NCBI GenBank assembly: GCA_039621445.1
Contig: CP154954.1
Coordinates: forward strand, 44,433,847-44,497,846
Origin: Euglena gracilis
Taxonomy: Eukaryota
Length of the DNA stretch: 64,000 bases
Direction: 5' to 3'
Part shown: positions 1 through 64,000 of the stretch, one piece after another
Numbering within the stretch: the stretch's first letter is position 1
Layout of the letters: every line of letters begins with the position of its first letter
Made by a program: the position numbers and the translations under genes
Notes under the pieces: generated by a model
Database searches by the model: none
Told to the model about the DNA's origin: nothing
The model's input: the letters and a program-made list of their open reading frames with translations, nothing else

Positions 1-1443
1 AAAAAATTTCGAAAATTTTGGAAAAATAATACCCCCCCCCAAATAATACCCCCCCCCTCGGGCCGGGACTTCGGGCGAAAAAATAATACCCCGGGGGGGG
101 GTATTATTTGGGGGGGGGGTACCAAAAATTACCGAAACCCCCGCCCTGCTTTCAGGCCCAAAAATGATGAAAATTGTGATATTTTGAGATCTTTGAGACA
201 AAAAAAAGCAGGAGGAATTTCAATTTAGACCAATTAACACCTGAAAAATTTAGGTGTTTTTTGGAAACCCGAAAAAAGATGATTTTGGGGTCTGAGGTCA
301 ATAAAAAATAATACCACCCCCGCTGGAGGTTTCCAATAATGGACCCAAAAATAAGACCAGGGTCATATTTTGGGGGAGGAATTAAATCTCTCCTTGCCTC
401 CGTCTTTTTTGTACATTCAGCATGATATTGTGTCATTGGGGAGAAAGATTGTCCCAAGTCTTTTGTTTACACTGCGCCGCAAGCGCATCCTTGCGTCCTG
501 ACCTCGGTTTGGTGCCACTGTTCTGTCACACGTTGTGGTTGTCAGGGTGATGGCAGTCAGGGCCTCGCTTAAGCCGGAGATGATCCCCTCTCATTGGAGC
601 GGGGCTGCCTCTCCAGGAGGCTCCACGGCCGCTTCTAGCCCTGGATGGACTGACTCTCTTTCCCTCCACCAACCAAAATATTTATTTTTTTGTCCAACCT
701 CCCTTTGGCAATTGGACAACGATGGACCTTGGGCCATGGCAGGCGCAGAAATGCAAAAAAAGGCAAAAATGGGTTGAAAGTGTGCCGTTGTGCTCAAGCT
801 CGCCGCTGTGCTCAAGGGCGGGGGGGATTTGGATGGCCACGTGAACAACGAGCCCGTCATCTTTGGACCCCCTCCACATGTGTGCCCGTGTGTCCTGGGC
901 AGGAAGAAAAGATGGGAGAACGAGTATGGTTGCTTGCACAGAAACACGCGTTTTATGAAACTTGGAACAGTTGCGGAAAACTCTTCAATTACCACCCAAG
1001 CCTATGGAACGGGCCAACCCTCACCCCCCCCCTAACCCAAATAAAAGCAAGCAGTCGTTTCATATTTCCGAAAACCGCATCGGGGGTTGCTTGTATTTCG
1101 GGGTTCCTTATATTTGGAATGTCGCTGATTTCTCCAATTTCCAGCCGCTTTCATGAAACATTTTGTCATGGCGTCCAGTCAGGGTTGCTTACATTTGGGG
1201 TTGCTTGTATTTGGGTCACCCAAAAATCGGCCAAAAGCTTGCTTATATTTGGAGGTTGCTTATACAGGTTATGCAAGGTTGCTTATATATGGGGGTTGCT
1301 TATAGGGGGATATTTGTTCAGGGACCAAAGGGGCGAACGTCGGACATGGACCCACCAGGGGTTTCCATGTCAGCTGGGAGCTGGACCTGGCAGGTACCCC
1401 CCCAAAAATGCCTCAAAAAGCCCAAATCCAGCTGGGTTGGGAT

Positions 1444-1887
1444 CAGGCTTTTGCTTAGGGCCCCCCGGGGGGGGGGGGGGGGTACTGGCTAGCCAATCGG
1501 CTAGACACTGGAAAAAGTGGACTAGCTAGCCCCCCCCCTCCCCCCGGGGGGGGGGGTCTGGGGGTCCCCCGGACTGGAAAAAAAATTTTCCTCCGGCGCA
1601 CAGCGCCGGAGGAAAAATGAGGTTTTTAACAGGTTTTGGGCTGATTTTGTTCCAAAAATTCCCAAAAATGGCCAAAAACGGGCATTTTGGGCCATTTTTG
1701 GGGGTCCCAAAAAAAATTTTCGGCGCTTTGCGCCGGTCACTGGAAAAATTTTTCCACTAGCTAGCCCTGCTAGCAGACCCCCCCCCGGGGGGGGGTCTGC
1801 TAGAAAACCCACTAGCCAAATTTGGACTAGCTGCAGTCCAGCCCCCCCCGGGGGGGGGGGTACTGCAATCCCTTAAGCAAAAGCCTG
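1444..1887. mobile_element. hAT-like MITE family 1 (TIR CAGGCTTTTGCTTA(A/G)G)
   Basis: TIRs caggcttttgcttag / cttaagcaaaagcctg, flanked by a perfect 8-bp TSD gttgggat. Further copies at 11568, 12376, 13182 and 22627. Confidence 0.9.
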
Positions 1888-2069
1888 GTTGGGATCAGCC
1901 ATAAATAAGAGGTGTAAACCCCCCAAAACCACCCAAAAATGGACATCTTTTGGCCATTTTTGATCCCCGGTTTCCCAAAGATTTTGGCGCTTTACGCTGA
2001 AGATTCTTCGGTCCATCCTGGCTTTTGGACCCAACTTTATTTCAGTGGACCCCCCAGGAGGGTCCGCAG

Positions 2070-2384
2070 CAGGCTGTTTTTTACCAACCCCAGAGGGGGG
2101 GGTCCGGAGTGCCCTTGAGTGCCTGCACAGGCAGGCACTACCCCCCCCCCCCCCGGGGGGGCGTATTTCGGCCTGTGCCCAAGAATTTACCCAGAAAATA
2201 AGCCATTTTCCTTGAAAATAGGCCTTTTTTTTGAGCCTTCTGGCGCCTTTGGTGCCGGAGTGTCTGCTAGGCACTTTTCGCCAAGTGCACCCCCCCGGGG
2301 GGGTCGGATTTGGAGTGCCTTGGAGTGCCTGCCCAGACAGGCACCCCCCCGGGTTGGGTTGGCACCCGACTAAAATACAGCTTG
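2070..2384. mobile_element. hAT-like MITE family 2 (TIR CAGGCTGT)
   Basis: caggctgtttt...aaatacagcttg; 8-bp TSD gtccgcag/gtctgcag (7/8). Confidence 0.85.
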
Positions 2385-4553
2385 GTCTGCAGCCCAGCAG
2401 GAGGTGCTGGCTGGCTGGACCCCGGCGGGGGGGGGGGGGGTAGGATCCCCTCTTGCTTAAGAAAACCCTGAAACCCACTGTACAGAAAGCTAAAGAAAAA
2501 TTAATGAACCCTCAGAAAAATGTCCTGGGTGAGCATCAAAGGTCGCGGGGGCCCAAGCTCCTTGCCAAGTGCCCTTTTGGCCATGTGCCCTACCCCCCCC
2601 CCCTTGCGTCAGGGTTGGATATGGGTGCTTTGGAGCGCCTGCGCAGGAAATGCGGAAATGCCAACCCACCTCTCCCCAGCCTCCAAAGTGATTCCCCGGT
2701 CCAGGCTCCAGGCTTTGCCTGCCCGGGAACCCAGGGACAGTACCGCGGGACTTTGGCCAAACACCAGAGCACTTGACTGACAAGAAAATTGGACGAAATG
2801 CTATCACCCCTTTCCCCCTCCCTGCAGGGGGCTGAAAACAGGTCACCACAAGGGAGCAAAGGGGATGGGTTCACTGTGGGTCAAAAGGGGCTGACTTGGG
2901 CCCAATGTATTTCGCAAACAAATCCCTGCCTGAACAGTGGAAGGAAAAAGGAGGGAAAGTGGAAACGTGGGAAAGTGGGGTCAGGGGGGGAACGCCCTGA
3001 GAGGGACACTTTGACAGCTGAGAGGGGCACTGAACGCCGCCGTGGGCTACCACAGGCGTGAGCTGGGGGTGGGGAGGGCCAGACGTATGGGAAGCCCTGA
3101 TGGGGGGGTCTGGTCCCCCTCCCAACACAGGGGGGGGGGGGGGTCGGACCCCCCCCCCCTACCTCGAAATGGAAAGGAGCCAGGAAACTCTTCGGTTCTG
3201 TGGATGATCAAAGAGCTGGATACCAGGCCAAAATTATTGAAAAATAACAAAAAAATCCAAAAATGCTGATTACAATTTTTTTTGAATTTTTTAGTTTTTT
3301 GAAATTTTGTTTTCACGTGGAAAACATCAAAACATCCAACAATGTGCTATGTGCTTACACATGAGGAAAGATGCCACTTTTGGATTTTCCAGTGTGCAGA
3401 GTCAGAAACAAAATTTTTGCTGCAAAGGGGGGTGGGGGTCCGGAGACCCCCTCCCAACATCAGGGGGGGGGAACCAGTTTTTGTGTGGTGCTCTGCTTAG
3501 CTCTTTACGTGTCTGATAGTGCCATGCTGCAGCAGTTGTTTGAGGCTTGTGACAGCCAGGGGGGGGGCCCACCCCGGCCCGGCTGGCGGCCCGGCAGCCC
3601 AGTGGCTGGCCGTGGTCTCCACGAGGCGATAGAGGGCCGGCTACTTAGGCAGCCGGATTCGCACTTAAGGGTTTTTCCTTTAGAATTTGCGCATTTGCGC
3701 AAATGCACAAATTCTACGAAACTCCTGGACCCTGTACCGTGACACAGGGAGAACAGATTATGAGCTGTGATGCCCCATTGTTGAGGGAGTAACTCGGGGT
3801 AGTTTGGTATGCATGTTACTTACCGTGTGACGCAGAGAGGGCGGAGGGTGAGATTGGTGCTTGTACATCAAACAGGAGAGAGGCACACACCCTTTGTTAC
3901 GACACTTGGAAATGGTGCTGAAGTCCTGGCTGAACTGGCTTGGATACTACCGCTGCCGGTAAGAACACACGGAGCCTCATTACATCACACACCACAGACT
4001 ACGTTCCCCAGCCGTCACGCAACTGATGTGTGTTTGTGGGCGCAATTGCGCATATTAAAAAAAATTACGTTTGTGGGCGCATTTGCGCAAATAAAACGCA
4101 AAACATTGAAAGAAAAAATACATGTTTGTGGGCCCAAATGCGCCCACAAACAAATTTGGTGGTGCGCGCATTTGCGCAAATGCGTGCACAAACAAAGTTT
4201 TGTTTATTTGCGCAAATGCGCAAATAAACATGTATTTTTATTTTCCATGTTAAAAGACACCAATGAGGACCATGACCCTACGAGGTTTTAAAACGTGATG
4301 TGCGTGTTGTTGAGCGCAATTGCACAAATAAACAATTATGTTTGTGCGCGCATTTGCGCAAATGCGCACACAAAAATTTAATAAACCGCTTCATAATGAC
4401 GTGTTTCAGCGAGCCTTAACAGACACAAACAAAATGTGTTTATTTGCGCAAATGCGCAAATGAACAAACATCAGTTGTGCGATACCATCTCCTCATTTGT
4501 GACAGCTGGCGAACGCAATTCCTTACGCCAACCATTGATTTGCACCACGATTA

Positions 4554-4944
4554 CCCCCCCCCCCTATGTCCAATGACCGGTAACCTCTGTCCTCTGACCG
4601 GGGGGGTGGTCGTTGGACATAGGGTAGTGACCAAAAAGGTGTCCTCTGACCGGGGGGGTGGTCGTTGGACATGGGGTCAAAAGAAAGTTGGTGGGTACCC
4701 GGGTCCCTACCCACCCAAAAATGCCCAAATTTTCCCTTCCGGCTTCGCGCCGAAAATTTTGGGCAATTTTGACAAATTTTTGTCCAAAAAAGTGTCAAAA
4801 ATGGCATTTTGGCCAAATTTTTGGCCAATTTTTGGCAAAATTTTTGGCAAAAAAATTGGTCAAACCTCCGAAAAGGTGTCCTCTGGCCGGGGGGGGGGGT
4901 GGTCATTGGACATAGGGGGGTCGTTGGACATAGGGGGGGGGGGG
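4554..4944. mobile_element. Tc1/mariner-like MITE (TA TSD), family T1
   Basis: ta|ccc..ctatgtccaatgacc ... ggtcgttggacataggg..g|ta. Related copy at 40058-40652 and a partial one at ~43490-43678. Confidence 0.75.
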
Positions 4945-4985
4945 TACGTGGTGATGAAATTTGTGGTGAGAGGTAGTGAGTAATG

Positions 4986-5810
4986 TTCACTGACTGGCCA
5001 AAATTTGCCGGCCTTACGTGTGTACGATTGTACTGCTGTTCCCTGGCCCGAACGGCCTGTTCCTTTGGCGTCATCCGTTTGGGAGTTAAACGTCATGAAT
5101 TGATGACATGCAAACGACCTGTGACTGTTCGACACCTTTTCTGCAACAGGACTGTGTTACAAGAATTCAAAAATTTGGAACCTGAAATACCCGGGATGCG
5201 TCGGGCCGTAATCCGTTTTCTGGTTATTCTGCACCATTTTCGAAAAAAGTAAAAACACAACCAGTGTGTGGATTTTGGGGGGTGAGGCGATTTGATCCTT
5301 TTCCGGCTCCTTTTCTTCACCCAACCTTAATTTCTCCCCAAACCCCCCCCCCCTGCTCGCCCCCCTTGTCCCCCCAATTTTGATCCGGTCATAAACCCTT
5401 CCCATTTTGGCCAAATTTTGGCCAATTTTTTGGCTACCACTTATTTCCGACAAAAAAATGGTCTGGAACCCTCCTTGTCTCTCCCATTTTTAACCCTGTC
5501 CCCTCCCTTCCTACGGACACTACATATCTTTTCGTTGGAAACGTGGTGTGGTGTGAGTTTTTCACTGACTGGCCATCCCTACCCCCATTTAATCCTCTGT
5601 GTACGATTTCTGATTTCCCTGGCCCGACACGGCCCTGTTCCTTTTATCCGGACGTCTTTAGTATCCACGTCTTTCACCATGCACTATTGACTGTTCCCCT
5701 TTTCTCGCAACAGGACTGTGTTACAAGATGATCAAAAATTTGGAACCTGAAATACCGGCAGAGCCCGTCGGGTGCCGTACTCCACATTTATTTTTTATTC
5801 TGTCACCATT
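4986..5810 (+). repeat. Imperfect ~250-bp direct repeat pair (~4986-5245 and ~5561-5810)
   Basis: Shared blocks ttcactgactggcca, aacaggactgtgttacaaga and caaaaatttggaacctgaaatacc. Confidence 0.7.
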
Positions 5811-5877
5811 TTCTCTGGACACACCATTTTTTGTGCATTTTCTGAGTCCGCACAGCTTTGATGCGACCAATCCAGTG

Positions 5878-6213
5878 CATACCATTGCTTAGCGACCCCC
5901 GGAGGGGGGAGGGGGGGGTCACTTTCCCCTCTGAAAAAACCAGTCAGTCACTTTTTCCGAAAAAACCAGTCAGTCACTTTACCCCCCCCCCCCAGGGGGA
6001 TCGGCCACTCTTCAGGAGGCAATGAAATTTTGCCAAAAAATCTTAAAAAAATCCAAAAAAAATTCCGGCGCCTTCGGCGCCAGGCCAACCACTTTTTCAT
6101 TTTTGGGCCGACCCACCCCCCCCCCCCCCCGGGGGGCGGGGGCTCTGGGCCAAAAAACCAGTCAGTCACCCCCCCCGGGGGGGTGGGTAGGACAGGTGTT
6201 AAGCAATGGTATG
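5878..6213. mobile_element. hAT-like MITE (TIR CATACCATTGCTTA)
   Basis: cataccattgctta ... taagcaatggtatg; 8-bp TSD atccagtg/atccggtg (7/8). Confidence 0.85.
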
Positions 6214-7709
6214 ATCCGGTGGTAAAGGTTCAACACTTCCTTGCACCCAAAGTAACGGGTGTTTGAGGGCCACCTTTCTCCAGCTGCTGGTTGCCATGCA
6301 CTGGCACCACGTTGTCCCCCCAATCTCACACCCCGGTGGCGGGTATAACGTGGCCGCTAAAGCTGGGTGTTGTTGCACCGGGGAGGTTGATGCCGGTCTG
6401 GTGTGTGCTGAAGCATCAGCAGCTGATGTGGCTGCAGCAGCGGAGCCGAGGCTGCGGGCCAGTGACAGGGCCCTTGGGACCCAAAAATCGGTGCCGGTGG
6501 ACGTGTACCGTTACTTGGTGGCTCGCACCCACCTTCCGGAGATCCTCTGTCTCCATCTTTTGTGGGACTTGTCAATGGTCCAAAAATGGCACCATAACAC
6601 CATATGCTGGAGGAGACGGTGCGGTCATTTGGGTTGAACCCATTCAGAAGCCACTAAGGGTAGCAGTAGGAGGGTCAAATGAAGTCGCTCTTTACTTCTC
6701 CATTGGTTGTTCATTTGCGCATTTGCGCGCATCACGTTGTTTTTTGGGCGCAAATGCGCAAATAAACCAGATATAAATTGTGCAGTTTCTTCATGCAGAT
6801 TATTTGCGCATTTGCACCCACAAACAATGTGATGTGCTGTCGGTGTTTGACAGTTATGTTTCCGTCACACCGTTCTTCTTTGTGTTTATTTGCGCATTTG
6901 CGCAAATAAACACAAAGAACATGTTTGTTTGCGCATTTGCGCAAATGCGCGCATAAACATAATTTGTGTTTGTGCGCGCATTTGCGCCCATGAGCTTGCG
7001 CCGTCAACAAATAATTTGTCGAACCCACCAATTGGACGGCCCGTTGGTCTGCGCACTCACAGCTCCTTTGTCACGCCGTTTTTCGACGGCGTCAGTTCAT
7101 GGTTTACTAAAGCCCAATCCTTGAAGGACATGTTTGTGTTTATTTGCGCAAATGCGCAAATAAACATGATTATGTTGGTGCGCGCATTTGCGCAAATAAA
7201 CACAATTTTGTCCTTCCAGTGTTGGGCTTCTGTTGGGTTCTTTGCCACACAACTGGTTGTGTGGATCCTGGGCATAAGCCGGGTGGCAGACACCCGTCCC
7301 CTTCAGTCGCTGTGGACCCCTTTTCTTCCCCCCTGCGCATTCCTTGCCAAACACCCCGCACTCACCTTCCTTCCCCTGTGTCCTTCCCGCCCGCTTGGTC
7401 ACACCACACCCACACACCCCGGCACTTCCTCCCCGCGCTTTAACAAACAACCCAAAAACACCACACCAAGGTGCCACAAACAAAGCAGTCCGGCAAAGGA
7501 CACACACCGCCGGCAGCTCGGGCACACCCGGGGACACAGCCGAAAGAAGCAACAAGAGTAAAGGTCCCATTCCTTTGCCGCTTCTTTTTTTGTCATTTTT
7601 TCCCTTTTGGCCGGCAAGGTCCCGGGGGTTTCGACGTGCAAAGTCCATTTTCAGAAGTGTGCAAATAAACATAAAAAAGCTTAAGTGCGAATCCGGCCGC
7701 CTAAGTTCT

Positions 7710-8460
7710 AGGGGCTCTATTTTAGGTCCCCAGTCATTTCTTTTGATTCCCCACCATTTTGGAGATGTTTGAAAATTTCGATTTTTTGACCCCGAACATG
7801 GGGTCAAAACTGCCAAAAGTCGAAACAGGCCAACAACAAAACAATACAGATTTGGAGCGAAACAGGCTTAAAATGGCCAATACTCGGGCCAGCTGTGGAG
7901 TTAAGGGGAAATCAGAATCTCTTAGACAGGGCGTTCCAAGGGCTTCAATTTAGGTCTCCGGACATTTCCTTTAATTTTGCTTCATTTCCGAGATATTTGG
8001 AAACATCGATTTTTTGACAAAAAAAAACTGCCCAAAAAAACACCACAAAATGGTCGTTTTGGGCCACAAAAGGGCGCCGGAACACAAGCCAGGAGGTTTT
8101 GGGCGTTAAAGCGGCGAATGGGGGGGATAGAGGGCCTCTGGGGGTACATTTCGTCTGACCAACACTTCTGGAAATTATGTACATTTTCTCGAGATATTTT
8201 CGAAATTGATTTTTTTGACCAAAAATCTCACCCCGGCGAAATGGCAGAGGCAAACCGAGGGGGGGGGTGGCTAATCCTACCCAGTTTGGACCCCTTAGCG
8301 GGTGTAACTCGGGCCTGGCGGGGAGTTTGGGGTCAAATGGCGGTGATTCGGAAACTTGGGATCCAGTCGCTTGCGACTGCCAAAAAAATTCCGGGAACTG
8401 GGCCGGGGTCATGGTGATAATCGGCAGTTTTCATTACCTACCCAGGGACGGGGGGGGGGG
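7710..8460. repeat. Dispersed repeat family (AATTTAGGTCTCCGGACATTTCC / TAACTCGGGCCTGGCGGGGAGTTG)
   Basis: The same motifs recur at ~31250-33330 and ~44800-46330. Confidence 0.7.
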
Positions 8461-9515
8461 GTCTACCCCCCTTTTCCCCGGTGGTCAGCGAAGAGATCGC
8501 TGAAGAGATCAGAGCTCAGTGACTCCCCACCACCTCAATACCAACAGACCAACAGACTTCACATACATCTTTGGGAGGGCGCAAATTTTGCATAGCCAGG
8601 GTTTGCATAGGCCGCAAAGATGCGCTTGGAAATGGGCCAAAGCCAGACAAAGAGGAACAAAAAGGTTTTTTGCTGTTGCGGATGTTGCCTTGTACCCTCC
8701 CTGAGCAGCCGTGGTTACCAATTTTTGGCCTGACAAGAAGCACTGATTACTATTGCTTTTAGACCGATTGGCAGAAGAAGACATCGAGACTCTTTGGGCA
8801 GAGAACAAAAAAAATGCCAACCTGGAGCGGCCCAGAAGCACCACTGCAACCTTCGATATCTCCCCAAAACGCGGGGTGAGGGTTGCGAGTGGCTGGAGTT
8901 TAGGTTGGGGTTCAGGTTTGGAAAACAGCCAGGTTTGGATGAAGGTTCAAATCAGGGATAGGATTGGGTGAGATTTGGGGGGGGGGGGGGCTGGGGATAA
9001 CCATGCATGCTGCGGCATACCAATGGTACCTATGGTATGCCATGGCATACCAATAACATGCATGCTGCCTGGCGCTGATACCTCAGGACGTCAGACCTCT
9101 CGTCACCGGGGAAGACCTTTGGGTCGGACGCGAACCTGGACGGCCTTTCTGGGACACTTGTAGCTCCACCTTTCCTTCCTCTCTTCCTCTTTGCACATTT
9201 GCCCCCCCCCCAAGGGGCTGGGCGAAAGCGGGTCAGCAATGGCCCACACGCGGCAGCCGCTGAAGGGCGGGAAAGGGGATGGCACAACGGCAGGAAGGGG
9301 CGGGGGCGGGGCAAAAGAGCCTGAGGGGCTGCTTTGGGGCCGGAGGTTTCACCCGTGGTCCCTTGCCGCGCGGACAGCGTTGTCCGACCCGATGCAGTCG
9401 CATCGGAAGACGGGTTGATCATGGGGGGAGACCTTGATTGCAGACATTGATTGCAATTTTGATGCGTTGGCGCAGATCCCTGTGTGCAAAGTCAAACAAA
9501 CCTTCCGGAGGGGAG

Positions 9516-9811
9516 CAGGCTGTTTTTTTTAACCAACCCCGGGGGGGGGGAGGGGGGTCCGGAGTGCCTGTGAGTGCCTGCCCAGGGAGGCACTACCCCC
9601 CCGGGGGTCGAATTTCGGCCTGTGCCCAGGCAAATTCCTTTGAAAATAGGCCATTTTTGGCTCCCCGGCGCCTTCGGCGCCGGGGTTGTGCTGGGGCACT
9701 TTTGGCTGTGTGCCCCCTGGGGGGGGTTGGATTTGGAGTGCCTTGGAGTGCCTGCCCAGGCAGGCACCCCCCCCCCAGGGTGGGATCGGCACCCGACTAA
9801 AATACGGCCTG
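9516..9811. mobile_element. hAT-like MITE family 2
   Basis: caggctgtttt...aatacggcctg; perfect 8-bp TSD gaggggag. Confidence 0.9.
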
Positions 9812-10436
9812 GAGGGGAGGTGACAGTTTTTCTGTTAAAACAGTTCTTTTTTTTGACCAATCATTAAATACCCGTTGTCGGCAGGCTTTTTTAAAGACCC
9901 CGGGGGGGTTAATTAGCCAGCCATTTTACAAGCCACTAGAAAGAAGCCACAAGTTAAATCCTTCGGGGGGGGGGGGGGGGGCGGGGTCCCCCAAATGGTA
10001 AAAAAAAAATTCTCCGCACCGAGGGAAAAATTGGACCTTTAATATGCTTTTTTGGGATGACTTTGTTCCAAAAAAAAAAACAACCAAAAATTGCTAAAAC
10101 TGGGCATTTCTTGGCCGGTTAGTGGATCCACCCTGGGGGTCCACTACGATTCCCATTGGCCAAATGTGGGCAAGCTGAAACCCAGCCCCTGCCCCCCCCC
10201 CCTTGGTGCAATGCGAACCCTTTCCCAGAAGCCTGCTCGAAGGTGTGTGGGTCACTGTTGGCAAAAAGAAAAATTATGAGAGAAAGATTTGGCGAGCAGG
10301 GGGGGGGGAACCTAACCAGAACCATGAAAATCCAAATTGTATTTTAATCTGGGCACTCTCGATTGCTCGTTCTCTGAACAACCATAACATCATACATCTC
10401 TTTAAGGACCCCGGGGGGGTTGCTGGGGAGGGTTAC

Positions 10437-10730
10437 GGTAGGAGGAGGCTCCGTAGGAGGAGGCTCTAGAGCCTCCGCGAACTCCGTTCGAGGAGGCTCT
10501 AGAGCCTCCTCGAACGAAATTCGAGGTCGTTCGAGGAGGCTCTAGAGCCTCCTCGAACGAAGTTCGAGGTCGTTCGAGGAGGCTCTAGAGCCTCCTCGAA
10601 CGTGGTTCGAGGAGGTTCGAGGAGGCTCTAGAGCCTCCTCGAACGAAGTTCGAGGACGTTCGAGGAGGCTCTAGAGCCTCCTCGAACCAAGTTCGAGGAC
10701 GTTCGAGGAAGTTCTAGAGCCTCCTCCTAC
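10437..10730. repeat. Foldback unit built from the 24-bp palindrome CGAGGAGGCTCTAGAGCCTCCTCG
   Basis: About 7 palindrome copies with short related spacers; ends gtaggaggaggctc / gagcctcctcctac. Confidence 0.85.
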
Positions 10731-10837
10731 TTACATACATGTGGGTATCAGGAGTCCAGGATAAAAAATTTCGAAATGATATCTCTGTCTTTCAGTCACT
10801 CTCTCTCTCTATCACTCTCTCGTATTCATAATGTGTT

Positions 10838-11046
10838 TGTGTGCATGTTCACCCTAACCCTATCCCTTCAATTAACATTATACCTGCTTTTATCTTACAA
10901 AGTTTTCTGTGTGCATGTTCCCTTCAACTCGCTTTATCTTCCAAATATTTTGTGTGCATGTTCACCCTAACCCTATCCCTTCAATTAACAACATAACCCC
11001 CTTTATCTTCCTAACCCTAACCCTAAGTTTAACCCTAACCCTAACC
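10838..11046 (-). repeat. Interstitial telomere-like (CCCTAA) degenerate repeats and minisatellite
   Basis: ccctaaccctaa tracts and a repeated tgtgtgcatgttcaccctaaccctatcccttcaattaaca unit. Confidence 0.8.
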
Positions 11047-13902
11047 ATGGGTAGTCGATCGACCAGATGAAGGGTCGATTGACAGGTCGAAGTGTTGGTG
11101 ATTGATACGTGATAAATTGGTGCCTACAGGGGACCAGCTACCCCAAAGAGGCGCCCAACTAGGGTTAATACACATTGGGGGACCCTCGCTCGGCGCCTTC
11201 GGCGCCTCGCTCGGGTCCCCCAATGATTTTAACCCTAGTTGGGCGCCTCTTTGGGTTCGCTGGGTCCCCTGTAGACACCAAATTAACGACGATGAGGGGA
11301 TGGGATGGGACAGGTAGGAATGGAAACTTGACCCTAACCCTACGCCTTTAAATAACATCATCAACTTTTCGGGTTCTGGGCCTTCCGGCCTGCGGCCGCC
11401 GCCCGGGAGGGGGGGGGTTAAATAGTCGGTCACTGGTATCGACTTTTGGTGATTGATACGTGATAAATTGGTGCCTACAGGGGACCAGCTACCCCAAAGA
11501 GGCGCCCAACTAGGGTTAATAAACATTGGGGGACCCACGCTCGGCGCCTTCGGCGCCTCGCTCGGGTCAGGCTTTTGCTTAAGGACCCCCGGGGAGGGGG
11601 GTACTGGCTAGCCAATCGGCAAAAAACAAAAAAAAGTGGACTAGCTAGGCCCCCCCCTCCCCCCCGGGGGGGGGGGGGGTCCGGGGGTCCCCCGGACTGG
11701 AAAATTTTTTTTCCTCCGGCGCTGTGCGCCGGAGGAAAAACGAGGTTTTTAACAGGTTTTTGGCTGATTTTGTTCCAAAGATTCCCAAAAATGGCCAAAA
11801 ACGGGCATTTTTGGCCATTTTTGGGGGTCCCCAAAAAAATTTTCGGCGCTTCGCGCCGGTCACTGGAAAAAAATTTTCCACTAGCTAGCCCTGCTAGCAG
11901 ACCCCCCCCGGGGGGGGGCTGCTAGAAAACCCACTAGCCAAATTTGGACTAGCTGCAGTCCAGCCCCCCCCGGGGGGGGGGGGTGTACTGCAATCCCTTA
12001 AGCAAAAGCCTGGCTCGGGGGTCCCCCAGTGTTTTTAACCCTAGTTGGGCGCCTCTTTGGGTTCGCTGGGTCCCCTGTAGACACCAAGTTAACGACGATG
12101 AGGGGATGGGATGGGACAGGTAGGAATGGAAACTTGACCCTAACCCTATGCCTTTAAATAACATCATCAACTTTTCGGGTTCTGGGCCTTCCGGCCTGCG
12201 GCCGCCGCCCGGGAGGGGGGGGGGGTTAAATAGTCGGTCACTGGTATCGACTTTTGGTGATTGATACGTGATAAATTGGTGCCTACAGGGGACCAGCTAC
12301 CCCAAAGAGGCGCCCAACTAGGGTTAATACACATTGGGGGACCCTCGCTCGGCGCCTTCGGCGCCTCGCTCGGGTCAGGCTTTTGCTTAAGGACCCCCGG
12401 GGGGGGGGGGTACTGGCTAGCCAATCGGCTAGACACTGGAAAAAGTGGACTAGCGAGACCCCCCCCTCCCCCCCCGGGGGGGGGGTCCGGGGGTCCCCCG
12501 GACTGGAAAAAAATTTTTTTCCTCCGGCGCTGCGCGCCGGAGGAAAAACGAGGTTTTTAACAGGTTTTTGGCTGATTTTGTTCCAAAGATTCCCAAAAAT
12601 GGCCAAAAACGGGCATTTTTGGCCATTTTTGGGGGTCCCCAAAAAAATTTTCGGCGCTTCGCGCCGGTCACTGGAAAAAAATTTTCCACTAGCTAGCCCT
12701 GCTAGCAGACCCCCCCCGGGGGGGTCTGCTAGAAAACCCACTAGCCAAATTTGGACTAGCTGCAGTCCAGCCCCCCCCGGGGGGGGGGGGGGGTACTGCA
12801 ATCCCTTAAGCAAAAGCCTGGCTCGGGTCCCCCAGTGTTTTTAACCCTAGTTGGGCGCCTCTTTGGGTTCGCTGGGTCCCCTGTAGACACCAAGTTAACG
12901 ACGATGAGGGGATGGGATGGGACAGGTAGGAATGGAAACTTGACCCTAACCCTACGCCTTTAAATAACATCATCAACTTTTCGGGTTCTGGGCCTTCCGG
13001 CCTGCGGCCGCCGCCCGGGAGGGGGGGGGGGTTAAATAGTCGGTCACTGGTATCGACTTTTGGTGATTGATACGTGATAAATTGGTGCCTACAGGGGACC
13101 AGCTACCCCAAAGAGGCGCCCAACTAGGGTTAATACACATTGGGGGACCCTCGCTCGGCGCCTTCGGCGCCTCGCTCGGGTCAGGCTTTTGCTTAAAGAC
13201 CCCCCGGGGGGGGGGGTACTGGCTAGCCAATCGGCTAGACACTGGAAAAAGTGGACTAGCTAGACCCCCCCTCCCCCCCCGGGGGGGGGGGGGGGGTCCG
13301 GGGGTCCCCCGGACTGGAAAAATTTTTTTCCTCCGGCGCTGTGCGCCGGAGGAAAAACGAGGTTTTTAACAGGTTTTTGGCTGATTTTGTTCCAAAGCTT
13401 CCCAAAAATGGCCAAAAACGGGCACTTTTGGCCATTTTTGGGGGTCCCAAAAAAAATTTTCGGCGCTTCGCGCCGGTCACTGGAAAAAAATTTTCCACTA
13501 GCTAGCCCTGCTAGCAGACCCCCCCCGGGGGGGGTCTGCTAGAAAACCCACTAGCCAAATTTGGACTAGCTGCAGTCCAGCCCCCCCCCCGGGGGGGGGG
13601 GGGGGTACTGCAATCCCTTAAGCAAAAGCCTGGCTCGGGTCCCCCAGTGTTTTTAACCCTAGTTGGGCGCCTCTTTGGGTTCGCTGGGTCCCCTGTAGAC
13701 ACCAAGTTAACGACGATGAGGGGATGGGATGGGACAGGTAGGAATGGAAACTTGACCCTAACCCTACGCCTTTAAATAACATCATCAACTTTTCGGGTTC
13801 TGAATTGCAGCGGCATTCGGCCGCTGCGCGGCCTTCCGGCCTCCGGCCGCCGCCCGGGAGGGGGGGGCTTAAATAGTCGTCACTGGTCGATCGACTTTTC
13901 AT
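11047..13902. repeat. TIR-bounded tandem array of 4 units (one ~351-bp unit; three ~807-bp units carrying a family-1 MITE) inside a telomeric tract
   Basis: Unit start ttggtgattgatacgtgataaattgg at ~11095, 11446, 12253 and 13060. Outer inverted repeat agtcgatcgaccag / ctggtcgatcgact. Confidence 0.85.
11568..12012. mobile_element. hAT-like MITE family 1 (also 12376-12820 and 13182-13632)
   Basis: TIR caggcttttgcttaa; TSD gctcgggt; empty site with a single gctcgggt at 11209-11216. Confidence 0.92.
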
Positions 13903-13967
13903 AACCCTAACCCTAACCCTAACCCTAACCCTAACCCTAACCCTAACCCTAACCCTAACCCTAACCC
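13902..13967 (-). repeat. Interstitial telomeric repeat, (TTAGGG)n on the minus strand
   Basis: About 10 perfect ccctaa units. Confidence 0.95.
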
Positions 13968-14367
13968 TTTATCTTCGTAATTTGTGCGCATGTTCACCCT
14001 AACCCTGTTTTGAAAAAGCCTGTCTCTGGGGTCTAAACCATACTTCTTCCGAATAGCTTCGGATACATACGCCAAACCATTCCAATCGCTATCCATCCCA
14101 ACCCACGCCTTTCGCCCTGTCGAAAATACACTCTCGTCCTTCAGTAAAACCTTCAAAACCCTTCAGTCAGAGGAATAATTGGGCCAAAGATAAACAGGCG
14201 GGGGTCTAGGGGCCGGAAAGAACACCGTTTTCCGCAAATGGCACATACTGTGTGATGCACATGTGTAAGAGTGTGTGAAAGATGTGGGGAGTTAAAAACT
14301 GAGTAATTTTCCGACTGATTCTCTCTCTAAACAGATGCACGGTCTCCTGACGAGCAAGCATGTACAC

Positions 14368-14670
14368 GGGAGGAGGCTCGAGATTTCGTTCGAGGAGGCT
14401 CTAGAGCCTCCTCGAACGACCTCGAACGACGTTCGAGGAGGCTCTAGAGCCTCCTCGAACCTCCTCGAACCACGTTCGAGGAGGCTCTAGAGCCTCCTCG
14501 AACGACCTCGAACGACGTTCGAGGAGGCTCTAGAGCCTACTCGAACGTGGTTCGAGGAGGCTCTAGAGCCTCCTCAAACGCCTTTTAAGCCCCCCCTCGA
14601 GGGGGGGGGGTGCTTAAAAACGTTCGAGGAGGCTCGAGGTCGAACGTTCGATCTCGAGCCTCCTCCTACG
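14368..14670. repeat. Second foldback unit of CGAGGAGGCTCTAGAGCCTCCTCG palindromes
   Basis: Same palindrome as 10437-10730; a degenerate third copy lies at ~23955-24075. Confidence 0.85.
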
Positions 14671-15833
14671 GTTACCCCCCCGGGGTTGCTGGGCTAGGGC
14701 TAGAAATTTGGGCTGGCTAGCCCGCCCCCCCCCCCCGGGGGGGGCTGGACCCCGGCTGGACCCGAACCGGGGCGAGCTGGACTGAAATCGGAAAAATGCC
14801 AAAAAAATGACCCGCAGAACACAGTTTTGAAAAAAAAGATGCATCTGAAACCCCCCAAAAATGCCCCAAACGCCCCCCAAACCCCATTTTTGGCCACTTT
14901 TGAACACAGTTTTTCAAAAAATTTCGGCGCTTTGCGCCGAAAAATTTTGGGCTGGACCCCCCAAAATGGGCTGGCTGGCTGGGCTAGCAGCACCCCCCCC
15001 CGGGGGGGGGTGCTGCTGCGGCTGGGCTGGGCCCAAATCGGGGCTGGCTGCAGCCGCCCCCCCCCCCGGGGGGGTTCGCAAAACCTTAGAGAGATGTATG
15101 CATAACATGCATAACACACAAAACAGAATGACACCCACACCCACCCGCTGCTCCACAAGTGGGAAATGAAAAAGTGACCATTACAGCGGCTGGTTCCGAC
15201 GTATGGAGGAGGAAAACTGGTGTCCGGTGAAAGGAACAAATCTGGGAAATGAGAGAGAGAATGGGTGTGTGTGTTTGCGTGTTTGCAGAGGTGAATTATG
15301 GGACACGGTGTGGTGTCTGTCTGCGTCTCAAGGGTTAGGCTGGGAGAGCAGGAGGGGATGACGGGAGGGGGCAACAAAAACGGCGACAGGGAACTCTGCG
15401 GTGGCAGGACCCACGTTGAGGGGGAAGGGAAGGAGGCCCTCGCCCGGGCCTGCGAGGGCTGCAGGCAGCGGTGGGGCATGTTGGCTGTGGGGTCAGGACA
15501 TCTCGGGAGGCCATTGAGACCAATGGGCGGCGCACTGCAGCCATGACGCGCCTCGTGAGGCCTGCCCCCCCCCCACTGGGGCGATTTGCAGTATGGGTAA
15601 TTCCCCAAATAATACCCCTGGGGTATTATTCTTTCGCCCGAAGTCCTGGCCCGAGGGGGGGGATTATTTGGGGGGGGGGGGCAATACCACCCCAAAATTA
15701 TCGAAATTTTTCGAAGTCCCGTAGGAGCCAAAATAGCGCCAAAACTCCGTTTGGGGTCATTTTTTGTGCTTTCTTATGAAATTTACCATTTTTGGAGGTC
15801 ATATGATCCAGAAAAAATTGATTTTTTTTCGTA

Positions 15834-16308
15834 CCCGCCCCCCCCCCCCGGGCAATTGTCGCGTGACAAATCGGGCAGCACAGAGGGGGGTGACAATTTC
15901 CCGGGGTGACAATTTGGCCAGAACAGAGGGGGCTGACAATTGCCCGGGGCGTCAATTGCCCGGGGGCGTCAATTGCCCACCCATGTAAATCACATTTAAT
16001 CCAAATGACCAAGAACACCATCGGAAACACAAATGAACACAGGAAAAATGCAACTATGGTCGTGATATTGTACAGAGCGTTTGGTGTGCGAAAATTCTCA
16101 GCACGTTGTAGCGAAATAGAGGATCAATCGAGTTGTCGGCGAAAAGAAAATTCACAATGCAATACTGCAAATGCGGGGGTGACAAATTGGGCAGCACGGA
16201 AGGGGGTGACAATTTCCCGGGTGAAAAATTGGCCGGCACAGCCAGGGGTGACAATTGCCCAGGGGCGTCAATTGCCCGGGGGCGTCGATTGCCCGGGGGG
16301 GGCGCGGG
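15834..16308. mobile_element. Tc1/mariner-like MITE (TA TSD), family T2
   Basis: ta|cccgcccc..gggcaat ... attgcccgggg..cgcggg|ta with internal gtgacaatt repeats. Second copy at 30733-31214. Confidence 0.8.
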
Positions 16309-19300
16309 TAATTTGTTGTCAGAGATTGTGATTTTTACCGACATTTTCAGGTCAAAATCCGGTCCTTCGGCCCGAAACCGTGGGGGGGGGGTATTAAGCC
16401 GGTCGCCGAAGTCGGACCCCGAGGCGGGGGGGGGGTATTATTTGGGGGGTATTATTTGGGGGGAGGGTTCAATAAAGGTGAAAAGTTCCAGGCATACCAC
16501 CCCCATACATGCACCGGGAAACCTCCAGTATTCGGACATCTGAAGGGTGGTAACAAGCTGCTCGTTATCAACCCCGGGGATGCCCTCCAATGGAGCGCAT
16601 GCCCACCGGCCGATCCGGGCAAATCTTCTTTGAGGGCCAAGCTGAGGAGGGGGAGGGCTCCACCAACCCACCCACCACCACCACCCAGGGGCAACACTAC
16701 CCCCCCCCCCCAGGGAGGAGGGGCAGGGGTGTACGGGAATCCCCGAAACCCCATTGTGGTGGTGGGAGGGTCGACCAACCCCCCCCCTATTTTCGGGGGT
16801 GCCGCTTTTAGGTCAAAGCTTTCCTTCGGCTCCTTTGCCACGAAGGAATGGGCGGTGCCATGGTGACCTCCCAGGGCTGTCCGGGGGGGGGGGTCAATTT
16901 TGGGTTTTTCAACAAAAAAAAACAGAGGAAAACTTCCCAACCGCTTGACCCCAAGAAGGTGGGGGGGGAGGGTCAAATGGTGGACTCGCCCACCCTTTCC
17001 CTCCCCTTCTCACGGGAGTCCATCGTTTAAAAATTCCTGGGCATGACCCCTTCCCCTCCGGGGGGTCGGTGGGGGGGGGGGGTTGGTGGGGCCAAAGAAT
17101 GCCCAATACAGGTGCTGGGTATTATCTTAAATACCAGTGGTAGTAACCTTCTGTGGAAAAGGGGGAGGGGTAGATTTTTTTCGACGCCACATGCTGGGGA
17201 AAAAACCCACTTCGAAGCCTTGCAAAAACCATTTGAAAACCTTTAATCCTCATTCTAAAAGGGTCCTGGCATAAACTTTTCAGATAAAAATTACCTCTAA
17301 AAAGGATTTACATCAGTCAAATGCCCAAAATCTGCACTCTCCTGACGCTTCACATCACCCACCCCCTTGTCGAAGACAGCCTCTGCTTGACCCATCCATA
17401 TCAATGGGACAATGGCATGTTCTCAAACAACAAGCCATCACATAAAAAGGATCAGTCCCAACTTGTTTTCCATTTTGGTGCTGCTTTATTGACACAGAAC
17501 TCGGCACAAAACCCCAGTGTCAACTTTAACACCCCAGACATTTTCAAGACGGCATGGCTTCCACCACATGAGCATCGCCGGTGATCAGTGCGCCGGTGAG
17601 ACAGGTACACACAAGGGACGTTTTGGGGGCATTTAGCACCTCACTGAAAAGGTGGACAGGGGGGATAAGAGCGGAGAGGAGGAAATACACACACACGCAC
17701 AGAAGAGGTGTGACTGCGAGGTGAGAGAGACAGCAATTTCACAACCGATCACTGGCTGTCTTCATAAAAGACCCTGACCTCTCTTGCCGAACAGGGCTGG
17801 GGGGCGATTGGCTCTCAGAGTCTCGGGGGAAATCCATACAAGCTAGCAACCCTCCCTCCCAGGGGAGGGAACTGGCATTGCAACGGTGGGAGAAATTCCC
17901 ATACAGGAGGCAGTGACCCCCGGCCGAGGTTGTTTTCTTTTTTGACTTTGGTGCCCAAGGAAAACGTCGTTCCCTCTTCGTCTAAAAACTGAGAAAGATG
18001 GCGGGGAGGGGGTTTTGTTTGGCCAAAATATAGAGTGCCGATTTTGTTTGATTTTAATACCCCCTTGAGCTTTGTGGATGGTTACTCAACCCCAAGCCCC
18101 AAAGCCTATGTTAGCCCGTGGGGCTGTTGTGGTGGTGGTCTGTACACACTAGCACAGTCCTGCCCCACACAGCAGAACCCCAGCCAGCCGTGCCACAGGG
18201 CTGGGGTCAAGTCTGAAACCAGTCGTGCAACCCTTTTTGTTTGCATCTCTAAACCCAGCCCAGACAAGGTGATCAATACTGAGGCGGGTGGCTTTTGGAC
18301 AATACATGATAGTGACCCCTGTCAACGCTGAAGAGAATTCCTTGCAGATGGCTTGCAGTTATTCCTGATTCTGCAATATCTGCTCCAGCTTGTTTTTCAG
18401 CACCTCAGATCTTTCAAATTTGCTCAAGAAATCTTTTAGATGGGAGCGCACCTTTAAGAGACGCACCAGCCGCGCCACATTTTCCGCAATTTTTGCCGGG
18501 GAAAAACCATCCCTGCATTTGAATTCGAGCTTTATGAGCATTCCGTTGCCATCATTTTTCATGCAAAGTTTTGTTGCGTGCGTGAAATTTCTCTGTGTAT
18601 GTTTATGAACTTGTGCTTCCCGAAATTGGTCAAAAAATTCCAATACCAAAAACCAAGCCCGTGCAACCCTGACCTACCGGACTCGGGTTTACCCGCCTGT
18701 GACTTCGAGGCTTGCCCAAGCTGCTTCCTGATCCACTGGAGTTTTCACGGCCCATTTTCATCGGTTTTTGGTCCGCTTTGGAGCCAAAAATCGCGATCTT
18801 CCAAAGGAAGAAAATACAAACAAATGCACCCCCGTCAGATGAGGCATAGACAGAGGGTTCCTCAGGCTCCATTTTTGGTCGTCGGGCATTTCCTTCGGTT
18901 CCTTCTCTCAGGCTAATGTGGAGTTGTGGTTAAATCAAAATACTGGTAGATCGGGCACTCCCATGCTGATTGAAGGTCACCGGACAATTTTTTTTGGTTT
19001 TACCTCATATGCATTCAAATTGATTTCATTTTATTCATGGTATATATTCCACTGAACCATGATCCTTTTATGACCTTCATACTGTCCTTAGCTCGGCTCA
19101 ATCAAAAACCTGGTTTTCATTGGGTTCGATGAAGCCAAGCTGCAATTCCTTTAGTGGGGGTGGTCAAAGAGGGAAAAGACCACATTCTTTGGCCCCCGCC
19201 GAAACAAAATTTGAAAACTCATTTCATAAATTTTTCGTCTTACATGCGACCAAATGGGAGGGGGAGAGGAAAAAGGTTCAGCACAAAACGCGAAAGAATT

Positions 19301-19397
19301 CTTCACCCAAGCCGCATCTGGTCGGGGGTTTCCACTGCCTAAATTCTGGACACCTCGAGCCTCCTCCTGAAGGAAGCCCAAGCCCCATCCTCCCAAA

Positions 19398-19660
19398 CAG
19401 GTTGTTTTTAACCAACCCCGGGGGGGGGAGGGGGGGTCCAGAGTGCCTTGGGGTGCCTGCCCATGCAGGCACTACCCCCCCCCCGGGGTCGGATTTCGGC
19501 CTGCGCCCAGGCACATTCCTTTGAAAATGGGCCATTTTTGGCTCCCCGGCGCCTTTGGCGCCGGCGTCTGTGCTACTGCCCCCCCCCCGCGGGGGGGGGG
19601 GTCGGATCGGGAGTGCCTTGGGGTGCCTGCCCAGGCAGGGCACCACCTTAAAACAGCCTG
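19398..19660. mobile_element. hAT-like MITE family 2
   Basis: caggttgtttt...aaaacagcctg; perfect TSD ctcccaaa. Confidence 0.9.
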
Positions 19661-19736
19661 CTCCCAAACCAGTTGCATGAAAACAGCCGGGGTTGCAAAG
19701 GTGTCGGGGAGGGGAGACCGGGATGTGCCACCGCTG

Positions 19737-22700
19737 TTAGCAGCGGGGCGTCGCGGCGTCGTACAGGTCCTCTGTGGCGCACGACGGCTGGCGGTACACG
19801 GCGTGGGGGGAGGCCGGCTCCGGGTGGGGGGGCCGGTCCAGCAGGGAGCCGTCCGTCAGGGCCAGCAGCTCGAACACCACCATCTCCACCGCTGTCCGCA
19901 GACAGCCCCTTAAAGCGTGGGGCGGGGGGGGGGACGGATACGAAAGACACACCGGCCGCGGGGGAAACGGAATCAACGCCACGGGTAGGTCAGGAAACAC
20001 AGCAAGTGGTTGGCCTGAGGTCTAATGACAGAGAGGTCGAAAACATTTTGGCGTGAACTTTCTTGGCTGCAAACTGAGGTGAATAATGGGAACCCTGCGA
20101 AGCTGTCCATGCAGAGGTTATTTTTTAAGGACCCGGGTGGAGGGGGGTCCCCTTCCCGACCCTCCCCCCTCCCACTGGGTAAGACTGGCAGGAAGCTCCA
20201 AAAGTGCCCAAAATTGCGTTTTCAGGTATTTGCTTTCAGCAAATTGACAGAAACAGGTCATGAAAACATACGTCTGCTGGGAAAATTTCTTGGTTTCAAG
20301 GGGGGTCCCTGGACACCCCCTGGGGGGTTCAGACCCCCAGGGGGTGACCCCCCCTGGACAAAACCAACACTCACTTAATACCCTGCCCAGCCCGCCCGTC
20401 CCCCCCCCCGAGTCACCAAACTTAAAAAAAAATACTTGTGCCATTGTCCACTGTGGAAAGCTCTGACCTGGGTGCACATTCTGACACAGACGTTACTTAA
20501 TAAATTCATTTGAGATGTTGGTTGCAAAAATCGCCAACTTGCAAATGGCATGCTTTGGCACTGAACTCTACGATTCATTGCTCTGGAAAACACATAATTT
20601 GCAAATTATCCATTGTCCTGGACATTCACAAAATAGACAAAAAATCCGTCCAACTGTCCAAATACAATTTATCGAAGTTGCCAGAATCGAGTGGAAAACC
20701 TCCCTGGTTTAGACAAAACCAATTTCTTTTGGTTTCTGTTGCCAGCTGCAGCTGGCCGGGTCCCAACCAAAAACCCCAACAAATCATAGAAAATTGAGGT
20801 TATTTGAAGGAGTAGGATCAAGTTCTCGTGCGCACAACTGAATCCTTCCTGCAGAACGTCGTTATGTTGGCCTGACCCAAAGAGTCATTAATACACATGG
20901 GGGGCAAAGAGGGGCCAAACAAGCCAAATGTGCCGAGTGGCACATTTGGCCTCGCGTCCTCAACCTCAGTTGAGCAGCTCTTTGGGTTCACTGGTGCCTT
21001 GTGGGGATCAATTGGACCACATAATGATGCGACCCGATTGGGGTTGGGTTGTTGGACCTGTTGGCTCGTGAATGCCCACCCCTGGGAAACCGGGGAAGGA
21101 CCCACCGGGGGGAGGGGCTGGCCTGGCCTTGCCCTTCAGGCTGACGCCCTCCAGCCGGCGGGCGACCACCCGCCGCTCCACCGCTTCGTGCAGCTGCGGC
21201 CCGATGAGGATGCGCGTCTTGCGCTCCTTGTTGAGCCCCTCCAGCCGGCTTGGCCGCAGGCGCCCCTCGGGACCGGCCCCTCGGGGCCGAGCCCACGACA
21301 CTGGCGCGCCTGACGCCCACCAATACCGGCGAGTGGCGGGGACAGGGGGTTTTTTAAGACCGAGGGGGGGAGGGGCGAGGGGGTCGACACCCACCCACCC
21401 CCTGGGGTGGGGCTCCCGGGGGACCCTCCCACTTTTGCCCAAAAATGGCCAAAATGCTAAAAATAGCACCCTTTTCAAAAATTTTGGCGTCTTTGGCGCC
21501 AAAAAAGATATACCCACCAGCCCCTACCCCCACCCCCCCGGGGGAGGGGGAGGGGGTCCAAGGGACCCTACCCCCACCCTACCCCCCCCCCCGGGGGAGG
21601 GGGTCCAAGACTAAAAAAAACCGGGCGGGGGAGGGCGGGCCTGGCCGCCACGTTGACCACGTCCCCCACCACGGTGTAGTTCATGCGGTGCTGGGAGCCG
21701 AAGATGCCCGCCCGGACCTGCCCGGCCTCCAGGCCCATCCGCCCCGTGAGGTGGAGGCGCAGGGCACCCAGACCACAGGGGAGGGAACCCCCCGGACGCC
21801 CGCATGGGAGGGGGGTAGGAACACGGTGAGCCGGCGCAGTGTCCCTCCGCAGGGTGCTGGCCGCAGCCCCACCGTGCTGGGGCAGCAGTCCCCGATTGAG
21901 CTGAGTAGAATGAGGTGTACACGGCACAGAAGGTACCAGCTAACCCCCGATCAGAAGCCCTATCAGTCTGTTATTATGCACGTTGGTTAACGCCTGGGAG
22001 TAACGCCTGGGGGGGGGGGGGTTCTATCAGGCACAAATACAAGCTTTTCTCAAGTATTGTTGCTTTGGGGGGGGTGGAGGTTAATTTTAGAACTTTGGTT
22101 GAAAATACTGAGGGGGCTTCTGCCAGGGGCTTCTCCAAAAAAAAAGTGGGCAAAATTCTCCTTCCGGCGCTTTGTGCCGAGATTTTTTGGCACTTTTGAC
22201 AGGCTTTTTTTTTGCTCAAAAAAGTGTGAAAAATGGCAGTTTGGCAAATGTTTTTTGGCCAATTTCGGGAGTAAAAGTTTTCGGCCCGCGCTTCGCGATT
22301 TGGGACAGGGACATCTATTCTACTGGGGTTTGGTACTTGGGCTGGGGGACAAAGTCCCGAGGGCGGTTTGCTGTCTTCCAAAATGACACGTGAGCCAATA
22401 TGACCCCAACACGGCACCTTCCTTGAAAGTGGAGGGTGGGGTTGAGTGGGAGGCGGCAGGGGCACACGCCGCAACCCCCCCATCCCCCCCCCCCCCCCCC
22501 CCCCCACCCTCCCGGCCTTCGGCAGGCGCGCCGCGGGCGGAGGCCGGGGCCGTCCTGCCCGTGCAGCATCCAGTCCGCGCACTCCAGCGCCGCGCAGCAC
22601 GCCCGGAACTCATGGTCCGCCGTGGGCAGGCTCCGGCTTAAGGACCGTGGGGGGCACGCTGGCTGGCCATTTTGCTGGACGCTGGGGAAAACAGGAGGTC

Positions 22701-23917
22701 TTGTCACCAGCAAGACCTCCCAGGGGTCCCTGACGGAAAAAAAGTTTTTTTCCTCCGGCTGTGCGCCGAGGTTGAATGAGGAATTTAATATGTTTTTGGC
22801 CCGAAAATTCCCAAAAACAGACATTTTTGGCATAATTTGGTGGTTAAAAATTATTGTGCCAGTTACTGGGAAAAACTCTGCCAGCCCTGCTAGCAGGCCC
22901 GGAGGGTCCACCAGTATTTCCACAAATTTGGCTAAATTTGGACTACCTGCGGTCGATCCCCTTCCCGGGGGGGGGGGGGTACTGCGAACCCTTAAGCAGA
23001 AGCCTGGCCACGGGGGACGGCGTGTTCCAGAATGCCATGACACAGTCCCCGGCAGGGAGGCGGGTTTTGCCCAGGAAAGGAGCGACCCTCGGAGTGCAAG
23101 GCTACGACTTAAAGTATTGGATGCAACCGGGGGGGTTTCACAAAAAAAAAACAACCCAAAAAAACGAAAGGAGAGGACGGCCGGGGGGCGGTGGTAGCTG
23201 TGTTGCTGGGCGGGGTCCAGGCAGTGGGGGGGTCCAGAGCCGGAACTTGTATGGGTGGTAGCGGAGTTGTCCACCCCCACCCACCCACCCCCACCCTTAG
23301 ATTTTAGGCAAAAATTTTCCTTCACAGGAAGGGGGGACCGGATACCCTCAAACCCCCATTTTGCATTGTTTTTGACCATTTCTCCCTCAGAAATCTGGGG
23401 TTTGGACGAATTTCTTTCAGGCGCACCTCAAAGAAATACATCCATCCTATCATTCTTTTGTCATTTTCCAGAAAATACCGGAAATTTTCGGCTCAACACT
23501 TACCGACATTTCCCGGCGCGGGGCGAGACCCTGACAAGACCCCCCCCCCCGGGTTCCACTGAGTTCAAAAGGATATTGCCCCCCCCCCCCCCAGACAGCG
23601 GTGGCTCATGACTCAGCGTCATCAGCAAACTCTGTGCATCCTTTTCCAAATGGTGTGCTGCCCCCAACGCACTCACCCTGGCCGCCGATGTACTTGTCGA
23701 TCACCCCCCGGCGCCGCACGATGATGGAGGACAGCTCCTCGAAGAACGCGCCGATGCTCTCCACCAGCTGGGCCGCGTCGGTGGACTCCGTCAGGGTGGT
23801 GAAGTTCTCGATGTCGAGGAAGAACACCGTGGCGCGGGTGGGGACCATCGACAGCGCGACGGGGGTGCCGTGCTTCAGGCACGGCTGCAGCACCTCCACC
23901 GGCAGGAACCGCGTCGG
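19737..23917 (-). CDS. Adenylyl cyclase A, class III catalytic domain (exons ~23684-23917, 23010-23047, 22561-22621, 21647-21753, 21129-21251, 19737-19893)
   Basis: Spliced reading: RFLPVEVL..ATVFFLDIENFTTLTE..GVIDKYIG|DCVMAFWNTPSPV|ADHEFRACCAALECADWMLH|HLTGRMGLEAG..RMNYTVVGDVVNVA|SRLEGLNKERKTRILIG..VSLKGK|AVEMVVFELL..TPRC*. Both metal-binding Asp, the ATP-specifying Lys/Thr and the transition-state Asn/Arg are present. Exons join in frame using NNNCAG...CTGN5-6 junctions. Confidence 0.93.
21343..21623. mobile_element. hAT-like MITE family 3 in a cyclase A intron
   Basis: cagggggttttttta...ctaaaaaaaaccg; TSD ggcgggga/ggcggggg (7/8). Related to 25495-25765. Confidence 0.75.
22627..23006. mobile_element. 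Diverged family-1 MITE making up essentially the whole intron 22622-23009
   Basis: Ends caggctccggcttaagg / ccttaagcagaagcctg; interior matches 1444-1887 (ccctgctagcag, tactgc..cccttaagca); TSD gccgtggg/gccacggg (6/8). Confidence 0.85.
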
Positions 23918-24512
23918 AGCGACAGGCAGCGACCGCCAGACAGGAGGGGGCCGCAGGAGGAGGCTCGAGATTCCTGGAGCCATCTCATGGCAAACACGAG
24001 GAGGCTCGCGAGCCTCCTCGAGCCGTCCGATGACAAGCTCAAGGAGGCTGGCGAGCCGGCTCAGGGAGGCTCGCACTGCGTTTGCATGCGCATTGAGGCA
24101 AATACCCTGATTTTATGTATGCCCTTTCCCTCTGCCACGGTTCAAACCCTTGTGGTTCGGATGTGTATTATGACATATACCCTTTTGTTTTTGCCCTTTC
24201 CCTCTGTAACTGTTCTGCGGGCTTTTGAAAGCCACAAAGAAAACAACATCCTTTCTCACTCTTTCTGCACCGAGTACCCATTTCTGTTTCTTCTTCTTCC
24301 CCGTAAGTACATTGCACTTTTCTGAATGTGCGGGGGGTATTGCTTAAAGTTATTACCTGGGTGAATAAATTCTGTTTGTGGAAGCGGTTTCCTACAAAAA
24401 AAACAGCATTTCTTGATGTCTCCATCTCCCAAGCTTGGAGTTTTCTGCAAACTTGCAATTGACGGTAATGTGCTCAGAACACTGTTATTTGGCAAATCGG
24501 TCTAGCCTGGCT

Positions 24513-26765
24513 ACGGTGTCCAGCATGATGCGCATCTTAGCGAAGGACTCCATCATCAGGCCCAGCTCCGGCCAGGCTTCCTTTTTTGGGAACTGGAAAC
24601 CTTGGAAACTTCATTTCAGTGGACATCCCGCCTGGGAGCTGCCAGGCGTGGAACCCACCCCCCTGCACACCCTCAACTCCATTTTTAATTGTGTTTGAAC
24701 AGCTCCCTGGAATCGCCAGCTGGGCCCTAGCATACCCAGACCCAGAGGCTCATTCCTGGATATGCATTCACTTAGCGACTCCTTTTGGGTTTGAGCCCAA
24801 ACCCATCCACCCACAGGTGGGGGGGGGTCCCCCCCCCACTTGGGTGGTCGAGGCGGGGGGAGGGGTGGTCGATGGCCCACCCACCACCCGTTGGGTGTCC
24901 AAGACTCCCGTCCAGCCCTGGTCAACCCCACCCACCCACCCACCCGAAACCCACCCCAAAAATGGTTGAAACCCCACAGAAAACTTTGGCCTTTGGCCAC
25001 ACTGACCCGCACCCCACCCCCTGGGGGGGTGAAGTGCCCAACCCACTGACCCCCCCCTTCGGGGCAGTGGTGGTGTTAAATGAATCCTGGACCTCCCTGG
25101 AAAGGGGTTCCGAATCAATCAAAAAGAAATCTGGCCCCCGCACACAAGTGCCCCGGGGAACGGCGGTGCCCACCACGTCCAGCTCCACGCAGCGGTGCAT
25201 GTCCCAGCCAAAGGGGGTGGCGGTTGTCAGGTGCCCCAGAAGAACAACCATGTAATACAGTGAAGGAGAAGGCACGGCACCACAAAACACATCCACCGTC
25301 ACCCCAACTCTGATAAAAAGAAGAAAACAAAACGCCATACTGGAAATGTCGAAATGAAACGTACCAAGTGTGGGAAAAGCATGCCAATAATCTCGAGCTG
25401 CCAAATGAACCTCTGAATGAAGCTGTTTGGCTTGCGGGAAGGACCCCTCCAAGCTTCTGGAGGGTCTACGCCTGGACCATACCAATATGCCAAGCAGGGG
25501 TTTTTTTAAGACCGGGGGGGGTCCCCCCCACCCACCCACCCCCTGGGGGGCCCCCCCGGGGGGGGGGTCCCGGGGGACCCACAAAAAATGGCCGAAAAAT
25601 CGCGAAAAGTGCTAAAAATAGCATTTTTTCGGCGCCTGCGGCGCCGAAAAGTGTATCCCACCCCCCTCCGGGGGGACCCCCCGGGGGGGGGGGGGGGGTG
25701 GGCCGGACCCACCCACCCTACCCCCCCCTCCCCCCCCCGGGGGTCCACGACTAAAAAAACCCCTGATGCCAAGAAACAGCCCTTTGCTGAAGAATAATTT
25801 CGGCAAAAAGCGGCATGGAAAAAACAGAATGGGTGGTTGGAAATGCACATTTTATCTCACCATTGAAATTTGCCGTGTCGAACATATTCCCATTTGCTTG
25901 AGTTTGAAATCCAAAAAAAATATTTTCAGGAAATGTAAATAACGATGAATCTCCATGGTTCAGATTTAGTACTTTTTTGAAGTATCCTTTTGTACGACTC
26001 ATTTCAGTATGGTGCGGGGGGGGTTCTGTCGAATTAAGATTTTGGAACCAACTTAGGAGCAACCAATACAACAACTTTGAAGTTTCAAGGCTCAAACTGG
26101 AAATAAACTTCAGACCGGGATCCATTTTGTGACCGTTATTGAAATTGTGTGGGGATTTTTGGGGGTCTCCACCAAACTGTGGAAACACTTGGGAGGGATT
26201 TTGTTCCTCAAATTCTGTCACACCAACTTTATACCATGCTGATCCCCCCAGCAGCATGGTATGGTTTGCAGGCTGTTTTTTACCAACCCCGGGGGGGAGG
26301 GGGGGTCCGGAGTGCCTGTGAGTGCCTGCCCAGGCAGGCACTACCCCCCCCCCCGGGGGGGGGTCGGATTTCGGCCTGTGCCCGGGCACATTCCTTTGAA
26401 AATAGGCCATTTTTGGTTGTGCTAGGGCACTTTTGGCCGTGTGCCCCCCCGGGGGGGGGGGTCGGATTTGGAGTGCCTTGGGGTGCCTGCCCAGGCAGGC
26501 ACCCCCCCCCGGGGTGGGGTCGGCACCCGACCCCCCCCGGGGTGGGGTCGGCACCCGACTAAAATACAGCCTGATGGTTTGCCCTCAAACTGCCTGACAC
26601 ACTGCAGACTGAGCCTGCCAAAGCCTTTGGCCGCCCCCTTGCCAGGCAACCTTCCTCAGCGGGGAGGCGATCATCTTGTTGGTGAAAAGCACCGCGGCGA
26701 GGGCAACGGCGGCCAGGCTGGTGACGCTGATGATGACCAGCAGGGCCACTGACCACCGGATCGGC
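24513..26765 (-). CDS. Adenylyl cyclase A: TM2 and HAMP exons (~26645-26765, 25137-25206, 24513-24567)
   Basis: SVALLVIISVTSLAAVALAAVLFTNKMIASPLRKVA|WDMHRCVELDVVGTAVPRGTCVRE|LGLMMESFAKMRIMLDTV: a hydrophobic helix followed by a HAMP-like pattern, with consistent phases. Confidence 0.75.
25495..25765. mobile_element. hAT-like MITE family 3
   Basis: caggggtttttt...aaaaaaacccctg; perfect TSD atgccaag. Confidence 0.9.
26269..26573. mobile_element. hAT-like MITE family 2
   Basis: caggctgtttt...aaatacagcctg; perfect TSD atggtttg. Confidence 0.9.
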
Positions 26766-27554
26766 CGGTCGACGGGCCCGGTGGCCGTCTTGAGGCATTG
26801 GGTTGGGGGGGGGGGTCGGGACTGCGGTGGGAAATAGGACCCGCCACCTATGTTGGTTGCTCACCTGGGTGGTGTCAGGATCAGCTTGATGCCTCCTCCT
26901 TTTCCTCACTTCAAGCATTATGAAAAAGATTGCAGTAGAGTGTGCATTGATCTCCTGTGTCTGAAACACACCAGTTGCCATTGCATTGCTGGGGTGGATT
27001 TGGGCCAGTGACACAGCCCCTTACACCCCCAAAAATGCCAGGTCTCCAACATATTACTGTTGACATGGAGGTGCGCTAGCCCACCTTCGCAAAAAAAAAT
27101 GCACAAAAACACGTTACACAAGTGCAAAATCTGAGAGAAAAGGCGCAAAAAAAAATGAAAAATCATCATGAAAATGAAAAAATTACACCCAAAAACGTGC
27201 GAAAAAATCCAAATTTGAAAAACCATATGCAAATGTGAGGAGAATGCCATTTACAATAACAAAACCAGTTTAAATATAAATTATAAAAAAAGGAGAGCAA
27301 TACCAAAAATGCGCTGGAAAAAAAATGAAAAGCACAAAATGGGCAGAAATGCGGAGAAATTTTCATTTGCACACACCCCACATCAGCACTTGTATAAATC
27401 AGTGGGGGAGGTGCCAGCGATTTATCCGATCGCCATTCGCACCAGTTCAGTTCGTGTGGTCCATCATGGGGGCTCCGTTAGGCACAGCCCTCGACCACAC
27501 AGGTGGGGAGGGCCACTTTCTTGGAGAGAGAAAGAGGCGGCCCCCGGTCTGCAC

Positions 27555-37850
<10,296 letters not shown>

Positions 37851-39778
37851 ACGGGCTGGGGGACCGGCCACTGCAACGGGAAATGGGGCGGAGGGGCAGG
37901 GGGGTAGACAGAAGACCCAGATGGCCCAATCCTGACACTGCCGAAAGCTGGGAAAAAATATTTTCTAATTTAATAATAATGAATAATAATAATTGGGATT
38001 TGTCAGCCCCCATGTCCTCAAACTTGAAGAAAATAAAATGCAAGCATGCAAAGCCCCACAATTATACAGGACATGGTTGGAGGAGTCAAATCCTGCCAGG
38101 ACTCATCAGCTGGGTGATCGCCGCTCCTGGGCTCGCAGTCAGGCCGTGCCTGCTTTACCTGTACTGGCATGACGGTTGTTTGCATTTCCTTGGGGGGGGG
38201 GAGTGGTTGATCAGCAGCCCCCTGCCTTTGGTCTTGCTTCCTCCAAGGGGTCACTCCATGCGGAGGCTGTTGGAGCACACTTCAGGTTGTGTTCGGTCAA
38301 AAATTCAGTGTTAAGAAAGGGGACAAAAGTTAAACCCCGTATTCCCCAAAAACTTAGCCATATTTAGCCATATGCATTAAAAAGTAGCTATATGTTTGGC
38401 TTTGTGCCGAAAATTTCTGGCTTAAAGCCCCCTGGCACGGGACTCCCCGTGCCAGGGAGGCGTCCAAAATAAAAAGAAACTTAGTGGCAGTACTGTGGGT
38501 ACTGCATGCGTTGACCTCCTGTTTTCCCCCTTGTCGAATTCAATGGCCGCAATACCGGAAATCGCCAACTTTACTTACTTCGAATATAATTGGCTGAAAA
38601 GATTTAACAGCCCGCAGTGCCGGCGAGCTTGGGATCCTGTGAGATGCAGGGGAGGGGGGAGGACGGCCGAAGAACTTCCAAAAGTGGCAAGGTGGAAATA
38701 AATCAAAAAATAGATTAATTCCGAAAAAATTCTGTTTTCCTGGAGATCGTGCAATTTTATGGAAACCCAAAATCATATGCTCTGGAATGGCTGCTTCAAA
38801 AAATTTCTTCTGACGTTGCTGGGGTGACAGAGTCAGATCTTCGCAAAATGCTCCAGCCCACAACCACAACCTGAGCCCGCCCCGAGTGCTTAGCGGCTTC
38901 AAACACCTGCTGAACCGCTTCTAATAAGGCCAGCCGCAAGTGTACAGGGGAACCCCGGAACACAAACGGCGAAGACGAAAGGGGGCAGGGGGGGAGGAAC
39001 GAGCAGGTCCCACAGGGGAAGCCCCTGCAACGGATGGCAGCGAAGATAAGGGAGGGGAGGGTGGGGGGCCGGGGTCCCCGACAGCGGACGGGGTGTGGAA
39101 GATGGCCGAAAGGGGGGAAGGGAGGTCCGCCAGCGGGGACTGAGAAAGGGGGGAACGGAGGGACCCAGGGAAGACGGGCGGGATCGGGGGGGGGGGACAC
39201 CAGGAGAGTGCCCGGGGGCCCTCTCTGGGGCAGGGGCACCGGGGGGCACGGGCAAAAGTTGACACTTTTCGACCGTTGGTCGGCACACACCATCCGACAC
39301 CGGGACAATTTCACGCAATTGTAATCATGCCTGAAACAATATTCATTTTTTCCTTCAACTTGAGAAATGTGCCTTTTCCAACAAAACATGTTAAAATCCT
39401 CAAAAAAATTGCCTAGACAGGTGAAGAGAAAAGTACCAACAAGGAGCAAGCACAGAGGGTGGAGAAGGACATCGGGCGGGGGAGGGGGTAGGTGTCCCAT
39501 ATACCTTTTAGAATCTTTCATAAAATCGCCATAAACAGATGAGATCCAAGAAAAAAACAAAATAATGTCAGAAATGTGCCTGATCCAACCCTGTAAGGCC
39601 AGACAGCCGCGGGATGTCACATAGAACATGGAAAAGAAAGTGGGTGGTCGGACTGTTGGCAGTTTTGTCAAGGGTAATCCCTGGAATATCAACACGATTC
39701 AAAACCAATTCATCCTCCCCTCTGATAAATCCAAAAATCAAAACCAACCTGCACTGCACACACACAGAAACACAGATA

Positions 39779-39818
<40 letters not shown>

Positions 39819-39945
39819 TGGGATGTATGTATGCATACACACATGTGTAAATATGTGCACATATGTAAATACATACATGCATGATGCACATAATTACGCC
39901 CACCTGCAACCGACCCTCCGACCTACCGACCTACAGACATGTCTC

Positions 39946-41300
39946 CATACATACATACATACATACATACATACATACATACATACATACATACATACAT
40001 ACATACATACATACATACATACATACATACATACATGCATACATACATACATACATACCTCCCCCCCCCCCTTGTCCAACGACCACTAATGTTCGTCTCT
40101 GACCGGGGGGGCTGTCGCTAAAATGGCCAATGTTCGTCTCCGACCAGGGGGGGGTGGTCGTTAGACAAGCGGGGTGGACCACAAGTCGGAGGAAAATTTG
40201 CCATAGATGGGGGTATATGGCCATTTTTGGGCTGTTTTTGGCCATTTATGCTATTTCTTGACTACGGTTGGCCACTTTTGGCCATTTTGGAAATTTTTTG
40301 AGCGCTTTTGGGAATTTTTAGGCATTTTTGACCACTTTTTGCCATGTTTGGTCGCTTTTGGCCACTTTTGGCAACTGTTGGCCACACTTTGGCCCCCTTT
40401 GACCGTTTTTGGCCACTTTAGGCTGTTTTTGGTTACTTTTGGCCATTTTTGCCTTATTTTTGCTATTTTTGGCAACTTTTTGGGCACCTTTGGCCATCCC
40501 TTAGCCATTTTAAGCCATTTTGGGTTATTTTTGACTGTTTTTAGCCAACTTTTACCAATTTTGGCCGAACCAACATCGTATACAAAAAGATCATCTCTGA
40601 CCGGGGGGGTGGTCGTTAGACAAGCCCGGTCGTTGGACAAGGGGGGGGGAGGTACATACATACATACATACATACATACATACATACATACATACATACA
40701 TACATACATACATACATACATACAAACAGACATACATACAGACAGACATAAAAACATACAGACATACATACATATACAAAAATACATACATACAGACAGA
40801 CATACATATAGACAGACATACATACATACATACATACAGACATACATACATACAGACATACAGACAGACATACATACATACATACAGACATACATACAGA
40901 CATACATACATACAGACATACATACATACATACATACATACATACATACATACATACATACATACATACATACATACATACATACATACATACATACATA
41001 CATACATACATACATACATACATACATACATACACACAACCATACACACAACCATACATACATACATACAACACACATACATACATACACACATGCATAC
41101 ATGCATACATACATGCATGCATACATGCATACATGTACATGTACATGTACATGCATGTCTGCATGCATACAGACAGACAGACAGACATCCCTGCCTTAAT
41201 AACACACATATACACATACATACACACATGCATACATGCATACATAGACACATACATGCATGAATGCATGGATGCATGCATCCATCCATCCATCCATCCA
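39946..41300. repeat. (TACA)n microsatellite field interrupted by a TA-MITE
   Basis: Directly visible; it generates the spurious MYVC/HTYI ORFs. Confidence 0.97.
40058..40652. mobile_element. Tc1/mariner-like MITE family T1 inserted at a TA of the (TACA)n tract
   Basis: ta|cctcccc..cttgtccaacgacc ... ggtcgttggacaagggg..gagg|ta. Confidence 0.85.
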
Positions 41301-44300
41301 TCTGTCTGTCTGTCTGTCTGTCCGTCTGTCCGATACAGATTTAAATTTTTTTTGCAGCATTAAATCTGCACATTCCCCGCAAATTCTGAAATGGGCGACC
41401 CAAAAGGGCCCTCTCCTGACATCCATCATCGATGTTGTGGAGAAAGTGAGTGGAAAATCCCAAAATTTATTTCAAATTCAGATTGAAATATTTCAAAAAA
41501 AACAAACCGATTCCTGCGTTTGGGTTGGTTGTAGGTTGTAAATGCCTCCTCATTTTGGGGTGTTCATGAACAGGGAACTGTGGATTGGCACAAGCAGTTA
41601 AATTGCACAAATAATTATGCAAAAAATTTATCAGCTGGACGTCCTTCGCCAAAAGCCGTTTGAAACACTTTCTTGCAAAGTGATCAAAATACTATATGTG
41701 CTTCTTGATCACACACTGGCAAAAGTCTTTGTGGTGAGGACGCACATGCACAAAAGAAAAAATTTAACGCATATGCCGCAGAGCAAAAATGCACGGAGAC
41801 CTTGTGGGACGGACAGCAGAATGACACATTCAGCAAACAGCCAGCAGGGCACTCGTGGACACGTTTTCGTAGTTGATCAATTGGGAGGGGGCATGAACGA
41901 ATGCAAAAGTCGCTTAGAGAAAACGATGCGAAGAGACAGCCACATGGGTGGCAAAAGGGAAACTGTTGTAGCACCTCTTTGTGCTACTTCGCCATCTCCA
42001 TTTGGACTATCTCCATTTGTCATCCCAAAATGGCTCCAAGATTCTTTGCCACGGCACCATACACCCTTTTCAGGTTGATGGCCGGAAATTTGAAAATCTT
42101 TCTGTTCTTGAACACAATTCTTTTTAAAGTAAAACAAAAATACGAGTCTTTGCATGTTCGTTGTCCGGCCGTTCAAATTTGTGCAGGCATTCGTTGGACA
42201 TGGATGCGTTACGTTTGGTCCAATGCAAAATACCTAACCGATGCCAGCAGTCGTTCAGCCTGACACAAAAATGAAAACAGGAGATGGGCTGCTTCTGAGG
42301 AGAGAATCACCCTTGGGGCAAAGCATATCCTTTTGCCTTCCCCATTTAACCAGCGGTTTCCGATGGCGCATGTGCCAGAACAAATGACTGTCTGTCAGGG
42401 GTGTGACGACACCGCTGACAAAAACACAACTCTGATAGCAACCACCCATTTAAATATCGAAACCTTTCGAAACATTTTCTTGCAACGAAGCATCAGAAAC
42501 CTTCTTGATTTGCGCAGAGAACTCGGCATCCACCGCAGGCAGAAACAACTCGGCGGTGGAAAAAAAAACTTGGCTTTTTGAGGGATTTTTAAGGGTGTTT
42601 TTTTTGGTTCCTAAGGCGTGTCAAGGTTTTTTGGCATTGTATTCCAAGGGCGGTTCAAGGGCCACCCTGGCATCGAACGGGGTCCAAAATATAAAAAGTC
42701 GAACCCCGTTTTTTCCTTCACAATGCTCCAGCAGTGGCATCATTTTTCTTGGAGTTGTCTTGTTTTGCCGAGATTTTGCGGTTTTATTTTGTTTTGATTT
42801 GACAAAATTTTGCAAATTGTTTTTTTTTTTTGAGGTTCTTTTAGTTTAAGTTTTTTTAAAAGGCTTTTCAGGCATTTTGTTCAAAAAATTAAGGCGCTTT
42901 AAAATTTTTAAAGGCTTTTTAAGGCACCTCTAAAGAAATAATGCCTGTTGTCCACTGGCGTGATCGGGACCGTCACATCCTGACTTGACTTTTGTTGACG
43001 TCTCACAACCTTTTGCCGATTTCTCCTCAAGCGAGAAATCCTTGGATGACTTGATCCCCAGGTTGCCTCACCATGCCCCATCTGCTTGGCAGTCCCTGGG
43101 GCGCAATTTTTTTTGAAGGGAGGGGGCAGCTTTGCAAATATTAGGCGTCCAGTTGATACAGAGGGCAAGATCAGTGAGCGACTGCTACATAGTGGGGGGC
43201 TTCTCTTGGCAGGGTTGCCCCCGCTCTTTGGGTGTCATACCAAAGCCTTCTGGCATCCCCAATTTCGATGTGTATTCACAACCATAAGTCTCTTTAAGGA
43301 CAAGGGGAGAGGGCTTGGCTGTGGCTTGAAAACTGGCTGGCTGCCCATTTCCCTGCAAAACAGGGTCTGCAAAATCTTAAAAACAGAATCAAGCATTAAC
43401 TCGCACTGCAAGAATGAGGGGAAATGGGCACGCTGGGCATAGGGTTGTTTCCTTCTGGAGCTTTGCACCAAAATTTTTGGCAATATGACAAATTTTTGCC
43501 CCCCAAAAAGTGACAAAAATGGCATTTTGGCCAATTTTTGGCCGAATTTGGGCCATTTGAGATTTGGGCCATGTTGCAAAAAATTGGCCAAAGCTCCGAA
43601 GAGGTGTCCTCTGACTGGCATGACTGGCAGGGGGTGGTCGTTGGATATAGGGGGGCGTTGGGCATAGGGCGGGGGTACACAAAGATAAAAACGATGCGAT
43701 GGTTTCTGCCTTCTCCCACCCAAAAGCACATCACTTCTGCGCCAAGCACGAGGTCAACAGGAGATCAGTGAGGGCGTTTTGAACCCTTGAAATACACATT
43801 TTTGAGTATCCAAAGTATCTAAAGGGCCAATTCTACGAATGCTTCCAGGGACTGGCTTATGTTGAAAACGACACCCACCTCTGTCGAAATTATGGACTTT
43901 CCTCAAATTTTGAAATCTTAAAAAAAATATGCCGCATTCATATTTTAAAGACCAATTCCATGCATATTTCCAAGGACGAGCCCAAATGCAATCCAGATCA
44001 ATATTTTTCCTTCCTGGATTTTTACAGATACCTCTCCTGTCAGCACCTCTCAGTCCTCAGTCGTTGGAGGACAACTGGGAGAGAGCACTTTTTGCGTTCT
44101 CTGACCGGGGGGTCATCACTGGGCTTTACCCGTCCCCCAACTCAGGAATCCAGGGAGGTTAATAAAAAGTGCTTTGGCTGGAATAGGGGGTCAGCAGGTG
44201 GGGGTTGGTGTAATATCAAGGAACCATTTGGACAAAAATACATTTTTGATTTGAAAAAAAAAACTGCTTTCCGGGTGGGTTGGTGCAATATCAAAGAAAC

Positions 44301-44799
44301 ATTTGGACAAAGACCATTGATTCCATGAACCCAAAGGTGTTTATTTTCCTTCACCGGATGGCTTGTGGGTCGCGGGACTGGACATTATGCGGTCAATTAT
44401 GAGTGAGAATTTCCGTGCTGGACGTGCCCCTTTAGCATCCATTATGCCGGCTACAGATGTGTGCCGTGAACAGGGATGCCCCCCTCGAACGCAGCCTCCC
44501 CAACTCTACTGGGCTGGCAGTGTGGTGGGTCGAGCATTTGGGCTTGGGCAGGACCACAGACAGAGGGGAGGTGGGGCAGGGCTGGGCTGTGGGGGATGGC
44601 CTAGGGTAGACCCCCCCACCCGCCAAAAGAATGGCCCCATGCAAGAAACCCCTCAGGACCGAAAAATCACCGTCCCAGGGGAGGGGTGGTGGCCCCCACC
44701 CACTCATCCCGAGGGTGATGGGGACGGGGATGAGGTTGGCGGAGTGGGTGGGGTCGACTTCCCCCCCCCCCAGGGTTGTATGGGAATCTCCGAGGGGGG

Positions 44800-46330
44800 G
44801 GGGACCCCCCTCCAACCTCCAGTTTTCGGTCGCCGAAAATTGGCTTTTTGGGGTCAAAAGGTCAATTTTTCTGAAATTTCTCAAAAATGGTGGGGAATCA
44901 AAAGAAATGTCCACTGCTTAAATTGAAGCCCTTAAAATGCCCTATCTAACAGTATTTTAATAACTCCCCACCTAGCCCGAGTTACGGCCATTTTTCGGCC
45001 AATTTTGGCCATTTTGCCAAAATTTCATGTTGAGCCTCAAGAGGGTCCTTAAATACATACCCGGCGCGAAGCGCCGGAAAATTTTTTTTTGCCTCCGCAG
45101 GGGAGAAGGAAGGTGGGGGGACGGACCCCCCTTCCGAAACTGGGGGGGGGTGGGGGACCAGGTTTTGAATAGTGCTGAGCTCTTGATAAGCGCGCACCCA
45201 CCCCTTCATTGACCCCTCCATACATACCGGCCCACTCCATGGAGCTCTTTTGCCTGAAATCCATAGGTTTTGTGCCAGAAACGGGGCGCCGGTGGATCGA
45301 AAAACATTTTCGGCTCAAAAACAGTTTTTTCCAGGTCCGGGAGGCCAGAAAACATCGTTTCGGGCAAAAAAAAATTCGATTTTTTCGACTTTTTTGATCC
45401 GGGTTTGACCCAAAGTCGGCGGCCCAAAACGGGGCGCCGGCGGATCGAAAAAGGCTCGTTTTCGGCTCAAAAACAGTTTTTCCTGGGTCCAGGAGGCCAA
45501 AAAAACATCGCTTCGGGCAAAAAAAAATTTCGATTTTTCGACTTTTTTGGCCGAAAACGGAGTCGAACAGTGGAAAAAGTGTACACAATGGCCTAAAATG
45601 GCCTAAAATGGCCTAGATTAGCCAAAAAAAAAAAACGCCTGTATCTCGGGCTGGGCGGGGAGTTGCGGGGAAACCAAAATCCCAGTAGATAGAGCGTTCC
45701 AAGGGTTTCAATTTAGGTCTCCGGACATTTCCTTTGATTTTGCATCATTTTCGAGAAATTTTGAGAACATCGAATTTTTGACCCCCCACCCCCCAAAAAC
45801 GGCCAAGTCGGACAGTGGGAAAAGTGTACAAAACCGGCCATCTACGCCGAAAACGGCCGTATCTCGGGCTAGGCGGGGAGTTGCAGGGAAATCAAAATAC
45901 CGGTAGATGGGGCGTTCCAAGGGCTTCAAATTAGGTCTCCGGACATTTCCTTTGATTTGGCTTCATTTTGGAGATGTTTTGAAATTAGACATTTTTTTGG
46001 CCGAAATGGCAGAGTCCAAAGGGGGGGGGGGGCTTAAAAAGGGGGGGGTGGGCCGATCCTACCCAGTTTGGACCCCTTCGCGCGTGAATAACTCGGGCCT
46101 GGCGGGGAGTTGGGGGTCAAACCCAGGTGATTCGGAAACTAGAAACCCAGTTGCTCACGACTGGAAAAAAAATTCCGGGAACGGGGCGGGATCATGGTGA
46201 TAATCCGTCGGTTCTCCTGGTGGCCACGACCCGGGGGGGGGGGAGGGGGGGAGGGGGGGTTCGCCGGGTGTAAGCTTTGCTCTTACCCATAAAGGGATAA
46301 GAGGTCAGCGACCCCCCCCCTACCACCTTA
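44800..46330. repeat. Dispersed repeat family (third copy)
   Basis: Shares blocks with 31250-33330 and 7710-8460. Confidence 0.7.
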
Positions 46331-47151
46331 CCACCCTAGGGGGGGGGACCCCCTACCACCTATCTCATGTCTGCGGAGCTTCCCATAAAACCCTGCCCCC
46401 CCCACCCGTGGGGTTTCAGGGAGTCCCGGGCAGCCCAGGGCGCGGGCGTGTGGTTGGCGCAGCGGGGGCTGCCGGCGCTGCGGACTCTCACAGAGACTGC
46501 CGTGGAGCGTGAAGCGTATGGGACCGGCCCATAGGATTCAGGCAGAAGGGGCCCAGTGGTAGCAGGCTTCGTTTTTTTTATTTTATGGATCTGGAGATCT
46601 AGAGAGCCCTTTTTTCCTGAGAAGAGCGGGACATTCAGCGCACAAACAGTTCGAATGACAAATTGATCAGTGCTTGATGCGGTGCACCCCAGTTGAGGCA
46701 GCAGGGGTGTCTCACGCCACTCCTGCTGCGGGAGCTGCTCGGCAACCTCTGCAGGATGAACCCGAGATAATCCCGGTTTATAAGAGAGCATCATGGAATA
46801 TAATATCATCAAATCATGGAATCATAACACCATCATATATCATCATCGCAGAACAGAGCAGAATTGAACAGAATAGAGTAGGATAGGATAGGATGGGATG
46901 GGTTAGAATAGAACAGAATATCGGCACCACCTGTCACATGAGAAGGTCCGGGGTGACTTGGACGTCTTGTTCTCTTCCCCACATGCGACCGCCACCTCCC
47001 GGCTTGGCCCGCCGCTCCTCTCCCTTTTTGCCGCCGTCTGGCATCTACATGCAAGGCACCGCTGAGACGGGCCGCGCCACTGCTTGAGCGGTCTCCTCAT
47101 GCATCAATATGAAACCTGTGTGTAAGAGAGTGAGTGTGCGTGCATGCGTGC

Positions 47152-47327
<176 letters not shown>

Positions 47328-47920
47328 TATGGATTATGTGTTAGGATGTGTGTCCATGTGTGCATGCATGCATTCCTGCAGAACATGCAACCGCATGCAT
47401 GTACGCAGCCCAAATTTTGCTTCTTGTGCTGGTCCAGTGAACCGTTGTTGCGCGTCGCTGTGTTGTGGTGTGGCACGTAGTCCCCTCGTTGGCTTCCCGG
47501 CATATCCTCCATCAATCAAAGGAAGCACGTTTGTGCTCGGAGCAAATGTCTGCATCTGAGGGGGATACCACCCTACCCGTTGGAGTTCTTTTAGCCATCT
47601 CTGTAAATCAAGGGGGAAGCGAGAAACCGAATTCCCACGTCCCCATCCATGCCACCAACCTCTTTCGTTTTTTAATTTCTGGAAATGGACAAAAACTATT
47701 TTTTTGCTGCCAATTTCAAGGTCCAAATCCGCCTAAGTTTGAGGTGATAAAATTTTGGGAGGCAAATTACTTCGTTTTTGAAAGAGATGAAGCGATCTCC
47801 TATCCGGATCCGTTGAAAATGTTTACAAAGTTATGCCTGCTTAGCCTCCCAGGCATGACCCCTCATGGACAATATTGCAAGTTGCTAGAAATCAAAGGGA
47901 TAGGGTCAGGGGTAGAGTTA

Positions 47921-47952
47921 TGGTTAAGGTTAGGGTTAGGGTTAGGGTTAGG
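47921..47952 (+). repeat. Short interstitial (TTAGGG)n tract
   Basis: ggttaaggttagggttagggttagggttagg. Confidence 0.8.
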
Positions 47953-49836
47953 ATGGGAATGTGGGAAGAGGCATCAGCTGATTCATCCCCATGTGGAAAC
48001 GTCTTGTACCTGAACCCACACAAGGGCTTCCAACATACTGAGATGAAAAACCGCCTCAGACACAATCTGCTGTCCCCTGCAACCTGCAATCGTGCGCCAT
48101 GTGGCAGGGTCTTATCCTCATCTGGGCACGTTCTGGCTGGGGACTTCTTAGGGGCATTCCGTTGGAAACAAATTGCATTCCTCCCCCCTTGTCCTTGACC
48201 TTGACACGCCAAAATGCGGGGAAAGTGCAGTTGACGGGGGGGGGGGGGGGTGTCATGGACACCGTGTCATGTGCACTGTGCCTTAAAGAAAATGGCATTT
48301 TGGGTATGGGGAAAATGCCGTTGACACAGGGGTGTGTGTCATGGACCAGCCGTGTCAAGGACAGGGGGGAGGGGTGTACCGTTTCCCCCTTCCTGGAAAT
48401 TCCGAAGACTTTTGCTCAGTGTGCTCACCATGGATTCTGTGCAGGGTCGAAATCAGCGAAAAGGGGCTAAATGTTTGGGTTTGATTTGAAACCAACTGGT
48501 GCAAAAAGGTCCAAAAACGTTTAGGTGAAACGGGAAAAGGCTTGAACACTGTCCCGTTGTGCTTCATTGTGAGGAGTCGAAGAGTAAAATGACCGAAAAT
48601 GGGGAGGGGGCGAGGATGAAAAGTGGGAGGGGGAACTGCGTATCGCAAAAAAATTCCCTTCCTCGCTGGAAGGCAAAGAGACGACAAAGACGCCCCAAAA
48701 ACGACGAAAACATTGGGGCCAGGAAATTTCTTAAGAAAGAACCCCCTGGGTGGGTCACGCCGGCCGGCTGGAAAAAGGGGGTTCAGGGAGGTGGTTCCAA
48801 CCTGGCTACCAGGCTAGACTCGCCTGGAACCTGAAAACAGGCGAAAAGCCCAAATCCAGGTGGGTATATTTTTTTCGGCTAAATTTTCAAGGTGAAAAAC
48901 CAAAGAGTACCAAAAATAGACATTCTTGGCCATTTTTTTGTCCCACTTCCCAACACCAACAACTTTGGACAATTCTCCCACCTAGGTCACAGGTCGGCTC
49001 ATGACAAAAACCCAGAAACTTTTTAAGATGTGTTTGACCCTGACAAGTTTTGCAGGCGGACTCATTTCCATATGGGGGGGGGGGGCAGCTTGATCAGGGG
49101 GGCAGCTTGATCAGTACCAAGAAACATAACCTGGGAAGGACCTGACAGGTTTGGAGGGGGGACCAAATAACTCTACAAATTGTTGGCAAATTATGGTGAA
49201 ATGTGGACCGGGAAACTCAAATTGATTGGCAATGAAACCTGAAAATGGCACATATGAACGGCCAGGGCGGCGGCTATATATGGGTTGTTGGTTGTGGAAG
49301 GCATCAGTTATTAAAGAAGCTGGCTTTCCTGCGGGCCATGTCTGGGAATTGCACACAACTGGGGAAACACAAGGCCCATTTTAGGAAGGCGAAAACGTGA
49401 TTTCAGCCCAGAATTCTACACATCAGTTTGATTTGGACATGTATTTAAAATGAAAATATACAAAAGAAAATAAAATCTAAATAAAACAAGACAAATTAAA
49501 ATATTTCTTCCAACGAGATTTTTAGAAAACGAGGTGGCTGTCCCGTCTTGATAGATTGGAACCTTAATGATCCCCCCCCAAAAGCTGCTGTGATTTGGCC
49601 TGTTTGATACATTGTTTGATCTGGACATTCTCACAGAAAAAGCGACTTGAGCTTGAAGGTCACTGTTAAATTTTATGAATTCGTGAGTCAAAAAAAAACA
49701 ACATGCAAAAAAAGGAACATCAGAAATTTTCATTCCTCCTCTCCCCGCATGGAATGCAAGTACCTTCCTCCGTGTGACTGTCCAGGCCATCGCCCTGTCC
49801 GGCTGTGTTGTGCTGTGCAGTCACGGCCAGCATTCG

Positions 49837-52800
49837 TCAGCAGGGGCGGACCGCATCTACACCGTCCTCCTCCTCATCCTCCTCGTCCTCCTCGGGGGCG
49901 GTGGTCACGCCACCGGGGGTGTGCCACGTCATGACGGTGTCCGGCCCGGAGGAGGACACCTCGGGGCCGTCGGGGTCCACCAGGCGGAGCAGCTCGTACA
50001 CGCTCATCCCCATCGCCAGCGGCAGGCAACCCACCACAGTTGGGAGTGCATGGCATGCACCTCCAGACACATGGGATTTTGGTGGTGTTGTCGGGATTTG
50101 TCAGGATTTGTCGGCTTGAGCTTGAGCTTGAGCTGCAGATCGTGGGGAGAGCAAATACACAATGGCCACTGGTGTGAGGGAGAGGTGGACTAAAAAATGC
50201 ATTTTCATTGCACCTTGTCAAAGAACCAGGGAAAAAATATAAAGAATCAAAACGTGCAAAGATAAAATAGCAACCGGTCTGGGAAAGAAACATTCCACGT
50301 TTTCATAAAAAAAACGTACACATAATTATTTTCCGGGTGATGGTTTTTGTTTCAACCTCTCCCATCGGGGCAAGCTTTGGAAAATCATCAAGACGGGTCA
50401 GCCACCACTGCACACGCCCAGTGGTGGTTTCAGGAGGTTGCTGGGTCGCTTGTCATCGCTTTCATCAAGTCCCAAAGCGACAAAAAATGCTCCAGTGCGG
50501 ATCAGATCTTGTAACTTTTGCTGCCCTGAAAAATAGTAAATGAGGTGTAAAAACTTTCAAAACCGCGTTATACCTGCCACGTACACCTTTGGCAACCATG
50601 TTCCCAATAAATTCTTTGCATCCACGAGAGAAAAAGAAGGTTTCTCACCATCGACGACCATATATTTGTTGTGCATTTTGTCATTTTGCTTTTTTTTCAC
50701 TTTTTTTGTGTCAAAAGGTCCAAAGCCCATTGAAGCGTGAATCCAGTCAAACAAAGGAAGAACCAACCCCAAAAAGGCCGATGGTCTCTGGAAAGATGGA
50801 CATTTTTGTTTCTAAAGGGCTGCAGTTCGGTAAAGATGTTGGCAAAGCTTTTGCAGCCTGCAACATTCCAATGTCAAGAGACATTTGGTGTTGTACTGGC
50901 AACCAAAGCTGCACGCTCCACCCTTTTCTTCACCATTTGAGCATGACTGCTCTCGACCCATCTCTTTTCATCGCCCACACCCCTTGAATATCCAACACAA
51001 TGACTTGATTGTATTCATTGAAGTAACCAGAGACTTTGCACACAACTTGCAATAAACCTTGCCTGGGGGGGAGGAAATTGAGACACTGTTGGACAGAGGT
51101 GCACACCTGAAATACTGTGTCCATGTGGATCGCTCTCAGCAATATCTGTCCAGCCTTCAGAATGGCGATATGCCACCCACTCAGCAACACTTCGACGTGA
51201 TGCATGAGTGCTCATGAGAAGACAAAGAGTCTTGGAAGAAAGCCAGACAGAGAGAGAGAGAGAGAGAGAGGAAATTGCACGGTACCAATCAAGTAAAACC
51301 ATCCCACTCACTTGGGAACAGGCACCTATGGTCACTTCCCATTTTGGTGCTCTGGTCGGCCCTGGTCGGCCCTGGTCGGCAAATAGTCGGCCATAGGTGG
51401 GGGTATCCTTCACAGAAAAAATGTGAAGGGATGCAATGATTTTCTGAATTGTCTCGCCAAGATCAAAAGGAAGTGCCCCATAAGGCCTCCATTGGCTCCC
51501 CAAAAGCAACCAAAATGACCTAAAATGGCTTGAAATAACCAAAAATTACCCAAAAGCGCCAACAAAATCCACAAAAGATTGTGAAAAGTGACCCAAAATT
51601 ACCAAAAGGGCGCAAAATGGCCTAAATGCCATAAAAAAACGCTCAGATTGACCCAAATTAGCCCAATAATTGCCAAATCAGTGACAAATAGCCCCCAAGT
51701 TAGCAAAAACTGGTCCATAATGGTCAAAATGGGTGTAAAACTGGAGATTAGTGAGAAAATTATCCAAAAGTTCTTCAAAATATACAAAAAAAAATGCCAG
51801 CATCACCCAGCATCGCCCAGCAACACCCTGCATCGCCCAGCATCGCCCAGCATCGGAACCCCACCTCTGGTCTCCAAAAATCCAGCATCACCCTGCATCG
51901 CCCAGCATCATCAGAGGTGCTTGTTCCAGAGGGAAAGCTGCCGAATTCCTTCATCCATTACCCTTCGGTCGGCCAACCACATGCAAATCGGCCCTGGTCG
52001 GCCCTGGTCGGCCCTGGTCGGCCATGGTCGGCCCTGGTCGGCCCTGGTCGGAACCCCCACCTACGGGGGTCCTGAAAATCATAATCGGCCCTGGTCGGCC
52101 CTGGTCGGCCCTGGTCGGCCCTGGTCGGCCGTAGGTGCCTGCTTGGGAACACTGGCCATTCCTTTTACCCTTTAATGGCTTTTTTGCAAAAAAAAATTCC
52201 GGTGTTGTCGGGATTTGTCGGGATTTGTCGGGATTTGTCGGGATTTGTCGGGATTTGTCGGAATCCCCACCTCCAGAAGGCCAAAAATGTGTTGTCGGGA
52301 TTTGTCGGGATTTGTCGGGATTTGTCGGGATTTGTCGCTGGAGGTGCTTGGTGCATGCCAAGGCGCTGGAAGGCTTTTTGGCCAACTTTTCCAGTGGGAC
52401 CGGGGTTCGAATGCCCACCCCTCAACAGGTGGGAAATTCTTTTGGCCAACAGCGCATATGTCAAAAAAAAAGCAAAAAAAAAATGGGGGAAAAAGCAGAC
52501 CGAAAATTTTTTCTGAAAAAAAGACTGATATGGGTACTTCCAGATATGCTTTTGGGCATTTGACCTGAATGGCTGCGCACCCCTATGCAATGGATTCAAA
52601 TCAGTGCAAATCAGCGGTCTAATTGATAAGCAGTTCAAAATTCGCCAGTTTTTTTGCAAGAAATATCAACCACTAATTTTTCCACAAACTTACCACTGAA
52701 TCATACCAAATAGCACTGCTGGATGAATGGGGAGGGCAGAGGCGGTCGCCTGAACTTGCCCTTCAGGTAAACGCCGTCCAGCCTCCGGGTAAAATCCAGG

Positions 52801-55800
52801 CTGCTGTCTGGACCTGAGCATCTGAACTGGACCCCTAACCCCCAAACCCCCCAAAAGCAAAGATAACAAGATCCCATTTTGTGGCTCAAGGAAGAACATT
52901 GAAACTGTGCAACTGTTCGCAGTGGCAGGGGGGGGGGGTGTGGGGCTCCGTCTCCTCAAACCCCCCAGAAGCTCTATAATAATAATGATGATAATAATAA
53001 CAAGAACAAGTTGTCATCTCAAAAGTGTGCAAGTTGCAAAAAAAAATTTTAATCTGATGTGAGTTTCCTGCCTACCCCACCCACCCTTGCCCTCCTTCAC
53101 CCCCTCCCTGGCCACTCCTCACTTCCTTCGGCCATATGTGTGGAACCCTTCGCAATGTTGTTTGCCTGGTCGGGATTTCCGGTGGTTGGAAAGCCCCCCC
53201 CCGGCAGGGCTGTACGGGACGGCCTGGTGGGGAGGGTGGTCGACCCCCACCTGCGAGGTGGGGGGGGGGCGACCCCCCGTTTCAATGGACAAGGAGAAAG
53301 TTCTTTTCGGTGCCTTTAGCGCAAAAGCAAAAAAAATGACCTAAAAATCGGCGCCCCCAGAAATACTGGAAGGAGTGGGGAGGGGTTCGAACCCCCACCC
53401 ATCAGGATAGGGGGGAGGGGAACTCAGGCTGGCAAAATTTGGCCATAGGTGAGGTGTATGGCCATTTCAGGCTGTTTTTGGCCCCTTTGGTAATTTCACC
53501 GCTGTGGCCGATTCTTTTTGAACCACTTTTGGTGTTTTTTTTTGAAAAATGAAAACGAAGTCAAATTAATTACTTCCATAACTTTAGAACCAACATCACA
53601 TCCAGAAAATTAATCGCATCTGACCAAGGGTGGCCCGAAGTTTATGTCAGCAGACCCGGGGGGGGGGGTCCATACCCGGCTGGGAGCTGTTGGCTGGGAA
53701 AGAAAAAGTGCTGGGTAGACCCCCGGGGGTGGGGGGTCTGGGGGAGGGGCAGGGCAGAACGGGAAGAGCTGGTGGGGGGTGACCCCCCACCCGGGAGGGG
53801 GGTGGGTCGACCCCCCCCCACCCACCACAGCATTTTCACCGATTTCGGGAAAACGGGGATTTTGGCCAGAAAAAATTTGATTTTTTTTTAAAAAAAGGAC
53901 CCAAAACACATCATTTTTTGATGGAAAACCACAAAATCTCAAAAAATTCAGGGTTGAGAATTGGTAGTTTTTAGGGGGGGGGTGAAAAAAACGAAGGTCA
54001 AAAAAATAAGACCAAATTTTGGCACAATCAAATTTTACTAACATTTTTTCTCTTTGAATTTTTTTTGGACTTTCAATGGCATTTTTTGCTTCAAACACCT
54101 CTCAAAACCAAAATTTTGAGAAAATGTTGAATTTCTAGAATGTGTGAAAAAAATGGGGTTTTGGGTGGTTTTTGGGGGGACCCCGTACATGGGTCCCAAA
54201 ATGGGTCAAAAAAAAACACCCGGCGCCGAAGGCACCGAAAAAATTTTTCGGGTCCAAAAATTGGTGCTCCCGGAAATACAGGAAGAGGTGGTGGGGGGGG
54301 GTCGACCCCCCCCCCACCCACACCCTGGCTGTTCGGCCGACTAGGGGGGCAGGGCTGTACAGGAAGAACTGGTGGGGCACTGAGCGAGGAAAATGTTGAA
54401 ACCGGTGGGAAACACAAGCTTGCCTGGTGGGGGGGGGGTCGGACCCCACCAGGGACCCGTCGGGTTTTGAGGATTCCCATGCAGCCCTGTCGGAGGGGAT
54501 CGTTGGGACGTTGTTGGACAACCCAAAACAAGCCGCTGGACAAATGAGTGATCCTTAACGATTATCTTGGATTTCAAAGAGAATATTAACATAGAATACA
54601 AAAAAAAATATAATATTATTGGTTTCTTCCAGAAATGTCAGAAAGCGGGCTTCAACTTCATTATTCAATACATTACCCACCCCTGAGCAACCACTTTCAA
54701 TTCCATGAATAATGTGCTGGATGTTGCTGCTGCTGGTTGTTGGGAGGGGGGGGGACTTTGAGCAGACCTCAACAGGAGCCTCGACACCACCCGCCGCTCC
54801 ACCGCGGCGTGCAGCTGCGGCCCGATGAGGATACGCGTCTTGCGCTCCTTGTTGAGCCCCTCCAGCCGGCTTGGCCGCAGGCCCGCCCCTGGTCCTTCTC
54901 CAGACAGCTGCGACTTTCCACAAGTGCCCGACAGCCACTTTGTGGTGGCTGGCACTGAACTCCTCCGAATTAAAGCAAACTGATGCTTCAACCTGGGTCT
55001 CGCTAGTAACTGCTTAGGCGACCCATCTCGCACTTAAGCTTTGTTTTCTTTGACAAGGTATGACCCCAAAAACCCAAAAATGTAGGCAGGATGTGATGTG
55101 GTGCCCCAGGACATCAACCATTTGTGCAACTGTAAAAAGTCCAATGTGTGCCAGCTGAAATTGATGTGTTTGTAAAATTGTACAAGTGGTTGGTTTGTGG
55201 AAATACGAAAACAGACTTTTTGGTCGGTTTGCGCATCTGCTCACACGGACCTCTGGTACAACTTAACACACGTACCATTCAGAGGGTGTGGCACCACTGC
55301 AGTTTTGAAATCCTTAAATGTGAGGCATTCTGTACAACTTAAGTGCAACTAAAGAACCAGCCTGCGGGCCCGACTTCGGGCATCGGCAATTGAAGCTCTG
55401 AAAAACCATCTCTTAGCCCCTGAAACATCAAAATAAACAACATTTTCAGGTTTTACCCTGAAGAACTGAGTTTAGAGGTGCACCCCCAGTATTTCAGTCC
55501 GAAAATGAGGCACAGTGCATTGGCTGAAAATGGATGTGTCTGCTGACTTGAAAATCCCTGTGTTCAGGGGACCATATAATGTAATACACTGACACGCTTC
55601 ATCTGACCTTCTCAGAAATACCTTACAACACAACCACTTTGAGCACAACCTCCATCCACAATCCACTCTCCTCCTGTTTCGATCTTTCTCTTGCCTCAGA
55701 AGTCCCTGTTGCCAAAACATCAAAATGAAAAAGAATTTTGGTTGGTGCCAACAGTTGTGAAGAGCGACCATTTTAATGGTTGATGTGCAGATTTGAGCAA

Positions 55801-58800
55801 ACCAACTACCCAAACATACCAGCAGCATTCAACAGAGGGGTCCAGTGCCACAAGAATACAAGGGAGGTAATATCACGATGTTGTCACATTCATTTTCCAG
55901 CTCCAAACACACTGCCATTGGAGGCTCTTGGTTGGTTTTAAAGTGGTCGGTGTGCGCAAATGTGCACAAATGCGCACATCGTCCATGTGCGCATTTGCGC
56001 ACACCGACATCATTTACTCTGTTGTGTGGGTGCCACAGAGCCTTATAAATCAGTGGGGCATTGATGGGCAACTTGCCACCTAATTCAACAGGAAACTGGT
56101 GGCAGTCCTCCTGTGTTATGTATCCCCCTCATCAATCAATCAATCAATCAATCCCCAATAGCAGAGTTTTCTTTCTGTCCACTGTTTATGTGGCATGTGC
56201 TTCCACTCCTTTCATAACCAACTTCCAAAACCTGCACAACGTGCCGCATAACTTCAGAAAGCAAGCAAAGGGGTGGACCTGCCACCCCGCTTCCAGAGCA
56301 CCACCTGCCGCTGGCACTTGTTCACACAGGGAATGGGGGGTGGCGGTACTGGGGTTTTGGTGCTTTTGTCGGTGTTTTTTTTTTACTTTGGGGGGATAGG
56401 TCCGGGTTTTTTGTGTCATTCCGAACTCAAAAAAAAAAACTGCAAAAAACATCTAACTCCTGGGAGAGCCGGTGCCATAAACAATAATCCGCTCATATTC
56501 AGTCCAATCCTGTTGCCTTTCGCTCTCACCCCTTGTAACGCCGGTGCTCAAAGTGGTTTTTGGGTCGGTTTGCGCAAATGCACAAATCAACCAAAAAAAT
56601 ACAAAAATCAGCCCATGAAATTTTCGGTGGATTATCAATACTCCACGGAACTATCAGAGTCATGACAAATTGAGCCCAGGTATTCTGGATTCGTGGCAGT
56701 CCATCCGCCCCAGGCCATTTTGGCAACTTTTTCCCCGACAACACTGGACACCGAAATTGATTTCCCATTTTCTGTACCCATGTTCCAGCCAATAAATGCC
56801 TGTCATGCAAAATAAAAGTGGTTACTTTTGGACATGGTTCACCATCAGTGCTGCCAGCATTGGCATCAGTTTGTAATGAAAAATGGGCAGCATACTCCAA
56901 GGCACTAATGTTTTCTAATTCACCACCCCGTAAAGCATAATTGTATGCCGCGGGGAAGCCCACGATTATTGACTTTCCTTCATGCAAAAGGGAAACCAGT
57001 TCTGTTGTGCCCACCTCTTCTACAAAAGGGTCATCCAAATTGTCCATCCCACGAGAATCCATTAGGATGGCAGTTGCATCAAGCATTCTCCTGTCCTCCC
57101 CATCTCCATCTTTATTGGTGTTCTCAGCACATTCATTCTGAGATTCCTCATGTTCGCTATCATCCTCATCATCGTCATCATCATTGTCCATTTCATCGGC
57201 AATGTCATTGTCATTGTTCTCATCACGAATTTGGGCTGCTCCATCAATATTGCATAGTTCATCCCCCTCTCCGCCGATGTTTGTAGCCCCACTCACACAG
57301 ATTGTGTCTTCATTCGTTTTTTTGTCACCGAGTTGTTCCACATTTGGAAAAAGTGCTGGCAAATTGGAGATATAATGCCAAGGATTTACCATCACAAATT
57401 TATGGGAAGCGTGCCACGACGGAAAACCTAGTACTGCCGTTGCTGCCATTTGGGCTCCCACTTCAATTTTTCTATCCATGGCATTAACAACGCGTTTCAA
57501 AAGTGCGGCATAATCTTCCTTGTCTTGTATTTTGTGTCCCAGGCGTTCCTCAACTTCATCCATGACATGACGCAGAACAGATAAAACGCCACCCAGTTTT
57601 ACTGGGTTTTTTGTGCAATATCCCACAACGTAATTTGCCAGAGCAAGCACCCCAACCTCTCCACCGAGAATTTGGGCATTTGAGTTACATGCAAGGACAA
57701 AAGAAACAATTTTGCTGCAATCGACGACGCGACCATCACATTTGTGTGGTCGCTTTGTTTCCCAAACCACTAAATGGCTGTCAATTGTCGGATCCTGTGC
57801 AATGTTTGCAACGTGTTCCAACGGAATTTCTTGTAAATCATGTCCACCAGTATCCACTTTACGTGCCACAAAAAGGTGGGGTCTTGTTTCATCTGAAAGC
57901 AACCCACACGCACGTGGCATGCCAAAACGACAACCAAACTTGCCAGCAGGTGGCTTTCCACAACTAGGTATGAAACAACGGTGTATTTGCAGGGCCCCCA
58001 TGACTTCCTCTGCAAATTTTGTAATGGACATATACGCGTCCTGTACATTTTCGGGCAATGGGGGCAAATATTCCTTTTCTTCCAACATTCTGGGCGCTGG
58101 ACAATGCTCCCTTTGCCTTTGCTCCCATTTCTCATGCACTACGTTGGATAAACTGGTGCTTATTTGAGAATCCAGAGCCCTTGCTGCAACCTTGATTGTT
58201 TCTTCATCGTGAATGATTGAATCCAATACATGCGGAGGAATTCCTCCCCAGAATACCCCATGCCCGTGCAACGAACCTCGAGATTGAGCCTCGGTGCAAA
58301 TAACTGCAGCTACTGGTGTCCCATGCATGCCAACTTTTCTGGAACACGTGGATTCATGTTTTCGAGTAGTTTGTGCATCGGGCACTCTCAATAAAACTTT
58401 CATGAAGGCGAGCACTTGTCTCTCAAATATCCTTGCAGCAGCCACTGGGTTGTTGGAAATTGCAGCAAATTTTTCTGACGTTTCCGGCATTTTTAGTGAT
58501 AATTTGGCCTTGCCCAAACACAATGCTAATGTCAACATGTTATCCACGTCATTTGGGGCAAATGTGAAAAAAACGGATGGCATCCCAAACCATGCAAGCA
58601 TTGCTTGCATTTTTCCGAGAGTGGCGTACCTTTCGGAAGAACCGAATGGTACAATGCTATGACAAGTGCGGATGATTGGCAAAAACTCCATCAGCAATTT
58701 TGTAGCCAACGAACCCGTAGGGTTCTTCATTGCCTCTGCCAAGCGTTCTTTAAAATCAACACTATTCACGGCGTTTTCAAAACGAGTCAAAAACGAAGGG

Positions 58801-61800
58801 GTTGCTTTGAGGCGACGACTTATACTCCGGAGAGCCATGTGCCTTAATTTTTGATTAAAAAGGAGCAAGACAAAATCTCTGTTTTCCGAAAACCTGTGAT
58901 CATATTGATACAACAGATGACGCACAGTCTCGGTATTTAACCCACTGTTTTTTTCAATGCCTTGATATGTCATGAACAACGTGGGAAATGATCCTCGTGC
59001 AATTAAATCTTCAAAACACACAACGGGACCAACATACGAGGGAGGAAATGAATGCTTCCATCAATTGTTCCGAGTTGGTGAATGTATCAGATTGCGTTCC
59101 AAAGGTGGCTGCGAATATTTGGAAGGCAAAGGGGGATGGTTCTTGTTTTTTTTATTGCGTGCTGGGTTCAAATGAGCCCAGGGATGCAATACAATGCAAT
59201 ACATCTCCATTGGCGGGATTGTGTAAACTTTTGCAATGTGGTTCATGCAATTTTCGATGTGCATCCTTCGTCCATGTGCGCCCACATCCCATACGACACG
59301 CATATAATCCAGAATGCTGTAATATTGTTGCACAAATTTTCTCGTGCTCGTTCCGTGCTTTCCTACACTGAAATTTTAAAACATTGTCTGCCCCAGGTTT
59401 CAATACTTTGTCTGCTCCCTTCCCATCGTACGATATCCCCACCTGCAAATACAAGTTTTGTAAATGCTTGAAAGTCATTGGCATGGACTTGTGTTGGCAC
59501 ATATAATTCACCAGCTGCGCACGGGGAAGTAAGGAGCGCAATCTTCGCACAATCGTGCAAAGATCATCATTACTCCTGAGTTGAATGAGGCGTATGTCCT
59601 CTGTACGTCTGACCCGACTGATACCAACATAAAACGCATTGTATGACAAAGTGGGAGTTATCGGATGGTCAACACATAAAATAATTTTGTCCAATGTTCG
59701 ACATTGGACACCATGAAAAGTTGTTGCAAACAACAAATTAAAAGGATGTGCCATCACTGTCACAATGCCCCTTTTTTTGGACGATAGATGCATGTACCGC
59801 GCAACGTTAACCTCCCGTGGCATAGAAAACAAGGGAATGATTCTTCCACCCTCCTCTGTGACGCCAAGAGCAGCATCGCCTGTCACCTCACCGGAAACAA
59901 CTACATTTACAGCATAAGGGGGGTATTCCAACGTTATAATTTCCCCCGGCAATGCCCCCGAAATCCTTTCCAACGTCTCCTGGAGGTCATGTTCATTCAG
60001 CACGAGGGAATGGATAAAAGCCCTTGTTCCATTTGACAACCCTCGTTCCGGCCGTATGTTGTATGTCAAAGTGATAGGACAACCTTCCACAACATATGCC
60101 CATAAATCCTTCACTTTGGCGTACATGACATTTTGTAAATCTTCACCAATGCAGGCGGCAAAATCATTTTTCAATGGTAACTTCCATTTTATTATGGGTT
60201 TTCTCATGCTTTCAGCACATAACCGAACCATGACTTCATTCACCATGTGTACACACTTTCGGTCTGTGGAGACAATAAGGGCATTTGACCACGACCTGTC
60301 CCTTTGAAAATCAGAGGCTGTTATCATTTTCAACGATGCCAAAAATGTGTCTCGCGCCTGCAGTCCTTGTAGTGAAAAATTCCGGTAAGCTGCCACTGCA
60401 GCCATGTGCTCAGGATCCTTTGCTCTGTGTTGGGTGTTGAGGCTGAGGACTTTGAAGGATTGAAACAACGTATAGCCTTCTAATGCATCCAACATTCCTG
60501 CAAATTGTGTCTTAGGTTTGATGTATAGATCTCCCCCACCAACTGGGGGAATTTGAACGAAATCACCCATTAGAACCACACCCATTCCCCCGAATGGTTC
60601 AGTGTTGTTGTCGCACACTTTGCGCATGCGCTTGTCAATGTCCCGCAACATTTTGCAGGTCAACATGGACATTTCATCAATGAGAAGCACTTTGCAACCT
60701 GTGAACTGGGATCTCAAACGGTATAATTTTTCCCTTCCTCCATCCTGTGCAGTGTCATTCATACCTTCCTCTCCATACACACTCAACCCCACTGCATGGT
60801 GGCACGTTGACCCTCGATGCAAATTGCATGCAGCAACCCCAGAAGGGGCCATGAAGCGCAAAACATTTGAACCAAATGCCATGGACAGCCGGTTATGCAA
60901 TTCCCTTGCCATTGTGCTTTTGCCTGTTCCAGGTCCAGCATGTACTACGACGAGTGGAGCGGTTGTTTTGCATGATGGATCTGCAATGCAAACAAGTTGC
61001 ACGTAATCCGTAATCATTTTTACGAAACTTTCTTGTTCCTCCGTCAAAAGCACACTGCTTTGACCACATAGGTGTACTGTGGCTGGGTTTGTTCCCACCC
61101 GGGAACCGAGTTCTGCGCGCGGAAAATCATCGCTTTTCAATGCCAGGTACGTCTTATTCAAAGTATCTGATAAGGGAACCTTAGGATCAAATGGGTTTGC
61201 ATTGTTAATGTGCAATGCGAAGCACTTGCTAGTTGTTGGAGATGGCATTGGCTGTCCGTGTTCTTCCCCATGTCTGGCGAAGGTTTTCAATAGCACATTA
61301 ACCAACCGTGGCTCGTCATGGTCGCTTTCGTTGAAACCTTCGTTGCTAAATTTCTGCATGGCCTCATGAAGGTTGTGCAGGGTGTCGTGAAAATGCTGAA
61401 TTTTTGTACAATGCCTCATTTCTTGCATTGCACTTCTTTCTGCCAAAGCATCAAAATTTATGTCCAGTGGGTGCGCAGTACCCCACTTCTTTTGGTTTCT
61501 GTTTCTGATTATGGCAGAAAGAATCGAAGATTTTTGTGAAACGGTGGTTAGGCTTTTCAACCTCTGAACATAAGCAACCCGTGCACGATCTACATATGGT
61601 GCATCTTTTTCTCCTGCACACTGTTCCCACTGCGAGATGCGCGCCTAAGAACTGGGTCTCGCCAGTAACTGGGACTCGCCAGTACCGCTGCTTCAGATTC
61701 GAGGGGCAGAATGGTGGGGCCGGGCCTGGCCGCCACGTTGACCACGTCGCCCACCACGGTGTAGTTCATGCGGTGCCGCGAGCCGAAGATGCCCGCGTGG

Positions 61801-63955
61801 ACCTGCCCCGCCTCCAGGCCCATCCGCCCGGAGAGGCGGGCGCATGGGGCTCTGCTGGGAATGAGGCGGTGCGGGCGGGGGAAGGAATGGATTGCAGAGG
61901 GAAGTTGACTTGGGGGAATGGTGTCGTGGCTGTGAGAAGGTATCCGCCCGGTGCATCTCGCACAAACGAGGCTTTGCTGGTTCCCCACTGGTGATGAAAA
62001 GGGAGGAGGGTTGCACGGGAAAAGCCACCCTCTCCTGCTCTTTCCTGAGGACGGTTCACCATCAGCGCGTCTTTTAACGACCCCCTCCCCCAGGTTGTCC
62101 AGTTCAGAGGCTGGAAAACTCGGGCTGCCGGATGAAGGCTGCTGGTTGACCTTGGGGTGCCAGGCTTGGGCTGGAACTGGGCCCAACCCAGGGTCGAACC
62201 GGGAACCCAAATTTCAACACTGCAAAACTCCAAAAAAAAATCTCCAATTGTGCAAAAAGACGATTTTTTTCACCCCAAATTCGTCCTGGCCAGCCCTTTC
62301 CGACCCATTTTTGCCCATTTTCGGCCCATTTTTTGAAGCACCTGAAAGCCAAAATTTCATCACCGTCCAGGGTGGCTTGGAACAAATGATAAAACCCGTT
62401 GATGGGGGGCGTCTAAGCTGGAAAAAGGCTGGCTGGCTCCTCCCTGGGGGTGGGATCGAATTTTCTTCAACTCACCAATCTTTCTGCATCCCTGGCTGCC
62501 GTTCTGTGCCCCCCCCCCCCAAGTGGAAATCACACAAGATGACCATATCCTATTGCCCAGATTGATTCCACTTCCCGCCTGGCCGGAGAACGTCCGTCCA
62601 AAATCAGTCATCACGGCCAGAAGGCAGGTCTTCAGCCCATCCCCCATCTCCGGGCCCCGCGATAAAAAAGCCACCCAGCCTGCGGGGCCGCAGGGCGCCA
62701 TGCCCGCAGGGAGCCGCCCTGCCGGTGGACCATCCAGTCCGCGCACTCCAGCGCCGCCCGGCACGCATGGTACTCGTGGTCCTTGACGGGGGACGGGGCG
62801 TTCCAGAAGGCCATGACGCAGTCACCGGCAGGCGATGGGCCGGGGCTTTGTTGTCCAGAAATGCGGGTCTTGAAAAGCAGGGGATGCCAGTGTTCACGGT
62901 TTTCAAAAACGACAGAGAAAAGGATGTGGTCGGGAAATAAAAAAAAGCACACAACCAACACCCTTCACAGCCCTCCACCCATTACCCCACAACGATGTCA
63001 TCTCGTTTCTGTGCATTACATCCTTTGATCCTGAATCTCTTTGGTAAAGGAAACGCTTGCTGAAATCAACGGCAAATAACTGCGGACAAAGATCAATCCC
63101 TCGTCCAGGAAACCACGAGTATCAAAGAGAAGCAGGGAGTGAGATGCTTCTCCAGCGGGTCTAACACAGCACTCCAAACTCATGCATATGGTCTGGGGCC
63201 AAGGCCCACCCTGGCCGCCAATGTACTTGTCGATCACCCCGCGGCGCCGCACGATGATGGAGGACAGCTCCTCGAAGAACGCGCCGATGCTCTCCACCAG
63301 CTGGGCCCAGGGATCGGCAACAAACAAAAGCCAGAAAAACAAACGCGAACCGCCACCGAACTACCCTGCATTCAGCCTCAGAACAAAGTGCTCTAATTGT
63401 GCCAAGGGCTGGAGCACTGGTGGGCGTGGATTTACCTCGCCAGGTCGGGAAAAACCGCTGCAGACCATTGTCCTTCAGCAATGCAAAGCCCCAGCAGGGG
63501 GGGGGGGAAGATATTTGCAAAAGGAGGGCATTGCAGGAAGTAATCCATCCGGAGACATTTTTGGTGCACAGGGCGAAGCGCCAAGCTGAAAAACCTGCCT
63601 CCCAAAATGCTTCCTGGAGTCAGTCCCTTCCTGGAGTCAGTCTGGCCCTCCTGGTAGGTGGAGGTTTGGTCCGGACCCCCCTCCAATCTAGGAGGGGGGG
63701 GGGGTGTCAACCCCCATCCTGGACACCCTCCATTGTCCCCAGGATTTGATCCACAAAGCTGTTGGGGGAGGTTGAAAACTCATTGCAAAGAACTGATATG
63801 CCCAATCCCACGGGTAATGGGGTTGGGGAACTCTTCTTCTATTGGTGAAAGTTCGTTCTGCCCTCAACGGCATGCGAAGACCTGACTGGGCCGCATCGGT
63901 GGACTCGGTTAGGTTGGTAAAGTTCTCAATGTCAAGGAAGAACACTGTGGCAGCC
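49837..63955 (-). CDS. Adenylyl cyclase B (tandem paralog, 5' part beyond the window): exons ~63888-63955, 63217-63302, 62725-62823, 61732-61838, ~54778-54872, 52756-~52787, 49837-50017
   Basis: ATVFFLDIENFTNLTESTDAAQ|LVESIGAFFEELSSIIVRRRGVIDKYIG|DCVMAFWNAPSPVKDHEYHACRAALECADWMVH|RLSGRMGLEAG..NYTVVGDVVNVA|SRLEGLNKERKTRILIG..|RRLDGVYLKGK|AMGMSVYELL..; highly similar to cyclase A. Confidence 0.9.
50560..51220 (+). pseudogene. Possible degenerate hAT-type transposase remnant
   Basis: QFGKDVGKAFAACNIPM resembles the hAT/CGGBP-like 'F..D+..A+..ANIP' segment. Downstream frameshifted LIVFIEVTRD and PAFRMAI..CMSAH weakly resemble the first-Asp and CxxH motifs. Judged by eye only. Confidence 0.3.
51319..52141. 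mobile_element. hAT-like non-autonomous element with (CCCTGGTCGG)n subterminal repeats
   Basis: TIR caggcacctatgg / ccgtaggtgcctg; perfect 8-bp TSD cttgggaa. Confidence 0.9.
52202..52337. repeat. (GGGATTTGTC)n decamer repeat, two blocks
   Basis: Directly visible; also at ~50084-50113. Confidence 0.9.
55946..56008. other. GC-rich hairpin (17-bp outer stem plus an overlapping 12-bp inner stem)
   Basis: gtcggtgtgcgcaaatg ... catttgcgcacaccgac; inner aaatgcgcacat-cgtcc-atgtgcgcattt. Confidence 0.8.
56526..59021 (-). CDS. Helitron-type HUH Rep endonuclease (Helitron2/Helentron-like); frame open to a stop at 59061-59063, true start uncertain
   Basis: 831-aa ORF: FPTLF, motif I FFTFAPND, motif II EAQSRGSLHGHGVFW (HUH), HRC..C..CRFGMP, motif III YVVGYCTK (Y2), an acidic tract, and the C-terminal linker WAQFVMTLIVPW. 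Confidence 0.92.
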   Translation of the reverse strand: MCFEDLIARGSFPTLFMTYQGIEKNSGLNTETVRHLLYQYDHRFSENRDFVLLLFNQKLRHMALRSISRRLKATPSFLTRFENAVNSVDFKERLAEAMKNPTGSLATKLLMEFLPIIRTCHSIVPFGSSERYATLGKMQAMLAWFGMPSVFFTFAPNDVDNMLTLALCLGKAKLSLKMPETSEKFAAISNNPVAAARIFERQVLAFMKVLLRVPDAQTTRKHESTCSRKVGMHGTPVAAVICTEAQSRGSLHGHGVFWGGIPPHVLDSIIHDEETIKVAARALDSQISTSLSNVVHEKWEQRQREHCPAPRMLEEKEYLPPLPENVQDAYMSITKFAEEVMGALQIHRCFIPSCGKPPAGKFGCRFGMPRACGLLSDETRPHLFVARKVDTGGHDLQEIPLEHVANIAQDPTIDSHLVVWETKRPHKCDGRVVDCSKIVSFVLACNSNAQILGGEVGVLALANYVVGYCTKNPVKLGGVLSVLRHVMDEVEERLGHKIQDKEDYAALLKRVVNAMDRKIEVGAQMAATAVLGFPSWHASHKFVMVNPWHYISNLPALFPNVEQLGDKKTNEDTICVSGATNIGGEGDELCNIDGAAQIRDENNDNDIADEMDNDDDDDEDDSEHEESQNECAENTNKDGDGEDRRMLDATAILMDSRGMDNLDDPFVEEVGTTELVSLLHEGKSIIVGFPAAYNYALRGGELENISALEYAAHFSLQTDANAGSTDGEPCPKVTTFILHDRHLLAGTWVQKMGNQFRCPVLSGKKLPKWPGADGLPRIQNTWAQFVMTLIVPWSIDNPPKISWADFCIFLVDLCICANRPKNHFEHRRYKG
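59152..61560 (-). CDS. Pif1-family SF1B helicase of Helitron type with a C-terminal C2H2-like finger; frame open up to the TIR (61644)
   Basis: AGPGTGKS, MAPSGVAA, GSTCH, LLIDEMSM, PFGG..MGDFVQIPPV, QHR, GLSNGT, FATTFHGVQCRTLD, YVGISRVR; C-terminal CRMGCGRTW..HRKLHEPHC. Confidence 0.95.
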   Translation of the reverse strand: MKSLTTVSQKSSILSAIIRNRNQKKWGTAHPLDINFDALAERSAMQEMRHCTKIQHFHDTLHNLHEAMQKFSNEGFNESDHDEPRLVNVLLKTFARHGEEHGQPMPSPTTSKCFALHINNANPFDPKVPLSDTLNKTYLALKSDDFPRAELGSRVGTNPATVHLCGQSSVLLTEEQESFVKMITDYVQLVCIADPSCKTTAPLVVVHAGPGTGKSTMARELHNRLSMAFGSNVLRFMAPSGVAACNLHRGSTCHHAVGLSVYGEEGMNDTAQDGGREKLYRLRSQFTGCKVLLIDEMSMLTCKMLRDIDKRMRKVCDNNTEPFGGMGVVLMGDFVQIPPVGGGDLYIKPKTQFAGMLDALEGYTLFQSFKVLSLNTQHRAKDPEHMAAVAAYRNFSLQGLQARDTFLASLKMITASDFQRDRSWSNALIVSTDRKCVHMVNEVMVRLCAESMRKPIIKWKLPLKNDFAACIGEDLQNVMYAKVKDLWAYVVEGCPITLTYNIRPERGLSNGTRAFIHSLVLNEHDLQETLERISGALPGEIITLEYPPYAVNVVVSGEVTGDAALGVTEEGGRIIPLFSMPREVNVARYMHLSSKKRGIVTVMAHPFNLLFATTFHGVQCRTLDKIILCVDHPITPTLSYNAFYVGISRVRRTEDIRLIQLRSNDDLCTIVRRLRSLLPRAQLVNYMCQHKSMPMTFKHLQNLYLQVGISYDGKGADKVLKPGADNVLKFQCRKARNEHEKICATILQHSGLYACRMGCGRTWTKDAHRKLHEPHCKSLHNPANGDVLHCIASLGSFEPSTQ

Positions 63956-64000
63956 GTTGGGGCAGAGGGGGACCAGCAAAATATCTTCAGGAGAATCTCT

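Follow-up and report, generated by a model that had tools for sequence, protein, structure and literature searches.

The nonconventional introns of euglenids follow a noncanonical splicing code, 5'-N3CDG-/-CH'GN5-6^R (^ marks a splice junction), and the 3-nt and 5-nt spacers of this code were shown by insertion and deletion knock-ins and by synthetic introns (PMC12501133). The rate at which euglenids gain such introns is high, and about 72% of all introns in one species are of this type; their origin "remains unclear," and the available portion of this paper mentions MITE-like elements as a possibility only (PMC12501133). A MITE origin was proposed by Milanowski et al. in 2014 (PMC3935182) and is reviewed in PMC11282704; as the earlier note on this locus said, the idea had been put forward before in general terms. 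As of 2014, no transposable element had been identified in euglenid genomes (PMC3935182). The available text of the 2024 review (PMC11282704) does not contain "8 bp," "8-bp," "8 nt," or "hAT," and the available passages of PMC3935182 and PMC11282704 give neither a family-level example nor the arithmetic 3 + 5 = 8. Our literature searches, which covered the main texts of open-access papers, also found no paper with a link to 8-bp duplications or hAT elements or with a family-level example.

Two other systems are related. Introners, which are found in Micromonas, dinoflagellates, and others, are spliceosomal introns whose GT/AG-type sites come partly from the element and partly from the duplication (PMC11282704). 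The hAT elements Ac/Ds and BuT2, as well as the MITEs of BuT2, make 8-bp duplications and have terminal inverted repeats of 10-25 bp (PMC3942097).

Here we describe an intron in a putative cyclase gene (cyclase A) of Euglena gracilis that is a member of a MITE family. The window, which is the whole stretch of DNA that was analysed (64 kb), also contains a paralog, cyclase B. As in the MITE-origin hypothesis, the inverted repeats at the intron's ends correspond to transposon ends and the direct repeats at its junctions to target-site duplications (PMC3935182, PMC11282704). Unlike the introns in the available account of PMC12501133, this intron is recognizable as a member of a repeat family whose nonexonic copies have perfect 8-bp duplications; the equality of spacer sum and duplication length goes beyond that account. 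The intron resembles introners in that a short, nonautonomous, inverted-repeat transposon would become an intron upon insertion, with the duplication helping to define the cuts (PMC11282704). However, it has no GT-AG borders, the positions of its cuts are set relative to a CAG/CTG stem, and just one intron arises from seven copies in the window. The ends of the element begin with CAG, as do the terminal primers for BuT2 (PMC3942097). In contrast to Ac/Ds and BuT2, this family has neither a hAT transposase nor an autonomous partner among the 43 ORFs of the window that were searched. The removal of an exonic, nonautonomous element at the RNA level also recalls maize Ds, a member of the hAT family. 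Giroux et al. (1994) reportedly described a Ds insertion that was spliced out as a new intron. In general, Ds elements are removed at spliceosomal sites and mostly without precision, whereas removal of the cyclase A intron is exact, by construction.

The cyclase A intron and its removal

RNA data contain a joint from 22618 to 23007 that skips 388 nt, which is the length of a 380-bp element plus 8. The joint is supported by one contig in X1 (depth, 208.1), one contig in X2 (112.2), and 5 + 3 raw reads with eight different starts in X21; X21 is on record as RNA, and the contig sets X1 and X2 are guessed to be RNA-like. The DNA-like run X20, which contains 0.66 of the words, has no contigs with this joint, and it does have a contig inside the intron (with differences at 22852-22864). 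The entry for the joint in our table reads "between: not known." Mapping used reads that were at least 95% identical and covered positions 14001-29500, so paralog B and the MITE copies at 1444 and 11568 lie outside it. Another repeat (29551-29663) lies just beyond the mapped part.

Both sides of the joint share three letters, so four cut positions are indistinguishable: intron placements 22619-23006, 22620-23007, and 22621-23008 yield the same mRNA as 22622-23009. The junction proposed in the earlier note (23010/22621) is among these four and removes the 388 nt, but the RNA alone cannot single it out. Nor can the sequence of a circular intron tell the four apart, as they all give one identical circle. 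The borders at the four placements are CA-GC, CC-GG, GC-CG, and GG-AC, and none of them is GT-AG or GC-AG. Only 22622-23009 (GGC-CAG...CTG-CCCAC^G) fits N3-CDG/CHG-N5-6^R at both ends, and the cut is probably there, judging from the published code, which was worked out on other introns. Read along the minus strand, the exon ends in ...CCCGTGGC, followed by CAGGCTTCTGCTTAAGG......CCTTAAGCCGGAGCCTG, then CCCACGGC and GGACCATG. With this placement, the intron has the features of euglenid nonconventional introns: it is removed from RNA, it has no GT/GC-AG borders, CAG is at +4 to +6 and CTG is at -8 to -6, a purine starts the next exon, and the ends pair (PMC12501133). The terminal repeats form two 8-bp helices in both the minimum free energy (MFE) and centroid folds (z = -4.1; none of 100 shuffles folds as well). 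Coordinates are given in Table 1.

Table 1. Features of the cyclase A intron, its repeat family, and paralog B (^ marks a junction or the corresponding site)
Feature	Positions	Strand	Remarks
Nonconventional intron, 388 nt	22622..23009	-	Placed by the N3-CAG...CTG-N5 code
Upstream copy of 8-bp target-site duplication, CCCGTGGC	23007..23014	-	By the code, positions 1-5 exonic, 6-8 the 3-nt spacer
Downstream copy of duplication, CCCACGGC, 6/8	22619..22626	-	Positions 1-5 the 5-nt spacer, 6-8 open the next exon
Terminal inverted repeat, 5' side of intron	22990..23006	-	1 mismatch to family 17-mer; pairs with 22627-22643 in MFE and centroid folds
Terminal inverted repeat, 3' side of intron	22627..22643	+	3 mismatches to family 17-mer
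Cyclase A exon upstream of intron, 44 nt, ...GDCVMAFWNTPSPV	23007..23050	-	
Cyclase A exon downstream of intron, ADHEFRACCAALECADWMLH...	22536..22618	-	
Diverged full-length MITE copy, 380 bp	22627..23006	+	nhmmer, profile 1-446, 167.7 bits, E = 6.2e-51
Near-intact MITE copy, perfect 8-bp duplication GTTGGGAT	1444..1887	+	
Three near-intact copies (11568-12012, 12376-12820, 13182-13632)	11568..13632	+	Common flank GCTCGGGT
Diverged, internally deleted family copy	9882..10235	+	Flanks 4/8
Diverged family copy	14688..15088	+	Profile 37-434, 80.4 bits; ends unrecognizable
Paralog B exon with uninterrupted ("empty") site, CCCGTCAA^GGAC, ...SPVKDHEY...	62704..62827	-	Exon sequence also in protein P0001
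Second paralog-specific intron, B only, 585 nt	63303..63887	-	577-nt CAG...CTG element + 8; flanks GGCCCAGT/GGCCCAGC, 7/8

Removal of the intron leaves the reading frame ...NTPSPV^ADHEF.... As the earlier note had observed, paralog B has no intron here: its DNA is continuous across the site (...NAPSPVKDHEYH...). Two transcript-derived proteins, P0001 (SPVKDHEY) and P0002 (SPVEDHEY), have no insertion or deletion relative to spliced A (SPVADHEF). The proposed make-up of the intron, namely the element and the equivalent of one duplication, holds up: the RNA skip is 380 + 8, and spliced A is collinear with both proteins and with B. The host gene is probably a class III adenylate/guanylate cyclase. 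Its domain is split by introns, and single exons score 19.2 and 18.7 bits against Pfam PF00211, below the cutoff of 21.9, but the nearest database proteins, P0001 and P0002 (93% and 81% identical to one exon), carry PF00211.

The insertion probably occurred after the duplication that gave rise to A and B, although a precise loss from B may be the explanation instead. Beyond about 40 nt from the exon ends, A and B are no longer similar, and the interiors of their introns cannot be aligned, so the introns provide no neutral yardstick with which to date the insertion.

The repeat family and its target-site duplications

The intron is a diverged copy of the MITE at 1444-1887, as the earlier note had claimed. 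We built an nhmmer profile from the four near-intact copies (1444, 11568, 12376, and 13182), and it matches the element within the intron over its full length (Table 1). Even with 20 nt trimmed from each end, the interior scores 116 bits, while 200 dinucleotide shuffles of it average 21.8 bits and reach at most 31.1. Direct inspection of the sequence found all of the elements described in that note in their places. One detail of orientation needs adjustment: the intron copy is on the plus strand, like the copy at 1444 and opposite to the gene. Because the ends are symmetric, the conclusion is unchanged.

The window contains seven copies of this family at five loci, with sizes of 354-451 bp, well under 1 kb and probably too short to code for a transposase. 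An intact element is about 445 bp, with CAG...CTG ends and 17-nt terminal inverted repeats (about 17-18 bp) that pair at 14 of 14 positions in the intact copies. At up to three mismatches, the 17-nt repeat occurs 10 times in the window (0.29 expected), a count that none of 100 shuffles reaches. Both independent near-intact loci have 8/8 flanks, and the duplicated sequence differs between them (GTTGGGAT versus GCTCGGGT). Since the three copies at 11568-13632 share the flank GCTCGGGT, they represent one insertion and a later tandem duplication with a period of about 808 bp. The family thus has the short size, the terminal inverted repeats, and the target-site duplications varying among insertions that characterize MITEs. 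More generally, there are 90 CAG...CTG pairs in the window whose inverted repeats match at 12 or more of 14 positions; 10 of these, from six independent loci (one with a poly-C flank), have 8/8 flanks in register, compared to none in six shifted registers. A metagenome scan with the 17-nt repeat found 71 loci with a single match each. None of the 71 had a second inverted end within 100-3,000 bp, so they are chance matches.

The 8-mers that flank the cyclase A intron are identical at six of eight positions. This is weak evidence by itself, as identity of 6/8 or more was also seen in 9 of 540 comparisons in shifted registers. The intron copy is just ~64-67% identical to the intact copies, which are 91-96% identical to each other, and it is the most diverged of the full-length copies in the window. 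Given these flanks and this divergence, it is either old or from a different subfamily.

The description of the element as hAT type is only partly borne out. The 8-bp duplications and the short, CAG-led terminal inverted repeats, whose length falls within the 10-25 bp range, fit this superfamily, but a Pfam search of the 43 long ORFs in the window found no hAT transposase; Helitron-type proteins were the sole transposase-like matches. Superfamilies other than hAT can also produce 8-bp duplications. hAT elements prefer targets of the form nTnnnnAn; among just seven duplications, T is at position 2 in four and A is at position 7 in three. We refer to the family as hAT-like, which describes the duplication length and the terminal repeats.

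Other introns and the sum of the spacers

The introns of gene A were taken from the joints listed (15 of 753), plus three that were recovered from loose ends of contigs. The earlier note argued that the geometry 3 + 5 = 8 explains the intron consensus. Across 11 RNA-supported introns of gene A and one intron of B, this stands in part: the code fits the B intron and five of the 11 introns of gene A, but not the remaining six. The geometry may account for the consensus, and these MITEs may act as introners, with one of the seven copies in the window forming a whole intron.

CAG...CTG with spacers that sum to 8 is found in 5 of the 11. For intron 23051-23686, the spacers sum to 8 but can be split only as 4+4 to 7+1; this intron is known from one contig's loose end, and that contig, which differs from the window at 2 of the 21 following letters, may be from a paralog. 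The B intron (63303-63887) fits N3-CAG...CTG-N5^A, and A is continuous at that site. That this intron is removed can be seen from P0001, which reads TDAAQ^LVESIGAF with the exact exons of B.

Taken together, own-pair flanks, meaning the two flanks of any one intron, are identical at 30 of 48 positions, which is above all 265 derangements (maximum of 29; mean of 20.8, a background that is lifted by the common GGC before CAG). When we searched the window for relatives of other introns, 6 of 12 had no match, and the remainder matched nested repeats only. In particular, we considered intron 21252-21646 as a second whole-intron case, by comparison with the element at 25495-25765, but rejected it because it contains a nested copy only.

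How the intron arose

Very probably, a transposon inserted into an exon of cyclase A and is removed by nonconventional splicing as the element plus one duplication. In this scenario, a nonautonomous DNA transposon of about 445 bp, with CAG...CTG inverted repeats of 17 nt, would have inserted into a coding exon of one cyclase paralog and created an 8-bp target-site duplication. Pairing of the terminal repeats in the pre-mRNA would present CAG and CTG to the nonconventional splicing machinery of euglenids, and this machinery would cut 3 nt before CAG and 5 nt after CTG. As 3 + 5 is the length of the duplication, these cuts would remove the element and one duplication's worth of sequence and restore the original frame.

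We considered whether the joint might be an artefact, with RNA or DNA from a hidden paralog or retrocopy, almost the same as gene A but lacking the intron, mapped onto it. Several cyclase paralogs exist: besides the window's A and B, a third is represented by P0002. In addition, one X1 contig on A differs just past the exon end. However, the joint has no contigs in X20, even though other joints do appear in X20, and neighboring joints of the same contigs are likewise absent from it. Also, B is just 75.6% and 89.4% identical to A in the flanking exons, below the 95% threshold for reads, which excludes cross-mapping from B, and P0002 differs at the junction. This explanation is extremely improbable. 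The element could also have landed in an older nonconventional intron at the same codon. Nested repeats are indeed seen in this gene: 25495-25765 and 26269-26573 lie inside intron 25204-26641, and a relative of the former lies inside intron 21252-21646. But the cyclase A intron is the element and 8 nt alone, with a profile match from the first to the last base and a skip of 380 + 8, and neither paralog B nor the proteins show a length difference derived from an older intron. Such nesting has hardly any probability left and is close to refuted. Another scenario puts the intron first: an intron would have become mobile, for instance via circular RNA, and given rise to the family. Nonconventional introns reportedly form circular RNAs after excision (as cited in PMC11282704 and PMC12621601), and the intron copy is the most diverged of the full-length ones. 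Still, the intergenic copies have perfect, locus-specific 8-bp duplications (GTTGGGAT and GCTCGGGT), which are the signature of staggered DNA cutting at the target site, and copying via RNA would bring along the donor's 3-nt and 5-nt spacers. This order of events is very unlikely.

A more substantial doubt concerns euglenid introns in general. This locus could be truly transposon derived while the match of 3 + 5 to 8 is incidental: the spacers would reflect the geometry of the cutting enzyme, such as a 2-nt staggered cut across the stem, and most introns would not come from elements with 8-bp duplications. Besides the six gene A introns outside the code, the spacers sum to 5, 9, 10, and 12 in the introns at 15521, 17746, 23915, and 25203; two introns that do fit the code have flank identities of just 4/8 and 2/8; and GGC before CAG inflates the background. 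Furthermore, the code describes 61.2% of nonconventional introns, with N5-6 and CGG/CCG variants accepted (PMC12501133). On the other hand, the two paralog-specific and presumably younger introns have flanks of 6/8 and 7/8 and spacers that sum to 8, the identity of own-pair flanks exceeds every derangement, and the window is rich in CAG...CTG elements whose 8-bp duplications are perfect. Synthetic introns that lack direct repeats are still spliced, and 84.4% of E. agilis introns have such repeats (PMC12501133), so the machinery can do without these repeats and their presence needs another explanation. We consider an incidental match to be a real possibility but lean against it.

Returning to a transposon origin, we are evenly divided about a broader version of it, in which the spacers of 3 nt and 5 nt fit the 8-bp duplication that CAG...CTG (hAT-like) transposons make. 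Wherever such an element landed in an exon, and in whichever orientation, it would be erased scarlessly from the mRNA from the outset, as long as a purine is at position 6 of the duplication. Most nonconventional introns would then be aged insertions, and their "slidable" direct repeats would be decayed duplications. An RNase III-like cut across the stem, with subsequent ligation, would leave the 2-nt offset of the cuts (5 minus 3) as its footprint.

As far as we have searched, three aspects of this locus are new: a named family of repeats whose intact copies are located outside genes, a member of it that coincides base for base with an RNA-verified intron, and the arithmetic 3 + 5 = 8, which accounts for the restoration of the frame. 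The ten-year-old MITE hypothesis now gives predictions: genome-wide, junction-aligned identity should span 8 nt only. There is also a bearing on enzymology, as a stagger of 2 nt would separate the cuts across the stem. The locus provides a concrete example of how the unusual introns of euglenids may arise from transposons.

A transposon copy as an intron of cyclase A

A family of 445-bp CAG...CTG MITEs has four near-intact copies in the window, which are 91-96% identical to one another. Allowing up to 3 mismatches, its 17-nt end motif occurs at 10 sites in the window, versus 0.29 expected, and none of 100 shuffles reached 10. The copies that begin at 11568, 12376, and 13182 are a single insertion that was tandemly duplicated afterwards, because the same 8-bp flank is found on all three; the repeating unit is the MITE plus about 363 bp of flank.

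Searching with a profile built from the near-intact copies gave an end-to-end match at 22627-23006, inside cyclase A (profile positions 1-446, 167.7 bits, E = 6e-51), on the plus strand; the gene runs on the minus strand. With the terminal 20 nt removed from each side, this copy scored 116 bits, versus a mean of 21.8 (standard deviation 2.6) and a maximum of 31.1 for 200 dinucleotide shuffles. It is about 64-67% identical to the intact copies, so it is either old or from a different subfamily. The earlier note's identification of this intron as a diverged copy of the MITE is thus borne out.

For RNA evidence, we checked positions 14001-29500 against four runs: two contig sets guessed to be RNA (X1 and X2), a set of raw reads whose record gives RNA-seq and the same species label (X21), and the best-matching DNA-like run (X20). 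A joint from 22618 to 23007, which skips 388 nt and has 3 letters that fit either side, was carried by one contig in X1 (depth 208.1), one contig in X2 (depth 112.2), and eight raw reads with eight starts in X21. No contig in X20 carried the joint; X20 does hold a contig from inside the intron. The joint is tabulated as "between: not known," and no extra letters are given for it among the rows listed. The RNA fits four equivalent placements, 22619-23006 through 22622-23009. The last of these, which has the junction that the earlier note predicted (23010/22621), is the only one that matches the published euglenid code for nonconventional splicing at both ends (GGC-CAG...CTG-CCCAC|G, where the bar marks the exon boundary). 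None of the four has GT/GC-AG borders.

On the minus strand, the exon of A ends with ...AACACGCCGTCCCCCGTGGC, followed by CAGGCTTCTGCTTAAGG...; 380 nt further on, ...CCTTAAGCCGGAGCCTG is followed by CCCACGGC and GGACCATGAG. Upstream, the sequence translates to ...GDCVMAFWNTPSPV, and downstream to ADHEFRACCAALECADWMLH; in the unspliced DNA, the two are in different frames. Splicing removes the element (380 nt) plus one duplication equivalent (8 nt) and restores the frame, as had been proposed: the upstream GT is kept in the mRNA (CCCGTGGC|GGACC), which encodes ...SPVADHEF....

The two flanking 8-mers (23007-23014 and 22619-22626) have two differences, GT upstream versus AC downstream, and both fall within the stretch of the downstream copy that belongs to the intron whichever placement is taken. 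Because of these differences, Watson-Crick pairs replace G-U wobbles, and the flanks make a perfect 6-bp helix (CCGUGG/CCACGG), which was seen when we folded the 388-nt intron with short flanks. The MFE and centroid structures of this fold both contain the terminal-repeat stem (z = -4.1). The flank helix spans both cut sites, which, placed by the code, would lie 2 bp apart and give the intron a 3' overhang of 2 nt. Such an offset would fit the RNase III-plus-ligase proposal for related introns (PMC12621601). Not every intron of A has paired flanks: in the intron at 19894-21128 they are unpaired.

Paralogs of cyclase A

In the paralogous gene B, the codon that holds A's intron is uninterrupted (NAPSPVKDHEYH), as the earlier note had reported. 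A protein search with a neighboring exon identified two transcript-derived proteins, eukprot:EG_transcript_1910 (P0001) and EG_transcript_2386 (P0002), both with PF00211. Over the stretches compared, P0001 contains the exons of B without a single mismatch, and P0002 is a third paralog. At the intron site, these proteins read SPVKDHEY and SPVEDHEY, respectively, which are equal in length to A's SPVADHEF; therefore, removing 388 nt restores the ancestral spacing of the family. We also considered whether the joint in A might reflect cross-mapping of sequences from B. This was ruled out: between A and B, identity in the two flanking exons is 75.6% and 89.4%, below the 95% threshold that we used.

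B has a code-fitting intron of its own (63303-63887), with A as the first base of the next exon. Its removal is evident from P0001, which reads TDAAQ|LVESIGAF. The overall fold of this intron is unexceptional (z = -1.3).

Two other features of B were seen. A Helitron-type element appears to lie within an intron of about 6.85 kb at VVNVA|SRLEG, between the exons that end at 61725 and start at 54871. Also, P0001 residues 570-590 (B, 62828-63217) read KYIG-KTRISGRQSPGPSPA-GDCVMAFW, versus KYIGDCLMAFW in P0002; therefore, the acceptor used in the B transcript lies 15 codons upstream, and a conserved cyclase motif is interrupted midway by the resulting insert.

CAG...CTG elements and 8-bp duplications

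We scanned the whole window for CAG...CTG pairs that are 60-3000 bp apart and have inverted-repeat matches of at least 12/14. Ten of the 90 pairs have in-register flanks that are identical at 8/8 positions; in six shifted registers, none of the pairs reached 8/8 and the maximum was 7/8. The ten pairs represent six independent loci, four of which belong to families other than the 445-bp MITE and have inverted repeats and perfect 8-bp duplications. The region holds several CAG...CTG element families, all of which produce 8-bp duplications.

Coordinates of elements, introns, and exons, with flanking duplications
Feature	Position	Flanks	Remarks
Reference MITE	1444-1887	GTTGGGAT, perfect 8 bp	Independent 8/8 locus; ends CAGGCTTTTGCTTAGGG...CCTTAAGCAAAAGCCTG, as in the intron copy
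MITE cluster	11568-13632	GCTCGGGT, common to three copies	Independent 8/8 locus; three head-to-tail units, period ~808 bp
Diverged MITE copies	9882-10235; 14688-15088		Found with the profile of four copies
Element, other family	25495-25765	ATGCCAAG	Independent 8/8 locus; nested in A intron 25204-26641
Element, other family	26269-26573	ATGGTTTG	Independent 8/8 locus; nested in A intron 25204-26641; relatives at 9515-9797, 19398-19647, 2069-2370
Element, other family	51319-52141	CTTGGGAA	Independent 8/8 locus
Element, other family	44771-46395	poly-C	Independent 8/8 locus
Code-fitting intron of A	21252-21646		GGC-CAG...CTG-CGGCC|A; same position in B
B-only intron	63303-63887	GGCCCAGT/GGCCCAGC, 7/8	577-nt CAG...CTG element + 8; not in A
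Helitron-like ORFs (minus strand)	56529-61644		In B intron; 844 and 830 aa; Helitron_like_N 74.1 bits, PIF1 helicase 84.3 bits
Next B exons, placed by P0001	54871-54773; 50016-49840		

Many DNA contigs in X20 join 19553-19564 to 26415-26418, skipping about 6855 nt. These joins are most simply explained by repeat copies at both places, rather than by a deletion allele.

Reach of the 3+5=8 geometry

In the published code, the spacers before CAG and after CTG are 3 and 5 nt, which sum to the length of the duplication. Eleven introns of A were recovered (8 from the table of joints and 3 from loose ends of contigs), and none of them are GT/GC-AG. The introns whose joints start at 19893, 21251, 22618, and 24567 fit the code and have spacers that sum to 8; a fifth (15521) fits the code with CGG/CCG and a 6-nt spacer. 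Intron 23050 also has CAG...CTG with spacers that sum to 8, and its loose end permits only splits of 4+4 to 7+1, which do not include 3+5. The contig for 23050 differs from the window just past the exon and may derive from a paralog. Apart from the five sum-8 introns, the introns of A (15521 included) have spacer sums of 5, 9, 10, or 12, or no recognizable motif.

Across the six sum-8 introns of A and B, the upstream and downstream flanks are identical at 4, 2, 6, 5, 6, and 7 positions, or 30/48 overall. This is higher than for all 265 derangements of the flanks (mean 20.8, maximum 29); the background is high because GGC often precedes CAG. The best-preserved flanks are those of the two paralog-specific introns, which is what a loss of flank identity over time would predict, in a small sample from one gene family. 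The intron at 21252-21646 encloses a nested copy related to the element at 25495-25765; therefore, elements of this kind also insert into older introns.

Four of the five introns of A with a sum of 8 have GGC as the 3-nt spacer that precedes CAG, and the exons after the code-fitting or near-fitting introns begin with AGC, AAG, GGC, or AGC. This pattern could reflect a preference of the transposase for certain target sites or an additional splicing preference.

A MITE origin for these introns was proposed in 2014, when transposable elements had yet to be identified in euglenids (PMC3935182), and was restated in a 2024 survey of E. gracilis introns and a 2025 diplonemid paper. A 2024 review labels CAG/CTG as "TIR" and the junction repeats as "TSD," with no occurrence of "8 bp," "8-bp," "8 nt," or "hAT" (PMC11282704); hAT elements are described as having 8-bp duplications and 10- to 25-bp inverted repeats (PMC3942097); and the 2025 paper on the code states that the origin "remains unclear" (PMC12501133). 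That paper derived the code, N3CDG-/-CH'GN5-6|R, from knock-in mutagenesis: CAG and CTG are needed, the spacer before CAG is strictly 3 nt, the one after CTG is 5 nt (6 is tolerated), the sequences just inside the motifs pair, and a purine opens the next exon. We found neither a family-level example nor the 3+5=8 link in the literature we searched, whose coverage leaves out many subscription journals and supplements.

Overall, this intron of cyclase A consists of a transposon copy and flanking sequence equal in length to one duplication; its removal follows the nonconventional route, and the published code puts the cuts at 3+5. The RNA junction, which was the main prediction of the earlier note, is thus confirmed. 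The small sample in this window moderately supports the broader reading that these elements would be of the hAT type, that the family may have spread as introners, and that the geometry of their insertion may explain the intron consensus genome-wide.

Follow-up and report, generated by a model that had tools for sequence, protein, structure and literature searches.

A circularly permuted Helitron-type RepHel unit lodged inside an abundant TIR repeat in an intron of Euglena gracilis

We analyzed a window of 64,000 nucleotides from Euglena gracilis (contig CP154954.1), in which we confirm a 6.6 kb insertion at 55013–61649. Its two long open reading frames (ORFs) are two halves of a single RepHel gene, which is interrupted in the interdomain linker between Rep and helicase, and the insertion itself is probably composite: a RepHel circle or head-to-tail unit (H), cut at a single position, would have become part of a non-autonomous TIR element (T). 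The break point, s (56600|61631), lies in that interdomain linker, and H is placed 18–19 bp inside the right end of T. The features of the locus are summarized in Table 1.

Table 1. Features of the composite insertion and its surroundings, in window coordinates.
Feature	Position	Strand	Basis or remark
Left TSD copy, AACTG	55008..55012	.	presumed TSD; duplicate at 61650-61654
Left TIR of T	55013..55032	+	anchored alignment score 15
T body, abundant ORF-less repeat	55033..56599	.	depth; internal palindromes; dispersed 23-27-nt motif; repeats D1, I2, I3
H, exactly one Helitron-type RepHel unit, circularly permuted	56600..61631	-	5,032 bp; both ends at the same gene point s
Rep half, HUH nuclease (HxH, YxxxY-K) plus linker to s	56600..59021	-	domain search, alignments
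Spacer j, helicase stop codon to Rep frame start	59022..59151	-	130 bp; head-to-tail/circle junction of H or recombination joint
Helicase half of RepHel, Pif1-like SF1 helicase plus C-terminal Cys/His-rich tail	59152..61631	-	coding homology from the first codon inside 61631
Right TIR of T	61631..61649	-	base 61631 common to H, possible 1-nt overlap
Right TSD copy, AACTG	61650..61654	.	duplicate of 55008-55012
Nonconventional (non-GT/AG) intron holding the whole element	54873..~61731-61732	-	flanking exons ~54786-54872 and 61733-61838

In read-derived contigs carrying the same species label (X1, X5, and X15), position 61631 is joined directly to 56600 with no letters between, a step that goes back 5032 in all three. 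The X1 joint contig (391 nt, depth 364) shows 0 differences over 61422–61631, the X5 joint is present in 2 contigs (depth 315.7), and the X15 joint contig (326 nt) differs at 1 position on one side and at 0 on the other; in a diverged variant, 61610 is followed by 56605 after 27 intervening letters. As the depth of the X1 joint contig is comparable to that of near-identical internal H contigs from X1 (362, 279.9, 415.5, and 407), the joined form appears to be the norm for this subfamily. The 61631 to 56600 join is in frame, giving 4,941 nt that encode 1,646 aa with one terminal stop. A gene opened at s within a permuted unit thus reads as a helicase piece, a 130-bp spacer, and a Rep piece, and the 0–1 differences of the joined halves in the X15 contig indicate that the gene was split very recently and that its arrangement here is not an evolved one.

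The preliminary description of this locus noted two uninterrupted ORFs of ~800 aa, with Pif1 followed by Rep. Each ORF is indeed intact and the order is real, but they do not constitute two genes, since they are the halves of one broken RepHel. The helicase ORF (minus strand, 61560..59152, 802 aa) matches PF05970 (PIF1, E 1.1e-23), and has a stop-to-stop frame that extends as far as 61644, within the right TIR, which this frame enters without a start context of its own. The Rep ORF (minus strand, 59021..56526, 831 aa) matches PF14214 (Helitron_like_N, E 2.1e-20), and its frame extends 24 codons into T before the stop at 56526; its HxH and YxxxY-K motifs align with those of 13 relatives, in conserved columns. 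Pfam identifies only Helitron_like_N and PIF1/AAA families on the ORFs, among which no endonuclease domain of the Helentron type was found. Rather than a Rep fused to a C-terminal Pif1-like SF1 helicase, the locus therefore presents a helicase that lies upstream of the Rep and is separated from it. Because the Rep half is without a helicase and the helicase half is without upstream coding sequence, neither half in this copy can, judging from sequence, make a RepHel transposase. Within spacer j, 7 X1 contigs run across position 59116 and reach at least 53 nt from the contig end, and the window's letter at this position is carried by none of the X1 contigs covering it.

Comparison with relatives leads to the same order as the joined contigs. 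Rep precedes the helicase in all 49 relatives matched by both ORFs (helicase first, 0/49). A single HSP runs across s, with at least 20 aa on each side, in 34 of 157 relatives. In P0033, residues 36–339 align to residues 514–803 of P0001, and the alignment from residue 345 onward begins at the first codon inside 61631 (frame residue 6, window 61629), such that the 5 P0033 residues between the two alignments equal 5 codons in the window. The domain order in P0019 and P0040 is DUF6570, Helitron_like_N, and PIF1. Unlike H, the nearest RepHel relatives possess an N-terminal DUF6570 region, and as P0003, P0004, P0006, and P0008 carry ~660–770 additional N-terminal residues, DUF6570 among them, with no counterpart in the window, H may be 5′-truncated, with the counterpoint that Rep homology in P0064 begins at residue 48. 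The P0064 relatives (1,761–1,766 aa) are found on contigs of only 5,966–6,784 bp, and are thus compact units. No relatives were found in viral contigs.

Turning to the termini, the left end (55013–55032) reads CTTAGGCGACCCATCTCGCA and the reverse complement of the right end (61631–61649) reads CTTAGGCGCGCATCTCGCA, such that the TIRs are imperfect and 19–20 nt in length, with 17 matching positions and one indel. Their end-anchored alignment score of 15 is equalled by 7 of 200,000 random 22-mer pairs from the window, in agreement with the earlier observation of ~20-bp TIRs bounding the element. A pattern scan of the window for these TIRs gave 1 match, the left end, with the right end, which has a shorter spacer, unmatched. 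AACTG flanks each end, as a presumed 5-bp TSD. The 17-mer AACTGGGTCTCGCCAGT has 3 matches at ≤3 mismatches, one directly to the left of the element and two directly to the right, vs 0 of 100 shuffles yielding 3 matches, and the tandem was also examined with TRF. Excising the element together with one AACTG gives back three 17-bp tandem units; a 5-bp duplication hence restores the 17-bp period, and the duplicated AACTG and restored tandem reported previously are both borne out, with the alternative arithmetic that a 22-bp duplication with 2 mismatches fits the tandem equally well. No empty allele of the insertion site was seen. The best reading of these data is that the TIRs and the TSD are a property of T.

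T is ~1.6 kb in length, with a summed contig depth in X1 of ~109,000–175,000 across six bins (54928 to 56511), and of 55,367 in the bin 56512–56775, one third of which is T; the partial bins at both T edges scale to the same depth level as the T body. The corresponding values are 1,808–16,058 over H and 38.5 for the exact flank contig (X1). The read depth of the T body is ~10–80 times greater than that of the RepHel part, and most T copies therefore cannot carry H, bearing in mind that summed contig depth is not copy number and that the T termini are not long enough to be traced in contigs. This depth suggests that T is a separate repeat, far more abundant than H, and also underlies our assignment of where T canonically ends on the right, of the length of its TSD, and of T as independent of H, all of which are best taken as provisional. 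T contains 23 ORFs of at least 50 aa, and a scan of the longest ORF of each strand gave no Pfam hit. As noted previously, there is no DDE transposase or integrase domain inside the element among the ORFs scanned with Pfam. T would then be a non-autonomous TIR element, the mobilizing transposase of which would have to be encoded elsewhere. A second T copy is absent from the window, the metagenome scan returned none, and the T terminus CTTAGGCG with a 5-bp TSD matched no family among those testable.

The intron that holds the element is spliced out in X15 contig loose ends and X21 RNA reads that join 54872/3 to 61732/3, where the reads possibly come from paralogues. It carries CAG at +4..+6 and CTG at −8..−6, which fits the published pattern of the euglenid nonconventional intron (non-GT/AG, CAG at +4..+6, CTG at −8..−6, and ends able to pair; PMC11282704). 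A paralogue at 21179–21764 has the same intron position with the same borders. The host gene of the intron is cyclase-like.

Helitrons are marked by 5′-TC, CTRR-3′, and a 3′ subterminal hairpin, and insert between A and T without target duplication. We found no such ends (5′-TC, CTRR-3′, or a significant 3′ hairpin) at s, and none that was convincing in spacer j. At s, the plus-strand letters of the unit ends are TA.. and ..ACT, with fold z values of 0.31 and −0.16 and no hairpin or nick-site motif found, and spacer j has a weak hairpin followed by CTGA (fold z −0.5). H is flanked by A56599 and T61631/G61632, s shows no duplication, and base 61631 is part of H in the joined contigs as well.

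Taking these observations into account, we infer that H came from a closed monomer, which would have been cut at a single position and inserted in T. Either a circle formed during Helitron transposition or one released by recombination from a head-to-tail array could have supplied this monomer. Helitron transposition makes closed circles with precise head-to-tail junctions (PMC4778049). The preliminary description suggested, as one possibility, that a TIR transposon had captured a Helitron circle, and this is close to the anatomy that we find: the permuted 5,032-bp unit inside a TIR element is there, but the circle itself was not observed in the data analyzed, and a head-to-tail array, which would give the same contigs as a circle, is equally possible as the source. 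T may have carried H into the intron of the cyclase-like gene, or H may have entered T after T landed, and the single H unit at this locus could also represent a collapsed array.

The other suggestion made previously was an undescribed HUH/Pif1 class that integrates by staggered cuts, with helicase and Rep as two distinct genes from the outset and with an insertion, bounded by TIRs and a 5-bp TSD, that is the element's own product. While both ORFs are free of stops and frameshifts with intact catalytic motifs, the TIR and TSD are real, and there is no DDE transposase or integrase inside, we consider this highly improbable: the break interrupts coding sequence that is conserved and contiguous, the X15 contig shows copies with 0–1 differences in which the two halves form one reading frame, the helicase frame enters the TIR with no start context of its own, T depth is ~10–80 fold above that of H, and none of the 49 relatives is helicase-first. 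What we find instead is a single break in RepHel, a joined form in the reads, and a TIR and TSD that bound a separate ORF-less repeat. An assembly artefact, either because a mis-threaded graph put an H unit into a plain T or because an H array was collapsed to one, also seems unlikely. T and H are both repeats, the contigs listed are all 161–525 nt with none that spans the element or crosses a T/H or T/flank junction, and the window's letter at 59116 is in no X1 contig; however, a random mis-join would not put both H ends at one nucleotide, exactly between the T body and the TIR, and a collapsed array would alter the copy number but leave the reading intact, as the boundaries at s remain.

Gap-repair template switching is the presumed origin of TIR elements carrying gene fragments, and H could be filler of this type, if synthesis after T excision copied only the right TIR of T, switched to H, and then returned into the T body. 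H does lie immediately inside the TIR, where such switches begin, and a 1-nt overlap is possible at 61631, but for template switches to start and finish at one and the same nucleotide in a unit of 5,032 bp would be a coincidence of ~1 in 5,000, whereas same-nucleotide ends are automatic from a single cut in a circle, and we find this origin improbable. There is also little probability, in our assessment, that H is a rolling-circle replicon or transposon with its own cleavage site at s and T merely its target. Such an element would live as circles or concatemers, with a 1,646-aa ORF filling all but ~90 bp, and every unit-length integration would split its gene. Both junctions delimit the unit with single-nucleotide precision, as enzymatic cutting and joining would give, an A|T target is arithmetically possible from the T flanks A (56599) and T/G (61631/61632), spacer j is covered by several contigs (59116), the P0064 relatives are compact units, and the loose ends listed in H number 1–4 contigs vs 22–51 within T (X1, X5), as few chromosomal junctions would give. 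Against this, there are no loose ends at 56600 or 61631 among those listed, no hairpin or nick-site motif at s (z 0.31 and −0.16), and s falls within conserved coding sequence in 34 relatives. To our knowledge, none of the known Helitron families has termini at the position equivalent to s. It is similarly doubtful that H, rather than being an ordinary dispersed Helitron, is a 5-kb rolling-circle unit persisting in this euglenid as circles or head-to-tail concatemers, of which unit-length copies opened inside the gene become lodged in abundant TIR elements that can then move them through the genome; if true, one transposition system would be riding piggy-back on another, unrelated one. We note that one 1,646-aa RepHel ORF would fill nearly all of such a persistent unit.

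Our preferred reading, a circle or head-to-tail unit joined into T, can be set against known systems. As in Helitrons such as Helraiser, H has an HUH Rep (HxH, two Tyr) and a Pif1-like SF1 helicase, with Rep first when joined, and a unit-length permuted copy is what an opened Helitron circle would leave; closed Helraiser circles, with their precise head-to-tail junctions, can re-integrate (PMC4778049). Unlike in Helitrons, H was opened inside the gene and not at termini, the surrounding TSD and TIRs belong to T, and 5′-TC/CTRR-3′ ends were not identified in H. Pack-MULE and Pack-CACTA are non-autonomous TIR elements carrying foreign DNA (transduplication), and T is likewise an ORF-less TIR element with a TSD, a captured segment inside, and a transposase in trans, but with a cargo that is a whole permuted unit of another transposon and not a host gene fragment. 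Helentron/Helitron2 elements are Helitron-like RepHel elements, as is H, and have short, asymmetric terminal inverted repeats and no TSD; there are TIRs around H too, but these bound T and not H, and Pfam finds no endonuclease domain. Integrated circular Rep replicons (for example, geminivirus-related plant DNA) are permuted linear copies, often head-to-tail multimers, that break at the replication origin and encode a Rep with an SF3 helicase. H shares with them a linear copy permuted relative to the circular form, but its break is in the coding sequence of a Pif1-type RepHel. Finally, Replitrons, a eukaryotic group of HUH-Rep transposons that occurs in algae and protists and may be of the rolling-circle type, are reported to have short direct terminal repeats and no TSD in all families but one (PMC10288648); the term “Pif1” is absent from the text of that paper, whereas the H Rep matches Pfam Helitron_like_N.

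No literature on euglenid Helitrons was found, as judged by title or abstract. Natural footprints of Helitron circles are rare, and the circular intermediate is known mainly from a reconstructed bat element in cell culture (PMC4778049). A RepHel copy of one unit length, permuted with precision and embedded in a second transposon, would amount to a fossil, preserved in the genome, of a closed monomer, and would show a route by which a non-autonomous TIR element acquires a whole foreign transposon. For annotation, the lesson is that two clean 800-aa ORFs in the “wrong” order need not mean a new architecture, a question of ORF order that was settled here by read-level joints.

The minus strand of 55013–61649 carries two long ORFs, a PIF1 helicase and a Helitron-type Rep (see the table), and the HxH and YxxxY-K motifs of the Rep ORF are alignable with 13 related proteins. 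The left end of the element is CTTAGGCGACCCATCTCGCA and the right end mirrors it with 17 matching positions and one indel, an anchored score that was equalled by only 7 of 200,000 random 22-mer pairs from the window. AACTG lies at both flanks, and a 17-mer tandem unit has three occurrences in the window, one directly left and two directly right of the element (three matches in 0 of 100 shuffles), with its 17-bp period restored if 5 bp were duplicated; a 22-bp duplication with two mismatches is a possible alternative, and no empty allele was observed. Thus, with these ORFs, inverted-repeat ends, AACTG copies and restored tandem, the preliminary description of the locus, which had listed exactly these features, is correct, and the structure is both real in the sequence and unusual.

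Coordinates of the two open reading frames and the host intron
Feature	Position	Strand	Description
Helicase ORF	61560..59152	minus	802 aa; PF05970 PIF1, E 1.1e-23
Rep ORF	59021..56526	minus	831 aa; PF14214 Helitron_like_N, E 2.1e-20
Host intron	54873-61732	minus	non-GT/AG borders, CAG +4..+6, CTG -8..-6, complementary ends

The two ORFs are one gene. When contigs of three sequencing runs with the same species label (X1, X5 and X15) were mapped to 54400–62300, all three runs contained a joint that passes from 61631 straight to 56600, a step back of 5032. The X1 joint contig (391 nt, depth 364) has 0 differences across 210 helicase-side bases, X5 has two such contigs (depth 315.7), and that of X15 (326 nt) differs at 1 position on one side and at 0 on the other; there is also a diverged variant that passes from 61610 to 56605 through 27 intervening letters. 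As the depth of the X1 joint is like that of the internal contigs from the near-identical subfamily in the same run (362, 279.9, 415.5 and 407), joining is the rule. On the minus strand, the joint brings the helicase frame in behind the end of the Rep frame without a shift of phase, giving one continuous frame of 4,941 nt (1,646 aa) whose only stop codon is at its end; in the window, the helicase frame, taken from stop to stop, is open to 61644, within the right TIR.

The same continuity is seen in the relatives. In P0033, residues 36–339 align with residues 514–803 of the Rep ORF, the alignment from residue 345 begins at the first codon inside 61631, and the five residues between the two alignments correspond to five codons of the window. 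A single HSP spans the joint, reaching 20 residues or more to either side, in 34 of the 157 related proteins; 49 of the 157 are matched by both ORFs, with the Rep match N-terminal in every one of the 49, and the domain order in P0019 and P0040 is DUF6570, Helitron_like_N, PIF1.

The RepHel-derived stretch, 56600–61631, measures exactly 5,032 bp from one side of the joint to the other. This stretch, H, is one unit in circularly permuted form, with its opening in the Rep–helicase linker, at a point termed s. A 130-bp spacer, j, separates the helicase stop codon from the start of the Rep frame; several contigs of the runs extend across it (position 59116), and it holds a weak hairpin followed by CTGA, the fold of which is not significant. 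No significant hairpin was obtained in fold tests at s or in j, and no canonical Helitron termini were identified in H. Contigs of X1 (depth 128.7) and X5 (157.2) join 58995 with 59202 on opposite strands, such that some copies of H have an inverted junction beside j. The nearest Rep relatives have ~660–770 extra N-terminal residues including DUF6570, a region absent from the window by tblastn, and H may on this ground be 5′-truncated. We note, however, that relatives of the P0064 type, on ~6-kb contigs, begin their match to Rep at residue 48. P0064 and P0160–P0166, from other organisms, form a cluster of 1,761–1,766-aa RepHel proteins on contigs of only 5,966–6,784 bp, and these compact units with little non-coding DNA resemble H in their economy. 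A likeness between the Cys/His tail at the helicase C-terminus and the N-terminal zinc-finger region of P0004 was discarded (BLASTP E 27).

The surrounding TIR element, T, comprises 55013–56599 and the 18–19-nt right TIR. No Pfam domain was found among its ORFs scanned; it contains palindromes and a dispersed 23–27-nt motif. At 55940–56010, 55217–55243 and 56558–56587, T holds a near-perfect 23-nt palindrome pair (96% complementary) and three to four scattered copies of a GGTCGGTTTGCGCA-type motif, which lie in both orientations; these may serve as binding sites or represent nested mini-elements. In X1, the summed contig depth, which is not copy number, is ~109,000–175,000 over T against 1,808–16,058 over H, with partial bins at both T edges scaling to the same level as T and an exact, unique flank contig at 38.5. 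The size of this contrast means that most copies of T cannot contain H. Because it is the termini of T that adjoin host DNA and bear the TSD, H is cargo in T and not the reverse, and insertion of T into H is rejected, the TIR termini facing the host intron rather than H. A composite of two T copies is dismissed by the wrong orientation of the right TIR. LTR elements typically have TSDs of 5 bp, but T as a solo LTR is rejected on its termini, which are not TG..CA. A blastn self-search found no further copy of T or H within the window, returning only a flanking-exon paralogue and the T palindrome. Among metagenome contigs the T-end pattern had 0 matches and a Rep protein scan gave 74 pattern matches, none confirmed, as was the case for the 91 from a 5-sequence alignment search of viral contigs.

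Both RNA-derived contigs and RNA reads connect 54872/3 with 61732/3, placing the whole insertion inside a 6.86-kb minus-strand intron, the borders, CAG/CTG positions and pairing ends of which are those published for nonconventional introns of euglenids (PMC11282704). At 21179–21764, 33 kb distant, a paralogue has an intron of ~380 bp at the same position, with unrelated, G/C-homopolymer-rich content, and because of it the RNA reads are not assignable to the 54873–61732 copy. One flanking exon has a match to an adenylate/guanylate cyclase domain below the Pfam cut-off (E 0.0019), which weakly suggests a cyclase-like host gene. In an RNA raw-read run (X21) sampled at ~5 in 100, 183 reads mapped, nearly all on T or exons, with a depth of 0–1.1 over H that is uninformative on its expression. 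Elsewhere in the window, 62056–62300, right of the element, is highly repeated (X1 summed depth 29,672 vs 190 in the preceding bin); 51350–52340 holds perfect or near-perfect 10-bp tandem arrays of CTGGTCGGCC, CCAGCATCGC, TCGGCCCTGG and TTGTCGGGAT, with 3–6 copies each; and 40207–41363 has low GC (0.40–0.42) and long open frames of up to 330 aa on both strands and in several frames. No Pfam match was obtained for two frames tested in this last region or for a further 10 long ORFs in the window.

H begins and ends at one and the same nucleotide of the gene, and this requires a closed unit that was cut once. The account with the best support has a monomeric circle of H opening at s and becoming joined to T immediately internal to the right TIR of T, perhaps through a 1-nt overlap at 61631. 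The circle may have been an intermediate of Helitron transposition, a form with a precise head-to-tail junction that is transposition-competent (PMC4778049), or may have recombined out of a head-to-tail array; j would then be the head-to-tail junction of H. T, mobilized by a transposase encoded elsewhere, would have generated the 5-bp duplication within the intron, with acquisition of H preceding or following that step.

A replicon with its own cleavage site at s would account for the nucleotide-exact unit and for the few flank junctions in H, but s has nothing resembling a nick site and the loose ends listed include none there; we regard this reading as unlikely. That none of the listed contigs crosses the junctions would fit a mis-assembly or collapsed array, an explanation we likewise consider improbable. 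Filler DNA from gap repair is very unlikely, as the coincidence of entry and exit point counts against it. The preliminary description had also proposed, as one of two readings, a new class of two-gene HUH/Pif1 elements with TIRs, a proposal that is contradicted by the conserved coding continuity across s, the joined state of the near-identical copies and the depth contrast between T and H, and to which we give almost no credence. The insertion is instead a broken, permuted RepHel of ordinary architecture in a non-autonomous TIR element.

In the literature searched we found no account of T, of any Helitron from a euglenid or of a Helitron unit in permuted form. The available part of the text of a euglenid eccDNA preprint (10.1101/2023.11.29.569251) makes no mention of Helitrons or helicases; its supplementary tables may list circles relevant to H. 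The insertion is likely a fossil left by a closed Helitron unit, and an example of a transposon that carries another; in the literature searched, we found neither described in euglenids.

Follow-up and report, generated by a model that had tools for sequence, protein, structure and literature searches.

A circularly permuted copy of a Helitron-like RepHel gene within a high-copy repeat of Euglena gracilis

The window analysed here, a 64,000-nucleotide stretch of Euglena gracilis DNA, carries two long open reading frames that resemble the two halves of a Helitron RepHel protein, with the helicase ahead of the Rep endonuclease, and it raises the question of how this order arose and whether a complete RepHel can be made from it. 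The helicase frame (61644..59152, minus strand, 830 codons) contains a Pif1-like superfamily 1 helicase domain (PF05970, residues 225-411, E=1.2e-23, 84.3 bits against a cut-off of 25.9). The Rep frame downstream (59060..56526, minus strand, 844 codons) contains an HUH Rep endonuclease domain (PF14214, Helitron_like_N, residues 47-269, E=2.2e-20, 74.1 bits against a cut-off of 28.9), and no further Pfam domain was found in either frame at E<=0.01. The motif GSLHGHG is readable in the translation of the Rep frame, and Y477, Y481 and K484 of the catalytic-tyrosine region are invariant in an alignment of eight sequences. The two frames lie on the same strand but in different phases, with stops between them; the Helitron feature of Rep and helicase in one reading frame, Rep first, is therefore absent from this copy and was seen only in a form joined in sequencing reads and in the two-domain homologues. 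In the helicase frame the first methionine stands at codon 73, in agreement with an earlier sequence-only reading which saw no ATG in the first ~70 codons, and the frame is open into the right terminal repeat as far as 61644. The Rep frame has its first methionine at codon 30, no ATG upstream of motif I and a TGA directly 5', and remains open at its other end into a surrounding repeat, termed Y, as far as 56526. Two ways of rescuing these frames as they stand were considered by hand: a helicase-Rep fusion by frameshift or readthrough is ruled out by a TGA 31 codons further on, and a tiny intron supplying a start codon by incompatible frames. Annotation pipelines would report two separate truncated genes at this locus.

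Comparison with homologous proteins identifies the two frames as halves of one gene. In blastp alignments, residues 322-816 of the Rep frame match P0013 at 34-585 and residues 3-804 of the helicase frame match P0013 at 588-1467; likewise, residues 218-819 of the Rep frame match P0004 at 3-598 and residues 15-101 of the helicase frame match P0004 at 610-696. In homologous RepHel proteins, the stretch that ends Rep lies next to the one that opens the helicase frame, and a join of position 56600 to 61631 is collinear with P0013 and P0004 without a single indel; the same holds for P0083 by a manual count of residues rather than a tool alignment. The helicase frame is 38% identical to P0013 across 97% of the query and 51-59% identical to P0164 and P0165. 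Two-domain proteins made up 12 of the 18 long homologues scanned, with Rep before the helicase in 12/12. Given that both frames are open (>830 codons each), it could be argued that the helicase-then-Rep order is natural for this element family and that the two are separate genes. This is scarcely credible for several reasons: first, the order was seen in 0/12 two-domain homologues; second, three homologue lineages continue straight across the join; third, neither frame has a start codon before its conserved part; and fourth, the contiguous form is present as DNA, as described below. The two parts can be delimited as follows. The Rep part spans 56600..59060 (minus strand; PF14214, homologues 39-52% identical), and the linker, the Pif1 helicase (PF05970) and the C-terminal Cys/His motifs span 59155..61631 (minus strand). 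Similarity to Rep had earlier been traced to the peptide ISWADFCIFL, which holds as far as ISWADFC (56600); the last three residues, IFL, are codons of Y. According to the read joint and the homologue collinearity, homology resumes at 61631/61629.

Reads from four sequencing runs (X1, X15, X21 and X24) were consulted, for which the best-supported 15 of 69 joints were examined. A joint from 61631 to 56600, which goes back 5032 positions, is present in an X1 contig (depth 341.9, shorter side 35 nt) and again in a 326-nt X15 contig (depth 6.36, shorter side 116 nt, one mismatch). This joint is in frame (...SWADFC-K-WEQCAG...) and yields a reading frame of 1646 codons with no internal stop, occupying 4938 of 5032 nt (98%) and leaving only 94 nt outside (59061..59154, minus strand), between the helicase stop TAA at 59152-59154 and the TGA of the Rep frame at 59061-59063. 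In the window copy, the joined frame has no evident start codon. The segment 56600..61631 (minus strand) accordingly holds a RepHel element in circularly permuted form: its length is precisely one unit, 5032 bp, and its breakpoint falls in the Rep-Hel linker. The earlier proposal that the two frames are halves of one permuted RepHel gene is borne out both by the blastp collinearity and by the reads. The sequence skipped by the joint has no GT-AG ends, and the joint carries none of the 1.6-kb Y nor its abutted ends. In X1 the joint has a depth of 342, the contigs of the element body 309-432 and the single-copy flanks 33-54; the element is multi-copy, and the joined form is present in DNA at about the depth of the body, roughly 7-12 times that of single-copy flanks. 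X1 behaves as DNA: a spliced host joint from 61836 to 62705, seen in X21, X24 and X15, is absent from its listed joints, and the intronic flanks are covered at 33-54. The joint-bearing contig of X15, an RNA-type run, may represent DNA carry-over instead of RNA. Since the joined form occurs in DNA at element-body depth, uninterrupted RepHel is the common, usual genomic arrangement in Euglena gracilis and not a splice product. Synonymous changes account for 17 of the 34 listed copy-to-copy differences, where 22% would be expected (p=3e-4), and at most of these sites X1 shows only the letter that the window does not have. Of the element's sampled words, a fraction of at most 0.54 was present in any listed run, so that these runs do not reproduce the exact window copy. 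A blastn search of the window found no second copy of the unit or of Y, and a metagenome scan gave 0 matches to the 36 nt adjoining the breakpoint.

In the assembly, the unit is nested in sequence of a different kind, with junctions at 56599|56600 and 61631|61632. Y occupies 55013..56599 together with 61632-61649 on the far side of the unit, and is non-coding, palindrome-bearing (55946-56008) and of very high copy number: its summed word depth per bin in X1 is 25,772-110,866, compared with 55-115 for low-copy flank bins (54602-54902 and 62428-63000), so that in this DNA run it exceeds the flanks by a factor of hundreds to thousands. The motif GGTCGGTTTGCGCA occurs in Y at 55222, 55945, 55988 (minus strand) and 56563, four times against 0.00 expected. 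Y ends in a left terminal inverted repeat, CTTAGGCGACCCATCTCGCA (55013..55032, plus strand), and a right one, the reverse complement of which is CTTAGGCGCGCATCTCGC (61632..61649, minus strand). The left arm has an inner ACTTAAGC that is missing from the right, and comparison of 55013-55032 with the reverse complement of 61631-61649 gives 8+9 matches and one indel. With the insert removed, the aligned ends of Y score 35, against 10 +/- 4 and a maximum of 27 for shuffles. Y is a repeat separate from the 5032-bp unit, and the inverted repeats belong to Y. When Y was considered as a non-autonomous cut-and-paste DNA transposon, it was found to have terminal inverted repeats and no transposase gene detectable with Pfam, its six reading frames (83-137 codons, 55472-56665) containing no domain at E<=0.01. 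An Rfam scan of 53000-64000 returned only sub-threshold miRNA-like matches on the 55946-56008 palindrome, and the terminal repeat of Y had 0 matches in the metagenome scan. Y is flanked by a direct repeat of 20 nt (54993..55012 and 61652..61671, 95% match), the left copy being a single unit of a 17-nt repeat of the host and the right being followed by a further copy of that repeat at 61669-61688. The pentamer AACTG at 55008-55012 recurs at 61650-61654, on both sides of Y, and because the host repeat becomes regular again (17-17-17) once the insert and one AACTG are taken out, it is possibly a 5-bp target duplication, as judged from the sequence; the tandem nature of the host repeat makes a 20-nt flanking repeat equally possible. 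The whole structure lies in a host intron of ~6.86 kb (54874..61731, minus strand, ends +/-1 nt; ~216 nt minus the insert), delimited by loose ends of RNA reads: those at 54873 (four reads in X21, four in X24, one contig in X15) continue into CCACGTTGACCAC, which is the window from 61733, and X15 loose ends before 61732 match 54857-54872.

In light of these data, the main proposal of the sequence-only reading can be assessed: that the 6.6-kb element bounded by inverted repeats is functional and expresses RepHel only by GT-AG splicing across the joined ends of a circle or dimer, integration acting as an off switch. The splice sites do exist and are in phase (GT at 56591-56590 and AG at 61631-61630; exon end at 56592, an intron GTTGAT...TCGCAG, exon restart at 61629) and give an in-frame protein, and the terminal inverted repeats with their flanking direct repeat do delimit a 6.6-kb unit. 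Nevertheless, this scenario is very improbable. The join observed is 56600|61631, in DNA, at body depth and free of Y sequence, and neither a 56592-61629 nor a 55013-61649 joint is among the best-supported 15 of the 69 joints. Alignment of the fused peptide with homologues upholds the collinearity of the halves, but the proposed splice adds two residues relative to P0013, P0004 and P0083. Furthermore, Y by itself outnumbers the element body by a factor of hundreds to thousands, and neither of the two host introns evident from RNA at this locus has GT-AG ends. Given that the contiguous gene is seen directly in DNA reads, no circle-dependent splice is needed, and with contiguous RepHel as the common genomic form the idea of an integration-dependent off switch is disfavoured.

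What does stand from the sequence-only reading is that the gene order calls for a circular or head-to-tail template, and the data fit its own alternative, in which a circle is cut open in the linker and enters the right inverted repeat at its inner part. It is therefore suggested that the window probably holds a by-product permuted copy of a Helitron-like rolling-circle transposon, derived from a circular or head-to-tail form that became linear by a single break in the linker and was then integrated. Ordinary copies, like their relatives, encode a single reading frame in the order Rep, linker, Pif1 helicase and C-terminal zinc-finger-like motifs. A circular or tandem template, as we infer, would have been opened at one point of the linker, parting the bases that are today 56600 and 61631, presumably either by a double-strand break followed by end joining or by Rep nicking at an ectopic site that was met again after one round. 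Exactly one 5032-bp unit would then have entered a pre-existing copy of the abundant non-coding Y, bounded by its inverted repeats and resident in the host intron, at a point that in the assembly lies 18 bp inside the right end; this insertion may have taken place here or before Y moved. On the coding strand the helicase half now stands ahead of the Rep half, each reading a few codons into Y; such a copy cannot make RepHel, and intact protein would come from the ordinary contiguous copies.

Two other readings invoke a circular or tandem form. It is conceivable that the locus carries several units arranged head to tail, of which the assembly presents one; such a tandem array could be a rolling-circle concatemer or could later have been shrunk by unequal recombination. 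Many units would give an X1 joint depth (342) close to the body depth (309-432), as observed; Helitrons arrayed head to tail occur in the genomes of plants and bats, according to the available excerpts of PMC5876387; and an array with both ends in the same phase, once collapsed, would be indistinguishable from the window. This is unlikely, however, for two reasons: first, the window copy differs from the majority of reads at no fewer than 34 body sites (>=34) and is thus not the consensus of abundant copies; second, RNA reads reveal at least one copy with another boundary, at 59195. Were there an array, the contiguous Rep-to-Hel read joints would stem partly or wholly from the window locus. 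A little less likely again is that the 5032-bp unit is a complete replicon, existing mainly as free circles or concatemers, of which the chromosomal copies are integrations opened at different points. The near-complete occupation of the unit by the joined frame and the similarity of joint and body depth would be expected of such a circle, short-form RepHel homologues without DUF6570 exist (P0019, P0071 and P0027), and the second boundary, which belongs to another copy, falls at a tandem 10-mer. Against this, contigs cannot distinguish circular from chromosomal copies, Rep is preceded by a TGA and a start codon is missing, 94 nt is too little for regulatory or terminal sequences, and relatives at 39-52% identity lie in contigs of 0.28-2.5 Mb, indicating chromosomal copies. 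If it were true, the functional gene, perhaps with a start codon at the 10-mer, would exist only in circular form.

Returning to the permuted by-product copy, the ends at which the unit was opened need not be the natural ends of the element. Helitrons typically have 5'-TC...CTRR-3' ends with a 3' subterminal hairpin and insert at AT, leaving the target unduplicated. The ends of the unit read AG...GTA on its coding strand, although this is an opened copy and the ends of intact copies may differ; no canonical Helitron termini were found at the unit ends or at 59195, and six folded 90-nt stretches (from the unit ends, 59195 and Y) gave no significant hairpin (z-scores -1.1 to +1.4). The tandem 10-mer (ATGCAATACA twice, 59184..59203) may mark where the natural ends of the element are joined, since RNA reads derived from another copy depart from the window sequence at 59195 (a loose end in X24, four reads, agreement 0.96). 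Helentrons and Helitron2 elements are distinguished by an extra endonuclease domain (Helentron) and by asymmetric terminal inverted repeats; the unit has no extra Pfam domain at E<=0.01 and the inverted repeats at this locus are those of Y. In summary, a permuted single unit would be the natural footprint of circular or concatemeric forms re-entering chromosomes away from the element's own ends, and no description of a permuted RepHel copy was found in those parts of the literature reached by a full-text search.

Among known systems, bacterial insertion sequences provide a precedent for circle-junction-dependent expression, in which a promoter is assembled from the abutted ends. This is analogous to the idea of a gene expressed only from a circle, but unlike those circles the element here has a contiguous RepHel in DNA without any terminal-repeat junction. 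Similar proteins are the DUF6570-Rep-Pif1 proteins of eukaryotic assemblies (P0001, P0003, P0015, P0020 and others), which have the same Rep and helicase families, the Rep being 39-52% identical; the C-terminal Cys/His motifs of P0013 are common to the window unit. These proteins have ~670 or more N-terminal residues with DUF6570 (~670 additional residues in the close homologues P0001 and P0003), whereas the window unit lacks them, as do the short forms P0019 and P0071, and a tblastn search with the first 675-775 residues of P0001 and P0003 detected no remnant within the window. The available excerpts of PMC5876387 document, for Helitrons, circles with joined ends, the use of circles as donors, junctions that are often aberrant, and head-to-tail arrays, and in these excerpts re-entry of the circular form is demonstrated experimentally only with a reconstructed bat element. 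Helraiser, as described in the accessible parts of PMC5876387 and PMC4778049, is likewise a rolling-circle element with RepHel, and its transposition circles, like the window copy, require a closed or head-to-tail form that brings distant parts together. The Helraiser circles, however, are joined and re-opened at the right and left ends of the element itself, whereas the window copy was opened inside the coding linker, permuting the gene: its unit boundary lies inside the reading frame and not at the element ends, Rep-to-helicase continuity runs across that boundary with an exact unit length, and a single unit is nested in Y in the assembly. The reintegration of extrachromosomal circular DNA, as outlined in the available portion of PMC9527254, offers a general parallel, given that a circle can be linearised anywhere and re-inserted to leave a permuted copy; that process is general and described mostly from cancer genomes, whereas in the present case the circle would be a transposon form in a protist-like genome.

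The insert at 55013-61649 holds two consecutive long frames on the minus strand, HelORF (61644..59152, 830 codons) followed by RepORF (59060..56526, 844 codons), and has a G+C content of ~44-46% against 50-57% in its flanks. Pfam places a PIF1-like helicase (PF05970, residues 225-411, E=1.2e-23) in the first frame and a Helitron_like_N Rep domain (PF14214, residues 47-269, E=2.2e-20) in the second, so the helicase lies ahead of Rep and the RepHel order is reversed. Neither frame has a usable start codon: the first Met of HelORF is codon 73, that of RepORF is codon 30, within the first conserved motif, and RepORF is shut directly upstream by a TGA at 59061-59063. The homologues of RepORF are 39-52% identical and drawn from large eukaryotic contigs. 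In the homologous protein P0004 the Rep C-terminus passes directly into sequence like the N-terminus of HelORF, P0013 (1503 aa) carries the C-terminal half of Rep, the linker, the helicase and C-terminal Cys/His motifs in a single chain, and P0083 is likewise continuous across the linker. By blastp, RepORF 322-816 corresponds to P0013 34-585 and HelORF 3-804 to P0013 588-1467; RepORF 218-819 corresponds to P0004 3-598 and HelORF 15-101 to P0004 610-696. Given that these coordinates put both halves side by side within single homologues, the central observation of the sequence-only reading, that the tail of Rep and the beginning of the helicase frame are adjoining parts of one protein, was correct.

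Searching 1.84 billion representatives without a profile yielded 1870 matches at E<=1e-3, and 18 long matches, picked by length and late Rep positions, were scanned against Pfam. Rep and PIF1 domains occur together in 12 of the 18, with Rep first in every one of the 12; the other six gave no PIF1 match. The window holds no trace of a DUF6570-type N-terminal region, and homologues P0019, P0071 and P0027, which are without DUF6570, indicate that short forms minus the long N-terminal region exist.

Four sequencing runs (X1, X15, X21 and X24) were mapped onto 54000-63000. X1 lacks the spliced host joint 61836 -> 62705, covers the intronic flanks at a depth of 33-54 and behaves as a DNA run; X21, X24 and X15 carry this splice and therefore contain RNA. 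In X1, one contig of depth 341.9, with a shorter side of 35 nt, joins 61631 to 56600 by going back 5032, such that 61631 comes directly after 56600 on the coding strand. The reading frame is kept across this join, because 56600 supplies codon position 1 from the Rep frame and 61631-61630 supply positions 2-3 from the helicase frame. The product, ...DNPPKISWADFC-K-WEQCAGEKDAPYV... at the seam, is an ORF of 1646 codons with no internal stop. The join needs no indel against P0013 or P0004, Rep 817-820 plus the K exactly filling P0013 586-590, and none against P0083, where residues were counted by hand from the sequence. Since the depth of the joint falls within that of the X1 body contigs (309-432), the contiguous Rep-Hel arrangement is the one that prevails in the genome, at a depth ~7-12 times that of the flanks. 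The same joint occurs in X15, an RNA-type run, in one 326-nt contig (depth 6.36, sides of 116 and 210 nt, 1 mismatch), for which, at a depth of 6, carry-over of DNA is possible. Raw RNA reads are sparse on the body, with none in X21 between 57010 and 61524 and 0.1-1.5 per bin in X24. In stranded X24, at very low counts over 57913-61223, reads of the helicase part are sense, like the host exons, and Rep-part reads on 57913-59417 are antisense.

It had been proposed that a GT-AG splice across a circle junction rejoins the two frames, leaving RepHel switched off when integrated. The predicted join, 56592|61629, likewise keeps the frame but is two residues longer than the homologue-collinear join, and it was not seen among the joints listed from reads of the four runs. 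Given that the join seen is 56600|61631, in DNA and at body depth, the splice and its off switch are not upheld.

The sequence at 55013-56599 and 61632-61649 is a separate repeat, Y, and not part of the unit. Its left inverted-repeat arm starts at 55013 (CTTAGGCGACCCATCTCGCA) and its right arm ends at 61649 (reverse complement CTTAGGCGCGCATCTCGC(A)); the inner ACTTAAGC that the left arm carries is missing from the right arm where the unit is inserted. With the unit removed, the Y ends align with a score of 35, against 10 +/- 4 and a maximum of 27 for shuffles. Y is rich in palindromes and non-coding: six ORFs tested within it gave no Pfam match. Summed X1 depth over Y is 25,772-110,866 per bin, and X1 contigs show many alternative joints inside it (for example 55111 -> 55943, 55199 -> 56178 and 56005 -> 56537) together with a head-to-tail joint, 56591 -> 55050, with 11 nt between; Y resembles a patchwork of smaller elements that are extremely abundant and have a motif, GGTCGGTTTGCGCA, in common. 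Another very abundant repeat is found at 54000-54450, where X1 depth peaks (summed 483,741 over 54000-54300) and where G-run/C-run inverted repeats lie at 54294-54318 and 54426-54450.

The insert splits a tandem repeat of the host intron with a 17-nt unit (CTGGGTCTCGCCAGTAA, with variants; 54993-55012 and 61652-61688), of which the 20-nt direct repeat flanking it (54993-55012 and 61652-61671, 95% identity) is a portion. AACTG is present on both sides, and deletion of the insert plus AACTG regenerates three regular units. RNA loose ends connect 54873 to 61733, which places the entire bounded structure inside a ~6.86-kb intron of a minus-strand gene, an intron removed by splicing. A flanking exon-like frame (61590-62213, minus) gives a weak, sub-threshold match to an adenylate/guanylate cyclase catalytic domain (E=0.0019, 18.3 bits, cut-off 21.9), and RNA loose ends with variant sequence suggest paralogous gene copies. 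The RNA-defined host introns at 61837-62704 and ~54874-61731 have no GT-AG or GC-AG ends on either strand, allowing 1-2 nt of ambiguity, and non-canonical introns seem to be a feature of this organism. A local tandem repeat at 51900-52420 codes for PGRPWSALVG-like units on the plus strand and complementary PTNPDKSRQI-like units on the minus strand.

At 59184-59203, 10 codons past the last Cys/His motif of the helicase, the 10-mer ATGCAATACA occurs twice in tandem. Four RNA reads of X24 agree with the window as far as 59195 and then run into unrelated sequence, indicating that another element copy ends there; this unrelated sequence includes GACTCGCCAGT, which the 17-nt repeat around the insert contains as well. 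The boundary at 59195 is possibly that of the element's natural joined ends, beside a similar host motif. Folding of the unit ends gave no significant hairpin. The best runs match 0.54 of the sampled words of the window copy, the exact copy being confirmed in no run. Among the 40 read differences listed, of 81 in all, 34 lie in the unit, half of them (17) synonymous and 17 not, against an expected synonymous share of 22% (binomial p=3e-4), which would rise to 34% were every change a transition (p=0.04). This excess indicates that copies diverged partly under purifying selection, like those of an active family.

In its simplest reading, 56600-61631 is a permuted RepHel unit sitting within Y, 18 bp from the right tip of Y. 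It is exactly one unit of 5032 bp, with no base missing or repeated where it was opened and just 94 nt outside the joined ORF, and such an exact permutation requires a template, circular or head-to-tail, that was opened a single time. The data are best fitted by the alternative already raised from the sequence, in which a circle was opened within the linker and went into the right terminal repeat; this reading is favoured with moderate confidence. Such a template may have been broken and then repaired by end joining, or Rep may have nicked an ectopic site and met the same site again after one round. Helitron circles and their role as donors are documented in one published account (PMC5876387), as are aberrant junctions, which are frequent, and head-to-tail arrays in genomes.
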